A stretch of DNA of 64,000 bases from NCBI GenBank assembly GCA_010093815.1, contig ML996582.1. The stretch is one strand, 5' to 3'. Made by a program: the position numbers and the translations under genes. Below are positions 1-64,000 of this stretch, in pieces. The notes under the pieces are model-generated. The model ran no database searches and was not told where the DNA came from. It saw only the letters and a program-made list of their open reading frames with translations. Positions within the stretch are counted from its first letter, which is position 1; every line of letters starts with the position of its first letter. This DNA is from Pseudovirgaria hyperparasitica (taxonomy: Eukaryota).

Positions 1-907
1 GCCGGGATTAATACTAATTATAGAGGATCCCTATTATTTAATATAGTATTACTTATCCCTATAGTAGATCGTGTCGACCTTCTCGGTTCTAGTTAGACTA
101 TCTTAACTATAGTACTATATAGAGAGTAATTCGAATATAAGAATAGGGTTATTAGATAGTAGTATAGTTAGATAGAATAATAAGGTATATTCTATTATAG
201 AACGAATTACTACCGAACCCTTTCGGTAGGAATCTAAGAGTATATATATAAAGAGACGCCGATCTATCTAGCACGTAACTGTTTACCGCCCTTCATATTA
301 CCTCCTAACCCTATTAGCTAAGGTATGTATAGATCGGGTTCTATCTAAGGCTAAGTTCTAACAATTATAAGAGACGTTTAGATAGATGATTTAAGATAGA
401 CTTAATAATAAACTTAGTAGGATATCTCCGCGATAAATACTCTATATATAGAGATAGAAAAAGGAAGTATATATAAGGCGACGTACTTAAGATAATAATT
501 AAGAAGTTAAGAATAGAATAGAATATAGTAAATCTACTTATTAAGACTTTCCGACCTAATAGCTTTAATTAATTAATAGCTAAGTAGGTTATCCTTAACT
601 CTTAGTCTCTATAGGTAATTAAAAATAGCTATCTCCGTAATACTATTATAAAGGTAAATCTAGAGATAGAAGTAGTAATATAGCTAAGTATAGATACTCT
701 TAGAAGCTATATTATAAAGATATATATAGAAGTCTCTAAATCTCTCTATAGTATCCTAAACACTACTATCTTAAAGATTTATATCTTATTTAATAGCTAG
801 AGCTCGTGAAACTATCGTCTCTCTCTATAGTTATATACTATATACTTTATTAATAGAGATAGTATCTTTATAGATATTTCCCTTAGTCTACTAGAGATTA
901 GAGATAG

Positions 908-1436
908 TATAATAAATTACTAGCTAGAGCCATAGGAAGATACGTAGACTCTAGTATAAGTAGTATAAGAGATAGTATAATACGTAGAAGAGGGGCCTAT
1001 AATATAATAGGTAGCCTTAGATAATAATCTAAGGCTAAGGTAGGCATCTATAGGGAGAGCTAATTATAGGTACTTAGAATAGGTATTCTAAGTAGCCTAC
1101 TAGATAATTAAGAATAGAATATTAGTATTCTAAGTAATATACTAAACGCTTAGAATAAGTATTCTAATTAGCGGACCTTAGTAGAACTATATAGACCCTT
1201 TAGACCTAATCTCTAGAGATAGTTCTATAGTAATTAATTTAAACTTATACTAATATAATTACTACTTTACTTATCTACTAGCTAGTTACTATTTATACTC
1301 TATTAATACTTACTATAAACCTACTTATACTCCTCTAAGCCTTCTAAGTATCTTTATCTATAGAAAAGCTAGAATACTCTATATAATAGACTACTTTAGG
1401 GATAAGCCGTATCCTTAGTAGAAAAGGTTTATTATA
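908..1436 (+). repeat. 5' LTR of Gypsy A
   Basis: Direct repeat of 20815-21343; differences seen are nearly all C>T/G>A transitions. Confidence 0.95.
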
Positions 1437-1539
1437 GTTTAATTACTCTACTTAGACTCTAAAGTAAGTATTTACGCTATCTATTTAAATATAAAATAGT
1501 AAATAATAGATAGTCCTTATCTTCGTAAACTACTCTATA

Positions 1540-4500
1540 AGTACTAACTATAGAATAAGTCGGATATCTTATTATAGAATTAGAGGAATAAGTTATAGAG
1601 CTCTAAAGAGAAAATATTAAACTTAGAAAAGCTAAAGAGAGCTTTAAAAGAAAAATCCTAGAATCTTTTAAAGGTAAGCGAAGTAAACTCTAAGGATTTC
1701 TAATATAGATTAGAATATATCTCTAGACCTATTAAATTTAGAACCTAGAAGAATAAGTTATATTTACTATCGGACTACTAAAGGGAGATATACTCGCTTA
1801 GTTTAAACCCTACTTAAGGGACTTTATAGAAAATAATCTATAGAATTAATAGAATAATACTACTAAGATCTTTAAACGTTTTAAAGAATTTAAGGAATAT
1901 ATTAAAATAACCTTTAGAGATATAGATAAATAAAGAATAGCTAAGAGATAAATCTAGTAAATAGTCTACATAAAATCTATATCTAACTACGCCTCTAAAT
2001 TCTAATAAATCTCTAGTTAGCTAGAATAGGATAATAAACCCCTAATCCTCTAGTTCTATACTAGATTATATAACGACGTTAAGAACGAAATCTCTAGAGA
2101 GAGAGACTATTCTACTAACCTCTAAGAGTATATTAAGCTTATAGTCTAGATTAATAACTAACTATATAAGAGACGCTATAAGAAAAGAGGGAAAAAGATC
2201 TTTTAATCTATACTTAAATAAGATACTCGGAAGGGTTACGTTAATAAAGCCCTAAACTATCTATATAAGGGATTCTATAATAGACCTATACTAATAGAAC
2301 CTAGTATCTTATAGATAAAATATCTATCTAGTAAAGAAAGGGAGTAACTAAAGAAGGAAGGTAAGTATCTCTACTATAAAGAAAAGGGATACTACGCCCA
2401 CGAATACCCAAAAAAATAAAAATAAGAAAAACTAGATTAAGGACCTAGTATTAAGATAAGGAAACGTTACTATAGAAAAGAAAGAAGTACCTTACGTAGC
2501 CATGTTATAGACTAGTTATACTAATAATCTCTACTTTATATATAAGTTAGAAAAAGATAGTATAGGTTAGTATCTAAAGAAAAGAAACGTTTTAATAGCT
2601 AGTAAATAACCCTTATTACTTTATGAAAAAATAGAACTATAGAAATACTTAGATATAATAAGAAGATCTAAACTAACTAAAGAAATAGTATCTAAAGAAG
2701 TAATAATTAAAGGAAGTACTACTAAGGAAGATAGTAAGAAAGAAACCCTTACTATAGAAGAACTATATAATAAGTTAATAATAGACTAAGACCCTATTAC
2801 TTACTATATTATCTACTATTATAGAAAATATATAAGTAAGGATAATAGAGACCTACCTTTAAAAGGGGTAGAGATTTAACCGGAAGATAACTAACTTATC
2901 TTACCCTACTATAAGAAATATAATAAGATCTCTTAGATTATCTATCTCTATAATAACTATCTTTACTATCTTTATAAGAAGCGAACCTAGAAATAGTTTC
3001 TATAATAGTATTAGAATTAAAAGATTCTAAAAGCCTTTAGAGACGAAGATATATAATAGTATAAAATAATTACTAAGGAAGCTAATAAAAATTACTTTAT
3101 ATTAAAATAGATAGAAAATAAAGATTATCTAGAGAACTAATATAACTAATACCCGGATGTTACGTACCGAACTTATCTAATATCTAAGACTATTATATAG
3201 TATAACCTTTAAGTAGACTTAGGCGAAATTAAGAAACGAGTTTAATCTATAATATAACTTATATAGGAAATAGAATAGAAACTTAGTAAGCTATAAAAAA
3301 ACTAGAAAGGCCGGACGTACTAAGAGAAATAGCCGAGCTAAAAAGAAACTCTCTTATATCTATTAGTAGCTTAGATAATAAAATATAAATATCTCTTAAA
3401 ATTTAGCTCTATTAAAAATACTCTATTAAAGTACTAATTAATAGTAGAGTATAGTCTAACTTTATCTCTCTAACTATAGTAGATAAACTAAAAATACCCT
3501 ATAGTAGTAAAGAAGAACTATATAAATTATCTATATTTAAGAGACTTAATATAGAATATACTAATAGAATAGTATACTTAGAAATAGAACCTCTAGATTT
3601 AGTCTTAATAGTAGAATACTAATAACTACAACTAGATATAGCAGAGCTAGAATAATATAACTTAATTCTAGGAATACTATAGCTTAAAGAAGTTAACCCT
3701 ATAATTAACTAGAAAACTAAAGAAATTATACCCTAGAGAATATTAAGACCCTTAGAAACTATTAAAGAAGAAGTAGAGATTAATAAACCTATAAAGGCGC
3801 TAACGACTAGAAAGTCTATCTACTATATTTAGAAGCTTAATAATAAGTAAGGTAATATAGAGAGCGGACCCTTATATAAGAAATATATAGTATAATAAGG
3901 CACGCCTATAGATAAATAGATTTAAAAAATAAATAACATACTTATACTAAAGAAATACTACTAATATTATATTATCTTTAAAGAAGAACTTAAGACGGGA
4001 CTACTAAAGTATAGCCTATATAATTATATAATGATACTCTAACTAGAAATAGCATCTATATTTAAAAGTATATATCGACTTACTAAAAAATAACTAGAAA
4101 TAATATAATAATATATTAAGAAAATAGAAGTAAAAGGATATATCTAACCCTCTAAATTACCTATAGAATATCTAATACTCTTTATACTAAAGAAGAACGG
4201 AAGTAAATAACCCTATATAGACTATTAATACTTAAACGATATTACTATTAAAAATAGATACCCTTTACCCCAAATTAATAAATTATAGAACTAACTTATA
4301 GAAGCTTAGTACTTTACTATAATAGACTTATAAGAAGCCTATAATCTTATATATATAGTAGAAGAAGATAAATAGAAAATAGCCTTTTAGACTCGATATA
4401 GCTACTATAAATACCTAGTAATACTATTTAGGCTAACTAATATACTAGCTATATTTTAAGTACTAATTAACGATATACTAAGAGAATACCTTAACTACTT

Positions 4501-6790
4501 TATAATAGTCTACCTAGATAATATATTAATTTATTTAAAGAATCTATTAGAGTATAGAGAATACGTATATAAGGTACTTTAGAAATTATAAATAGTAAAT
4601 CTACTAGTAGAATTAAAGAAGAGTATCTTCTATATATAGAAAGTTATATTTTTAGAATTTAAGATTATATCTAGAGAAATATAAATAGACCTAAAGAAAA
4701 TTAAAGCTATTAAAAACTAGAAGTAACCTAAGATAGTTAAGGAAATCTAAGGATTTACCGGATTTATAAACTTTTATAGAAAATTTATATATAACTACTC
4801 TATAAAAACGGCTCTACTATATAAGCTTATAAAGAAAAATATAATATTTAAATAGAGACTAAAGTAAGAATAAGTATTTTAATAGTTAAAAGAGTCTATT
4901 ATAACTAAACCTATATTAAAGATATACTAAATAGGAAAACCCTATAAAGTTAAGATAGATATATTAGAATTTACTATCGGAGGGTAGTTAACCTAGATAG
5001 ATAAATAAGGGAAAAGATACCCTATAGTATTTTACTTCTAAAAATTCTAAGGATTAGAAATAAACTAGCTAATCTATAAAAAAGAACTCTATACTATTAT
5101 TAAATACCTTAAGGAATAGAGAAGCTACCTCTATAGATTAGACTATATAATAAAGGTATATACTAACTATAAGAATCTAACTACCTTTACTATAATAAAG
5201 GAACTCCGAAAGAAATAAATTAGTTAGTATAAGCTTCTTATAGAATTTAATATCTAAATTATATACTATAAAGAATCTAAAAACGGAAGAGCTAACGCCC
5301 TTAGCTAATAAGCGGAATACGAGTAAAAAGAACCTACTATAGAATAGACTATATTAGAGATTACTAAAGATAGAAACCTTAGACTAATATAATATATTAT
5401 AGTAATATAAAAAGAATTTATACTTAAGGACCCTAAGGGAAGAAGTATAATCCCTAGAGATAAGGTCTACTATTTTATTAAAGAATTCTATAAAGATCCG
5501 ATATACGGATACTAAGGAGAAATAAAAACTTATAAAAGATTTAAGAGATACTATATAACTTATAAGGAAAGATAAGTTATTAAGGAAGTTATATAGGACT
5601 ATATTCTATATAATAAAAGCTAATCTAATAGATATAAACTATATAGAGAACTCTAACTAATTCCCCTACTATTATATACTTAGAAAATAATCTCTATAGA
5701 TTTTATAATAGATCTACTACTCTTAAGAGAACTAGTCTTACGAGTATAGTATAATACTATACTAGTAGTAGTTAATAAACTTATAAAGTATATCTACTTT
5801 ATACCCTATTAAAAGAATATAGATATAGAAGAAATAGCCTATATATTCCTACGAGTAGTAATAGCGAACTATAGATTATCTAATAGTATTATATCTAATA
5901 GAGATAAGCTCTTTATATTAAACTTTTAGAAAAGCCTAGTACGATAGCTTAGAACGAGCTACTAACTATTAATAGTCTATTATCTATAGATAGATAGATA
6001 AATAGAGATTCTAAATAGAATACTAGAATAATACCTATAATACTATATTAATAAATAATAAGATAATTAGATAGAACTACTACTACTAGCTTAATTTACT
6101 TATAATAGTATAATAACCTTAATAACTAAAACCTTACCGTTCTATATAAACTATGGATTTAACCCTATAGCTAGCTATAATTATAAACTAGAATAGTCTA
6201 TACTAAAAGCGAAGATTAAGGTAGAATAACTATATAAACTATATTTAGAGCTATAAACTAAACTTTCCTTTATAAATAGAAGAATAGTAAAATATATAAA
6301 CTAAAAGAGAATAAAGAGACTATCCCTAAGGGGGGGAGACCTAGTATTCCTTATATAAAAAAATATTAAGATATAATAACTAAATAATAAACTAGACTTT
6401 AAAAAGATCGGACCTTTCTAAATAAAATAAAAAATTTTAGAAGTTAATTATAAACTATCTTTACCTTAGAATATAAGAATATACCTAGTATTTTATATCT
6501 TATTACTAGAACTAGTACTATATAATATAAAAGTTAAAACTAATATTAAAGCTATAGACGAAGAATTCAAAGTTAAAAAGATTCTAGAATCTAGAATTAG
6601 TAATAAAATATTAGAGTATCTAATTAAGTAGAAGGGCTACGGACACGAATTAAATACTTAGAAACCTAGGGAATATTTAATAAACTACCGGTAACTATTA
6701 CGGAAGTTCTATTAAATAAACCTAGATTCGCCTAGTTCTCTATACTAAGCTAAGAATTATTAAAACCTAAGGAAGGATTCGGAACCTTCT
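1540..6790 (+). pseudogene. gag-pol of Gypsy A (RIP-disrupted; limits approximate)
   Basis: Gag CCHC knuckle (~2366-2410, de-RIP CLYCKEKGHYAHEC); slippery AAAAAAC followed by TAG at 3296-3305; protease 'VLIDSGAQSNF' (~3431); RT 'KNRYPLP' (~4250) and 'YLDDILI' (~4511); integrase 'ISMDFI.DLP' (~5690) and 'GPF' (~6410); chromodomain 'EFKVEKIL..YLIKWKGY..NTWEP' (~6562-6667). Confidence 0.88.
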
Positions 6791-7319
6791 TAATAGTAAC
6801 TCTCTATTATTATTTAAATTACTCCTTCTTCTTCTTAAGGTCTATTACTAATAGATTCTAATAAAGTATATTATTTTAATAATATTCTAATAGCTTCTAC
6901 TATTTCTCTAAATACTCTAGACGCGTAAAGGCGGTCTAAGTATTCTACTAAGCTTTTTACTAAGTAGTAGCTATATATTCTTTCTCTAGCTTAAGATAAG
7001 CCTTTTTAGAATAAACCTTCTTATCTAGAAATATTACTTACTAGCCCTAATAAAAAGAAAGAAAACTTATAAGATAATTTAGAGAACTTCTTTTACATCT
7101 CCAAGAGGCTAACTTGGTCCATTCGGGGTAATATAGTAAGATATACACCTTAATCGATAGAGTATACCGAGTACACTAACTACTACTACACGCACGTACG
7201 TGCAGCGTCGAAACTAAGACGTTATCGCCGTGTAAAGATATATATATATACCCTCTTAAAATCCTTACGGAGATAGAGGCACGGACTACGCTACTAGAAC
7301 GCTAATACGCTGACCCCCT

Positions 7320-7352
7320 TTTATTAGTTAAGGGTAGCCCTTAACTAATAAA
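7320..7352. repeat. Perfect palindrome, 15-bp arms with 3-nt spacer, at the LINE ORF1 start
   Basis: TTTATTAGTTAAGGG-TAG-CCCTTAACTAATAAA; same core as 20196-20230. Confidence 0.9.
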
Positions 7353-10300
7353 TATGGCGGCCTTAGGCACCGATATACCCCGGTATATACCGGATATACC
7401 CCTACCGGTACGATAGAAAAGGCTATATAGCGATATTACTAAGGGTAACTATATACCTATCTAAAATATAGAATACACCTAAAGGCGCACGCCGCTATAG
7501 ATAGACGGAATAAAGGGGACCCTAAGAGGGGAAACCCTCCTAGATTATATCTACTACTAGGTAGCACGTATAGAGAAGGAAGCCGGAGAGGGCTAGAAGA
7601 CCCTTCTATATATATTCTAGAATCTTATCTAGAATCTAAAGGGAATTATAGAGGAGGAGAAGAGAATATAACTAGGAGGACCAAAGAGTAGGCTCGACCG
7701 AATAGAGGCTAGCCTACGTAGAATCTAGGAGGAACTTACTTAAGGTAAGCGCCCTAGTATATAGGTATAAATAGTAGTAATACTAGAGGCTATACCACGG
7801 GCCCCCCGGACCGGTAATATAGTATATAGTATACGCGTCGTAATCTAGGATAAGGATACCCTAGTATAGGTCTAGTAAGTATCCCTAAAGGATATAGTAA
7901 GTAAGATTAATAAATAAAAGGGAATATAGTTAAACGTCATCGCTACTAAACTCATGCTAGGAGGAGTAGTACTTACTATAATAACGAATATTACGTAGTA
8001 GACTATCTCGCGCGATCCGAACGCGATTAGTAGTATCTTCCTAGGCGCCTCTATTAGGGCGGCCATATACCCGATATAGGTATACTCTATACCCGTAAGC
8101 GGATAGGTTATCGGAGAAGAGAATATTACGCGGATAGAATAGTTAAATAAGCGAAAATACCTAGAGATTAAGATCGTAAGAGTATGGTAGAAGAATATAT
8201 AAGGGATTAAAACTAGATTAAAGGTATACTCTACTATAATAGTAGAGCTTAAGAACCCCGCCCTTACGTATTAAATTATATAAGAGGGATTCCTAGCGGA
8301 AGGGGAGCTTCTTATAGCGGAACTATAGGATAGAGTATAGGCGATAATATAGTGCTTTAACTATTAGGGATACGGGTATACGGTATAGCGGTACTCCTAA
8401 AAGACTAGGTATAGATAGTATTAATAAGAATATAGTACCTAGGAGTGCCTCTATAGAACACGAGGAGAGGGCTAGAGGGATAGGGACACGGCGAAGTACT
8501 CTAACTACGACGGTAAGTACCCGTCGTAGTCGACTACGTGCACGAAACGTAAATAGATTACTAAATATATCTACTTAATCCGGATAAAGGGAGTAAGGTA
8601 GCTATAAATAATACGACCTACTACCGTTCCTCTCTTTACTATAATACTACTACTATAGACTACCTCCTTACGAGAAAGCGGTTAGAAATAGTAAACTATC
8701 CCAAGAAAGCTAATAATAGAATAGCCCTAAGGAATTACTAAGGCCGCCGCCGTATAAGGATAGTCGCGTCTTAGAGGAACGAATATATAGGTCTATATAT
8801 TCCCTAGTACCTAATAAGAGACTAAGATATACTTCTAATTATATAGGTAAACGTATAGTATAAACGTAAGAACTAGGCGATACTCCTTAAGGAGACCGGA
8901 GCTATAATACTCGCTATATAGGAGCTATATAAATACTACCAGACGAATAAACTAATAACACACCTAGAATATTATATAATACACCCCCTAGGACCGGAGA
9001 GGAGAGTCCTCTTCTATGTCCATAAGTCTATTCTACTCTTATTATAGTTATATACTAAACGGGATAACCTCCGGATAATACTACACCTCTAGACGAATAT
9101 CGGACCCCTCTATATATATAATATATATAATTAGAACCGATTGCTTTAGGCGGATGATATACTTAAGGGCACTACTAAGCTAGAATAATATATCCTCCTA
9201 GAAGACTTTAACCTCTATTATAGCTAGTAGGGTAGACTAACCGTTACCCGCAAAGAGCTTCGAGCTAGAGAACTACGTACCTAATACTACGGCTTTCTAT
9301 ACCTTCTTATACTAGTAGAATAGATTACCTAGCGAAAATATAAATAAGATAAGGGCGGATCTACACTCGACCTTACCCTAGCCACTAGACATATTTATAA
9401 TAGGACTTAATACTACTGCCTAAGCCTTATATAGATAGACTCTAACTATAAATATATGGAGACCGTAATAGATGTATCTACCCCTTAAGACTAATAAGGG
9501 CGATAGCTATAGAAGAATACTAACTAGGAAAAGTACCTAAAGGACCTAGAATCGACGATTCTAGACCCGTCTATAGTTGACGTATCTAATAGCCCGGCCA
9601 TTAACTAGGCCGTGAATATACTCCTATAGGCGTACTAGGGAGTAAGAGATAAACACGTGCCGTACCGAATATATAGACTCCTAGACCCGAAAAGTATACC
9701 TTAAGTATAAGAGTATAGGCGAGAAGTCCGGAGATTATATACACGCGTATACTATAACTGTACACCTAAAGCATAGGATAAATAGAGAGAGGCGAGAAGA
9801 TAACGAGATAAGGTCCTCCGTAACGAGCGACGTAAATAGTAGTATATAGTCACGGACTAATATACACGTAATACTACTAGACTATAGTATATAGTAAAAT
9901 AGGCCAAAAGCACCGCCTCCCTAACACCTATACCACTTATACCCCCCCTTATATATTAAGAAAAGACGTACTCTATAAGCCTCGAGAAAACAGAGATTCT
10001 ATAAGAGGTTATATTCCCTCTCCTAGAACCTATAGACCTATTAGATATTAACGGCACGGAATACCCGGAAGCCGTGAGTATCCCTAGGGAAATCACGGAT
10101 AATAATATACTCGGCGCTATTAAGACACTCCCGAACGATAAAGCGCCCGGACTAGATAGAATTCCGAATCGATACCTTAAGAGGACCATATAGGCGACCT
10201 TACCGATTATAGGCTATATATTCCGAGCGTGTGCCCGTATAGGATACTACCTATAGAGCTTCTAAACTATATATATAGTTATACTCCTAAAACCAGGGAA

Positions 10301-10961
10301 GAGCCTAAACACGCCGAAGGGATAGAGGCCGATCGCCCTTCTCTTCTACCTTGGCAAGGTACTAGAAGCTATGATTACTAAGAAGATAAGTATAGTAGTA
10401 TAGGTACACGGCCTTCTCCTAGTAAACCAGAAGACGAAGGTAGGAAGCTCCCTAATTATAGCTATTTAATATATCCTCGAGGTTATCTAGACTATATAGA
10501 AATAAGGATAAGTTATTACGCTACTCTCCCTAGATATAGTAGAGGCGTTTAATAAGGTAAACCATATAAGACTTATCTATAACCTCCGGATAAGGCGAAT
10601 ACCTAAGTAGATTATATAATTTATATAGTCCTTCCTCGCGTAAAGGACTACTTAAATATATATCCCCGGATACCGAAGCGAATATAAGGAGACAGTATAC
10701 GGCATCCCATAAGGGAGTACCATCTCCCCAATCCTCTTCCTCTTCTTTATAGTAGACCTCCTTTAGAGAATAGAATATATAGAGGTAGTCGGATACGCGG
10801 ACGATATATACCTCCTTACGGTCGATAGTAGTACTAGTAGAACATGTATATGACTCGAACGAGACCACGAGAAATACGTCTAGTAGGTAAAGCGCCACGG
10901 AGTAAAATTCGCACCTGAAAAATACTAGCTTATATACTTTATCAACCGCTATAGAGAATAG

Positions 10962-11199
10962 TATAAAGAGTAAAGACGTGGGATAGTAGTCTAATAGTTC
11001 ATAGAGAGATATAGGAATGTATTTATAGAGTAATCTTACTCTTATACGAGGTTAATTCCTAACGAGTAGAAATCGGTTTATACGGTCTACTTATATAGTA
11101 ACCTCGCTTAACTTAGCTAACTTAACCTAGCTCTAGCCACTACGTGGCTATATAGATTAGAATAGTCTATATAGGTCTATTATAGTTCCCGTCCTAATA
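10962..11199 (-). repeat. 3' LTR of Gypsy B
   Basis: Direct repeat of 18807-19044; differences seen are transitions. Confidence 0.95.
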
Positions 11200-11678
11200 A
11201 TATCCTTCTTCTTTTTATGCTTCGCCCCGAAGTACTTAAGTATATATAATTCTAAGTCTCTATAATCTATCATGTATCTATATATCCGTAACTAAGTTTC
11301 TATAACGTTATAACTATCCTTAATATAGGTAAACTCGAGATTCTAGTTTACTTTTACTAGTTTATATACGCGCTCATCCCTTACTTCGTGGCTACTACCT
11401 AGAATATATAATTACTACTTTAGTTGAGTATATATTTAGCTTCGCTCGCCTTTAATTTTATTCTCTAGTATATCTACCTCGCTCTTAAGGTAAGTCGTTA
11501 ATTTATATACTATCTTCCCTAGTTTAGGTTTAGAAGGGTCTATAGTGGTCTATTCTTATTAGAACCGGTCTAATATAACCTATTCGCGTTATTACGGTCA
11601 CTAATTTAGCTTCGTTAATCGCCGTTAAGGGTAGATAAATATTCCTTCCTTAGATCTCTAGCTAACGTATATATATAG

Positions 11679-12991
11679 ATGTCTAATACTAGTCCTATCT
11701 CTAAGCCTACCTCCTCCTCTTATAAGACTCGCTCTAAAGGTATCGCCTCCTCCCTAGCTACGCCGGCTAAGAAGCCTATCTATCGCGGTAGTATAAAGGC
11801 GCGCTCTAAGTCGGAGAAGAGAGTAGCTAGGGCTACTACTACTACTACCTCTACTACTAATATAGCTACTAGTCACTCTAATCTAGGTGATCCTAGTACT
11901 AAACTTATGGATAAAGTGGTTATAGGTTCTCCTCTCGCTCTAAAGCGTACGCCGTCTACTCTACCTCCTCTAGAGGATAAAGAAGATCTTGTTATAGACG
12001 ATAATCGTGAGCCCTCGCGCTCACCCACGCCACTACCTTACCGCTCTTCCTTCCGGTCTAATATAGACCGATTTAGTCGCTCTAGGTCCTTTTAGGACCT
12101 TAATATTCGCTCTAAACCCTAGCCTACTAATAATAAGGCCTAGATCACTAAGGATACTAAACGTAGTCGCGGTTTATACTATAGGAAAACGGCGAACTAC
12201 GGTTCGATATACTATAAGTATATTAAGGGCTATACGGCTAGCTCTAAATATCTCTTTCGCTCTAACTCTAGTATTAGCTACTACTCTACTAACCGCGACG
12301 GGTCTATACGCCCTATCTTTACTCTATCTACCCGCTACTACCGCTATACTATAACTAGTAAGACTTATCTATAGGTAAGTATAATAGGCTATCTTAATCT
12401 AGTATAATCTAAAGTAGTCCGCGCTAATATATTCTTAGGTTCCTATATATATATAAGATATATATAATAACCTTCGCGTCCGTAAGACCCTCGGGGGTTC
12501 TTATAGCTATCTATCTACTATATAGAGGGAGTTTAGGGAGTACTATAAGCTCTTCCTAGAGGTTATTAAAGTATAAGTTATAAGTACGTTAATTATTTTT
12601 AATATCTATTAATTTTTCTAGCCGCCGCGAGATCCCTAGCGCCTAGGCTATCTATTCTAGGGAGTCTATTCTAGCTATAGAGGCCGTAGAGAGGATTTAC
12701 TCTATCCCCCCCCGTCCGTCTTACGCTATTAATAGATCTTATAAGAGGTCTACTATTTCTCCCTCTAAGTCGCCTCGTAAGAGGGTATATATTCCCTTCT
12801 AGATTATTCTAGATTATATTAGCTAACTTTAGACCTAGTCACTACGCTCCGGCGCTTAAGGCTCTTCCCTCTAGGCTCTAATGGATTAGATTATTACTCT
12901 AGAGGCTAAGGTCGTCGTCCTCCGCCGCTATATCGTACGGTTAGAGAGGACTATACTAGAGGTTAGGATAGATAATAAGATAGAGGAGTAG
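11679..12991 (+). pseudogene. Antisense accessory gene of Gypsy B: Ser/Thr/Pro-rich N-terminus, Cys-cluster-like region, C-terminal coiled coil; spliced
   Basis: 138 codons still open from ATG 11679. The same frame continues to TAC-x2-TAT (12210-12221) and TAC-x2-TAT-x6-TAT (12336-12368), then an intron GTAAGT..GCTAAT..TTAG (12375-12438). A possible second intron lies at ~12571-12621. The last segment reads 'MDQIIALEAKVVVLRRYIVRLERT..EE*'. Confidence 0.55.
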
Positions 12992-13080
12992 CTCTATGGT
13001 TCTAGCTCTATAGGTTTGGCTCTATATATTAGCTCTATGGTCTAGCTCTATGTATTGGCTCTATGCCTAGCTCTATGTAT
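12989..13080 (+). repeat. Degenerate tandem repeat, about 7 copies of a 12-14 bp unit with core T(A/G)GCTCTAT
   Basis: Read directly; begins at the stop codon of the antisense gene of Gypsy B. Confidence 0.85.
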
Positions 13081-13519
13081 TCTGGATCTACTATGGGTAG
13101 TGCGCGCCGGCTCTATTTACCTAGCTTTTATCCGTTTTAGTCCTTTTTAGACCGTTTAGATACCCGTCGGCTAGTTTCTAGTAATTTAATTCTTAACTTA
13201 ACGATATTATATGTGCGCTCGCTTAGCTTATAACTATCGGTTTCTATATTCTAATTTTCCTTAAGTTACCTAAGTGTAGGTACCGTATATAAATTAGTTT
13301 ATCTCTATAAATTCTATTAGAGTACCCGAACTAGTAGCCTAGTAGTTATTAGTTCGGGTACTCTAACCTTTTATATTTTATATTAAGAGTTTAATTCTAT
13401 AGTAGGGTACCTTTTTTTAGGTTCTTAGTTCTATGTTTTTCTCGTATATAATAGTCTATATTAGTCTATTCTAGACTCTTCTATATTATTCTATTGTGGT
13501 ATATCGCGTCGCGTTCCTA

Positions 13520-16500
13520 AAATGGTTATTTACACTTTCTTCGCGTCTAGTAACCGTATAACGCTTGAATTATAGGGCTGCTATATAGAGTTTTCCTAGT
13601 GCACGTCTAGATTTCCTAGTTTAGTACTTCGTTCTCTACGGTATCCTTCTTCTTTTTATAACGACCGCGACGTCGCTATACTTATATTAATAATACGCTA
13701 TTCTATATCTTTTACTTATACGCAGCCATTATAGAACTTAAGATATATACCGCTAGTTCCTAGGTGTCCTTATCCTTAGTATAGTCCTTCTAACGGATTC
13801 TATATTTCTAAATACCGTCTTTATCGATCCTATATTCGATAATATAGTCCACTTTAAACACGTCTAGTCTATCTTAGGGTATAATAGAGTATAACTATAC
13901 GTTCGTATAGCTATACACGTTAGGTCGAAATCTTTTAAGTAGTAAGACGTGGAATATATTATAGATTCTTATATCGCTTCCTAAGTTAAGCTCGTAGACT
14001 CTTATACCAATATAACGTTTGATTCGGAAGGGACCAGCCATTTTATAATCGAGCTTTTTATTTACTCGCGACATTTATATATTATAGATATTAAGAAGGA
14101 CCTCGTCGCCCTCCTCGTACGTCTAATCCTTAGCTAATCTATTATAGTACTTCGTATACGAGTCGTTTACTTATTAGATTATAGTACGATAGTTATATAC
14201 GGTTTCGAAGATTTTAATTACTAATTCCTAAGCGTGGACGTTCATATCTATTATTTAATTAAATTAGACCGTCTAAGGCTTAAAACCTATCCTTAGACTG
14301 CGTCCGAGGTTCGCCTAGAAAGGTATAATATCTATCATACTATAACGACTATTATTATATATGAACTCTACTATACTTAGTAGGGAGGCCTAGTCATCCT
14401 ACTCGAAATTATAGAATACGCGTAGGTAGGCCTCGAGTGTCTAGTTCTATCGCTCTATCTAGCTATCCGTCTAAGAATAAAATACTATAGATATATCTCT
14501 ATTTATACTTACTATTTCGTAGAATAACGTCTAGAATTTGGATATAAAGGTACTTCCTCGGTCCGTAACGATCCTTTTTAGTATACTATAGACCTTAATA
14601 ATCTCGTTCTAGAATACCTACGCTAGTTCTTTAGATATAATCGTCTTCCACACCGGGATATATCTAGATATCTTTATAAGTCTATCTATAATAATAAGAA
14701 TAGAATTATAACTTATTCTAAGTATCTCGCTTAGAGATAAGTTAACTATAAAGTCTATAGTAACGTCTTTCTATATAAAGAGGGGGGCTAAAAGAGGCTA
14801 TAAATTCCTATATAGCTTATGCCTAGGGGCCTTCGTTCTTTAATAAATCGGATAAGTAGCTATCTATTCTTTAATGTACTTAGATATATCTTTCTAAAAA
14901 TAGTACTAACGAATTAAGCTTAGGGTACGTATATACCTAAAGTATCCTACTAGGTTAGCGTTATGGTATTAGCTAACTATATTAAATCGCGTGTTACCCG
15001 TTAGTATATAGTACTTTCTATTATAGTAAAGTAAGCCGTCTATAAAGGTCTACTTATAGTCTACTTTAGTCCGTAATAATCTATCTTACTATATTTTATG
15101 TAACTTTAAAACTATTAGGTCTATCTTCTATAGATCCATAATTAACTAGGTAAGGTTAATTAGATATTCACGCTAGGTATTATCGCCCTTCCCGATAGCG
15201 CTAATAAACGGTCTACTAGGGACTTCGGTACCGCGTCTTTAGTTACCGGCTTCGGTCTTAGAGATTCGATTACTAGCATCGATATTAGTATCTTACTAAT
15301 CGCCTAATAACTTAAAATCCAACCTCGTCCTTAAGAGTTAGGTCTATAGCTACTCTAGGACCCTATAGCTACTATAATCCTAGGCGCCTTCTTCATAGTT
15401 AGGTCTTCTTAATATTCTATTAGCTAGGTTTATACTTCTAGGTTAATAGTAGATTATAAAGTGAAAGTTCGTAAGCTACTTAGCCTATTAGACCTATTAA
15501 TAGTTTAAAACTATCGTGCTTATAAACCCCTTTAAGTTATAGTAATTAGTTAGTAACTCGACGTTATATATAGTACCTTTAAGATAATATCGCTACTATT
15601 TAAACGACTCTACTATTACTAGTAGCTCTTAGTTATAGATAGTATATCTAGTCTTAATATTAACTATTTTACGTAAGAAGAACGTAACTAGATACTATTA
15701 GACCTTTTTAGACTTAGTTAGTCTAGACTAGGAGAGAATACCTAAGATTATAAATCCTAACGCGTCGGTTTCGACGTGGATAGGTTTAGTTAGATCGAAG
15801 TATACTAGTAATAGGGCAGTTATAAATGCCTCTTTAATTTTCTTAAAGGAGGCCCTTTCGCCTTCCGATAATTCTATAGACTATAATTTAATATTACGCT
15901 ATTTCTATCTACCGCGGACCGTAATAGACGAATCTATAGTAGTAGTACGCGCGTTAAGTAGTACTACTAGCCGGGAGAAATACTTAACGAATTTTCAGTA
16001 GTAATTAGCAAATCCAATAAAGACACGTATATCTTAAACTAATTTTAGTTTAGGCTAGTCTATAATAGTAGCGACCCTATCCCTTTCTATGGTTATACCT
16101 TAATTAGTAATAACGAAGCTAAGAAAGTTAATATAGTTCTAGTAGAACTCGTATTTAGATAGCTTAATATATAGCTTATGTTTTTCTAGCCTATCTAGGA
16201 CTACGCGTACGTGCTAGATATGTTCTTCTTCGTTATTAGAGAAGATAAGGATGTTATCGAGGTATATAATGCACGTCGTGTTAAGTAGGCCTACTAGCGC
16301 GTTATTAATATACGCTTAGAAGGTTCCTAGCGCGTTAGTTAGTCTAAAAGGAACCACTATATACTCGAAGTATCCATAACGGGTCCTAAACGCCGTTTTC
16401 CACTTATCGCCCTTCTTAATATATAGGCGGTAGTAGACGTCGCGTAGATTAAGCTTAGTAAAGATCTTCGCGCGCCCTAGTCTATTAATAGACTCGGAGA

Positions 16501-18760
16501 TAAGAGATAGTAGGTAACGATTCTTTCGTGTAATATTATTTAGGCTATAGTAGTCGATATATAGATAGAGACTTCTATCCTTCTTCTTTATAAAGAGGAT
16601 TAGAGCTCCGGCTAGAGATATACTAGGTCTAATCTATTCTCGCGTAAGGTTCTTTTCGATATATTCTCGGAGGACCTATAGCTCAGGTTCTAATAGAGGG
16701 TATATAGGTCCATATAGAGGTTATTAACGGTCTTCGAGGTTAATAGTAAGATTAGTAGATTAGTATTAAGGTAATTTGGACGAGTCGATCGCTAACGCGA
16801 TATATTAGTATATTTTATACTAATATAGTAGGTTTTCGTCTACTTTAATACTAAGCTCTCTATTTTAAGTAAGTAAGAGGATGTAGATAGCGGAGATTAC
16901 CTTTTCGTAGTCCTTCTAGAATTATTCGTCGTCGACTAGCTATACTAGGTTCTATTATAGTAGGTATATATGCTAGCCAGCTGTTTTCTAGATAAAGTCT
17001 AGTTTCGGGTTATATTTTTTAAGCTATAGTATACTAAGGATCATGTCGAAGGGACTATCTACCATAATAAAGGTTAAGTAGTAGGGTTTCCACTTCCCCC
17101 CGCTATCCTAGATACTATATTTAATAGTATAGGTACCCTATAATTTAATAGGACTATCGATACTATAGAAGGTAATATCTATTAGTACTTAAATATCGAC
17201 GTTAAGTTCTCGTGCTCGTTAAGTTAATATAACGTTAGTAGCTAAACCGCTATCGAGCATTATGGTCTAGTATTATCCACGAGAGACCTTAATAGGCCTA
17301 GCCTATAGTTTAATATACTAGTTAGCTAGTTATCCCTCTATTTTAGTTACGCCTATAAGTCGCGAGGGTTCCTTATAGATAGTTAGTTTTTTATATTATA
17401 TACCGGGTAGTTAGGCGCGATATATTCTAGCTACTAGCACTTATAGTATATAACTAACTTAGTATCTATATTAGTATTTAGTAGTTTCCCTAAGCGGCAC
17501 TCGGGTACTATATAGCCTATCCTACTATAGGTATAGTAGGTAACTTTAGGTCGTTTATATAAGTCGTTTCTCGCGTCTTAATATATCGACTAGTAGAAAG
17601 ATCCGTAGTACGGGCCTTATCTTCTCGAGTTCGTAGAGTAGTAGCGCCCACGAGGTATTCCGCGCGATCTATTACTAAACCGGTCCTCTTTAGATAATTT
17701 TACATTAGATTAGATTAATAGAGATAGTCGTGCGTCTATACGACGTTAGTTATTTATTATATACTAATGTTATTCTATAAGATTCGCGAGTACCTAAAGG
17801 TTAGTAGAGATAGACGTTATAAGGTCGATGCGTTCCTTTATACTCGGGTTAAGGGACCTTTTAAAGTCATCGCATTATCGAACTATATAATCTTCCTTAG
17901 CTTCTCTCTAAAGAGGTCGGAGGTATTTAAGAAGTTATAACGGGGATTATCTCTCTCGCTATTAAGTCTTAAAGATATAGCTCTAAGCCTATTCGCGTCG
18001 CTCGGCTCTATTACCGAAGTATTAAAGAAGGAATTCGGTAAACGTGTCCTAGTTATACGCATCCTTAGAGTATTTAATTTAATATACTATCTAACGTTTA
18101 GATGGCGTTAGGTCTAGATAGTTCTATATAAACCTAATCTTATTACTATCGTTCGGGAATAGGTAGAAGAATCGGCTATACTAGTAAGTCTATTTATAAA
18201 AGCTCCTCCTAGTTTTACTATTAAAGTAAGGTAGTTTCTTAGGCTAAGGTAACTAGGATAGTAATAGACTTAGTTAGACTATTTCGGCTTAAGTTAGTCT
18301 ATATTAGTATAGATTAGTTACTACTAGCACTAAAGCGCGTAGTACGGCTTCAAGTCTAGCAGTTCATCCTCACGCTTTATCAAGTTCACAAAGTTACTAC
18401 TCGAGCTAAGCCTAACGCTACCTCTCCGCGTATAGCTTAGTATATATATTATTATAAGGCGTGGTTAACGTTAGTCGGTTCTAATAAATTAATTCGTTAA
18501 CGTTAATAGGGTCTAGTCTTATAGTAAGGATAGGTCTAGTATAGTATAAACTAGACCGCGATGGAGTATAATAGACTCCTTCCTTATTATCTAGGTAATC
18601 TTCCACGGTTATACGGAATACTATACTAGTTATTAGTACGATAGCCTATAGAGTATACTTATTAGTAGAGGTAGTTATAGGGAGACTATTCTCTTTATTT
18701 AGATTTAGAGAGAGTCTCTCGTATAAGGTAGTACTACGGGTATTATAGCGCGTAGTAGGA
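13520..18760 (-). pseudogene. gag-pol of Gypsy B (RIP-disrupted; limits approximate)
   Basis: Gag CCHC (de-RIP CYTCGRIGHIAPEC, ~17495-17540); slippery GGGAAAC (17490-17484); protease 'MLDSG' (~17250); RT 'YLD(D)ILI' (~16244-16264); integrase 'AGPF' (~14030); chromodomain 'FEVD.IIEHR..YRIRWKDY..DTWEP' (~13755-13860). Confidence 0.88.
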
Positions 18761-18806
18761 GCTATCTCTATAAGCTACTATTATACTATATAGAGAGAAA
18801 TTAAAA

Positions 18807-19044
18807 TATAAAGAGTAAAGACGTAGGATAGTAGTCTAATAGTTTATAGAGAGATATAGGAATATATTTATAGAGTAATCTTACTCTTATATAAGGTTAA
18901 TTCCTAACGAGTAGGAATCGGTTTATACGGTCTACTTATATAGTAACCTCGCTTAACTTAGCTAACTTAACCTAGCTCTAGCCACTACGTGGCTACATGG
19001 ATTAGAATAGTCTATATAGGTCCGTTATAGTTCCCGTCCTAATA
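18807..19044 (-). repeat. 5' LTR of Gypsy B
   Basis: Direct repeat of 10962-11199. Confidence 0.95.
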
Positions 19045-20195
19045 GATAGGCTACTAGGGAGGGGGCACGTCGCCTCTAAATCGACGCCTTTATAGAACCA
19101 CTAGTATAGAGCATACAAGTACTCGGCGTCATGATTAATAATAAGCTAAAATAGGGACCATAGGTGGTACACGCCGTCTCTAGAGCTCTCTAGATAGAAA
19201 CCACTATACGCCGGATTATAGTATCTACGTAGAGAATAGCCCGGGATAAGGCGAGATAGCTATACGTCTCCCTAGCACGCCTAGCCTTTATATATAGATA
19301 CGAGTACTAGTACACGGCCCTTATATAAGCTCGGCAGGTAAAGCTTAAGTCTATATAAAACCGTATACTCCGCCTTATCTCTAGCGTATATAAAGCTACT
19401 AACACGACGCTCCTCTAACGCGAGATAAATATAACAAGTATATAGGACTTCTACTAGATATAGAGACTTATATACTTTACTAAATAATAAGTATAAGAAC
19501 GTAGAGAAGATAGGGTATATACCTTCACTATACTACGTACACGTATCCGCGCGTATTACTAGGCCCTCCCTACTATAGAATAAACTCGAGTATAATATAA
19601 ATACTATATAGAGGCGGACTCGAGCTAGACCGCGTAGAAGGTTCAAAATAACCTAGATACCGTCCTAAGCTAATAGAGCCCTAAGGAGCTTAGCCGCGTT
19701 ATACAGTCATAGATCTAGAATAAATAGAGAGAGATACTTAAAGCCTAGTGGGCCTCCTAATAGGATAGGTATCTAGAATAGATCCGAGGGCCTTAGAAGG
19801 AACTAAGTAAATAGATATATAAAGGGCTAACGAAGGCCTAAGTATCTATACTCCTCTAAGCCCGAATAGGCGCTATAGATCTCCTATATTACCTCTACTA
19901 GAGAGGCGTCCTAGATATATCTCCCTAGTGCGAGGACTATAGCCGGAGAGATATAATACGCCACTACCTCGCGACGTGCTCTAGCCTCTATACTCTAAGA
20001 TAAGCCCTCGTCCGTATAATAAGGACCTCTAATATTATATAATAGCTTAATAAGTACCCTAAGGACGTCGCCCGATAGATACTTATATACCTTCCTCTCC
20101 TCTAGTTCTAGTAGACCCGCGTATATATACCGGAAGAAGCCTAATATATACCGGAAGAACCCCGGTATACGTCGGAAGAACCCTAGGAGAACCGC

Positions 20196-20230
20196 GATTA
20201 TTAGTTAAGGGCAGCCCTTAACTAATAATC
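20196..20230. repeat. Perfect palindrome, 16-bp arms with 3-nt spacer, at the LINE ORF2 end
   Basis: GATTATTAGTTAAGGG-CAG-CCCTTAACTAATAATC; preceded by three ~21-bp repeats with core CGGAAGAA (~20123-20185). Confidence 0.9.
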
Positions 20231-20814
20231 TCCGTACCTACACGTGCTGGCTAAGGGTAAACCATTATAATATAGGCTATAGGCCTATAGGTAGCCCCTA
20301 GGGCTATATATATATAAAGAACGAGAGGATAGATAGAGCGTAGTTATGGATATAAGGGAGTTTTTCCTATTCATAGGTTTCTTCTTATATAGTAGCTTAG
20401 ACTAGAGGAGGCATGCGCCTATAGAGTGGTACTCTACCTAGTTTACTAATATTATTATTATTATTATAAGATAATTTACTTAAAGTCTTAATCCTATACT
20501 TACTTACTAAATAACCTTAATAAATATACTCTAAATACTTATCGGACTTTATAAATACCGCCCTATAGATTAAGCTATACTTCTTATAAAATAAGTAAGG
20601 GAAAGGTATCTTATTACTCTTATAATTAATTAAGATAGATAAAGTAACTCTCTATTTCGCTAGATTAGACTTAGAAGACTTAACTAATTTTATAACCCTA
20701 GATATAATAAAAGAAAAGAAAGAAGGGCTCCTTACTAAAGGAAGTTAGAATAACTCTCCGCTTATAAGTAGCTATAGAAGTACTTTAGGATAAAGTACCT
20801 TAGGAGAGATATTA

Positions 20815-21343
20815 TATAATAAATTACTAGCTAGAGCTATAGAAAGATACGTAGACTCTAGTACGAGTAGTATAAGAGATAGTATAATATATAAAAGAGA
20901 GGCCTATAATATAATAGATAGCCTTAGATAATAATCTAAGGCTAAGGTAGATACCTATAGGGAGAGCTAATTATAGATACTTAGAATAGATATTCTAAGT
21001 AGCCTACTAGATAATTAAGAATAGAATATTAGTATTCTAAGTAATATACTAAATACTTAGAATAAGTATTCTAATTAGCGGACCTTAGTAGAACTATATA
21101 GACCCTTTAGACCTAATCTCTAGAGATAGTTCTATAGTAATTAATTTAAACTTATACTATTATAATTACTACTTTACTTACCTACTAGCTAGTTACTATT
21201 TATACCCTATTAATACTTACTATAAACCTACTTATACTCCTCTAAGCCTTCTAAGTATCTTTATCTATAGGAAAGCTAGAATACTCTATATAATAGACTA
21301 CTTTAGGGATAAGCCGTATCCTTAGTAGAAAAGGTTTATTATA
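20815..21343 (+). repeat. 3' LTR of Gypsy A
   Basis: Direct repeat of 908-1436. Confidence 0.95.
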
Positions 21344-24046
21344 GGTAGCTATACCGGTAAAAACTTTAAGAATCTAATAATAGCTATACTTAAGAGATAG
21401 AGGATCGAAGATAGAGTTAGCTACTTCATCCTTAATAGAGTAAGTAATAATACTATAGCGGTGGAACTCCTTATAAAGGAACTTCCTAGTATAGGTAAAT
21501 ATTCACGTCTTTATTACTTTCTATACTACCTTAATCTTATCGCCTAGGCGCTTCTTTTTAGTAAGGATAAGAATATATTTAATAAGTTATCTAAGGATCT
21601 TATCGCCAAGCTTACCTTCCTTTAAGAATAGCGGAAAAAAGGTCTAATTATAGTACTCTAGTCTATTATCTACTTTATCTATTACTCTACTAAGAGACGC
21701 TAGAGGTTCGAGGCTATATAGAAGAAGATTTATAATAAGAACACGCTTATAAAGGATATAAAGTTTATCCTAGTTTAACTAAAGAAGCTAGTTAAGACGC
21801 GCTAGAATAGCTATTACGACTTCATGGAGCGTAGCCTTATATTATAAGCTATAATTAATAAGTTTATTAAGGAAATTCTCTTCTAAAGTTAGCGACGTAG
21901 TAATCTATAGTAGTCTAACCGAGATCTCTTTATAGATACTAAAGATAAAGACTCTAATAATAAAGTAGTTAACTTAGCGAATAGAATCCTATTATTTATT
22001 ATAGAAGGTAGACTTAATAACTATAACTAGAGTATTATTTATATATACGTTAATACTCTCTTATCTATTAAGAAAGTACTTCTATAAACTAAAGAAAGAG
22101 GCTATAAGGCTAATTATAGAGTAATCTAGTAAATTCTTCTATTAATATGCTTCCTAGAATTATACTTTAATAACCTTAGGTTTTCTAAATCTACTTCTAT
22201 TATATCTATCGGTAAAGTATAGCCTAATCTACCGCTTAAAGACTATTTATAGATTATAATTAATAACATAAGAAGTAAGCTAGTAAAGTACTATAACCTA
22301 GTAAAGGAAAACGTTATATATTATACTACTATATATCTTTATTCTATATAGAAATACTTCTTTAAGTAAGATAATAAGGATCTAATAGACTTATATCTAT
22401 AGGTATTACGAGATAGCCTAAAATTAGACTTTCTTATACTCTATTACTTATACTAATCTCTATTACCCTTCTCGCTACTATCTCTACCTCTTCTAGTTAT
22501 ATAATCTCTACCTTAGCTATTATAAGTAGAGTAATACTTAGATAAAATAAAGATAAAGGGCCCTAAAAGGTAAGAGGAGAATAAGCTAAGTATCTATCGT
22601 CGCCTTAATAGTAAGTCTAATCTTATAGATAGTCTAATCTAGTAGTAGCTAGATAGAAAGAATAAGTTTCTTTACCTTTATAAACTTATAATTAACGTAC
22701 TCTCTATACTAGCTTTAAGCTATAATAATAAATATATATTTAGTAAGATAGAAGATATAATTATACTATAACAAAGTAAGATAAGCCTACTATTAATTAG
22801 CTATCTATAAGATTTAAAGAGTTAGTAGTATTATAGCCTTATCTATAACTAGTAGCTTACGTAAAAGTATACTAGTTAGTTTCTTATTAAATTTAGATGA
22901 TTTAGTACTTAAATCTACCTAGGTATATACTAAGGCGTACGAAAATCGACTATATAGTCTTAAATATATGATATTTTAACTATGTTTACGAGATTCTTCG
23001 ACTACCTACTAAACTTTAGTTTAACTTAGTTAACTTTAATTCTACTACTAGAACTAATAGTTTAGTTTAAATATATAGTAGGGTAAACTAAAGTACTTTA
23101 GTTTAACTTTAAATATAGGCATAGAATTGAACTGATTGTTTGATAGGAAGTCTGCTCACACCTCAACCTCACCCCCTGACCATGCAAACACCACAACATC
23201 ACACGCCTAAAAGCGCACTTAAAGTCAATTGTATTAATTATATCAAGTATCACCATCACTATCGCCCTCTCTGCATCACTGTCATCGATACATACCCATC
23301 GTTTCTCAATCCCAAGTTACGACCCCAGCCCCTTTCTCGTATTCAAATACGAAAAATCCACACGGCCCCTTGAACTTCCACCATCCGTGGCCCCGGCTCT
23401 TCCACTATATCCCTATCCCTATACACAATGAGAAACTCTACAATCAACCCCAAAACGGTGTATATCCATCAATCCATCTCTGTCCAGCGTCGTCGTAGTA
23501 TCACAATATTCTATAGCACATTGCCTATCTCTGCTGTATAGATATGTTACGTGTATACACTCACATACACGATCACGCCTACAAGTATACAACTGCGGAT
23601 AACGCCATACATGTACAGATAATGGAAGATATAAGCAGATCATAGATCGCAAAATAGTGCATAATGACATTGCTAGACAAGAGGTCGAGAAAGAGGTCGA
23701 GAAGGATTGTCTTCTTTAGGTTGATCTATTGATTATGAGAAGGAATGAGGAGAAAATAGAAGAATTGGTATTTTCAAGGTAGGGGCTACATACAGGAGTC
23801 CAGAGGTATACTACATCGTCGCCGCCATTGACGAGTAGCCAGGAACTAGAGATCTCAGAGGCCTCATGACGTATCGAAGAGCGCGTATGTGGGTAGCAAT
23901 ATAGACATGCGCTGACGAGCGAACGACGTACCTCACCAGGACATGAAGACGAGCGCTACTCCGAAGCATATCTCGCTCTCGGGACTCGTACTCTTACCGG
24001 AGCGTATCCACTGCCTGGCGAAAACAATACAATACGACACAATCCA

Positions 24047-26302
24047 TCAAACACCTCCCAGCGCTGCACACCAGCACAAGTACCAAGTTCTACTCGCACC
24101 ATCATCCAGCCACTCATCTTTAAACGCATCATCTGCAAAGAACCTGTACGCTCTCTGTGGGTCAAACAGTGCGACGTTAGCCATGATGATACCGAGCCAG
24201 CCACCGCCCACGTCCTGCAGCCTGCCCTCGAAGACGGCTTCGAATTCCTCCTTGGCAAATTCCGAGCGACGTGTGAATGCGGTTGCGGGACAAAGGGGTA
24301 ACATGTGGATGCCGTGGATGTATTCCGGTCTGAGACCGAAATATGTGGCGCAATCTGCTTTGTTCTCGAACATTATACCCACGACCTTGTTTGGGATGAA
24401 AGAGGGCGGGTGGATCGTATTGTTCGAGCGCATGAGGTAGTAGCTGTCCAGTGTGCGTGACAGGATTGAGAGCATGAGGTTGCCGCGCGATTCCATGGCC
24501 CTGTCGCCGATAACGTGACCCCACATCTTCAGGGCATATGCTGCGAACACGTCTTCGGACGACGACTCTTGGTCCTTGCCGTCGGCGCTCTCGAAGAGTC
24601 CCTTTGCCCATGAATGACCACAGAACCAGTCGAAGGAGCGGTAGAACGGTAGTACGCTGTCAGTACTGGAGTTTGCAAAGTCTTTGACGAGCATTTGCAC
24701 CCAGGCTTTGTTCGTGCCTTGATGCAGCCAGTCGGGATCAAGATAGCCAATCACTGCTGCTGCGTATACGAAGTAGCCATAGTGAAAATGATGGTCGTTA
24801 TAGTACGTATTGCCGAAGTCGAGATTCTTGTCCTCGTAACCTCCGCTGGAGACAATGCCCTTCCATGCAAGGTCGTAAACCAAAGGGAGAGGCTGCTTGT
24901 TCTGCACAAAAGTATTGAAAGCTGCCTTGAGCTTGGCCAGCCCAGCACGTGCGGCGTCTGGGTTCTGCGCTATGTCGTTTGTCACGTATGCAATAGTTGC
25001 GAACTTGGCAAGCGCTTTGCCGCTGAAATACATGGAGTTGAGGTTTGATTGCCGATCCATATCCTGCGATAGCTCAGATTGACCGTACCTACTCAATTGT
25101 GCGGTGAGATGAGGTGCGAAAGAACGAACATCTCTCTTCACGGGGCCCCACGGTCCAAAGCCCATGTCTGTGGGTAGGTTGCTTTCTACCATGGTAAATG
25201 TAAGCCTGTCCGCTTGAAATGCTGTCGCAACGCCTTTGGTGGTAGTTTGCAACTGTATGTGAGTTTTCGCTTGTAACGTCGCCACATCCATTGACTCGAC
25301 ATGGTGAGGCAGAGCATACATGAGCAACGGCTTGCCTTGAATGCCATGCTTTGTCCAAGAGAATGTATAACTCCCTACGTTCTCGCTCACAGAACCTGAG
25401 ATGTCAGCAGATTGCGGGTATGCTCCCGCAGACCTATCAAACACCGCGAGGGCCTCAGGAGATTGACTGCCTCCGGAGATCTTGGCCACTTGTATGAGGC
25501 CCGAGAAGTGCTCATTGCCAGCAACTGTACTGTTGTCCCTTAATCTCAAGCTGAACGGATCGTATGGCTGGTTCGAAGGTGTCATATACAGTGCCCACAT
25601 ATTGCCGTCTTCCAAGACAGTGATAAACCTGTAGGTCGCACCGTAATCCTTACACGAAGCAGAGTCAACAAGAGCCGGACCGGTAAAAGATCGAAAGAAG
25701 ACACCAGACTGGATCAAAGGAGTAGCATTGATGTATTTTCCAGTCACGAATCCCATACCCTGGGTCAATGGAAATTGTAGTCTCGTCCAATAGCACTCAC
25801 TGGACCCTTGGAGATTGACGTTCACAGAAAAGGCCCGGTGAGAGTCAGTTGTAAGCCTTGTTTCTGGACCCAATTCCGCCGCAGAGAGGGTAATCGACTG
25901 GATGAATGTAGGGTTGAGGAAATAGCGAGACGGAGAATTCTGCGAGGATCGATCTGATACAGGTTGTACTACGAGCTGATTGCGCTCAATATGAGAAATT
26001 GATAAGCCCCAACTCTTCGCATTGCCGTTGCCTTTGCTCCACCAAATGGAGTATGGATGTGTCCAAACAGTATGCTGTTGCTCTTCTAGGAAAAGGTTGG
26101 CGTAGAACTTGTTCGTCTGAATGGGCTCCGAGGAATCTCTAATGACCCCTTTGCGCGGAACGGGATGGTACTCCTCGCGAGGAATGTTTCTAGGAGGCGC
26201 ATTGTTGTCGATGGGCACAAAAATATTGCGCGCCCCCGCATTCTCTGCCATACTAATACTCATGTCGAGGGATGCCTGCTTCGACGGTAGGATATGGAGC
26301 AT
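24047..26302 (-). CDS. Endo-1,3(4)-beta-glucanase, glycoside hydrolase family 81 (Eng1/Acf2-like); start could be a downstream Met
   Basis: 751-aa ORF with 'PIQTNKFY', 'DFGNTYYNDHHFHYGY', 'GHSWAKGLFESADGKDQESSSED' and 'GASRTWYL'. Confidence 0.93.
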   Translation of the reverse strand: MLHILPSKQASLDMSISMAENAGARNIFVPIDNNAPPRNIPREEYHPVPRKGVIRDSSEPIQTNKFYANLFLEEQQHTVWTHPYSIWWSKGNGNAKSWGLSISHIERNQLVVQPVSDRSSQNSPSRYFLNPTFIQSITLSAAELGPETRLTTDSHRAFSVNVNLQGSSECYWTRLQFPLTQGMGFVTGKYINATPLIQSGVFFRSFTGPALVDSASCKDYGATYRFITVLEDGNMWALYMTPSNQPYDPFSLRLRDNSTVAGNEHFSGLIQVAKISGGSQSPEALAVFDRSAGAYPQSADISGSVSENVGSYTFSWTKHGIQGKPLLMYALPHHVESMDVATLQAKTHIQLQTTTKGVATAFQADRLTFTMVESNLPTDMGFGPWGPVKRDVRSFAPHLTAQLSRYGQSELSQDMDRQSNLNSMYFSGKALAKFATIAYVTNDIAQNPDAARAGLAKLKAAFNTFVQNKQPLPLVYDLAWKGIVSSGGYEDKNLDFGNTYYNDHHFHYGYFVYAAAVIGYLDPDWLHQGTNKAWVQMLVKDFANSSTDSVLPFYRSFDWFCGHSWAKGLFESADGKDQESSSEDVFAAYALKMWGHVIGDRAMESRGNLMLSILSRTLDSYYLMRSNNTIHPPSFIPNKVVGIMFENKADCATYFGLRPEYIHGIHMLPLCPATAFTRRSEFAKEEFEAVFEGRLQDVGGGWLGIIMANVALFDPQRAYRFFADDAFKDEWLDDGASRTWYLCWCAALGGV

Positions 26303-26574
26303 ACTCGAAAGAATAGATGATCAAGGTGAGGTGATGGAGGTTGACGGACAACGTGAGAATCCACGATTCATGTGGACCTGAGAAAAAGCTTAGGTAGCTT
26401 TCGCCTGGTAAGGTAATACTGATGTGGCCGCACTTGCCCAAAGCTGGCAGATCTTGTCATACGATCGAATGAAGCGATTCGTTTGAGCAGACACAGGACA
26501 CTACCAATCAGAGAGGGCATGGGTTGACTGGGAGATGATTTTGATATACTCTATTAACTCTCCATCATGTTCAG

Positions 26575-29484
26575 CTAAACCATAGGTCGCTCTGGCGGCA
26601 AAATAATTCCCTGCTTCATGAGCAACCTAGGCTTCGTACCATCCGCGAAAGTCTGCACTGTATTCCACTCAACGCCTTTCGGCATCCTGAGCGAGCGTTC
26701 GTACTGTGCTCTATTTTCGAATTCATGCGGTAGCTGGGTCGCCAGGTATCTTGAATTCTTTCTGACACGCTTCTCGTTGATGATAACCCTTTCAAGCTTT
26801 GCGTCTTTTCGATCGCTCGGCTTAACTCCTTCTTGCTTACGCATAACCTTGCCTTTGTTTCTCGCCTGCTCACGCTTCGTAAGGCCACTGCCGACCCATG
26901 TTCCCCAACCGGGAATAGTGTCGTCCACGACCTTTTCGTCTTCCTCTTCGACGAGTGCATTTTTCTCGGCCTCGAAATCGGCTACAGCATCATCACCTGC
27001 AAACCCACGCTTCATGATGTCGCGGTGCCGTATCACCAGGGAGTCCACTGAGTCAGCATCGCTGTCATCGTCTTGCTCGTCATTACCGTATGACACCGTT
27101 TGCCAGCCATCAGCATCTGGAGCGGAAACAACCTCTACTCCAGTCGTCTTTGGCTTCTGCTTCTGCTTCGACGGCTTCTTCGGCTTGAGGATAGTAGTTG
27201 TCTGTAATTCAGGCAGTGCTTGTTGTCCGTCGGATTTCTTAGTCATCTTGGGTCCTGTAAGCCAGGGGTTCTCTACGGGCTGAGCAGTTTGATCAAGACT
27301 CGTTATTTCGTTTGTCCTTGTTCTGTTGGATTTCGATTTTACTGACTGATTTTTCGTGCTGCGCGTTTTCGGGGTTTGCTTGTTGTCCAGGATAATCTTG
27401 ACTTCTTTGTCGTCTACAGGTTCGTCGTCGGAGCTGTCGTGTTCTTCGAAAGCATTTCGAGCTTCCTTGGACGCCTTCTCCAAAGGTAGTTCTACAGGAC
27501 CGTACTTCCGACGCCCAGCATTCGCGATGCGCTCCTCGGCCTCATCACTATCCGTCTCCTCGCCGTCTAAATCCTTCCGCATCTGCTTTATATCTTCATC
27601 ATTCTGTGCTTGACGAGCCGCCTCCGCCTTCTTCATAAAAGCCATGTTGGCAAGCTTCGAACCGGGACCATCTGGAACATCTTGAGCAGATACGCGCTGC
27701 AGCTGGCGCCCAATCTTACGGGCCTGGCGCTCTTCTTCGTCTTCGACTTCGCTCTCATCATCGCCGCTACTGACATCGGAATCGGCTTCGTTTTCATTCC
27801 GTACGTCTTTGCCTGACATGCGCTTGCGCAGCTCCTCATTCCGACGGGCCATCTCAGTCACTCCATCCCTAGCATCATCGTCCCAAGCTGCTTTACCGCT
27901 CTTTTTCACACCTTTAGCCCATTTGCTCTCGCGATGCTTGGCGCCCATGCGCTCTTCTGCACGGCGGCGGTCATTTAATTCGCGCTCCTCCTCTTCCAAG
28001 TCGACTCTCTCGGCCTCAAGCATAGCACGCTCCTTCTGTTCCAGTCTCTCACGCTCTTTTCGGTGCACTCGACGATAGGACTTGCTTTTGATCTTCTTGA
28101 TACGTTTCGCACGAACTTCTTCGCGGAAGAGCAGTTCTCGAGCTTTGCGTAATTCGGCGCGTCGGGCCTCGACTTCTTCCTGTGGCAGCTTTTTCGTTTC
28201 CAGTTCTTCGAATTGGCGAATCTTGTCTTCATCCGTCTGACCATTCTGTTTCATCAGGCCGCTCTGGAGTAAGATATTTTGAATGTTACTTTCCAGATCA
28301 TTCTGTGGTTTGGTCGTGGGGAGGAATCGCCGACTACCCTCGAGCTCAGTTTCATCACCATGCTTGAGTGGAAAGGAGAGATGCTCCGCTTGACGATTTC
28401 GTTGCACTGTATCGGTCCATCGTTCAAGTGTCTCTTTGGTCTTTTTGTTGGCTGCAATGCGGTCTAATTTGTCCTGCTGTCGTTTGGGTAGTGGGACTTC
28501 GACTTTGGCGGGTATACCGTTTCGCTTCGAAGCCTTCACATCATCTCGCAAGATTTTTGCAGCTTGTCTCAACTTGGAGCCTGCCGTCGCGGGAATCAGA
28601 TCCGCCAGGTCGATCTTCCCTGAACCAATCGTTGCTGAGTCTGATGGCGCTGATGCTTCGAGGGCATCATAGCCTTTTCTTTTCCGTTCCGCTGCTTCCT
28701 CGGCTGGTGTCATCGAGGAGATGAGATCTTGAAGTCTACGGAGCTGTTGAGGATCTTCTGTTTCGCCTTCTGCGTCTGATAACGATATGTCGGAAGGCCC
28801 GTCATCCTCCTGGTCGGATTCATTCGAAAACCCATCAAAGGCCTCCTCAGTATGACGCTTCTTCCCTCTGACGGCAGGCTTCTCATCTCCGCTATCCTCG
28901 TAGTTGTCTAGCATAGTGGCAAGATCAACAGCATCCTCGCCAAGACTATCATCACTATCCTCTTCCATCTCGTCCTCTTCATCCAAAGTCAGTTCCTGGT
29001 CGTTTTTGGTTTTCCTTTGCCGCATCTTTTTAGCTTGTGTGCTACTACTACCACGAAATGCGTATCCCTCAAATCTCTCTTCGTCGCTTTCGCCAAAAGC
29101 TTCGTCACTATCAATGTCACTATCATCTTCATCATCCACGTTGCCCATCTGCCATGTGTTGCCATCGCTGTCGCTTCCCTCGTCAAGGTCAGAATCCCCG
29201 CCTTTTCTGGCCGATTTACGATGACGTGAACGATCCTCCTCATCTTCGCCGTCCTCATGTTGTTCCTCGTCCGAGTCTGGTCTTGCCCGTTTGCGATCGG
29301 GCAGCGCTTCATCTAGGTCACCTAAGCGATGCTTGCGGACCTTCGACCGTTCAGGATTCTCGGCCTCGGCGATGGAGTACGCATTGAGGCTGCGCTTCTG
29401 AGACTTTCCAGATTTTTGTCGCGGTTTCTTGGTCTTCGACGACGAGGCCGAGACAACCGAGCTGCGTGCTATACGGGGTGCCAT
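26575..29484 (-). CDS. UTP14: U3 snoRNA-associated SSU processome protein Utp14
   Basis: 969-aa ORF with 'RAKRIKKIKSKSYRRV', 'RAEERM..KH', 'PGWGTWVG' and 'YERSLRMPKGVEWN'. Confidence 0.93.
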   Translation of the reverse strand: MAPRIARSSVVSASSSKTKKPRQKSGKSQKRSLNAYSIAEAENPERSKVRKHRLGDLDEALPDRKRARPDSDEEQHEDGEDEEDRSRHRKSARKGGDSDLDEGSDSDGNTWQMGNVDDEDDSDIDSDEAFGESDEERFEGYAFRGSSSTQAKKMRQRKTKNDQELTLDEEDEMEEDSDDSLGEDAVDLATMLDNYEDSGDEKPAVRGKKRHTEEAFDGFSNESDQEDDGPSDISLSDAEGETEDPQQLRRLQDLISSMTPAEEAAERKRKGYDALEASAPSDSATIGSGKIDLADLIPATAGSKLRQAAKILRDDVKASKRNGIPAKVEVPLPKRQQDKLDRIAANKKTKETLERWTDTVQRNRQAEHLSFPLKHGDETELEGSRRFLPTTKPQNDLESNIQNILLQSGLMKQNGQTDEDKIRQFEELETKKLPQEEVEARRAELRKARELLFREEVRAKRIKKIKSKSYRRVHRKERERLEQKERAMLEAERVDLEEEERELNDRRRAEERMGAKHRESKWAKGVKKSGKAAWDDDARDGVTEMARRNEELRKRMSGKDVRNENEADSDVSSGDDESEVEDEEERQARKIGRQLQRVSAQDVPDGPGSKLANMAFMKKAEAARQAQNDEDIKQMRKDLDGEETDSDEAEERIANAGRRKYGPVELPLEKASKEARNAFEEHDSSDDEPVDDKEVKIILDNKQTPKTRSTKNQSVKSKSNRTRTNEITSLDQTAQPVENPWLTGPKMTKKSDGQQALPELQTTTILKPKKPSKQKQKPKTTGVEVVSAPDADGWQTVSYGNDEQDDDSDADSVDSLVIRHRDIMKRGFAGDDAVADFEAEKNALVEEEDEKVVDDTIPGWGTWVGSGLTKREQARNKGKVMRKQEGVKPSDRKDAKLERVIINEKRVRKNSRYLATQLPHEFENRAQYERSLRMPKGVEWNTVQTFADGTKPRLLMKQGIILPPERPMV

Positions 29485-29772
29485 GTCGCAGATTTATGTG
29501 ATGGGAAGTGCTTTTGGTGACTTCAGTAGGTTTCGCACATATCCATGCTTAGAAATTTAGACTGAAATCTTGGCGTCGTCTAAAATTCCTTTGTGACGCC
29601 GAGGTTCTTCCGCGGAGGGCGCCGCAAAACGCGGAGGTCTCGTAGGAAGTTGATACAGAGCTCGAGCATCGCCGACGAGTTTACCTCACGCATCAATCAA
29701 TCACTTCTCCGATCTCCATCCTCACCCGTCCGTCGACCGCGACCGATCTCCATTTCCTCCCATACCACCACC

Positions 29773-30310
29773 ATGTTCAAAGCCACGCCTACGCTGCAGA
29801 TGTTCAAGCCTACAGCCAGTCTCCTCACAGCCTTCAAATCAACGCCAACACTGCAGGCCAAAGCGTACGAAATCAACACAGGCTCCTGGCGCAAATTCAT
29901 CCCCCTGACGCCGAAAAAGGGTAACAAGTACTTCTACAAGGGCAACAAGGTCGGCTCGCATGGATCGTTTCAGAAGGGACACAATGTCCTGCAAAAGCGC
30001 AGGGTATATCGAGTTGATTATAGCAAGGTGCGCACGTATGTGGTGCCGGATCTGAACGGGTGCAGGGTGAGTCGGATACTCTTTCTTATCCACAAGAGAG
30101 AAATGCAGGAAGGGAAAAGGAAATATGGTCGGAGTTGGGTGCCGTGTGAATGAATGCTGATGTGTGATGTAGTTGACGCCGTTCACGAGCAAGTTGATCG
30201 AACATCCTAGAGACATGCCCAAGGAGCCCGGAGAAGGTAGTGACCTCGACCCAATCAAGGGCGAGGCCTTCCTGCAACTCTGGAGGGATTTGAACAGAGA
30301 TGGAACTTGA
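29773..30310 (+). CDS. MRPL27: Mitochondrial large-subunit ribosomal protein mL41 (yeast MrpL27-like); exons 29773-30066 and 30173-30310, 143 aa
   Basis: 'PLTPKKGNKYFYKG..VGS.G', 'YRVDYSKVRTYVVP' and 'LTPF' joined across a GTGAGT..GCTGAT..TAG intron. Confidence 0.85.
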
Positions 30311-30741
30311 TTACACTGGCATATTCGAGCAGACGAGATGCATTGCGTGGAGTTCAGGGCTGGTCGCCCATCTGTATATAGTTGTACAATATCGTATATC
30401 CAGCATATGCTTGGTTTAGGACGGATGCTTAGAGACGCAGTCCAAGCCCTGTAGTGAACCAATACAGTATACTCTTTATATGATTCGAAAGCAAGACACT
30501 AGGCCAGAGGTATCAAGACGGTCTATTACCGCTATCTAAGGTATCACGAATATCTAAGCTATGTTCTTTGACCCAAATAGTAGTGTCTATGAGCACATTA
30601 TCCAATTCCATCCCCTGTTCGGGCTGCTGTATTCAAACCACAAAACATAAATTGCACGTATACCAGACATTCATTAATCCAAGCAAGGATGATGAGGTCG
30701 AGTGGTTTGCCACGTCGCCTCCGAGATCTCGCGTGCCACAT

Positions 30742-32427
30742 CTATGCGCCCGACTTGCGGGTAACTTTTGGACTGGTCGGGTAGATGGGGCTTTCGATGG
30801 CAGCATCATCACGCTTGTCGGCGAACTTGAATGCGCCATACTTCTTCAAGACGCGCTCAATGGCATCCATACCCTTGACGAGGTTGTCCATGCGCGGACC
30901 ATACGAGATACGTACGAAGTGATGACAAGGAGAGTCAAACAGATCACGACGCTTGCTGGGATTTAAGTCGAAGAAGATACCCGGAACAACAATTGTCTTC
31001 TCCGCAAGCAGAGCTTGAAAGAAGTTCAGACCATCGTTGATCTCTATGGGCAGTTCAGATAGGTCGAGCCACAAGTAAAAGGTGGAGTTCGGGCAGTAGC
31101 CAAGAGAAAAGCCCATTGCCTCAAGACGACCCACAACATAATCACGCTTTGTCTTAAAGTGGGTCTGGAGAGCGCGCATCTCGTGACGGACTTTGTGTGG
31201 CTCAAGCATAGGGATTGCGGCCTCCTGGAAAGGAACATTGCAGCCTCCATCGAGGTACGAACCACAAGAGCCAATTGCCTTGATGAATTCCTTGGGTCCA
31301 ATGACCCATGCGACTCTCCAGCCGGGCAGGCGGAAGCGCTTGGTCATACCGTCAATGATGAGGACGTCGTCTTCGTCCACATCCTCGACATTTTCGGCAG
31401 CTGAGATAACAGTGCCATCGCACTCTGTGGTGTAGTTGTAGCCGCAGTAAAATTCGTCCATAACCAACGTGGCACGGTCACGGCAGATATCCTGGATCTG
31501 GGCAAGCTCAGGGTTGGTGATCATCTGACCGGTTGGGTTACGAGGGTTGGAAGTCAGGATGACAGATGTACCACGGGCAATTTCCTCCGCAATCTTATCC
31601 GGGTGGATATGGTATCCATCGTCGCGAGATAGAGGAATAGGAATAGCGGCAATCTGGGTGTAATTGTTAGCTCGTCACTTTATGATTATACACAGGCCCC
31701 AGCGACTGGAGGAGCATACGTTACGGAAGAGCGACAACATCTCGTTATACGCCGTGTAGTCCGGAATGAAGAAACCCAGGTATGTGTTGCCCAAAACTGC
31801 AGCAATACGGATGAGACCAGCACGTCCACCGGGAACGATACAGACGTTCTCCCACGTGTACTTGCTCTCTTTTCCCTGTCTGTGATGCTCGTTGTAGAGA
31901 TTGGCGACCGCCTCTCTCAAAGGGCGAATACCAGCGGTAGGTCCATATTCTCTGCCGGTCATGGTAACGTCAATCTTGTGTGGGCGGACGAATGTGCCAT
32001 CGATCTCGTCCTCGACCTCGGGAGCACCTTGCCCCAAGTTGGACCAAGCCGCTGGGTTTTCTGCGAAGCCATGCTCGTAGGCGCGCTCTGAAGTCCAGAC
32101 GACACCTGTAGAGGCACGAGAAGCATCGAGTCCGGCGTGAGGCTTGTGGCCCTCGTGAGCGTCACGGAACTGACGGTGAATCTGCGATTGAAGCTCTGTC
32201 GGAGGGGTAGCTCGTTAGCCAAGGCTAGTGTAGCGAAATAAGTGTAACACAAGGTGCAAATCAAAATTCAGGCAGGCATGAAGCTCGTGTGAAACAACAA
32301 AGGCTTGCTTACCATTTTCGCTCTGCTGGTTGGAGGAGAATCGACGCTCCTTGGGCTTGCTGATGCCTTGAAGCGACGAAGGTCGATTTTTGGTAGAAAT
32401 GGACAGACGATGGGCGGGGAACGACAT
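30742..32427 (-). CDS. PLP-dependent aminotransferase, class I/II (aspartate aminotransferase-like); exons 32427-32313, 32195-31720 and 31653-30742, 500 aa
   Basis: 'NLGQGAPE', 'YGPTAGIRPLREAVA', 'SNPRNPTG', 'DEFY' and the PLP lysine motif 'DGMTKRFRLPGWRV'; canonical introns keep the frame. Confidence 0.88.
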
Positions 32428-33574
32428 GATGGCAGCAGTACTGTAGTTCTAAGCTGGAGCTTGGAGGCTTGGTATTCCTTGGTAGTGGAGTTGAGTGCAA
32501 ATGCAAATGCAAGCAGAAGCAATGCACGAGTTGAGGAAGAGGGAAATAATGATAATTAGAGTGGCCCGGGACAGCCTTAAAACCAAAAGTCGATGTTGAC
32601 GGCGCGGGCAATGCAGGATCCTTGTAACTGTTGTCTCTCGTCTTGTTCCCACATTTCTCTTGCCGCTGCCCAAGTTCCCCTCTAGGTCTGGGGCTAGGTG
32701 CTGTGGATACGGTGAGCAATGAACACCAACTGGCGCTGAAACGCGTGGTTTTTCCACTGCCTGTGGTCACCTAACCCCTTAAGTAGCTAGCTTTGCTTAT
32801 TTTTGGCCGCATAATTGAACACGAAATGTATTTGGCGTGATTCACTTACGCTGTCATCCACTGACCGAGCAGGTATACGCCACAGCTGAGCAGCCTTTGG
32901 GGCCGACTGGCCCGATCCGTAGCCTTCCAATCATCTCTCACTTGGGGGAGGCCGACGACAATGAAGAGCTATCATCACAACATGTCCAGAACGACGCTTG
33001 AATGGCTAGATATGGGACTAATAGCACCGTCTGCTTACTTCAGGCATGCTGCCAAGGACCCCATCTATTTACGCAGGATCCGTTTGTACTTTCTGGAGGC
33101 AATTTCCTTAATGCTACAATTCTGTACAGGGCTGAGTGATGCTATGTCTAATTAATTACTATTTATCTTCTTGAGTACAGAACAAAGAACCACTCAACCA
33201 AGTAGTTAACATTACCCCCGGAACCAATGGAAACTAGTGTTGAAATAAACTGGATGGTTCACACGCAGCTGGGCGCAGCAGCTAATCGGCCCGCACTCTG
33301 CGAAGGCATCCTACTCGGTGATAAACCCTCATTGCGCCAGGTCATGTCTCAAGCCATATGCAACCCTCCGGACGTTCTCGGTAGTTTCAGCCCGCTAACC
33401 ATTACAGCGCACTTCAAAACGTGCTACGAGGTTCTAATCATGTACCTTAATGAGTAGAAGAGTCCTTCAATGTTTGATTCTATGTATATTTCTATGCCTC
33501 GAGGAGAACGCAGCTAAGCCGTGCAACGGCTACAGAGAGTAACATTGAGAGACTTATCCTATAAATGCCGTTGT

Positions 33575-34120
33575 CATATAATAAATGTCTAATCTTAATT
33601 ATTCTTCATCAATAACCTTCAAGCCCTGCAAGATAAGAACTACGTCGTATTGTCGCAGACATGGGGTGATGTAAAAGTGACTTCCTAGGTTGCCTAACAA
33701 CCTATAATTGATCGAGAAAATGTTAATGAAGATCATAGACTGCTTTGAGCTTTTATACTCTAGCAGTTCCTAATGTCTCTAGTACATACGTGTTTTATGA
33801 CCTCCCAAGAGGAAAATGGAAAGACGCAGTTGATATATCTAAGAAGCAACGCAGCTTACATGGAACTTCAATAGACATCTCGTCGTTATATATTATGTTC
33901 TATAAGAATCAAATGCTCTAAGGACTTCATTGATATGAGAAAGGTCTACTTTTATCTACAGTAAGATGCTATAGTCCAGTTTGGTCTATAAGTATGTAGT
34001 GGTCAATGGCACAGACTGGCTCCGGGAGCTAGGCAACGGCACGAAGCTAGTGAAGCAGAGATTTGGAGAACTCGTTTACCAGACATCTAGATGGATCCAT
34101 GGACATCCAAGAACCGCCAC
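33575..34120 (+). pseudogene. Decayed HET-domain gene relic (limits approximate)
   Basis: In-frame 'HIINV*S*LFFINNLQALQDKNYVVLSQTWGDVKVTS*' (33575-33688) resembles the HET domain start 'RLI.V...Y.ILSHTWG..EVT'. Downstream 'KVYFYL' and 'DWLRELGNGTK' follow in the expected order. Many stops and frameshifts. Confidence 0.45.
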
Positions 34121-35929
34121 CCAGTGCATCACAAACACACAGCAATTATCACCTCTGACAACCGTACTCATGAACATAGACAGGTGAGTTATAAAACCGA
34201 AGTCTTATGTGTGTAAGAAAAACGATTTTCAACATCATCCCACCGCCCGATACATTGCACCTCATGTCAGTGTTCCCGGCCGAGTCGCATTCGCCTCGTA
34301 TCAGCATTACTGCATACCAGTCGACCCACGGTTTCAACTACCCTTAGCCACGCTTGTTGGGGCCGTCCCAGTGTTTCTGTTGTGCCTCATCTCATCTGGC
34401 TGAGGTAGTCGCAACCACCAACACTCAGTTGCTCATCATGTTACGCAGTGCACTCTGCGCGTAGGAACCGCTGAAGTCATATGGAGTTGGTGGTGACGCC
34501 TTGATTTGCTTGATAGCTCCCAAGTAATTATGATGTTCTGTTCTCTCTGGGCTGCGACGTGTGGAAGTCCGGAAAGCACTGTCCAAGGTTCGGTTAAAGT
34601 AATAAATCTAGACCGCAAGAACGAGCGCTGAGGCTGCGCTGCCACCAATAAATCTACTCACCTGTCAGCCTACCTAAGTACATGCAACGCACAGCCACAA
34701 CGATGCAAATAATATCATTCGTCATTCTCCACAGAACTTGCCTTCAAGTTATATTTCTAGCCTTATCGGGTTGTCTTCGTGCCTCGTTTTTGAACGGGAC
34801 TAGGCTGGACAGCGTTCCTGTAGTAAATGCTTCCTGCATGGATGATAGGATGCCCGAATTTTGGGCTGCTGACCTCGCACATTATAAGATTCGTGTTACT
34901 ACACACTGCATGCGTGAGATCAGCTCTAGTTGATTCAACAACAATGCGTTACGTAGGTACAATTTCCTTACGGCGTGACTAATTTCTTGCATGGTTTATC
35001 TAACTCATGTACTACCTCGCTGTGCAGTACAGTACAACATGATAACGTCAGGACGACTATATGGTTTTTTTGCCGGTGTGGGTATGTGATTCATCATCTA
35101 GAGACTTCATACTAACGGCAGGTAATGAATAGAAGTGTTATCATGCTTATAACACCGTCTTGATCTGCACCCAAAGTGCTTCGACACACATACGAAACTG
35201 CGTTTTCGTAATAATATCCTCTTCAATACGCGGTTATACACGCTGTAGTATAAGCATTCAAGAGGCCGAAGTTAGCATTTCAACTGGGCGATGCTGTTCT
35301 GGTGCAGTGCCATCAATCACAATCTACCAAGTGAGCCTTACTAAATCCCATCATGACTGGCAGAGTGAGACTTGGCATTTTTTGAACCACCATGACGACT
35401 CAACTTATATCATTACCGAAGATTGTACCTCAAATACAGATTTTAGAAAGAGAAAATTTTCAGATAGTATCTCCCAACGTATTCAGGATGGACTGATCAT
35501 GCTGGCCTAATCTTCTGGTCTCGTCACAGAATATTGAACGAAGACTTTTCATTTGTATGGAGTCGGTTTTATCGAGAAGGCCTCCGATGTTGCATCTCGA
35601 GTTTCTCTGAGAAGACTATTTGGGGTGGTTTTAATCATTGGCATTTTAAGCTGGGTACAACGCTTCTTCATGCGCCATTATGTGATCGAATTATCTTTAA
35701 GAACTAGAGTTAGATGAGGTTCTGATGAAGACTCGTCTCTTTAGCATTACTTACTGGCCGAAATTGAGTTTGGTGGAGGGTTTAGCACGCGTCGTACGTT
35801 ATAGCTTATTTATAGACAAGGTAGCAAATGTACGCACCAGGCCGTAGCTCCGATACCGGATTCGGCAACTAAATTTCATTGCGACAGCATTTCCCCACGT
35901 CATTCAGGATTTCTCAGTAAGTTCTAGAG

Positions 35930-35936
35930 TGACTCA
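35930..35936 (+). promoter_or_regulatory. Gcn4/CpcA (cross-pathway control) element TGACTCA
   Basis: Exact consensus about 125 bp upstream of the LYS2 ATG. Confidence 0.65.
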
Positions 35937-36059
35937 GATCGTTCGCGCTGTAAACTTTGCGCATAGTCACATAGCAGCACCCACAGCTCAATTGGTCCCG
36001 AATGACCGGATTTTACCTTGCTTTTACCCTATAGACCACTAGGCCTGCGTCTATCTGCC

Positions 36060-39000
36060 ATGTCTGCTGCCCTTCCAGATCCGACCGCGGATCTGCATTG
36101 GTCTTCATACAGAGGCGCAATTCACGAGATTTTTGCTGCAAGTCAGTTAATAGTTCCTGAGACATGACATGGCTACTACTGAACATATCCAGACGCAAAG
36201 AAACACCCGGAACGACCCTGTGTCATCGAAACCGCGACCTCCTCTACTCCGAGACGAGAATTCACCTATCGCCACATCTTTGAGGCATCATGTCAGCTCG
36301 CGCACAAGCTCACTTCCTCGGGTGTGCAACGAGGGGAAGTCGTGATGATATATGCCCATAGATCAGTCCACCTATGCGTAGCTATACTCGGTACATTGAT
36401 GTCTGGAGCTACGTTTTCGGTCCTCGATCCGTTATATCCTCCAGATAGACAGATCATATATTTGGATGTCTCTCGACCTCGGGCACTAGTTATCTTGGAG
36501 AAAGCGACAGAAGAGGCGGGACCGCTCACTGAGAAAGTGCGAGACTTCATCGATACCACCTTACAGTTGAGAGTCGAGGTTCCAGCGCTGAAGATTGTAG
36601 ATGATGGTACGCTTCTTGGGGGTATGGTCGATGGAAGAGATTGTCTGGAAGAGCAAGCCTTGCTGAAGTCGGATATGCCTGGAGTGGTAGTAGGACCAGA
36701 CTCCACTCCTACTTTGAGCTTTACCTCAGGCTCTGAAGGAAGACCAAAAGGTGTCAAAGGACGTCATTTCTCGCTAGCATACTACTTCGATTGGATGTCA
36801 GAGCAGTTCAAACTTACCGAAAACGATGCCTTCACTATGCTCTCTGGAATCGCGCATGACCCTATTCAACGAGACATTTTCACACCACTCTTTCTTGGAG
36901 CCAGACTACTGGTCCCGTCAAAAGACGACATCCAGCATGAGAGATTAGCAGAGTGGATGCGACGCGAGGGGGCCAATGTCACTCATCTAACTCCTGCCAT
37001 GGGTCAAATTCTTGTCGGTGGTACAATGACACAGTTCCCAACTCTACACCATGCTTTTTTTGTCGGAGATATCCTAATCAAGAGAGACTGCCGTCGCCTC
37101 CAGGAGCTCGCTCCAAATGTATGCATTGTCAACATGTACGGCACTACAGAGACACAGCGAGCTGTCAGCTACTTCGAGATTCCAAGCGTGACTTCAGAAC
37201 CCGCCTTCCTCGAAAGCATTGGGGATGTCATCCCTGCTGGGCGTGGCATGAAAGATGTACAAATGCTGATCATAGACCGAGAAGACAAGAATAGACTGTG
37301 TGATGTAGGCGAGACTGGTGAAATCTATGTACGTGCTGGTGGGTTGGCAGAGGGCTATCTTGGGCTGGATGAAGCCACAAAGGAGAAGTTTGTGCCAAAT
37401 TGGTTTGTCGATCCTCAAAAATGGATAGATGAGGACACGGAAAGAGTCCAACAGCAAGGCCACTCGGAGCCCTGGAGAGAGTTCTACAAGGGTCCCCGAG
37501 ATCGTATGTATCGAAGCGGAGATCTTGGTAGACGAAAGGAGGATGGTAATGTCGAGTGCACTGGTCGTGTCGACAACCAGGTGAAAATACGAGGGTTTCG
37601 TATAGAGCTCGGTGAGATTGACAAGCACCTATCTTCGCATCAACTCGTCCGAGAGAACGTCACTCTATTACGAAGAGATGCCAATGAAGAACCGACACTT
37701 GTGTCGTACATTGTGCCGGACATGGGCAGATGGAACACGTGGGTCGAGTCTAAGGAAAATGATCGAGGACTTACCGTCCCACAAACTGACGAAAGTATGC
37801 TTGGAATGCTTCAGGTGCGTCTAGTCCAAATTGCCGTTAACAAGGTGTCTGACACTGTGTAGCGATTCTGGTCACTCACCCGTGATGTACGAGAACACCT
37901 CAAGACGAAACTGCCTGACTATGCAATTCCATCCGTGTTCGTTCCGCTGTATCGCTTTCCACTCAATCCAAATGGTACATTATTACCTTCACCAGCATCC
38001 TATAGACTCATGGCTAAACATGATAGGAAAAATCGACAAGCCTGCCTTACCCTACCCCGGTACTGATGATCTAGCATCAGCTGCACCGAGAAGAATCTCT
38101 AGACGCTTTTCACACACCAGCTCCTCACTCTCTGCAACTGAGAAAGAAGTAGCGAAACTGTGGGCCGAAAGCATCCGAACAGTAAGAGCAGACTCATTAG
38201 AACCAGACTCAAACTTTTGGGACCTTGGAGGCCATTCAATCATTGCACAAAACCTTACGTCGACTGCCAGAAAGCGATTTGAAGTAGATGTTGGCATGAG
38301 GACTATCATTCAACATCCGACATTACGCGAATTCTCCAGAGAGATAGATCGCGCGAGAGACCCTACAGGCTTGCAGCTGTATCCCAATGATGAACTTTCC
38401 AAAGTCAACTTCTTGGACGAGAATTACTCTGCAGATGCTGCAGAACTAGCCCATAAGTTACCAAAAGTCTTTGGCTCTGTCTCGCTAGATCCATCTGCGG
38501 CAACAACCGTATTCCTTACCGGTGCCACTGGTTTTCTGGGTGCTTACATTCTTCTTGATGTTCTACAGAGGCCATCGACTTCGGTTATAGCTCATGTAAG
38601 AGCGAAAGATCCATCATTAGGACTTGAGAGAATCAAGAAGCAATGTAGCGCCTATGGCATTTGGGATGATACTTGGCAATCGCGTATTAAATGTGTTGTT
38701 GGAGACTTGTCCGAGCCTAACCTTGGTCTTGAAGATCAAGTCTGGGATTCTTTGTCCAAAGAGGTCGATGTGATAATACACAATGGTGAGCTACTCTCTA
38801 AGATGTTGATCACTGTAATCTTACTGACCATGATATCTAGGCGCGCAAGTACACTGGATTCATCTGTACTCTACTCTCCGAAAAGCTAATGTGCTGAGCA
38901 CTTTGGCACTGGTACAACTTTGTGCCATAGGCAAGCCGAAACAGTTTGGGTTCGTCAGCTCGACTAGCGTCTTGGATACTGACTACTACGTATCTCTCTC

Positions 39001-39867
39001 TGAGAGTGATACTGCGTTTGGAGCAGCAGGTGTCAGCGAATCGGACAACTTATGGGGCAGCCGCAAAGGACTCACGACCGGGTACGGCCAGTCTAAATGG
39101 GCAAGCGAGTTCATTGTTCGTCAAGCAGGTAGACGAGGGCTTCGCGGCTGCATTATCCGTCCCGGTTATGTATCCGGTCATCCCATCAGTGGCACGACGA
39201 ACACAGATGACTTCCTGGTACGCTTCTTAAAGGGATGTGTCCAGACCACGCTGTATCCGGACATTCAGAACACCATAAACCAGACCCCTGTCGATCACGT
39301 AGCACGTACTGTTGTCGCAGCTACACTGAACCCTCCTACTGTTCCATTGGGTGTGGCGCAAGTAACTGCACATCCCCGTCTGTCTATCCAGGAGTTTGGT
39401 GCTTGTCTCGCGGTATACGGTTACGACGTCAAGAAGACGGACTATGACAACTGGAGAAAAGGCGTAGAGCGCTACGTTGAGACTACAGAAATAGCGAACA
39501 GAGAAGAGCACGCTCTGTATGTACTCTCTATATCTTCCACCCCAAACACTAGCTAACACATTTCACCAGACTTCCCCTCTACGAAATGGTCACTACAAAC
39601 ATGCCGGAAGGCACAAAAGCCCCCGAACTAGACGATATCAACGCATCTGCCGCCCTCCGCGCGGACGCTCAGTGGACTGGACAGGATCTCTCCGCCGGCG
39701 CCGCTGTAACAGCAGATACCGTAGGTGTCTACCTCGCGTACCTGGTAGCTATCGGCTTCATGAAGCCTCCTCCCGACGACAAAGGCCAGCCTCTCCCGCC
39801 CATCACCATAAACGACCAGCAACGCGCCGCGCTAGCCGGAATCGGAGGCCGAGGCCGAAAAGTATAG
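36060..39867 (+). CDS. LYS2: L-alpha-aminoadipate reductase (A-T-R); exons 36060-36141, 36193-37814, 37863-37974, 38027-38785, 38841-39516 and 39570-39867, 1182 aa
   Basis: 'LPDPTADLHW..YRGAIHEIF'; A-domain 'SFTSGSEGRPKGV', 'GIAHDPIQRD' and 'NMYGTTETQR'; T-domain 'FWDLGGHSI'; R-domain 'TGATGFLG' and 'GYGQSKW'; five GT-AG introns give an intact frame. Confidence 0.95.
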
Positions 39868-40404
39868 AGCGTTGTTCGTTCACATAAAAGTTCGAAGTAG
39901 AATATGTATAAGATTGTGCTTTTTAGGCCCGTCGGTCTTGTGTGCGGATGTTTTTGTTTGTTCCCTCTTGTGCTCGTCCTGCCCATACATATCTCTGCCT
40001 TATCGATTGTCTGGCATACACTATCGCTTGACTTCCCAAAGCGGTATTCTCACAATTCTCGCCCGCCAGTATATGAAGCATATAAGACCAGATTCCCCAT
40101 GCCACAACCATATTCAATCCCATCCCACTCGAATATTCCTTAGCTTACGCACCACCAGAAAACCCAGCGAATCCAAGTGAGTGAGTGAGGGAGTGAGTAT
40201 AGTGAGTGATAATGACGAGGAGGAGGATGAGGAGAATGAAGATGGTGAACACTTATCGCATTGCATTCTCGACATACCACGCACGGTACATACAGACATA
40301 CACGCGAACGCGAACACACACCCACAGCTAAGTATCCCAACATATACTATATACAGGAAGACGAAACACCCCCTCCCCGCGCCCCCTCCGTTTTCTCCAG
40401 CTAA

Positions 40405-43400
40405 CTACCTGCGAAACCAACTCTCGACATCGGCACGCGAGAACTCCAGTCCCGTCTCAGAATCATACACAATCCTGCGCACCTCGGCCGCGCGCTCATG
40501 GACATCAATGTACTTTGCCTCGCACTGCTTCGAGACCTTCTGGACGAGGTTGCGGCTCAGGCCCGGCTCGTCAGCATCGCCGAAATGCTTCTCGAGACGC
40601 TTGCGCAGGGCGTCGACGCCTTTGCGGACTTCTTTTGCGTCGAACTGGGCGATGACTTTCTTGAAGATGTGTTTGCCGTGAGAGGCGCGGTCGGCGATGC
40701 TGGTGGGTGGTGTGCCGGAGGGCAGGGCAACGAGCATTGCTTCGGTTGATTCGATGAATTCGATGAGTTTGCCGAGAGGGCGGCGGACGACGGCGTCGAC
40801 GTAGAGGCTCATGTGCTCGTCCATTTCCTTCATGGCCTTGCCGCGCCATTCCATCAGAACGGGATCGCCGCGCTCGTCGACTTCTTCAATGTAATGGTTC
40901 ATGTTCTCGATGTGTAGGATATGGTAGTTTAGAGCCTCCTTATCTTCTGGATCACCCTGACCTTGCACGGCCATCACGGCAGGGCTATCTTTTGCAATGA
41001 CCTTCAAACTCTCGAACATGGCCTTGTTGACTTTACCATATGCATCGTCAACCATGGTACGAACTTCCAGTCGGTCATGCTCGTCGTAGGCAGGGACCAT
41101 GTTTTCGATGGCCATTGAGAAAGGAGGGAACGTCTTCATGAATGCTATGACGCCTTTCCGCTTCTTGATCTTGACCTTCGTGTCTTCGATGGCACGAATT
41201 TGGTCATCTACAAATCTCTGAAATAGACCGCTCAATCGTTCGTTCAGCTTTTGCAGCGTGCGTGTCAAGAAATCTTGATTGGTCTCTTCGTATTCGGCCA
41301 GCTTACGCTGAACAGCATAAAGAATGCCCACACCTTGTCTGCATACACATCAATACGCGCAAAATTAATGTTAGCGGCACACTTACAAAGGGTCAATCTT
41401 CACTGCCCATTCCATGAGAGATTGCATATCCGTAGCCCAGAAAGAGAAAATATCATCCATTACATCCATGACTCGCTTCGCCATGTCACGGTCAGGCTCG
41501 AAAGGCTTTCGTTCATACAAATTAGTCCCTCGCCGTGCCTCTAGAGGTATTGTCGAAACTATTTCCGCGAAGTCGGCGTTTTCTGCAGCTGTGGCATGGA
41601 AGAAGTCAACAATGAAGTTCTGCTCTGTGAATATGAGAGGTGCCATCTCATCAAGCGCGCCACTGAATGATTGGTACGGCCAGAGCTTGTCTGATTGCTT
41701 ATCAATATTTCGATCATGGTGACTTGAGCGCAGTCCTTTGGCGAGGGTCTGGCTCCGCTTTACGGTGAGCTTCCGAGCTGTTGTCGAGAGACTTTCATTT
41801 TCTTTCTCCTGTGGAGTCGTGAAAAGGAGGTCTTGCTCCTCCCCAGTTGGCTTGCGCGCCTTTTTTCGCCAAGCAGAATTGTTGTCACGCATTTCCTCTT
41901 GATAGACAGGGCCTGCTCTTTGCCGGTACAGCTTGACGAGGACATCCCAAGCTGCTCGATCGACCTCCTTGGCAAACAGAAGTAATGGGCTGTACTGCCA
42001 TAGACCGACGCGAGCTCTGTCATGAGCTCCAATATCAAGTTTTGTGTTGATTTTTGCGTGATCTGAATTGAGCCTCTTGATTTCGTCCATGGTTTCTAAG
42101 AGCGCTGCGCCGAATGTCATATCGAGGAATTGCTTGAGTCTCTCCAAGAAGATCGTGCTTTCATCTTCGTAGCTCTCGCGCTTCTCTATTAAAGCACGCA
42201 TATTTCCCATTTCATTGATGCCAAATGCCGAGTGTCGTTTGTTGGAATCGATGGCATCACTCATAGGGCTATCGTGCCGTAGCGACGGATCTATAGTTCT
42301 CATAGCCCTGTACAGCAAGAGCAGAGCAGATTCAACAGCTTCCAAGCCTTCGGTCTTACCGAGTTGTGCTCGCCGAAGGGCCTCAAGCTGACCTGGGGTG
42401 ATGGACAGTGTATCAACTAGCTGCTGTAGTTCGGTCTGAAGAAGCTTTTGGTTCGCAGTTTGAACCTGTAGACCTTGGCCTTGGGCTTCAATATATGCGA
42501 TATCGTCGTTGAGACTACTTAGCTCAACGCTGTACAGCGTCAGTAGGCCCTCCATCTCCTCACACTCGGCAATTGCTTTGTCAAGGAGTTTCTCAACAGT
42601 CTCGACACGATCGTCTTTCTGCTCAAGATGCCCGAGCCAACTCCCTGCTTCGACACGACCAAGTTCCCTGCGGATATCTGCTTCTATAAGCTCAATTTTC
42701 TTTGTTTGTACAGCGCTGTTACCCCAACCGAAGTCGGTCAGGGTTTGCTCAAAATCGAGACCTCGACCCTCTAGGAGAGATGCGTCTACACCTAGGTTGT
42801 CAAGATAACGAACTTGTTGCATAGACCGTCTTCTCTTCTTCTTCTCTGGCTCTGGCTTCTTCTTTTCTGGACTAGGGGATGGCTCAGGTACTACTTGTGG
42901 CTGTAATGGCAATGTCATTTCTGGTCGCGGCCCTGGGGACTGGGGACTCGATACTGTAAGCTGCGGTACAGCATCCGTGCTCACGGATGGCTTCGGGGGC
43001 TCTGGTTTTTCATATTGCTTCGGCGTTTCGACGGTAGGGCTGTCAATCGGCGTGGTAACGGCCGAAGGCGTAGGACTTTTCATAGACGGAGCTGGAACGA
43101 CACCAGTTATACCATCAGGTTCGTTCGAAGCTGTTTTGGGCGCAAATCGGTCCGCAGCACCCCCAGCACGGGGTTTGAAAGCGCCATAGGTCTGAGCCGC
43201 TTTCCTGAGTATATCACCAGCAGTCTTCTTTTTAACCATAGGACCCAGTCCTGGTCGAACTGACTCGTTTTTCTCATCGGTGGGAGATTTCATAGAGTTT
43301 GGAGATGCCAATGGTGGCGAGGCCAAATCTTGCTGATCCTCTTTAGAGCCTGAGGCTGAAGTAGGCAATCGCTCGAGCTCTGAGGCGGTGGATTTTGATG

Positions 43401-44983
43401 TATCGTTCCTTTGTGAATCCATAGCAGGGAAATAACTTCCATTCTCAGGAGCAGGTACTTTCTCTGGTTCTATAGTTTCTTGGCTTGCACCTGAAGCAGT
43501 CTCGTTTATACCTCGTCTCCGAGGTGGTGGTCCTGGACTTTCCGTAGTCGTGGATGTCTTTTCGGTGGAGTGCTCACGGTTCGAGCTAATAGAATCATTG
43601 CTCATAGGTCCAGATATGGTAGGACGTCGACGTTCTGGGAGTCCATTGAGTGGCCGTGGTTCCAGTCGATCCTCATTTCTGGGAGGAGGTATACTGGAAC
43701 CACTCTGAGCTGTAGATGGCCGTTGACTGTCAGGTGAAGCATCCTTTCTGAAGCGACCTCCGAGGCCTCCATTCAAGTTCTCTGATGAATCGTTTGGCCG
43801 ACCTTTACGAGCATCGGGACTTCCCCGTGGAGGTATACTCGGTGTGGAGGACATGCTCTCAGGCGTAATGGAGCGCTGCGGTTCTAAATCTGAACGAGAA
43901 GATTGGGGCGTCAGCCGTTGTGCTGCAAGTAGCTGAGGTGGTATCGGGGATCTCCCTAGCTGATCTTGACTTGGGGATGGCCTCATGGCTTGCTCCTGAA
44001 GCTGCCGTGGCCTGGGCTGCCGTGTAGGGTCTCTACCAGGTGCCAATGGAGGTGACATTTGAGACGGTTCCGGAGGGATTCTCGGCGACCTCTCATCATG
44101 TCCCGACGGCGGTGGACGTACTCGACGGGGTGGGGCTTGCTGATTTTGCGTGTTTGAGAGATCTGGAGATGCACGAACGGGTGGCTGACGACCAGGACTA
44201 CCACCTGATGATCCTGGGGGTCTCTGCCCTGGTCTAGTCTGAGAGGCTTGACGATTCCCCTGCTGAGCGCCTACACCTCCTAGCATTGCGTCTATCTCCA
44301 CAGGACTAAAACCTAGGAGTTCGGGAACCTTTCCCTGGGTGTACTTGCGAAAAATTTTGACAACACTGGCGATGAAAAACTCTTTCTCCTTTGCAGTTCC
44401 AGCCTGCCAATAGTACGGTTTTGTCATTGTGACCAGAAACCCCACATCGCCGGCCCATTGCTTGTGATCCTTCTCCTCTGGAGTCTGAGGGTTGATATGC
44501 GAATATGATTGAAGTGTCGACAATTCCTCCAGTCCCCACGATTTTCCAATCGAAAAAGATCCGTTGGAGTTTTCCCTAGCTTTGTGCATCCGCACGCGAC
44601 CAGTGTTCTTGACGGCAACTATTATAACTCTTGGTTTCTTGTTACTCGGTGGTGACTCTGGCGGCGGAGGACTTTGAGGATATGCACCATCTTCTTGGAC
44701 ACGAATATGAGTTATGTATGATTCCGCAACTAGCAAAGCAATTAGTCAATGCATCCCAATGACAGTATATTATCCACGCTATTGACGTACTTTGCCCGTT
44801 GGGATCCATTTTTGAGAAACACGAATCCATAAGTCGGCGTTTCTCGTCCTCAAATCGCTCAGCTCGATTGATGCTCATGGAAGAAGCCCCATTCGGAAGA
44901 CCAGGCGACAAGCCCCTCCGAGGATCAGGACTTGGACGTCCATTGGGTCCATCGCCCTGGCCAGATCGTCCATACCCGTTCAT
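40405..44983 (-). CDS. SEC3: Exocyst subunit Sec3; exons 44983-44791, 44729-41387 and 41338-40405, about 1489 aa
   Basis: 'RAERFEDEKRR..SCFSK'; PH-like 'YITHIRVQED..KKPRVIIVAV..GRVRMHKARENSNGSFSIGKSW'; 'IAYIEAQGQGLQVQTANQKLL'; C-terminal 'LRKRLEKHF'. Confidence 0.93.
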
Positions 44984-45864
44984 CGCGATTGATTCTGACA
45001 AGGGAGGCTTGACCAAAGCCAATGTAGCTGGCGCAACTGTAATTTGCCAGCTCCCAGACTCCTTCAGCGTGCTCTGGGTGTCATGCTAATGGCGGCCACT
45101 ATGTTCGGCAGGGCACTGAGGGAGAAGGATCGTCTCGAAGGGCACTTAGGGAATAGCTTTCCGGCAGCGTACGTCCGACAATGGCCTGAGTCTGATGGTT
45201 TGGGGGCTCTTGTTCTCGATTTAGCTTCAAGAGGTGATCTTCTCGAAGATACACTTTATTGACTGTTGAAGAGAGCCTTGTGGTGGGAGCCTATGCTATA
45301 AACAGCTGCGTCAGAGGTAGGCAATGACGTGTAAGGGATGCGAGCTTATGGCGATATGGTGATGCGCGTACACTTCCAGTATGCCGCTTACTACAGCGAC
45401 AAAGTAATGTAGTCTCTGTTGGTGCCGCGCTTTGTCGCAAGTAGATGCGATTGTAGTCGGGAAGTGGTGAAGGTGCCGTGCAGAGTAGCGGATCCAATGC
45501 ACCTGGTCCTCGGAGGTACAGGCGCCAAGCTGTGGGTCCTCAATCAGGCATAGTCCTCCTCTCCGCAGACATACTTAGGCATAGGTCAAGTATAGAACTG
45601 AAGAATAACTCAGTTCTTTAGGTTTACTATACTGTTAGACTACCCTCTTATGAATACGGGAGCGATAATTGCTATATACCTAGAAGTCTCTAAACATTCA
45701 CAGGCTTTAGAGAAGTGGTGACTTCTTCCTAATTACATTTCTTACAGCGACGTGCCAAGATTTCCTGGACCCTGGCCGCTCTTAAAACTTTTTTTTTATT
45801 TTGTTGCCTCCACAACTTCACCCATTCTCATTTCTCCTACTACCAAAACGATCCTCGAAGAAAG

Positions 45865-47286
45865 ATGGCCAAGCCTCCGAAGACCACCGCTGAGAAGAAA
45901 CTCAACTCCAAACAAAGGAGAATCATACGGGAGAAGGCTATCGAAGAGGACCGGGCTCGCAAACCTTGCGCGCAGCCAGTCCACCTCGATGTCGTCAACA
46001 AGTTCTTCCTCGAATACAACTACGCGAAGAATTCCAAGACTCTACTCAGAGAGCATAATAAGCGTGCAAGAGCTAAAGGACTACCTGAAATGGACCGCAT
46101 ATATGGCCGCGCTAAAGGAATTCCTAGCTTGACTAAGCTTGTGGACGATTGGCTCGCGAACAACGAAGTAGAGTCTTCAGCAGCAAGCTCGTCCGAAGAC
46201 GAGGATGGGGACGACGAGGCGAGCGAAGATGAGAGCGAAAGCAATGCTGTTGGGGCAGGCTCAGACAACGAGAGCTCTAGCTCAGACAACGAGAGCTCTA
46301 GCTCATCAGCTTCAGAAGACAGGGCAACACCAACGAGCTCGGACGACGCCATGTCCATTGATGAGAAAGAGGAGGATACTACGGCCAAAGAATCGAGCAA
46401 GCGCAAAATGGAGACTGAAACAAGCAGTTCAGTGTCTGAGGGGACCTCCAGCTCGTCAAGTTCAGAATCCGCAAAAGAGAAGCCTAAATTGAAGAAGCAG
46501 AGGAAAGAGAACCCTAAATTGAAGAAGGAGAAGAAAGAGAAGACGGCGAACAAGAAGGAGAGACGAGACTCATCTTCGTCCTCTTCCTCCTCTTCTTCTT
46601 CCTCGTCATCATCCTCCTCTTCGTCATCAGCGGCGTCGGCCTCATCTGTGTCGAAGAAGAGCTCCAAAAAGTCCAGCCGTTCCGGTTCTTCTTCAGGTTC
46701 TCCAAGCTCCTCCTCAGAGTCCGAATCCAATGCCCCTAAAAAGCCTGGCTCCAGCTCTGGCTCGTCCTCCAGCTCAAGCTCCGCCTCAGAATCTGACGAT
46801 CCTGCTAAGAAACCGCTCCCAGAGTCGGATTCCTCCAGCGCATCCTCGGATTCAGACTCAGAGTCCTCGTCTGCCTCTTCAGCAAAGAAGCCCATCAAGT
46901 CCACCAAACAGATAAAGAAGGAAAAAGCAGGCAGCACGGATTCACTATCCTCCGCAACTCTACGAGATGCCTCTGATGAGCCGTCGACGAAAAGCAGCAA
47001 GAAGCGTGCAGCTGAAGATGCCGTCGAGGACGTCGCAGCAGAAAACATCGCCAAGCGAAAAAAAATCAATGAGCCCTTCAGTCGTATTCCAAAAGACCAG
47101 TACGTTGACCCGAAATTCGCGTCGAACAAATATGTCTCGTACGACTATGCAGACAAGGCGCACGCCGATTTGATTGTGACCAAGGGTAAAGGCTTCACCA
47201 AGGAAAAGAACAAGAAGAAGAGAGGCAGCTACCGCGGTGGTATGATTGACACCCACGGAGTGAACAGTATCAAGTTCGATGATTAG
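45865..47286 (+). CDS. SRP40: Nucleolar Srp40/Nopp140-like protein
   Basis: Ser/acidic and Lys-rich blocks, a LisH-like N-terminal segment, and the SRP40_C motif 'PFSRIP..YADKAHADLIVTKGKGFTKEKNKKKRGSYRGG.ID..SIKFDD'. Confidence 0.9.
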   Translation: MAKPPKTTAEKKLNSKQRRIIREKAIEEDRARKPCAQPVHLDVVNKFFLEYNYAKNSKTLLREHNKRARAKGLPEMDRIYGRAKGIPSLTKLVDDWLANNEVESSAASSSEDEDGDDEASEDESESNAVGAGSDNESSSSDNESSSSSASEDRATPTSSDDAMSIDEKEEDTTAKESSKRKMETETSSSVSEGTSSSSSSESAKEKPKLKKQRKENPKLKKEKKEKTANKKERRDSSSSSSSSSSSSSSSSSSSSAASASSVSKKSSKKSSRSGSSSGSPSSSSESESNAPKKPGSSSGSSSSSSSASESDDPAKKPLPESDSSSASSDSDSESSSASSAKKPIKSTKQIKKEKAGSTDSLSSATLRDASDEPSTKSSKKRAAEDAVEDVAAENIAKRKKINEPFSRIPKDQYVDPKFASNKYVSYDYADKAHADLIVTKGKGFTKEKNKKKRGSYRGGMIDTHGVNSIKFDD

Positions 47287-47998
47287 AATTGAACGAGTGT
47301 TTGCAAGCGCAGGCGTTGTATGGTTTTGCAAAATTGGGCACAAGGAATAGTTTGGGTGCAAGTTTGAAGCGATCTGGTAGCATGGAAATATAAATACCAG
47401 CTTCTATTACCATCTGAGGACTACTCCTACTCATCACAGCAACGGGCCCACAGCTCCCTCTCCCACACCTCCGAAGAGGTCGATAAAGTCCACCTCTAGT
47501 CCTTTAACCCCTAAAACTGCCTTACTTAGGGTACCCACGGCCAGAGAAAAGCCAGTCAGCACACGGGTAGCGAACCGTAAACCATTCCACATGAGTAAGT
47601 GAGCAATGACCAGTTCTCGCACGATATGACCGCATCAGGACACTCGACGTTATACAACAGTTAGTGTTTCCATCCAATAACAATTGATAGAAGCCGAGCT
47701 GTGCGTGCTGAGAAGTACGCATCATCAGTCCGGTCCCCTACCTCAAAGCCCGATTTGCCGACTATGACATCGTTGACTTTGCAGCTCCCATCAAAAAACA
47801 TCAACACCATCACCGCATCCTATTTGTGTCTTCGCAAAGGATCGCACTAGCTATAAGCCTATCCACTACGGGATCCGGCGGGTGGACCAACTTCAAAAGC
47901 CGTCGCAGCGTCCGTGGGCTATATCAACTACTCACTGTCTGCTCTTTCGGACATCAACGCACCGCCATCCTAAGGCTTCAACATCTCACTCTCCTACA

Positions 47999-49025
47999 AT
48001 GACGCTTCTCCAAACCTTCCTACGGGCTACAGCCTTCCGCTCCCCCCTTCTTCGTACCCTCCTCCCCGCTGTCGGCCTCGCGTACGGCATACAATCGCTC
48101 GTCGCCATGCCCTCCATCGCTGTCCAGTCTGAGCGCTTCTACGACCTCTCTGGCTCTCTGACATACCTCTCCTGCACCGCCCTCTCACTCTACCTCCCTG
48201 TCCTCCGTGCCCGCGCCGCGTCTTCAACCGGCAAGCTGATCGAGCCCCTGATCGGCAAAATTACCGGCGAAAGCCTGCTCAATTGGAGACAAGTAGCCAT
48301 GAGCGCCGCAATCGGGCTTTGGGCAACGCGGCTAGGGAGTTACCTCTTCCAGCGCATCATGGCGGACGGCGAGGATAGCAGGTTCGAGAAGATCCGCGGA
48401 CAGCCGCCAAAGTTCTTTGGTGCTTTCATGGCGCAGGCGACGTGGGTGTCGTTGTGTGCGCTGCCTGTTATCGCGTTGAATGCCCTGCCCCGCACGGCGT
48501 TTGCGGCCATGCCACACGTGCTCCTCACAGACGTCATCGGTGTGAGTCTGTTTCTGTTCGGGTTCTTGTTCGAGATCGCAGCGGATAGGCAGAAGAATGC
48601 GTGGGTGCAGGAGAAGAAGCAGAAGAAGCACAGCGAGGAGTTTCTGACGAGGGGGCTGTGGAGTAAGAGCCGGCATCCAAACTACTTTGGCGAGATCTGC
48701 TTATGGACGGGCATTGCGACTGTTGCAGGTGGGACATTGGTGAGAGATGCTGCACAGCGTGGGCTAGGCTTTGCAGGTGGACCGGCAGGGAGGATTGGGG
48801 TGTTGGCCATGGCCGCCGTGAGCCCTGCATTCGTGACGTTTCTGTTGACTAAGGTAAGTGCATACACATGTCCCAATCATCAAACTCACTCTGGTCCCGA
48901 CACTGACACGGCCTCAGGTGTCCGGCATCCCGCTCAGCGAGAACAAGTATGACAAACGCTACGGCGACCGCAAGGACTACCAGGAGTGGAAGAAGAACAC
49001 CCCAATGCTCATTCCCAAATTCTAG
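47999..49025 (+). CDS. DUF1295 membrane protein (steroid 5-alpha-reductase-like); exons 47999-48853 and 48918-49025
   Basis: 'SERFYDLSGSLTY', 'WATRLGSYLFQRI..GEDSRF', 'ADRQK', 'GLWSKSRHPNYFGE' and 'VSGIPLSE..YDKRYG..DYQEWKKNTP'. Confidence 0.88.
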
Positions 49026-50693
49026 ATCTGTCTTGACGTCAATCAGACGTGGAATGTAATGATGCAGCATGCATAAGATGACATACAATACTCACGACGT
49101 AACGAATAAAAACTTCAATATTGGTCTTCTGTTAACAGCTTATCAATATCAAACCCAATCACAAACCGCCACCCTCCCTTTCGCTCCACTCACTCCATCT
49201 CACCACACTACACCAACACCTCCAGCCATGTCCCAGCTCTCGTCTCCCCTGCCCACCCAAACTCACCCCCCAAAGAAAGCAAAACCAAACCAATCAAACC
49301 CACCCAACCGCCCTCAAAAACAGCAACTCTAGCTCACCCCGTCCATCGTCGAACTTCGTACCTCTCCGCCCGTCGTACTCCGACAGCCATGATAACGCCA
49401 GGACACCTCCTCAGGATCCACTCTCCACCCAAAATACACCCTTCATATCCACTCTCCCCACCGAAAACCCACCTCGCCAAGCCCCCTCTTCCTAACAATC
49501 TCACACAATTTCACACAGTAATGTAAGAACCTCACAAATAAATCTCACACCATAATCTCATATATCATGCACTGCCCAAATCAGGCACGGAGTATCCGCC
49601 CTCCGTGCCGGATATGTACTAGCTCAAGTACAGTCATAATTATAGTTGTAGCTTTTTTTTTGGCTTCCCCCCGGATGTAGTTAATTTAATACTAGCTGTA
49701 CATAGTATCTATTTCCGGACCGGACCTATGGTTCTAGAAGCCGGGATGTGTGTGCTACTGTTACGGGTATTTGCGCCGATTAGATTGCGGCGGCGGGGAT
49801 TTAGGGAGGGGGGACCCGGGGCGACGCGTGGGCTGTGTATGATGATAATGAAGGTGAAGTTGGTGGGCGAGTTTGGTGCGTGGGCGTGCTGGTGAGTTGA
49901 GTAGATTGGATTGATTAGATAGATGGGGTCTTTTGTGGGGTTGTGTATGTGTATGTTTGTCGGTGTGAGGTGTGAAGGTTGGGATTGATGGGTCATGGAT
50001 GGAATGGGTGGATGCATGCATGCATCGCCGGAGTACTCCGGATTTAGACGCGGGAAGGATTGCGGCGCGGCGGTGGTGCGGTCTGGCGTGCGGTGTGGGG
50101 TTTGGGGAGGCATGGTTTAGGTTGTTTTTCGGGATGGGATGGGTTGTGCGTGTGTGTTACAGTATGTGTTTGGGGAGGATTATATGCTGTACTGTTGCTA
50201 TCGTGCTTTGTGGATTTATTTAATCGCAGAGGGAAGGGAGATAGTGGACGGGAGAAGTTGAGGCATGTAAGACTGGAAGATGGATCGATGGATTGATGGA
50301 AGGCGTGAGACAGAGTGTGTATCCGCTATCAGGCATGGAAGAGGTGGCTATAAGTTTGGTATGGAGAGGGGCGTTAGTGCCATGTGCGACGACGACGACC
50401 GGGTTGTGAAGACGGGATGTGTCTGGGTCCGGGTCCCGGACTTGAAAAAGCAGAGATTGTGTTTTGGCGCTCTCATGAGATGGACATGGATGAGCAAAGC
50501 GAAAGTATATTGTATGCGCTATCATATATGAGGTAAGGACTGTGGTTGCTATTGTTGTTGCTATCGTCGTCAAATGTCCCCCTGTCGCCCGCCAACTCAC
50601 TATCTCCTATTCACCATACCACACGCCTGCTCACCCATTCCCGCCATCATCCAATGACTACTATCGGCGCCCTCCACTTCAACTTACTACCCC

Positions 50694-53600
50694 CTAATGA
50701 CTACATGCCTTCTCAATCGTCTCCGTTGGCGAAAATGTCATCGTCCTCTCCAGCCCAGCCCTGGCCTCTGCATCCGCCTCCGTCAACACCTCATTCCGGC
50801 CACTTGCAATGCCAAAACGTCTCTTCACCGCCTTCCAGCTCTCTACAAGCGCAACATACACAACAAGGCAGGCGACCACGACGCCCCATTCCCACGTCAG
50901 TCCGCTATGCTTAAACACCTCACGATTGACCACGGGTAAGTAGACTACGGGAAACGAGATCGCAAATCCCGCCATGACGGCCCAGAACAGGAATCTATTA
51001 TGCCAGATCGTCGGGAAGATGCTGAACGGCCCAGCGTGCAGTTTGGGATTGAGGTTGAACAGTGACCGCGAGAAATGCTTGACTTCCCAGGCCGTGACCA
51101 GCAGTAGCCATGTCAGCGTCGCATATGTGGTTGATCGAGCGCGGAACACGATGTCGCAGGTCGCGTTGTAGCCATCATTACAGTCATGTCCTAGATCGCC
51201 TCCGCCGGCGCCGTATGCGACGGAAACGAAGGATACAAGACAAAGCGAACCCATGAAGAAGCCGTAGATGAATTTATCCGTGATGAGCTCGCGGGTAAAT
51301 ACGCCAATGCGGAGGTCCTGTGGAGCGCGGTACATCACATCGAGTTGCGCTTCCTCGAGCCCAAGACCAATTGCCAGGAACGAGGACGTTACAAGATTGA
51401 CCCACAGAATCTCAAGCGGGGACAGCGGGAATGTAGAGTTCCCTTGAGAGTCCTTAAACGCGAGGCCAATAAGCAGAAGAAGCACCTGTGCGATATTCGA
51501 GATGAGCAGATGCATAAGGAATTTCTGGATGTTGTCGAATAGTCGCCGGCCTTCCTCGACGGCTTTGACTATAGACGCAAAGTTGTCGTCGGTGAGAACC
51601 ATATCAGCAGCATCTTTGGCGACGTCGCTACCTGCGAGGCCCATGGCGATGCCAACGTCCGAGCGTTTGAGAGCGGGCGAGTCGTTGACACCGTCGCCGG
51701 TCATTACGCAGTATGCGCCGCGGCGATGCATGGCCTCAACCACCCGGGCCTTTGTTGTAGGGCTACATCTGGCGATTACGAGCGGAAGGGAGGGCATGGC
51801 GTCTATCTCCTGCTCAGTGAGCTTGTCGAAATGGGCGGCCGGCATAATGGCGGTGCCGCTGGAAGAGCTGGGCATGTGCGGGCCTAGGATGCCAACATCA
51901 TATGCGATTGCAGTGGCGGTCTTGATGTGATCCCCTGTGAGCATGTGTACGCTAATTCCTGCCATCTGACATTTTCTCACAGCACCAGCTGTCTCGAGAC
52001 GCGGGGGATCGTAAATTCCAATCAGGCCGGCGAAGGATAACTGTGTCTCCACGTCTTCACGCTGATAGCTTTGAGTGGTCGAGCTGTGAAGGGGTAGATC
52101 GCGATGCGCAATACAAAGGACTCGGAGACCTTCTTCGGCCATCTTCTCCGCCATTGACATTATCTCGGCTTTCATGTCCTCTGTAGCGTCCAGAAGAGGT
52201 AGGATGACTTCGGCCGCTCCCTTAGTGTGAACCTTGATGACTCCGGTCTTGCTGCCATATACCACGGACATTCTCTTTAGCGTCGAGTCAAAAGAGAATT
52301 CGGAATACCATTTCAAGTCTTGTTTCTCTAGTAGAGGAGCCTTTCCATAACCAAGACGGAGCGCCAGCACGTGTAATGCGATCTCTGTGGGTTCTCCGAT
52401 TGCTTTCCACTCTTCGGTAGGACCTATGGACGATGAGATGGAATCTTCACTCATGCAATACACCTGTGATAGATTGCAAAGAGATATTGTAGTCATGATG
52501 CCAGTCAGTTCCGAGAGCTCGGGTGTCTTCTCGGTTCCCAGGTTAGTGTCATTCAATTTGACGTGTCCGTCGGAAGGATTGAATGGGTCTGTTGTATCAT
52601 GCACAGTGAGAATGCCGGCTCTAGGAATCCAAGCTTTGCGAGCAATCATCTTGCCCTGTGTCAAAGTCCCTGCGTAGTGTCAGTACACGGAACAGTTAGT
52701 TACACATGTTCTCTTACCCGTCTTGTCAGAACAAATATTAGTGACTCCTCCCACGGCTTCTAGAGCCGAAAGTTTACGAACGATAACATTGCCCTTGGCC
52801 ATAGCCTTCGTGCCAACCGCCATGGTAATAGTCAACACGGCAATAAGAGACTCGGGGATGACAGCGACAGCGACGCATATACCATAGAGCAATACTTCAC
52901 CACTGACATCCCAGACGTTCGCAGAGAACACTATGATCGCTAGAAGAATGGCCAATCCGAAGAGCAGTAACGCAAACTTGCTGAGTTTAATTTGGAGTGG
53001 AGTTCCCACAAGACCTAAGATGGTTTTCAAACCGTCCTTAAAGGATCTAAATGCATCATCGATGGCGCTCGAGTCGTCCTCGCGGACTTTCTCATCGCGG
53101 AGCAGATCCGCTATCTTGCCTACTTCAGTCCTCATACCGGTGGAGACAACTATACCAGTTGCGCGTCCAGCTGTCATATTGCTCGCAGAGTATGCCATGT
53201 TGGTACGATCACCTAGCGGGAGTTCTTCCTCGGTCAGGGTGAGGTTCGGATTCTTCTGAACTGGTAGTGACTCTCCTGTGAGCAGCGATTCGTCCGTAGA
53301 GACGTTCAAGCCACTTGTAAGGCGAAGATCGGCAGGCACAATGTCTCCAACGTTCAGTTGAACGATATCACCGATGACGAGGAGCTCTGCCTTTACCTCT
53401 ATGGTCTGACCATCGCGAATAACTTTGGATATGGGTGCAGACATGTCTCTTAGGCTCATGATCTGTTTTTCGGCTTTATAATCTTGAACGAATCTAACAA
53501 CGCGATCAGTCTGGTTCACACAACTGTTACGCATAGCTCAACTTACCCAACGACAATGTTCAGAGAGATCACTGCGGCGATGACGCCACCCTCAATGTAA

Positions 53601-54076
53601 TCATTGATAGCGAAGCTCAGAGCCATAGTAATCACAAGAACAAGCGTTAGACTGTTTGATACTTGTCTTAACAGAATTTTCCACAGGGAAAGCCCGCCAG
53701 CTCCCTCCACCTTATTAGGGCCATCTCGTGCAAGGCGAGATGCAGCTTCGGCACTGCTAAGTCCATTTCTGATAAGCAGTCAGTCTTTTGCAAATACCTG
53801 TATATGTGGGCGAATAACATACTCGATATCGACTACGAGGGCTTCAGCGACTCTCTTGCTGTCGTATATGTGAGCGAGCTTATAGTGCTCAGTCCAATCT
53901 CCGATGATTGATTCAGACTGATAGTCACGTTTCTTTGGAGGGAGATCTGCCCCTTTGCTAGTCTCTTGTTGAAGATGAGAATTCTTGTTTCGGTCTGATT
54001 TATCTGCGGCTGGGTGTAGGCCACATATAGGAGGTTCAGTCGACTCCTCGACGTTAAGTTGACCAGCTTCTTCCAT
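50694..54076 (-). CDS. ENA1: P-type IID Na+/K+-efflux ATPase (ENA family); exons 54076-53823, 53768-53547, 53493-52718 and 52669-50694, about 1075 aa
   Basis: 'TGES', 'IPESL', 'CSDKTGTLTQGKM' (split by an intron), 'MLTGD', 'MTGDGVNDSPALK', 'GRRLFDNIQKF' and the ENA-type 'FPLSPLEILWVN'. Confidence 0.92.
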
Positions 54077-54318
54077 TCAATATCGAACGGCGCTGAGAAA
54101 AGACCAGGGGAACCAGGTACCAATGATTGAAGCAAAGCGTGGGTAAACTGTGTGAAAACGGTCGAAGAACAACCGGAGAGGTGTTGCCGAAGCCAAAGCC
54201 TACCTGGGGATGCAGGAAGGAGCCTGATATACCCGTGACCTGGGCCCCAGAGGACGAGGTTTGCCGTCTACTGGTGTTTGTCATTGCATGCATGCCGCCT
54301 TGGAGAATCACACGTGCC

Positions 54319-54715
54319 CTTGGCTTCATGCTCAGCAAACCCCACCTTGTACGACGTCCTGCCAGTGAATGAGCTCGCTGCTCGCAAACCTAGTCTGGAT
54401 CGTTACGCAATCAAGATTCTCGAATCCTTCACTATGCCAATTTTGGTATTCTCCAAGAGGTTCGTCCCATCAAGTGAAGAGGATTCGTGGGGCTTGCCAT
54501 TCCACCATTACTTGGCTGCTTGGCGTCTGTTTTCTAGTCCTTTTGCCGTTCGCCACGATGCAAGCCGGGAGTAAGTGGAAGTGTACGTCAGTGCCAATGT
54601 TACATCACTACTTTTGGTGAGTCGTTGGGCAGCGGACATATCATGGTTCTAGCGGAGTGGAATTGAGGCCTTGGATTCGGCCAAGAGAACGTCCGCTGGT
54701 GGAGGGAAAGCCAAG
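54319..54715. promoter_or_regulatory. Cluster of five PacC/Rim101 consensus sites (GCCAAG) upstream of the ENA gene
   Basis: CTTGGC at 54319, 54511 and 54519; GCCAAG at 54680 and 54710. Confidence 0.6.
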
Positions 54716-55098
54716 AGAAGTGGTGGAATGTCGGGTGGTACTGGTGGTGGATCCGATGACTGCGTAGTTTTGATACTGCCTTTTGCAGGTAGTAGTAGTA
54801 GCAGTAATTAGTAGTGTGTGACTGTGTGTACTAATCCATGAATATCAGCCACAGGTAGTCAATCACGGCAATAATGACCAGGCTGAGGGTGAGCTGTGGT
54901 TATGATTATTTTCTATGGTCTATCCCGCTGAGCCTTGCCTTGAACGCCGTTAGCCCACATGCTGCAACTCGCAAAACTCCAATTCGCTTCCGTTCGACGT
55001 TACTCCGACCGGTCCAGCCGGAGTCTGGTATAAGTAGGAAAACTGTTTGCATGCTCGCTCCTATAATTAATGCGCATAGCTCAAACTCTAGAACCGCC

Positions 55099-56249
55099 TC
55101 ACCCTGATTTAATCCTCTGTCGTCCCCTCCCTGCTTCCTCGTGCTTCTTTTGGTTCCATTGCCACTCGAGTAACACAGGCAGAAAGTACCACAAATCGAA
55201 TTCGGGCCATAGACAACTCAGAAAGACAATTGTCGTGTTCTCGTGGCACTGCCAGAGCATGAAATCGCTTAGACGTTCCACGCCTGACGTGCGTACCAGT
55301 AGGTCTAGCGGTGGGTTGTCCGCAGTGAACATGTGCGAATCAAGTATTGAGACATCAATGGACTCTGGGTCTGGGAGAGAGTCGCGGTGCTTATGTGTCG
55401 CGCTGGGATTAGTGGAGGTCGTAGACACATTGAGTGTGCTGGATGAAGCAATCGAGTCGTGCTCGTTGTCCTTGTCACTTTCCTCGAGTGGCGATTGTGT
55501 GCGAGACACATCTTGAGGTTCTGGACTTGGCGACTCTTCCACCACAGTAGACAGCTGCGCGGCACGAATGTTGCGCGTGATATGTGTTTCTGAAAAGGGG
55601 CGTTTCAAGGTCGGGCGGGTGGGCTTGTTATAGCTGACCACGGTATCGCGGATTGCTGTGGTGATCTCGTTGCGCGAAGTGTAAGGGAAGCAGACATTTA
55701 AGACGGCTTTGGTATTGTGAGAGGTCATGGCAACGGCTCTGTCGATAGCTTCGAGGACATCAGGCTTGACGAGGTCACGCTGACCAAGAACGCGCACACA
55801 GGCACCGTAGCGATCTAGAAGATCGCCGTGTTGCGCAAGCTGCACGAGCTTGACTCTGGCCATCTCCATGAGCGCATCCACTTCGTATTTGGAACGGTTG
55901 AAGTTCTCGATCGAGAATGCGTAAATGGTGACCACCTTGACACCGGATTTGTAGCATACTTCGAGGACCTGCAGGTTGAGTAGGGTTAGTCTTGATATAT
56001 GGCTACAGGTCTGTATATGAGAGCCGCTACCTTTGCCAAAGCTTCAAAGCCCAAATTATGCCCTTCGACAGTCTCTATATGATGTGTTTTGGCAAACCGC
56101 CTATTTCCGTCCATGACAAAAGCGACATGCTGAGGTATAGGTCCTTGTCTTAAAGCTCCTATAAGTAGCTCGCGTATGCGGTGCAAGGCCCATTCTGCTG
56201 GAGGTGATTGTAGAAACCAGTTGCGGATATGCGACAGGTGCAGGGACAT
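55099..56249 (-). CDS. RER2: cis-prenyltransferase (dehydrodolichyl diphosphate synthase, Rer2/Srt1-like); exons 56249-56031 and 55968-55099
   Basis: 'PQHVAFVMDGNRRFA', 'VTIYAFSIENFNRS', 'LNVCFPYTSR', 'DLLVRTSGVERLSDFMLWQ' and 'LWPEF'. Confidence 0.9.
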
Positions 56250-57134
56250 TCTGAGGTGAAATTCCAGTGGGCACCCAGGAGATAAGTATATGTGTTTTCA
56301 AGGTAGGAGCTCGATCATTGTCGTGCGCGAGTAGGCTTATGGAATATATATCAAGCGAATGAGGCTCAGTCCGTGTTATTACGCAAAAGACAGGACGGGC
56401 CCAAGGAAGTTGTCGTCAATTAGGTGAGGCTGTGAAGAGTGGCCAAGGTACCGACAGGCCATGCTTGCCAAAATGTTGGCCCAGTGGCCCCAGCCTGCAG
56501 CCCCGGTAACAACGACTGAGAGGGTTTAGCTGCAGAGACGTTTACGCGGCGTGACGAATTAGCCTCAATGCACCGCCACAACTTCCATAGATCCGAAGCG
56601 CCTTATATTGACGTAATATCTGCTTGATAAGTTTCTCTACAAGTGAAGTCTGCCCTTCACAGCAGAGTGCAAGTCTACTTAGACCGACTTGCTCAATTGA
56701 TCGCTCTCACTGCCCTGACAGCCTATATTTTATCCCGGTAAGGCCTCGGTATCCTAATCCCTTCTGCGCCATGTGTCATGTTAGCTTTCGTCACCCCAAC
56801 GAATCATATCGATCTCTCGATATTATGTTTCATTCAGATGTCTATTGCTAGATCTAATATGCATGCACACAGCATTGGAATTCTCTGGCCTACGCCGACC
56901 CACCTGATGCAGCACGAACCACTGTCCAGACCCTTGCACAAGTGCACAGATAGAGGCCTTGAAAATCATTCTTACGCCTGCGGAGTTATCTAAAACAGAC
57001 GAACGCCGAAACATGACTCAAAAAGGACAAGGTCAGAGGCCAGACTGAGAGAGAGAGAGACGACGCCGGAAAATGCTGGGGGTATGTTCGATAAAGACGA
57101 GTGGTATTCAACAGTCGTAAGGGTATTGAAGAGA

Positions 57135-59144
57135 CTATGGTTCTGCGCCGTCAGGTCTTATCGCCAAGGAGTGGCCTGGGACGGTCCATCTGTGTTCATA
57201 TGTTAGACTATGATCAAGAGAGTGTTGTTCGGTCAATCACATACATCTTGACTTTGCCATCATCGCCTGCAGACGCAAAGACGAGTGGATCTATAGGATG
57301 CCAAGACACGGCATTGACGCAACCCCTATGAGCCTCGATGATCTCAACTAGGCCCAGCCCTGACGTTCGCCAAACGTATATTCGGTTGTCTACTGGTGTC
57401 AGCCAAAGAGCTATTGATTACGAATATACTTACCTTCACTTCCGCTGACCACGAAAGTTTCTGAGGCACCACCAAAATTACTCCGTATAACAAAGTTCTC
57501 TTGTGTGTGGCCTATGAAGTTTCTAACAGTATCCCCGGTGTCCAGATCGATCAGCTTCGTTTTGTTGTTGTTTACGCTCACGAGGAGAGTCTTGGAGTCA
57601 CGACTGATGTTCACTGAAGTGATTCTGACACCATCAAACACCCAGTCTCGCACTTTCCCTCGTGTGACGTAGTCATAGACAAATATTCGGCCAGCCGTAC
57701 CGTTTGTGGCTACCACAAGTCGTTCCCCATCAGGGGATATAGCGAGATCATCAACGCGGAGGTGCTCCTCTTTCCATTGATGTATTTTGACTCCCTTCTT
57801 AGTATCCCACATAATCAGTGCATTCTCCGCGTCCTGTGAGCCAGTCACGAAGGACTCGCCGTTAGGTGCCCATGCTGCACTCATTACTGGATATGTGAAG
57901 TCTGTCATTTCAAGTAGGACCATTTGAGTCTGTACCTTGTCAGCACATATCCGGTGATCAGAACGTCTTGAGCTTACTCCCACGTCCCACATACGTGCAG
58001 TCGTGTCTGATCCCTGCTCCTGGGTGCACGTTATCAGTTTTGTGTCGTCGGGACTCCATGCGAGATAGCAAACGCCACCCTCGTGCTCGAGCTCCATGAG
58101 CACGGATTGTGAACATGTATCATATATGATAACTTTACCATCTTTGCCGGCTGTAGCCAGTCTGGAACCGTTGTGAGAATATTGTAGATACCATACTTCA
58201 TCCATGTGATCAGAGAGTGTCACATCAAGCTTTCGCGGAAAGTCGCCATGGTCGCATACATGGTCGACATAGAGGGACGGCGACGCAGATGTATTGTGGT
58301 ACAGACAACTTGAAACCCAGCTGCTTTTGACAGTATCCAAGAGTATCGCAAGCCTATGCTCCGGAATCATGACACTTGGAGAGATGCGTTTGGACAGCTC
58401 TGACAACAAGTGCTTTCGAGACTGCCCTGCGGCGCCGTCCCATTGCGCGTATTGTCTCAAATCTTCAGCAGATCCACACATCATGAGACTTGAGAGGCTG
58501 TGGAGCCGCGATACATCTTGGTGCAAAGGTGTGAGTTCTTGTCGAAGTACCATTAGCGCTGCGCCGATATCCCGCTGCTCAAGGAGCTCCAGATACTTCT
58601 GCTGCCTCATCCAGAATCTCATTTCGTTCTTATCTGCGCTCTCTGCTAGAGTAAGACCTTTCGTATAGTTCTTGGAGTACCAGGATGATTTAGCCGCCTT
58701 GCCATTAGATTTGCCAAGTGGAGGACCGTCTTCATAAAGGCTCACCCCATCACTATGCAGTCCAAATAGTAGGGCCTCTGCCTCAGCCCATTCGCCACCG
58801 AGCACAGCGCTACGAAATGCTGCAACAGTTGGACCCTCAAGCTCATAGCCACTTTCGCTTATCAGAGACTCTGCCGCATTATGATATCCAAGGTCTGACA
58901 AACTCTGGATTAGTATTCGAGTCACTTCTTCTCGATCGTGTCCAAAGAATGTCTCTGTTCTGCGGAGTCTCGCTGAGGCGCCATTTGTATGCGAGATGGA
59001 CCCGTTACTTTCCTCTTTGGTGGAACTACCGTTAGCGATCTTCCCAAGCCTAACGGTGCGATCTGGAGACCGCATACCTGATCCATTCGAGTACGATTGT
59101 GAGGGAGATTGTAAACTTCTTGAAGCATCGATTTCAGGACGCAT
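57135..59144 (-). CDS. GID7: WD40 protein with LisH/CTLH, GID/CTLH complex subunit Gid7/WDR26; introns 57977-57930, 57433-57390 and 57244-57190; true start may lie upstream
   Basis: 'FFGHDREEVTRILIQSL.DLGY', 'QQKYLELLE', 'ISPSVMIPEHRLA.LL', 'CLYHN..PSLYVDH.C', 'H.DEVW' and WD repeats ending 'FASAGDDGKVKIW'. Confidence 0.88.
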
Positions 59145-60806
59145 CGTCTCTTCCTCGGCTCGCCTCCGCTTTGGCTGCTTGTTTGAGGACCCGCCCCTAC
59201 GGGAAGTGCGGATACTCCGCTCAGACCCAGACGTGGAGCTGTCAGAGAGACTGCGTGGGCGTTTATTGGACGGCCGCAATCCAAGGGATTCCGGCGGTAA
59301 GTTCTGGGAGGAGATGCGAGAGGTTTGGGAAGGGTTTGATTGGTTGGTTGGTGCTGAGAATTCTTGGGAAGTAGAAGATCGGGAGGTCGTGAGGGCTGGG
59401 TGGTCGGAGGTGGATGGGGCAGGAAGGCGGGAATGAATCTCGTCGGCCAGGACGAAGCTTGAGGGATCGTTTGCGATATCGCAGAACGGATTGCTTAAAG
59501 ATAATGGTTGTGGAGGAGCCGTAGCTTCACAGGATAACAGCTACATGCGAAGCTATTAACCTGGCCGATCTGTAGGCGTCGGAGGGGGAAGCCTGATTCG
59601 TAGGTACGGTTTCTGTTCGAGTATCAGCGTAGGTACGACAACGAGTGGTTTCGTATCCCGGATCGTTACCAGGCACCTAAGTAGCAAACTGATCTATGGG
59701 TGGACGTCTCGGCGTCTAGAGCACAGGGCGATGTCAACGGACTACGACACTGGAGACGACAGGGTGCTGGAACGAATAATGGAGAACTGAGGTGTCTGGT
59801 AGCAAAGGCGACTGTTCGAATGTCAAAAGAGCTCATAGGTGCCTTCAGTCAAGGCTCATGAGTGTGTAGTTGAGGTGGTCGATGAGGTCCAGAGTTAAAG
59901 GTTCTGGGAGCTGGCTGCAGCTAGCCTGATATGAGAGTCCCACGGCCGAATCGTTCCGCCGATGTCAGATGGCCAAGTATAGTCAGTCGCTCTCCGGGTG
60001 ACAGTGTTCACCGCTGTCCTGTCAAGTGTTATGCCTCCCAAATTTGGACTACAGTGAATCACCGAGACAAAGATAGAGCTAGAAAGATAAAGAAGACTAT
60101 GAGCTCATTTACATTCCGTTGCTGTCAAGGTCGCCGTAACGGGCCCAGCAAGACCAATTTAGTGGGGTATTTGGCTAACGTGCCACGGAGAGGTCCACTA
60201 TAGGTAGAAGCAGTCTTTCGCTTTGTTTGTATACCGACTCTAGATGAAGAGAATATGATAGGTATTACTTCTACTGGTCCTTCGGTCGAAATGGATGGTA
60301 CACAGTGACATGTTGTAGTATCAGACACTTATTCCCAGCTTGCATCTGATAGATCCATGCACGTACATCTTGGACCGGCCCCTCTTACCCACATCAACCC
60401 TGGAAGTCGTAGACGGCTAAAGAAGAATTCCCGCTTGCAATTCCGTGATAGTGATGCCTAAGCATATGCTGTTTATATTGTTAAAGTTTCTGGAATCACA
60501 TATACAGCTGCCAAGTTGATCATTACCTGCAGTGTGAGGAGGAAGTATGGAAGATATTAGCTAGACCAAGGATCCTGCAGTAAGACCGAGTCGTGATAAC
60601 CTGTGCGCATGTACATGCCTAGAAGTCCGCAATCGTCAAGAACGTCCGCTCGCTCTTACATACGACTGAGGGTTGTGAAGACAATTCACAGTGCTATCCT
60701 TTTCTATACTTCAGTGACGAGATCAATCTGACGTACTCTTGGTCATCGAATCTCGAGGTCTATAATGTGCTAATTTGCAGGTTCCCGGCCGAGCGATCGC
60801 ACGATC

Positions 60807-63800
60807 ATGGCCACCACAATCATAGATGGAAGCCTGCCTATATCAAAGCTCTCGCCATCGCTACCGGATTGCGACAGCAACACGATCAGAGCCATTGTGA
60901 CACTCATATGGCCATACAGCTCGTCAACTCGGAGCTGCGCCCTTCTCCTCGCCGAGCGGGACTTTAGACTGCGTCGACACAAAGGCCAGGTCAGAGTCCA
61001 GCTATCGGGAACCTGTGCCCGTCGAGTCGCTGAGTCTGGAGTCGGAATCGGAGATGAAGTCGTACTGAGCCTAAGAGGTGCCAAATGGCTAAAGAATGAT
61101 GGCGTCATTCAGACGCCTGGCAAGAGTGTAGACTGGGAGTTGAGATACGAGCAAAAGCTGGACCTGGAGGTATGGCGTATGACATATTAGGAAAAACAAA
61201 TCCACTAACAAGAGGAGAAGATTCGAAAAGACTCACAAACACATACCATCCTCAAGGTTGATCGCAGCTCATCCCCTGGAGACTGTCCGTCGGCTGGTTT
61301 AGGTAGCATAAAAAGGACTTTAGGGCGGGTTCAGAGATCCTCCGATCAGTGGGCCTCACCAGCGTTTGCAAAGCAGCGTCTTCCTAGCGGGACATATGAG
61401 CAAGTCTTTGACCTATTTCACGACCGCGAACGAAAGAGAAGGAGGGTATCATGGCGTGGTTCCAGTGAATGGAGGCTCGTTGATGGCGAGATCAGTCCCG
61501 CAAAGGGCGATACTTTATTGGCAGATGATGAGGAAATTCTAACAGATGCCTGTGAAAGACCTTCAATGTCGCCTCTCCAACATCTTTCGACAACTAGAGG
61601 AGGAACTTCTCCTTCCCAGTCGAATGCTCTCAATAGCAATATGGCAGTGTTGGCTGGATCCGAAACTGGTTCACTCCTAAGGCCCATACATTTTGACCTG
61701 TTCAAGGTAGCCGGTCCAGAATCTCCTCCACCGGAGATTGGAGAACTTATAGATGCGCCGCATCCAGCATTCCAGTCGCCTGACACAGCTCACAATTTTG
61801 TGGAATCCTCTGCACCAGGAAATCTAGTGACTAAAGATGCTACTGAAAGCCTACCTCGACCGACCGACCATGCGCGTACTGAGGAACATGTGTCCAGCAC
61901 ACTTTCCAAGACCGAGTCAGGAACTACAGAGGCTAGAAAAGTCAATGCTGGCGTCGACGGAGTAGATCAGGGAACTCAAGTTTTGGACACTGCAAAGCTT
62001 CACGAAATTATTCGGGGAGAGCCGTTCTCGCATACACGGCATTTTACACGGCATAGTCCGGACACTGTGGACTATGCAGACTTTGAGGACGATGAAGATG
62101 AAAGTGACGACGACAGATTTGCAGCCGCGTATGATAGTACAGACGTGGATGAGACCGAGGACGGAGACGAGGACGAAGATAAAGACGAAATATACGACGA
62201 CAAAGAACAGGATTCGATGATCGGAATAGAGAAAGACATGGATGACCGGGGTGATAGTGAACACGCTTCTCTGCGATCTGATTCTGATGAGGCCTCAGAA
62301 GAGGTTGACACCAGTGGTGAAGATGGAATAGACAGCGAGGACGAGCAGTCACAGAATATGGGACGATCAACACAACACGATAGGAACTCTCAAGCTACTC
62401 TTGTCATTGTCGACCTTGCAAACGATAGCGATGATCAGACTGAAGAAGTCGTTCCAAGACCTGCGCGGACAAAACACGTAATCGACCCTTCGATCGGCCA
62501 CAATGGGGTGGGCGACAGCGATCAAGGTCAGCTTCGAACTCTGTCGCTGCCCGAACAGCATCTCGCTCCAAAAGTCGACACTGCAATGAAGCCCACATAC
62601 TTATCACCGAATACGTCCGTTCCTCTAAGCAATACCGCTCCCCACACTCCTATATTGGATCCACTGAAGTCCCCAGTGCTGCCTCTCGTGTCACCATTTC
62701 CGCATGATTTCGCACCTTCACTGGTTGAGACTTTACTTGGGCCTGACAGCCAACACATGACCGCGGGGCTCTCACAGACTGCTATCATTGCGAACCGGCC
62801 AGAAAGTATTTTCAGCCTGCAGTCCCACGTGCAGATACTGCAAGACAATACATCAACGGCTCCAGAGAAAGATCAGGAAGGTTCCGAATATGTTGGGGCA
62901 CAAGCACTAGCTTTATATCGTCAAGACTTTCAGGATTCGATAGGGACGCTTGTTCATGAACCTCAGCACGACCCGCATAAGACTAATATACGTATCAGTG
63001 ATCTGAGCAGAACTGCAGAAAACTTACTACAAGACAATACAGATGTCGCAGCTCCAAATATTAATGACGAAATCTCGATCCAGGGGTCCATTGTAAGCAT
63101 CGTAAACCATTCAAAGCAGCATAGTGTGGATTCTATTCATCAAGCATCTGAAGATTCTCGAGCTGTCACTCGATCGGCAGAAAATGGGACAGAAGAGATA
63201 GAAGCTCAATCTCGCGAGGATTACCAAGCTTGCCGTTTGTCTGTTTCCGCAGCGGACGAGTCACAACTTGATCGAGGAAGGGTAATATATGAAGCCGCTA
63301 ATGGAAAGATGCACCCGCCTAGTAGCAGCTTCATATCGCCCCAGTCGAGCACCAATCCAGACATATATGGAATTCCACCTTCTACAGAGACAACAATTAT
63401 CGATCTTGGCAGCGACGACGAAGATAGTGAAGTTGATCATAACAGATCTATCTCTAAAGACCAACCCCCGGACACTGAAACTTCGGAGGATCATCTTTCG
63501 ATGCGAACCTCGCAGGATCAGGCGGAGGATACTGACATATGCGATAACGGTACGAACGAGGGCCGCGATGAGGAATATACTAGCCTACACACTGGTGGAG
63601 ATGCTAGAGATGGCTATGATTATGGCGAAGACGTCGACAATGCTTTGTCATCGCCATCATCATCGCTGTCTAGTTTGCCAGAACTTTCTGTGTTGTTAAC
63701 ACAGACAGCGTCTCAGCACAAAGCCCCCCAACATCGAGTGAAAGGCAAAGTAGAGCCGCCGAAGTCGTCTCTGAAAGGTAGCAGAAGATCTACAGAACAT

Positions 63801-64000
63801 GTCTTATTTGTCAAAGACTCGGAGGAGCCCAGTCTGCTCTCAGATGCAACAATCTCTACGCAAGTTACCTCTGATGCCGATACGGATTTCCCCGGCGACT
63901 TACGTGATCATGAAACTGGCACAGGTTCTATGGCAGTGGTCAATGCTGTCGATGATGTTCCCATTACTGATACGATACGAAACTGGAAGGATCTAGACTC
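60807..64000 (+). CDS. Large protein with an N-terminal OB-fold-like domain and a long acidic low-complexity region (resembles Pezizomycotina proteins annotated with a POT1/Cdc13-type ssDNA-binding domain); runs off the window
   Basis: Exon 1 'AIVTLIWPYSSS..LLLAE.DFRLRR.KGQVRV..G..A..GIGDEVVLSL.GA.W'. Intron ~61170-61220 (GTATGG..CTAAC..AAG). Exon 2 'WASPAF..RKRRR.W' appears to stay open to base 64000 at the points checked. Confidence 0.65.

Follow-up and report, generated by a model that had tools for sequence, protein, structure and literature searches.

The window analysed here is the whole 64,000-nucleotide stretch of contig ML996582.1 of Pseudovirgaria hyperparasitica. Positions 1-23000 of the window are AT-rich and carry a strong RIP signature. 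In this part the TpA/ApT index is 1.5-2.0 and the (CpA+TpG)/(ApC+GpT) index is 0.00-0.28, against 0.65-0.67 and ~1.25 at 24001-26000, outside the repeat nest. Self-comparison revealed two repeat pairs, 900-1437 with 20805-21344 and 10962-11199 with 18807-19044. The domains of the elements were placed with Pfam on read-through translations. The pol of a first Ty3/gypsy element, termed element A, runs on the plus strand at ~4184-6709 and contains RT, RNase H, SH3_Tf2-1 and a weak chromodomain. Between this pol and a second element, termed element B, a non-LTR retrotransposon (LINE) is present on the plus strand, identified by RVT_1 within 9600-10958 (E=2.6e-18) and, upstream of that, by a weak endonuclease match. 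The placements of pol and RVT_1 define a nest, in which A contains the LINE and the LINE contains B.

Element B, nested in the LINE, lies on the minus strand and is a complete Ty3/gypsy element mutated by RIP, probably a chromovirus. By alignment, it is bordered by a 5-bp target-site duplication, AATAG at 10957-10961 on the left and GATAG at 19045-19049 on the right, with one transition between the two copies. The 3' LTR (10962-11199, 238 nt, minus strand) is 95.8% identical to the 5' LTR (18807-19044, minus strand), and the LTR termini read TA...TA, as expected of TG...CA after RIP. A polypurine tract (PPT) on the minus strand, pyrimidine-rich when read on the plus strand, was placed by alignment at 11200-11228 and abuts the 3' LTR.

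In terms of the chromovirus domain set, the minus-strand pol of B has clear matches to RT (16112-16555, E=7.1e-18), RNase H (15572-15865, E=2e-13), the integrase zinc domain Integrase_H2C2 (14828-14992, E=9.3e-5) and SH3_Tf2-1 (13928-14110, E=1.9e-10). The chromodomain at the end of pol (13742-13858, minus strand) matches PF00385 weakly, at E=0.03 and 14.7 bits, below the cutoff of 25.1; relatives carry PF00385. With the end of pol at ~13615 and the PPT placed as above, ~2.4 kb lie between pol and the PPT/3' LTR. This spacer holds a tandem array of 3.5 copies of a 26-nt unit at 12989-13081, and the number of units differs between genomic copies (joints 13000 to 13041, 13011 to 13068 and 13029 to 13068).

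Copies of this region were looked for in contigs of public data with the same species label. B and the LINE region are highly repeated in one sample, with 30,866 (X1) and 10,894 (X2) contig pieces at 80% likeness or more, and nearly missing from another (3 pieces in X3 and 0 in X4). The copies cover 30 of 30 bins, pol-LTR spacer included, and the differences among X1 copies comprise 501 transition places and 20 transversion places. A contig joint from 10956 to 19045, which skips 8088 positions, and a loose end at 10961 represent copies of the LINE without B.

The spacer contains an open reading frame on the plus strand, opposite to B pol and lying between the end of pol at ~13615 and the PPT/LTR boundary at 11200/11199. 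An earlier sequence-only reading had described an intact ATG with 138 open codons, antisense between pol and the 3' LTR, and both points hold: the ATG is at 11679 and the frame remains open until a TAG at 12093-12095. The same frame continues from 12095 to 12374 with three more TAGs, one of them directly before a GTAAGT. We treat 11679-12374 (plus strand) as a candidate first exon, the relic of an antisense accessory gene, on the basis of its openness, TpA phasing and Tyr content. It starts with the ATG and a Ser/Thr/Pro/Lys-rich N-terminal part, which is the intact ORF up to 12095, followed by RIP-type TAG stops and a Tyr-rich domain. The ORF region in the family-B copies, as seen from the depth and differences of the contig pieces, varies almost only by transitions and has few indels.

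The openness of 11679-12374 is beyond chance for the local composition. Among 1000 dinucleotide shuffles of this segment, none gave a 138-codon ORF in any frame (the maximum was 126), and none gave four stops or fewer in any frame (the minimum was 6). In the ORF frame the stop density across 11800-12399 is 1 and 3 per 100 codons, compared with 1-11 in the true pol frame of B and up to 22 in other frames. TpA dinucleotides within the ORF are also strongly phased, mostly across codon boundaries, with counts of [4,12,43] (p=4e-10) and, for 12096-12374, [17,6,32] (p=9e-5). As for the controls, the pol RT region is phased (p=2e-4), and the LTRs and the remaining spacer show no phasing. The interval between the PPT and the ATG (11229-11678, plus strand) lacks this coding signal, with counts of [31,29,30] (p=0.97), and is by its position a candidate antisense promoter and 5' UTR.

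These numbers bear on one alternative, that the ORF arose by chance in a non-coding, RIP-mutated spacer. On this view the spacer is filler containing microsatellites and tandem repeats, and the open frame, the Tyr run and the GTAAGT came about by accident in a stretch rich in C/T and poor in TpA. A 173-codon ORF close by, on the minus strand at 10530-11051, spans the junction between the LINE and the LTR and must therefore be a chance or mirror ORF, so that long chance ORFs do exist in the RIP DNA of the window. In addition, a (CTA)13 microsatellite within the ORF (11833-11871 by repeat scan, plus strand), encoding a Thr/Ser run, creates period-3 structure of its own, the mirror frames on the minus strand are also fairly open, the ORF is without a homologue, and sites resembling GTAAGT are common, at 65 in 46 kb. 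We nevertheless consider chance an unlikely origin, given that no shuffle matches the openness and that the second phasing signal, in 12096-12374, falls outside the microsatellite. The coincidence of the Cys-type triad and the splice site with those of relatives, taken up below, argues in the same direction.

A very improbable alternative places the coding strand on the minus, in the sense of the element, where a 3' extension of pol or a third ORF of B would have the plus-strand ORF as its mirror image. Frames that mirror coding DNA tend to remain open, 3-6 stops per 100 codons are counted in the minus frames here, and among the relatives of B sense-strand ORFs follow pol in the clades of L026, L028, L038 and L040. 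It is, however, the plus frame that is the most open and that begins with an ATG, while the minus translation is a nonsense-like series of Arg, Ser, Gly and Val. The splice signals and the Cys junction are likewise on the plus strand, as they are in relatives.

The Tyr-rich domain at the end of the candidate exon was previously described as a cluster with C-x2-C, a long spacer and C-x2-C-x6-C. The residues encoded today are Tyr and not Cys, and the spacing is as described once Tyr is read as former Cys: Y-x2-Y at 12210-12221, more Tyr, and Y-Y-R-Y-x6-Y at 12336-12368, which together make up a putative former Cys/His cluster at 12210-12368 (plus strand). This substitution is an assumption of our motif test, and Tyr is common in RIP-translated DNA. 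The last 70 codons of the exon hold 14 Tyr, compared with 8.7% in the pol frame of B, which ranks them at the 99th percentile among windows of 70 codons from the RIP region. Every TAY codon of the Tyr-rich segment can be derived from TGY or CAY by a RIP change at TpA. Read as Cys, the cluster is C-x2-C...C-x-R-C-x6-C-L-x, directly followed by GTAAGT.

Two other readings of the cluster were rejected. For the full Zn2Cys6 pattern (CX2CX6CX5-12CX2CX6-8C), the fit in B is confined to Y-x2-Y-x6-Y at 12336-12368, the closest Tyr pair upstream lies at a distance of 17 residues, and the Pfam model PF00172 gives no match in B. A gag zinc knuckle (C-x2-C-x4-H-x4-C) was considered by eye for YYKYIKGYTASSKY; its spacing is off by one, and the context is not gag-like.

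The intron proposed at 12375-12438, immediately after the cluster, was recovered as a 64-nt intron-like unit on the plus strand, with GTAAGT at 12375, CTAAT at 12424-12428 and TAG at 12436-12438. It is a candidate phase-0 intron, starting two codons past the last Cys-position, which is the same place as in the relatives L001, L003, L025 and L051.

The second exon (12439-12991, plus strand) and its terminal coiled coil, also part of the sequence-only reading, are not supported. Stops in this stretch are at background, 6-8 per 100 codons, and there is no TpA phasing (p=0.26). The proposed end of a gene of ~1.3 kb does not fit either, since the stop at 12989-12991 belongs to codons starting at 2 mod 3 (the frame of 12440), and a phase-0 splice from 12374 to 12439 needs 1 mod 3. 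A word-seeded protein search with 12440-12991 gave 0 matches at E<=0.1, and a RIP-aware alignment to the downstream exons of relatives found no resemblance.

Homology searches with the candidate gene itself were negative. Pfam has no match in either proposed exon of B, and an exhaustive phmmer search with the 232-aa read-through of 11679-12374 against 1.84 billion representative proteins gave 0 matches at E<=0.001. As a control, the RIP-mutated RT/RNase H read-through of B retrieved 225 proteins at ~45-50% identity, with E-values down to ~1e-105 for fungal-type pol proteins, so RIP by itself does not hide a conserved protein. Within the rest of the window, tblastn with both proposed exons returned low-complexity matches only.

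LTR elements are known to transduce fragments of host genes, and the ORF could in principle be a captured host fragment, or a nested piece of some other element, unrelated to the antisense genes of relatives. Besides this established behaviour, such an origin has on its side that the low-complexity N-terminal part of the ORF has a weak match (E=4e-4) in a host region at 46-47 kb that is rich in Ser/Thr. We judge it improbable. The ORF matches no protein. Copy depths over spacer and pol are comparable in order of magnitude, and no recurrent joints flank 11679-12374, as would suit a segment that belongs to the family proper. B and its clade relatives moreover agree in position, strand and intron junction.

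The same architecture had been claimed for element A, and this claim is not supported. The interval between pol and LTR in A is filled by the nested LINE, itself holding B, and with both removed the spacer of A is only ~0.65 kb (~6710-7100 plus ~20470-20805). None of the 14 minus-strand triads found between pol and the 3' LTR of A, LINE included, has a 5' splice-like site within 36 nt. By tblastn, the exons of B match nothing in the A interval.

Relatives of B provide a different picture. Starting from an alignment of 15 pol matches we collected 78 metagenomic loci, with spacers of 78 to 4104 nt between pol and the 3' LTR. Many of these loci have spacer ORFs antisense to pol, and in several clades they contain canonical introns in the antisense orientation. 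Homology groups of such ORFs comprise L017, L024, L029, L032, L049 and L075 on one side, and L036, L044 and L045 on the other. In L017, the gene has a Ser/Thr-rich start, a long helix-like region of Glu, Lys and Arg, an intron (GTAAGT ... GCTAAC ... CAG) and then the Cys cluster. The spacing in this cluster is CX2CX6CX11CX2CX6C; a basic run, SPRGGEKRKKKK, comes next, and behind it lie a helix and an acidic tail. Zn2Cys6 spacing is present in L017, L032 and L034. In L013, L036 and L044 the intron divides the two Cys triads, and the intron places are conserved.

In terms of annotation, Pfam has no family for 12 antisense ORFs of the relatives, and Zn_clus reaches E=0.036 and 14.6 bits on the L017 cluster, with a cutoff of 21. 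The L024 ORF has 143 database homologues; only those from Scleroderma citrinum carry a name, and these are paralogous hypothetical proteins of 307-340 aa with the same layout. Their closest cluster in the Atlas bears the automatic name Zn(2)-C6 (score 0.93), which we treat as a lead only; an Atlas search with the L001 exon gave no usable match. For a protein of the L024 type, AlphaFold2 gives a mean pLDDT of 60.6, with only the helix at 111-154 confident and the Cys region at 53-63.

Diverged copies have dN/dS values of 0.14, 0.21, 0.23 and 0.39 in the antisense frame, with one further pair saturated, and these values are below those of every opposite-strand frame. Judging from these sequence features, the antisense ORFs of the relatives are real, spliced, protein-coding genes under purifying selection. 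The idea of a recurrent antisense gene with a Cys cluster and an intron in fungal chromoviruses thus draws its support from the 78 metagenomic relatives of B pol, and not from element A.

An RT tree (LG+G4, quick search) was used to place B among these relatives. The grouping of B with L001, L003 and L004 has an SH-aLRT of 98 and falls within a clade of 11 rows (97) that comprises B, L001, L003, L004, L002, L025, L051, L005, L050, L019 and L052. B sits on a long branch (0.79) and has a skewed composition.

Four members of this clade, L001, L003, L025 and L051, have a common exon end, composed of C-x2-C-x5-7-C, two codons and a phase-0 5' splice site. The junctions are CESCTGATNC-LE then GTAGGT in L001, CGRCMLMNSEC-LA then GTAAGT in L003, CDRCMRTKSGSC-VE then GTGAGC in L025, and CDRCNKGSESC-EL then GTGAGT in L051. 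In B, the corresponding place reads Y-Y-R-Y-TITSKT-Y-L-stop then GTAAGT. The distance from the upstream Y-x2-Y to the triad is 38 residues in B, where the layout is C-x2-C-x38-C-x2-C-x6-C, compared with 37 in L001 (x37, x5) and 35 in L025 (x35, x7). The frames of L001, L003 and L025 stay open for at least 39 codons past the predicted acceptor, within the 170 nt shown.

A simple motif search is poorly suited to this comparison. The pattern C..C.{6,7}C in spacer ORFs was found antisense in 12 of 32 loci, in the sense orientation in 6/32 and antisense of pol in 9/32. As this enrichment is only about threefold, a composite of triad, two codons and GTRRGY was used instead. With Cys or Tyr allowed, the composite has a single match across the two strands of 1-23000, at 12374. 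Our own arithmetic, from 54 triads and 65 splice-like sites, gives an expectation of ~0.08 in 46 kb. With Cys only, the composite occurs 7 times antisense, in 7/78 loci, and 0 times on the sense strand. That the junction of B coincides with that of its clade, is single in 23 kb and is strand-specific in relatives speaks against a chance origin of the ORF.

Among the clade members with sequence beyond pol, 4/7 carry the junction. L005, L052 and L002, which belong to the same clade and have short spacers, are without the gene, so the gene is not universal.

Similarity at the protein level does not extend the comparison. We used a RIP-aware alignment, in which TpA is reverted to CpA or TpG and the best BLOSUM score per codon is taken, a procedure that inflates scores. 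The Tyr-rich segment of B gave z values of 2.9 (L001) and 2.8 (L003), and control ORFs score equally. At blastp E<1e-3, the antisense ORFs of L001, L003 and L025 do not cluster together either. B shows the junction of the L001, L003, L025 and L051 type only when Tyr is read as former Cys, and has no significant protein similarity to that type. The link between B and its relatives rests on position, strand, motif and intron placement, with no alignable sequence.

Taken together, the reading that we favour, and hold to be probable, is that 11679-12374 on the plus strand represents exon 1 of an accessory gene of B, antisense between pol and the 3' LTR and killed by RIP, whose counterpart in relatives is a spliced gene predicted to encode a small Gal4-like regulator. 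The copy in B is a fossil, killed by RIP, and does nothing in the window.

In intact relatives, transcription of the gene would begin near the 3' LTR and run toward pol, and the transcript would be spliced. Being antisense to the genomic RNA of the element, its introns would outlast retrotransposition, following established retroelement logic. Predicted features of the product are an N-terminus that is disordered and rich in Ser/Thr, a Cys domain resembling a zinc cluster, a basic run and a long helix, with an acidic tail in some clades. This layout is that of a small Gal4-like nuclear DNA-binding regulator, which suggests a nuclear, zinc-dependent role. The most likely role would be that the protein binds DNA, possibly its own LTR, and modulates transcription or chromatin of the element.

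Antisense genes at this position have precedents. In Boty, a chromovirus of Botrytis and Sclerotinia, the interval from pol to the 3' LTR is reported to hold the antisense gene brtn, as cited in PMC8365987, PMC7264820 and PMC4227169. Boty thus described and B, a probable chromovirus, are both fungal Ty3/gypsy elements with an extra antisense gene in this place, a relic in the case of B. In plants, the Ty3/gypsy elements Retand (with a TRP28 domain), Grande1 and RIRE2 are described as having antisense ORFs between pol and the 3' LTR (PMC11963269, PMC7264820). B has the position and strand features of this class of antisense ORFs, termed aORF-3R (brtn, Retand, Grande, RIRE2), that is, a bounded LTR element with the ORF between pol and PPT and opposite to gag-pol. 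Its 26-nt array is a further likeness to Retand, Grande1 and RIRE2, as far as those accounts go. These plant elements differ in being of non-chromovirus lineages with other domains, whereas here we find a Cys cluster, with Zn2Cys6-like spacing in relatives, and short fungal introns. The gene of B looks like a zinc-cluster variant of this known antisense-ORF type, dead in copy B.

In terms of domain architecture, the closest comparison is with Zn(II)2Cys6 factors of the Gal4 type (PF00172), with which the relatives share CX2CX6CX11CX2CX6C, the basic run, the long helix and the acidic tail. They differ in that the domain of the relatives is central or C-terminal rather than N-terminal, scores below the Pfam cutoff and is retrotransposon-borne. 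In B, canonical spacing is limited to the last triad.

A possible parallel exists outside fungi. HBZ of HTLV-1 is an antisense, spliced gene expressed from the 3' LTR that encodes a bZIP factor, and its expression and function have been shown experimentally. The analogy would lie in an antisense spliced gene at the 3' end of a retroelement, encoding a nuclear DNA-binding or dimerising regulator, a role that is predicted here. There is no homology between the two; HBZ is a bZIP protein of a vertebrate retrovirus, whereas the fungal gene is known from sequence alone.

As for novelty, the module had been called under-described, and this is true in part. The antisense gene brtn of Boty is already in print, but our searches of the openly accessible literature, including passages of two surveys of fungal LTR elements (PMC3248453, PMC2864245), turned up no account of fungal chromoviruses with an antisense zinc-cluster gene whose introns are conserved. 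It may be that brtn itself is a member of the antisense zinc-cluster group, in which case the module would be of ancient origin and wide distribution.

For this locus, the ORF at 11679-12095 is a fossil in a RIP-inactivated nest, and its annotation as a host coding sequence is unwarranted. A broader proposal, which we put forward tentatively and regard as possible though not likely, is that several clades of fungal chromoviruses, from basidiomycetes and from the RIP-competent host studied here, encode their own Gal4-like zinc-cluster regulator. It would be antisense and intron-containing, placed beside the 3' LTR, with its introns kept as antisense to the genomic RNA, a counterpart of HBZ-like regulators. 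Extra genes of retrotransposons are rare clues to the dealings between element and host. If chromoviruses do carry a zinc-cluster DNA-binding protein, many fungal annotations termed "hypothetical" or "Zn(2)-C6" would be transposon genes, and control of element transcription or targeting would become testable in intact copies, such as the Scleroderma citrinum paralogues.

Three nested levels were found between 900 and 21344, with a gypsy element (element B) inserted in a LINE, which itself lies inside another gypsy element (element A). Element A is the outermost level, with its LTRs at 900-1437 and 20805-21344. The LINE runs on the plus strand from about 7100 to 20470, ending in an (ATT)n tail near 20450-20470, and element B occupies 10962-19044 within it. 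All three are mutated by RIP, with the heaviest load in element A (GC 0.22-0.29).

A minus-strand ORF of 173 codons (10530-11051) lies antisense to the LINE RT and reaches approximately 90 nt into the LTR of element B. This ORF cannot be an ancestral gene, and it reveals that long mirror or chance ORFs do arise in RIP-mutated DNA here.

Directly after the end that the sequence-only reading had given the antisense gene of element B, there is a tandem array of a 26-nt unit (12989-13081). Contigs from other copies skip 38-56 nt of this array, so the number of units differs between copies. The array is reminiscent of tandem arrays between pol and the 3' LTR of plant Retand.

As for abundance, family B and the LINE (10500-19500) are represented by tens of thousands of contig pieces in two sequencing runs of one sample, and by 3 and 0 pieces in two runs of another sample with the same species label. 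This gap may reflect different repeat content between isolates, or an effect of assembly or filtering.

Among metagenomic relatives retrieved through the pol of element B, a separate chromovirus clade (L026, L028, L038 and L040) has homologous sense-strand ORFs downstream of pol, beginning MSTTATV... or MENHHLRCS... These would be a distinct kind of additional ORF. The intron splitting the Cys cluster has the 5' splice site GTAAGT in L036 (9485 region), whereas L044 has ATAAGT (5197 region), a substitution which suggests that L044/L045 is a decaying copy.

Finally, homologues of the retrotransposon antisense gene include at least seven proteins of Scleroderma citrinum (P0152, P0189, P0198, P0199, P0210, P0218 and P0238), with 307-340 aminoacids and annotated as hypothetical. 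These are probably transposon genes tallied as host genes.
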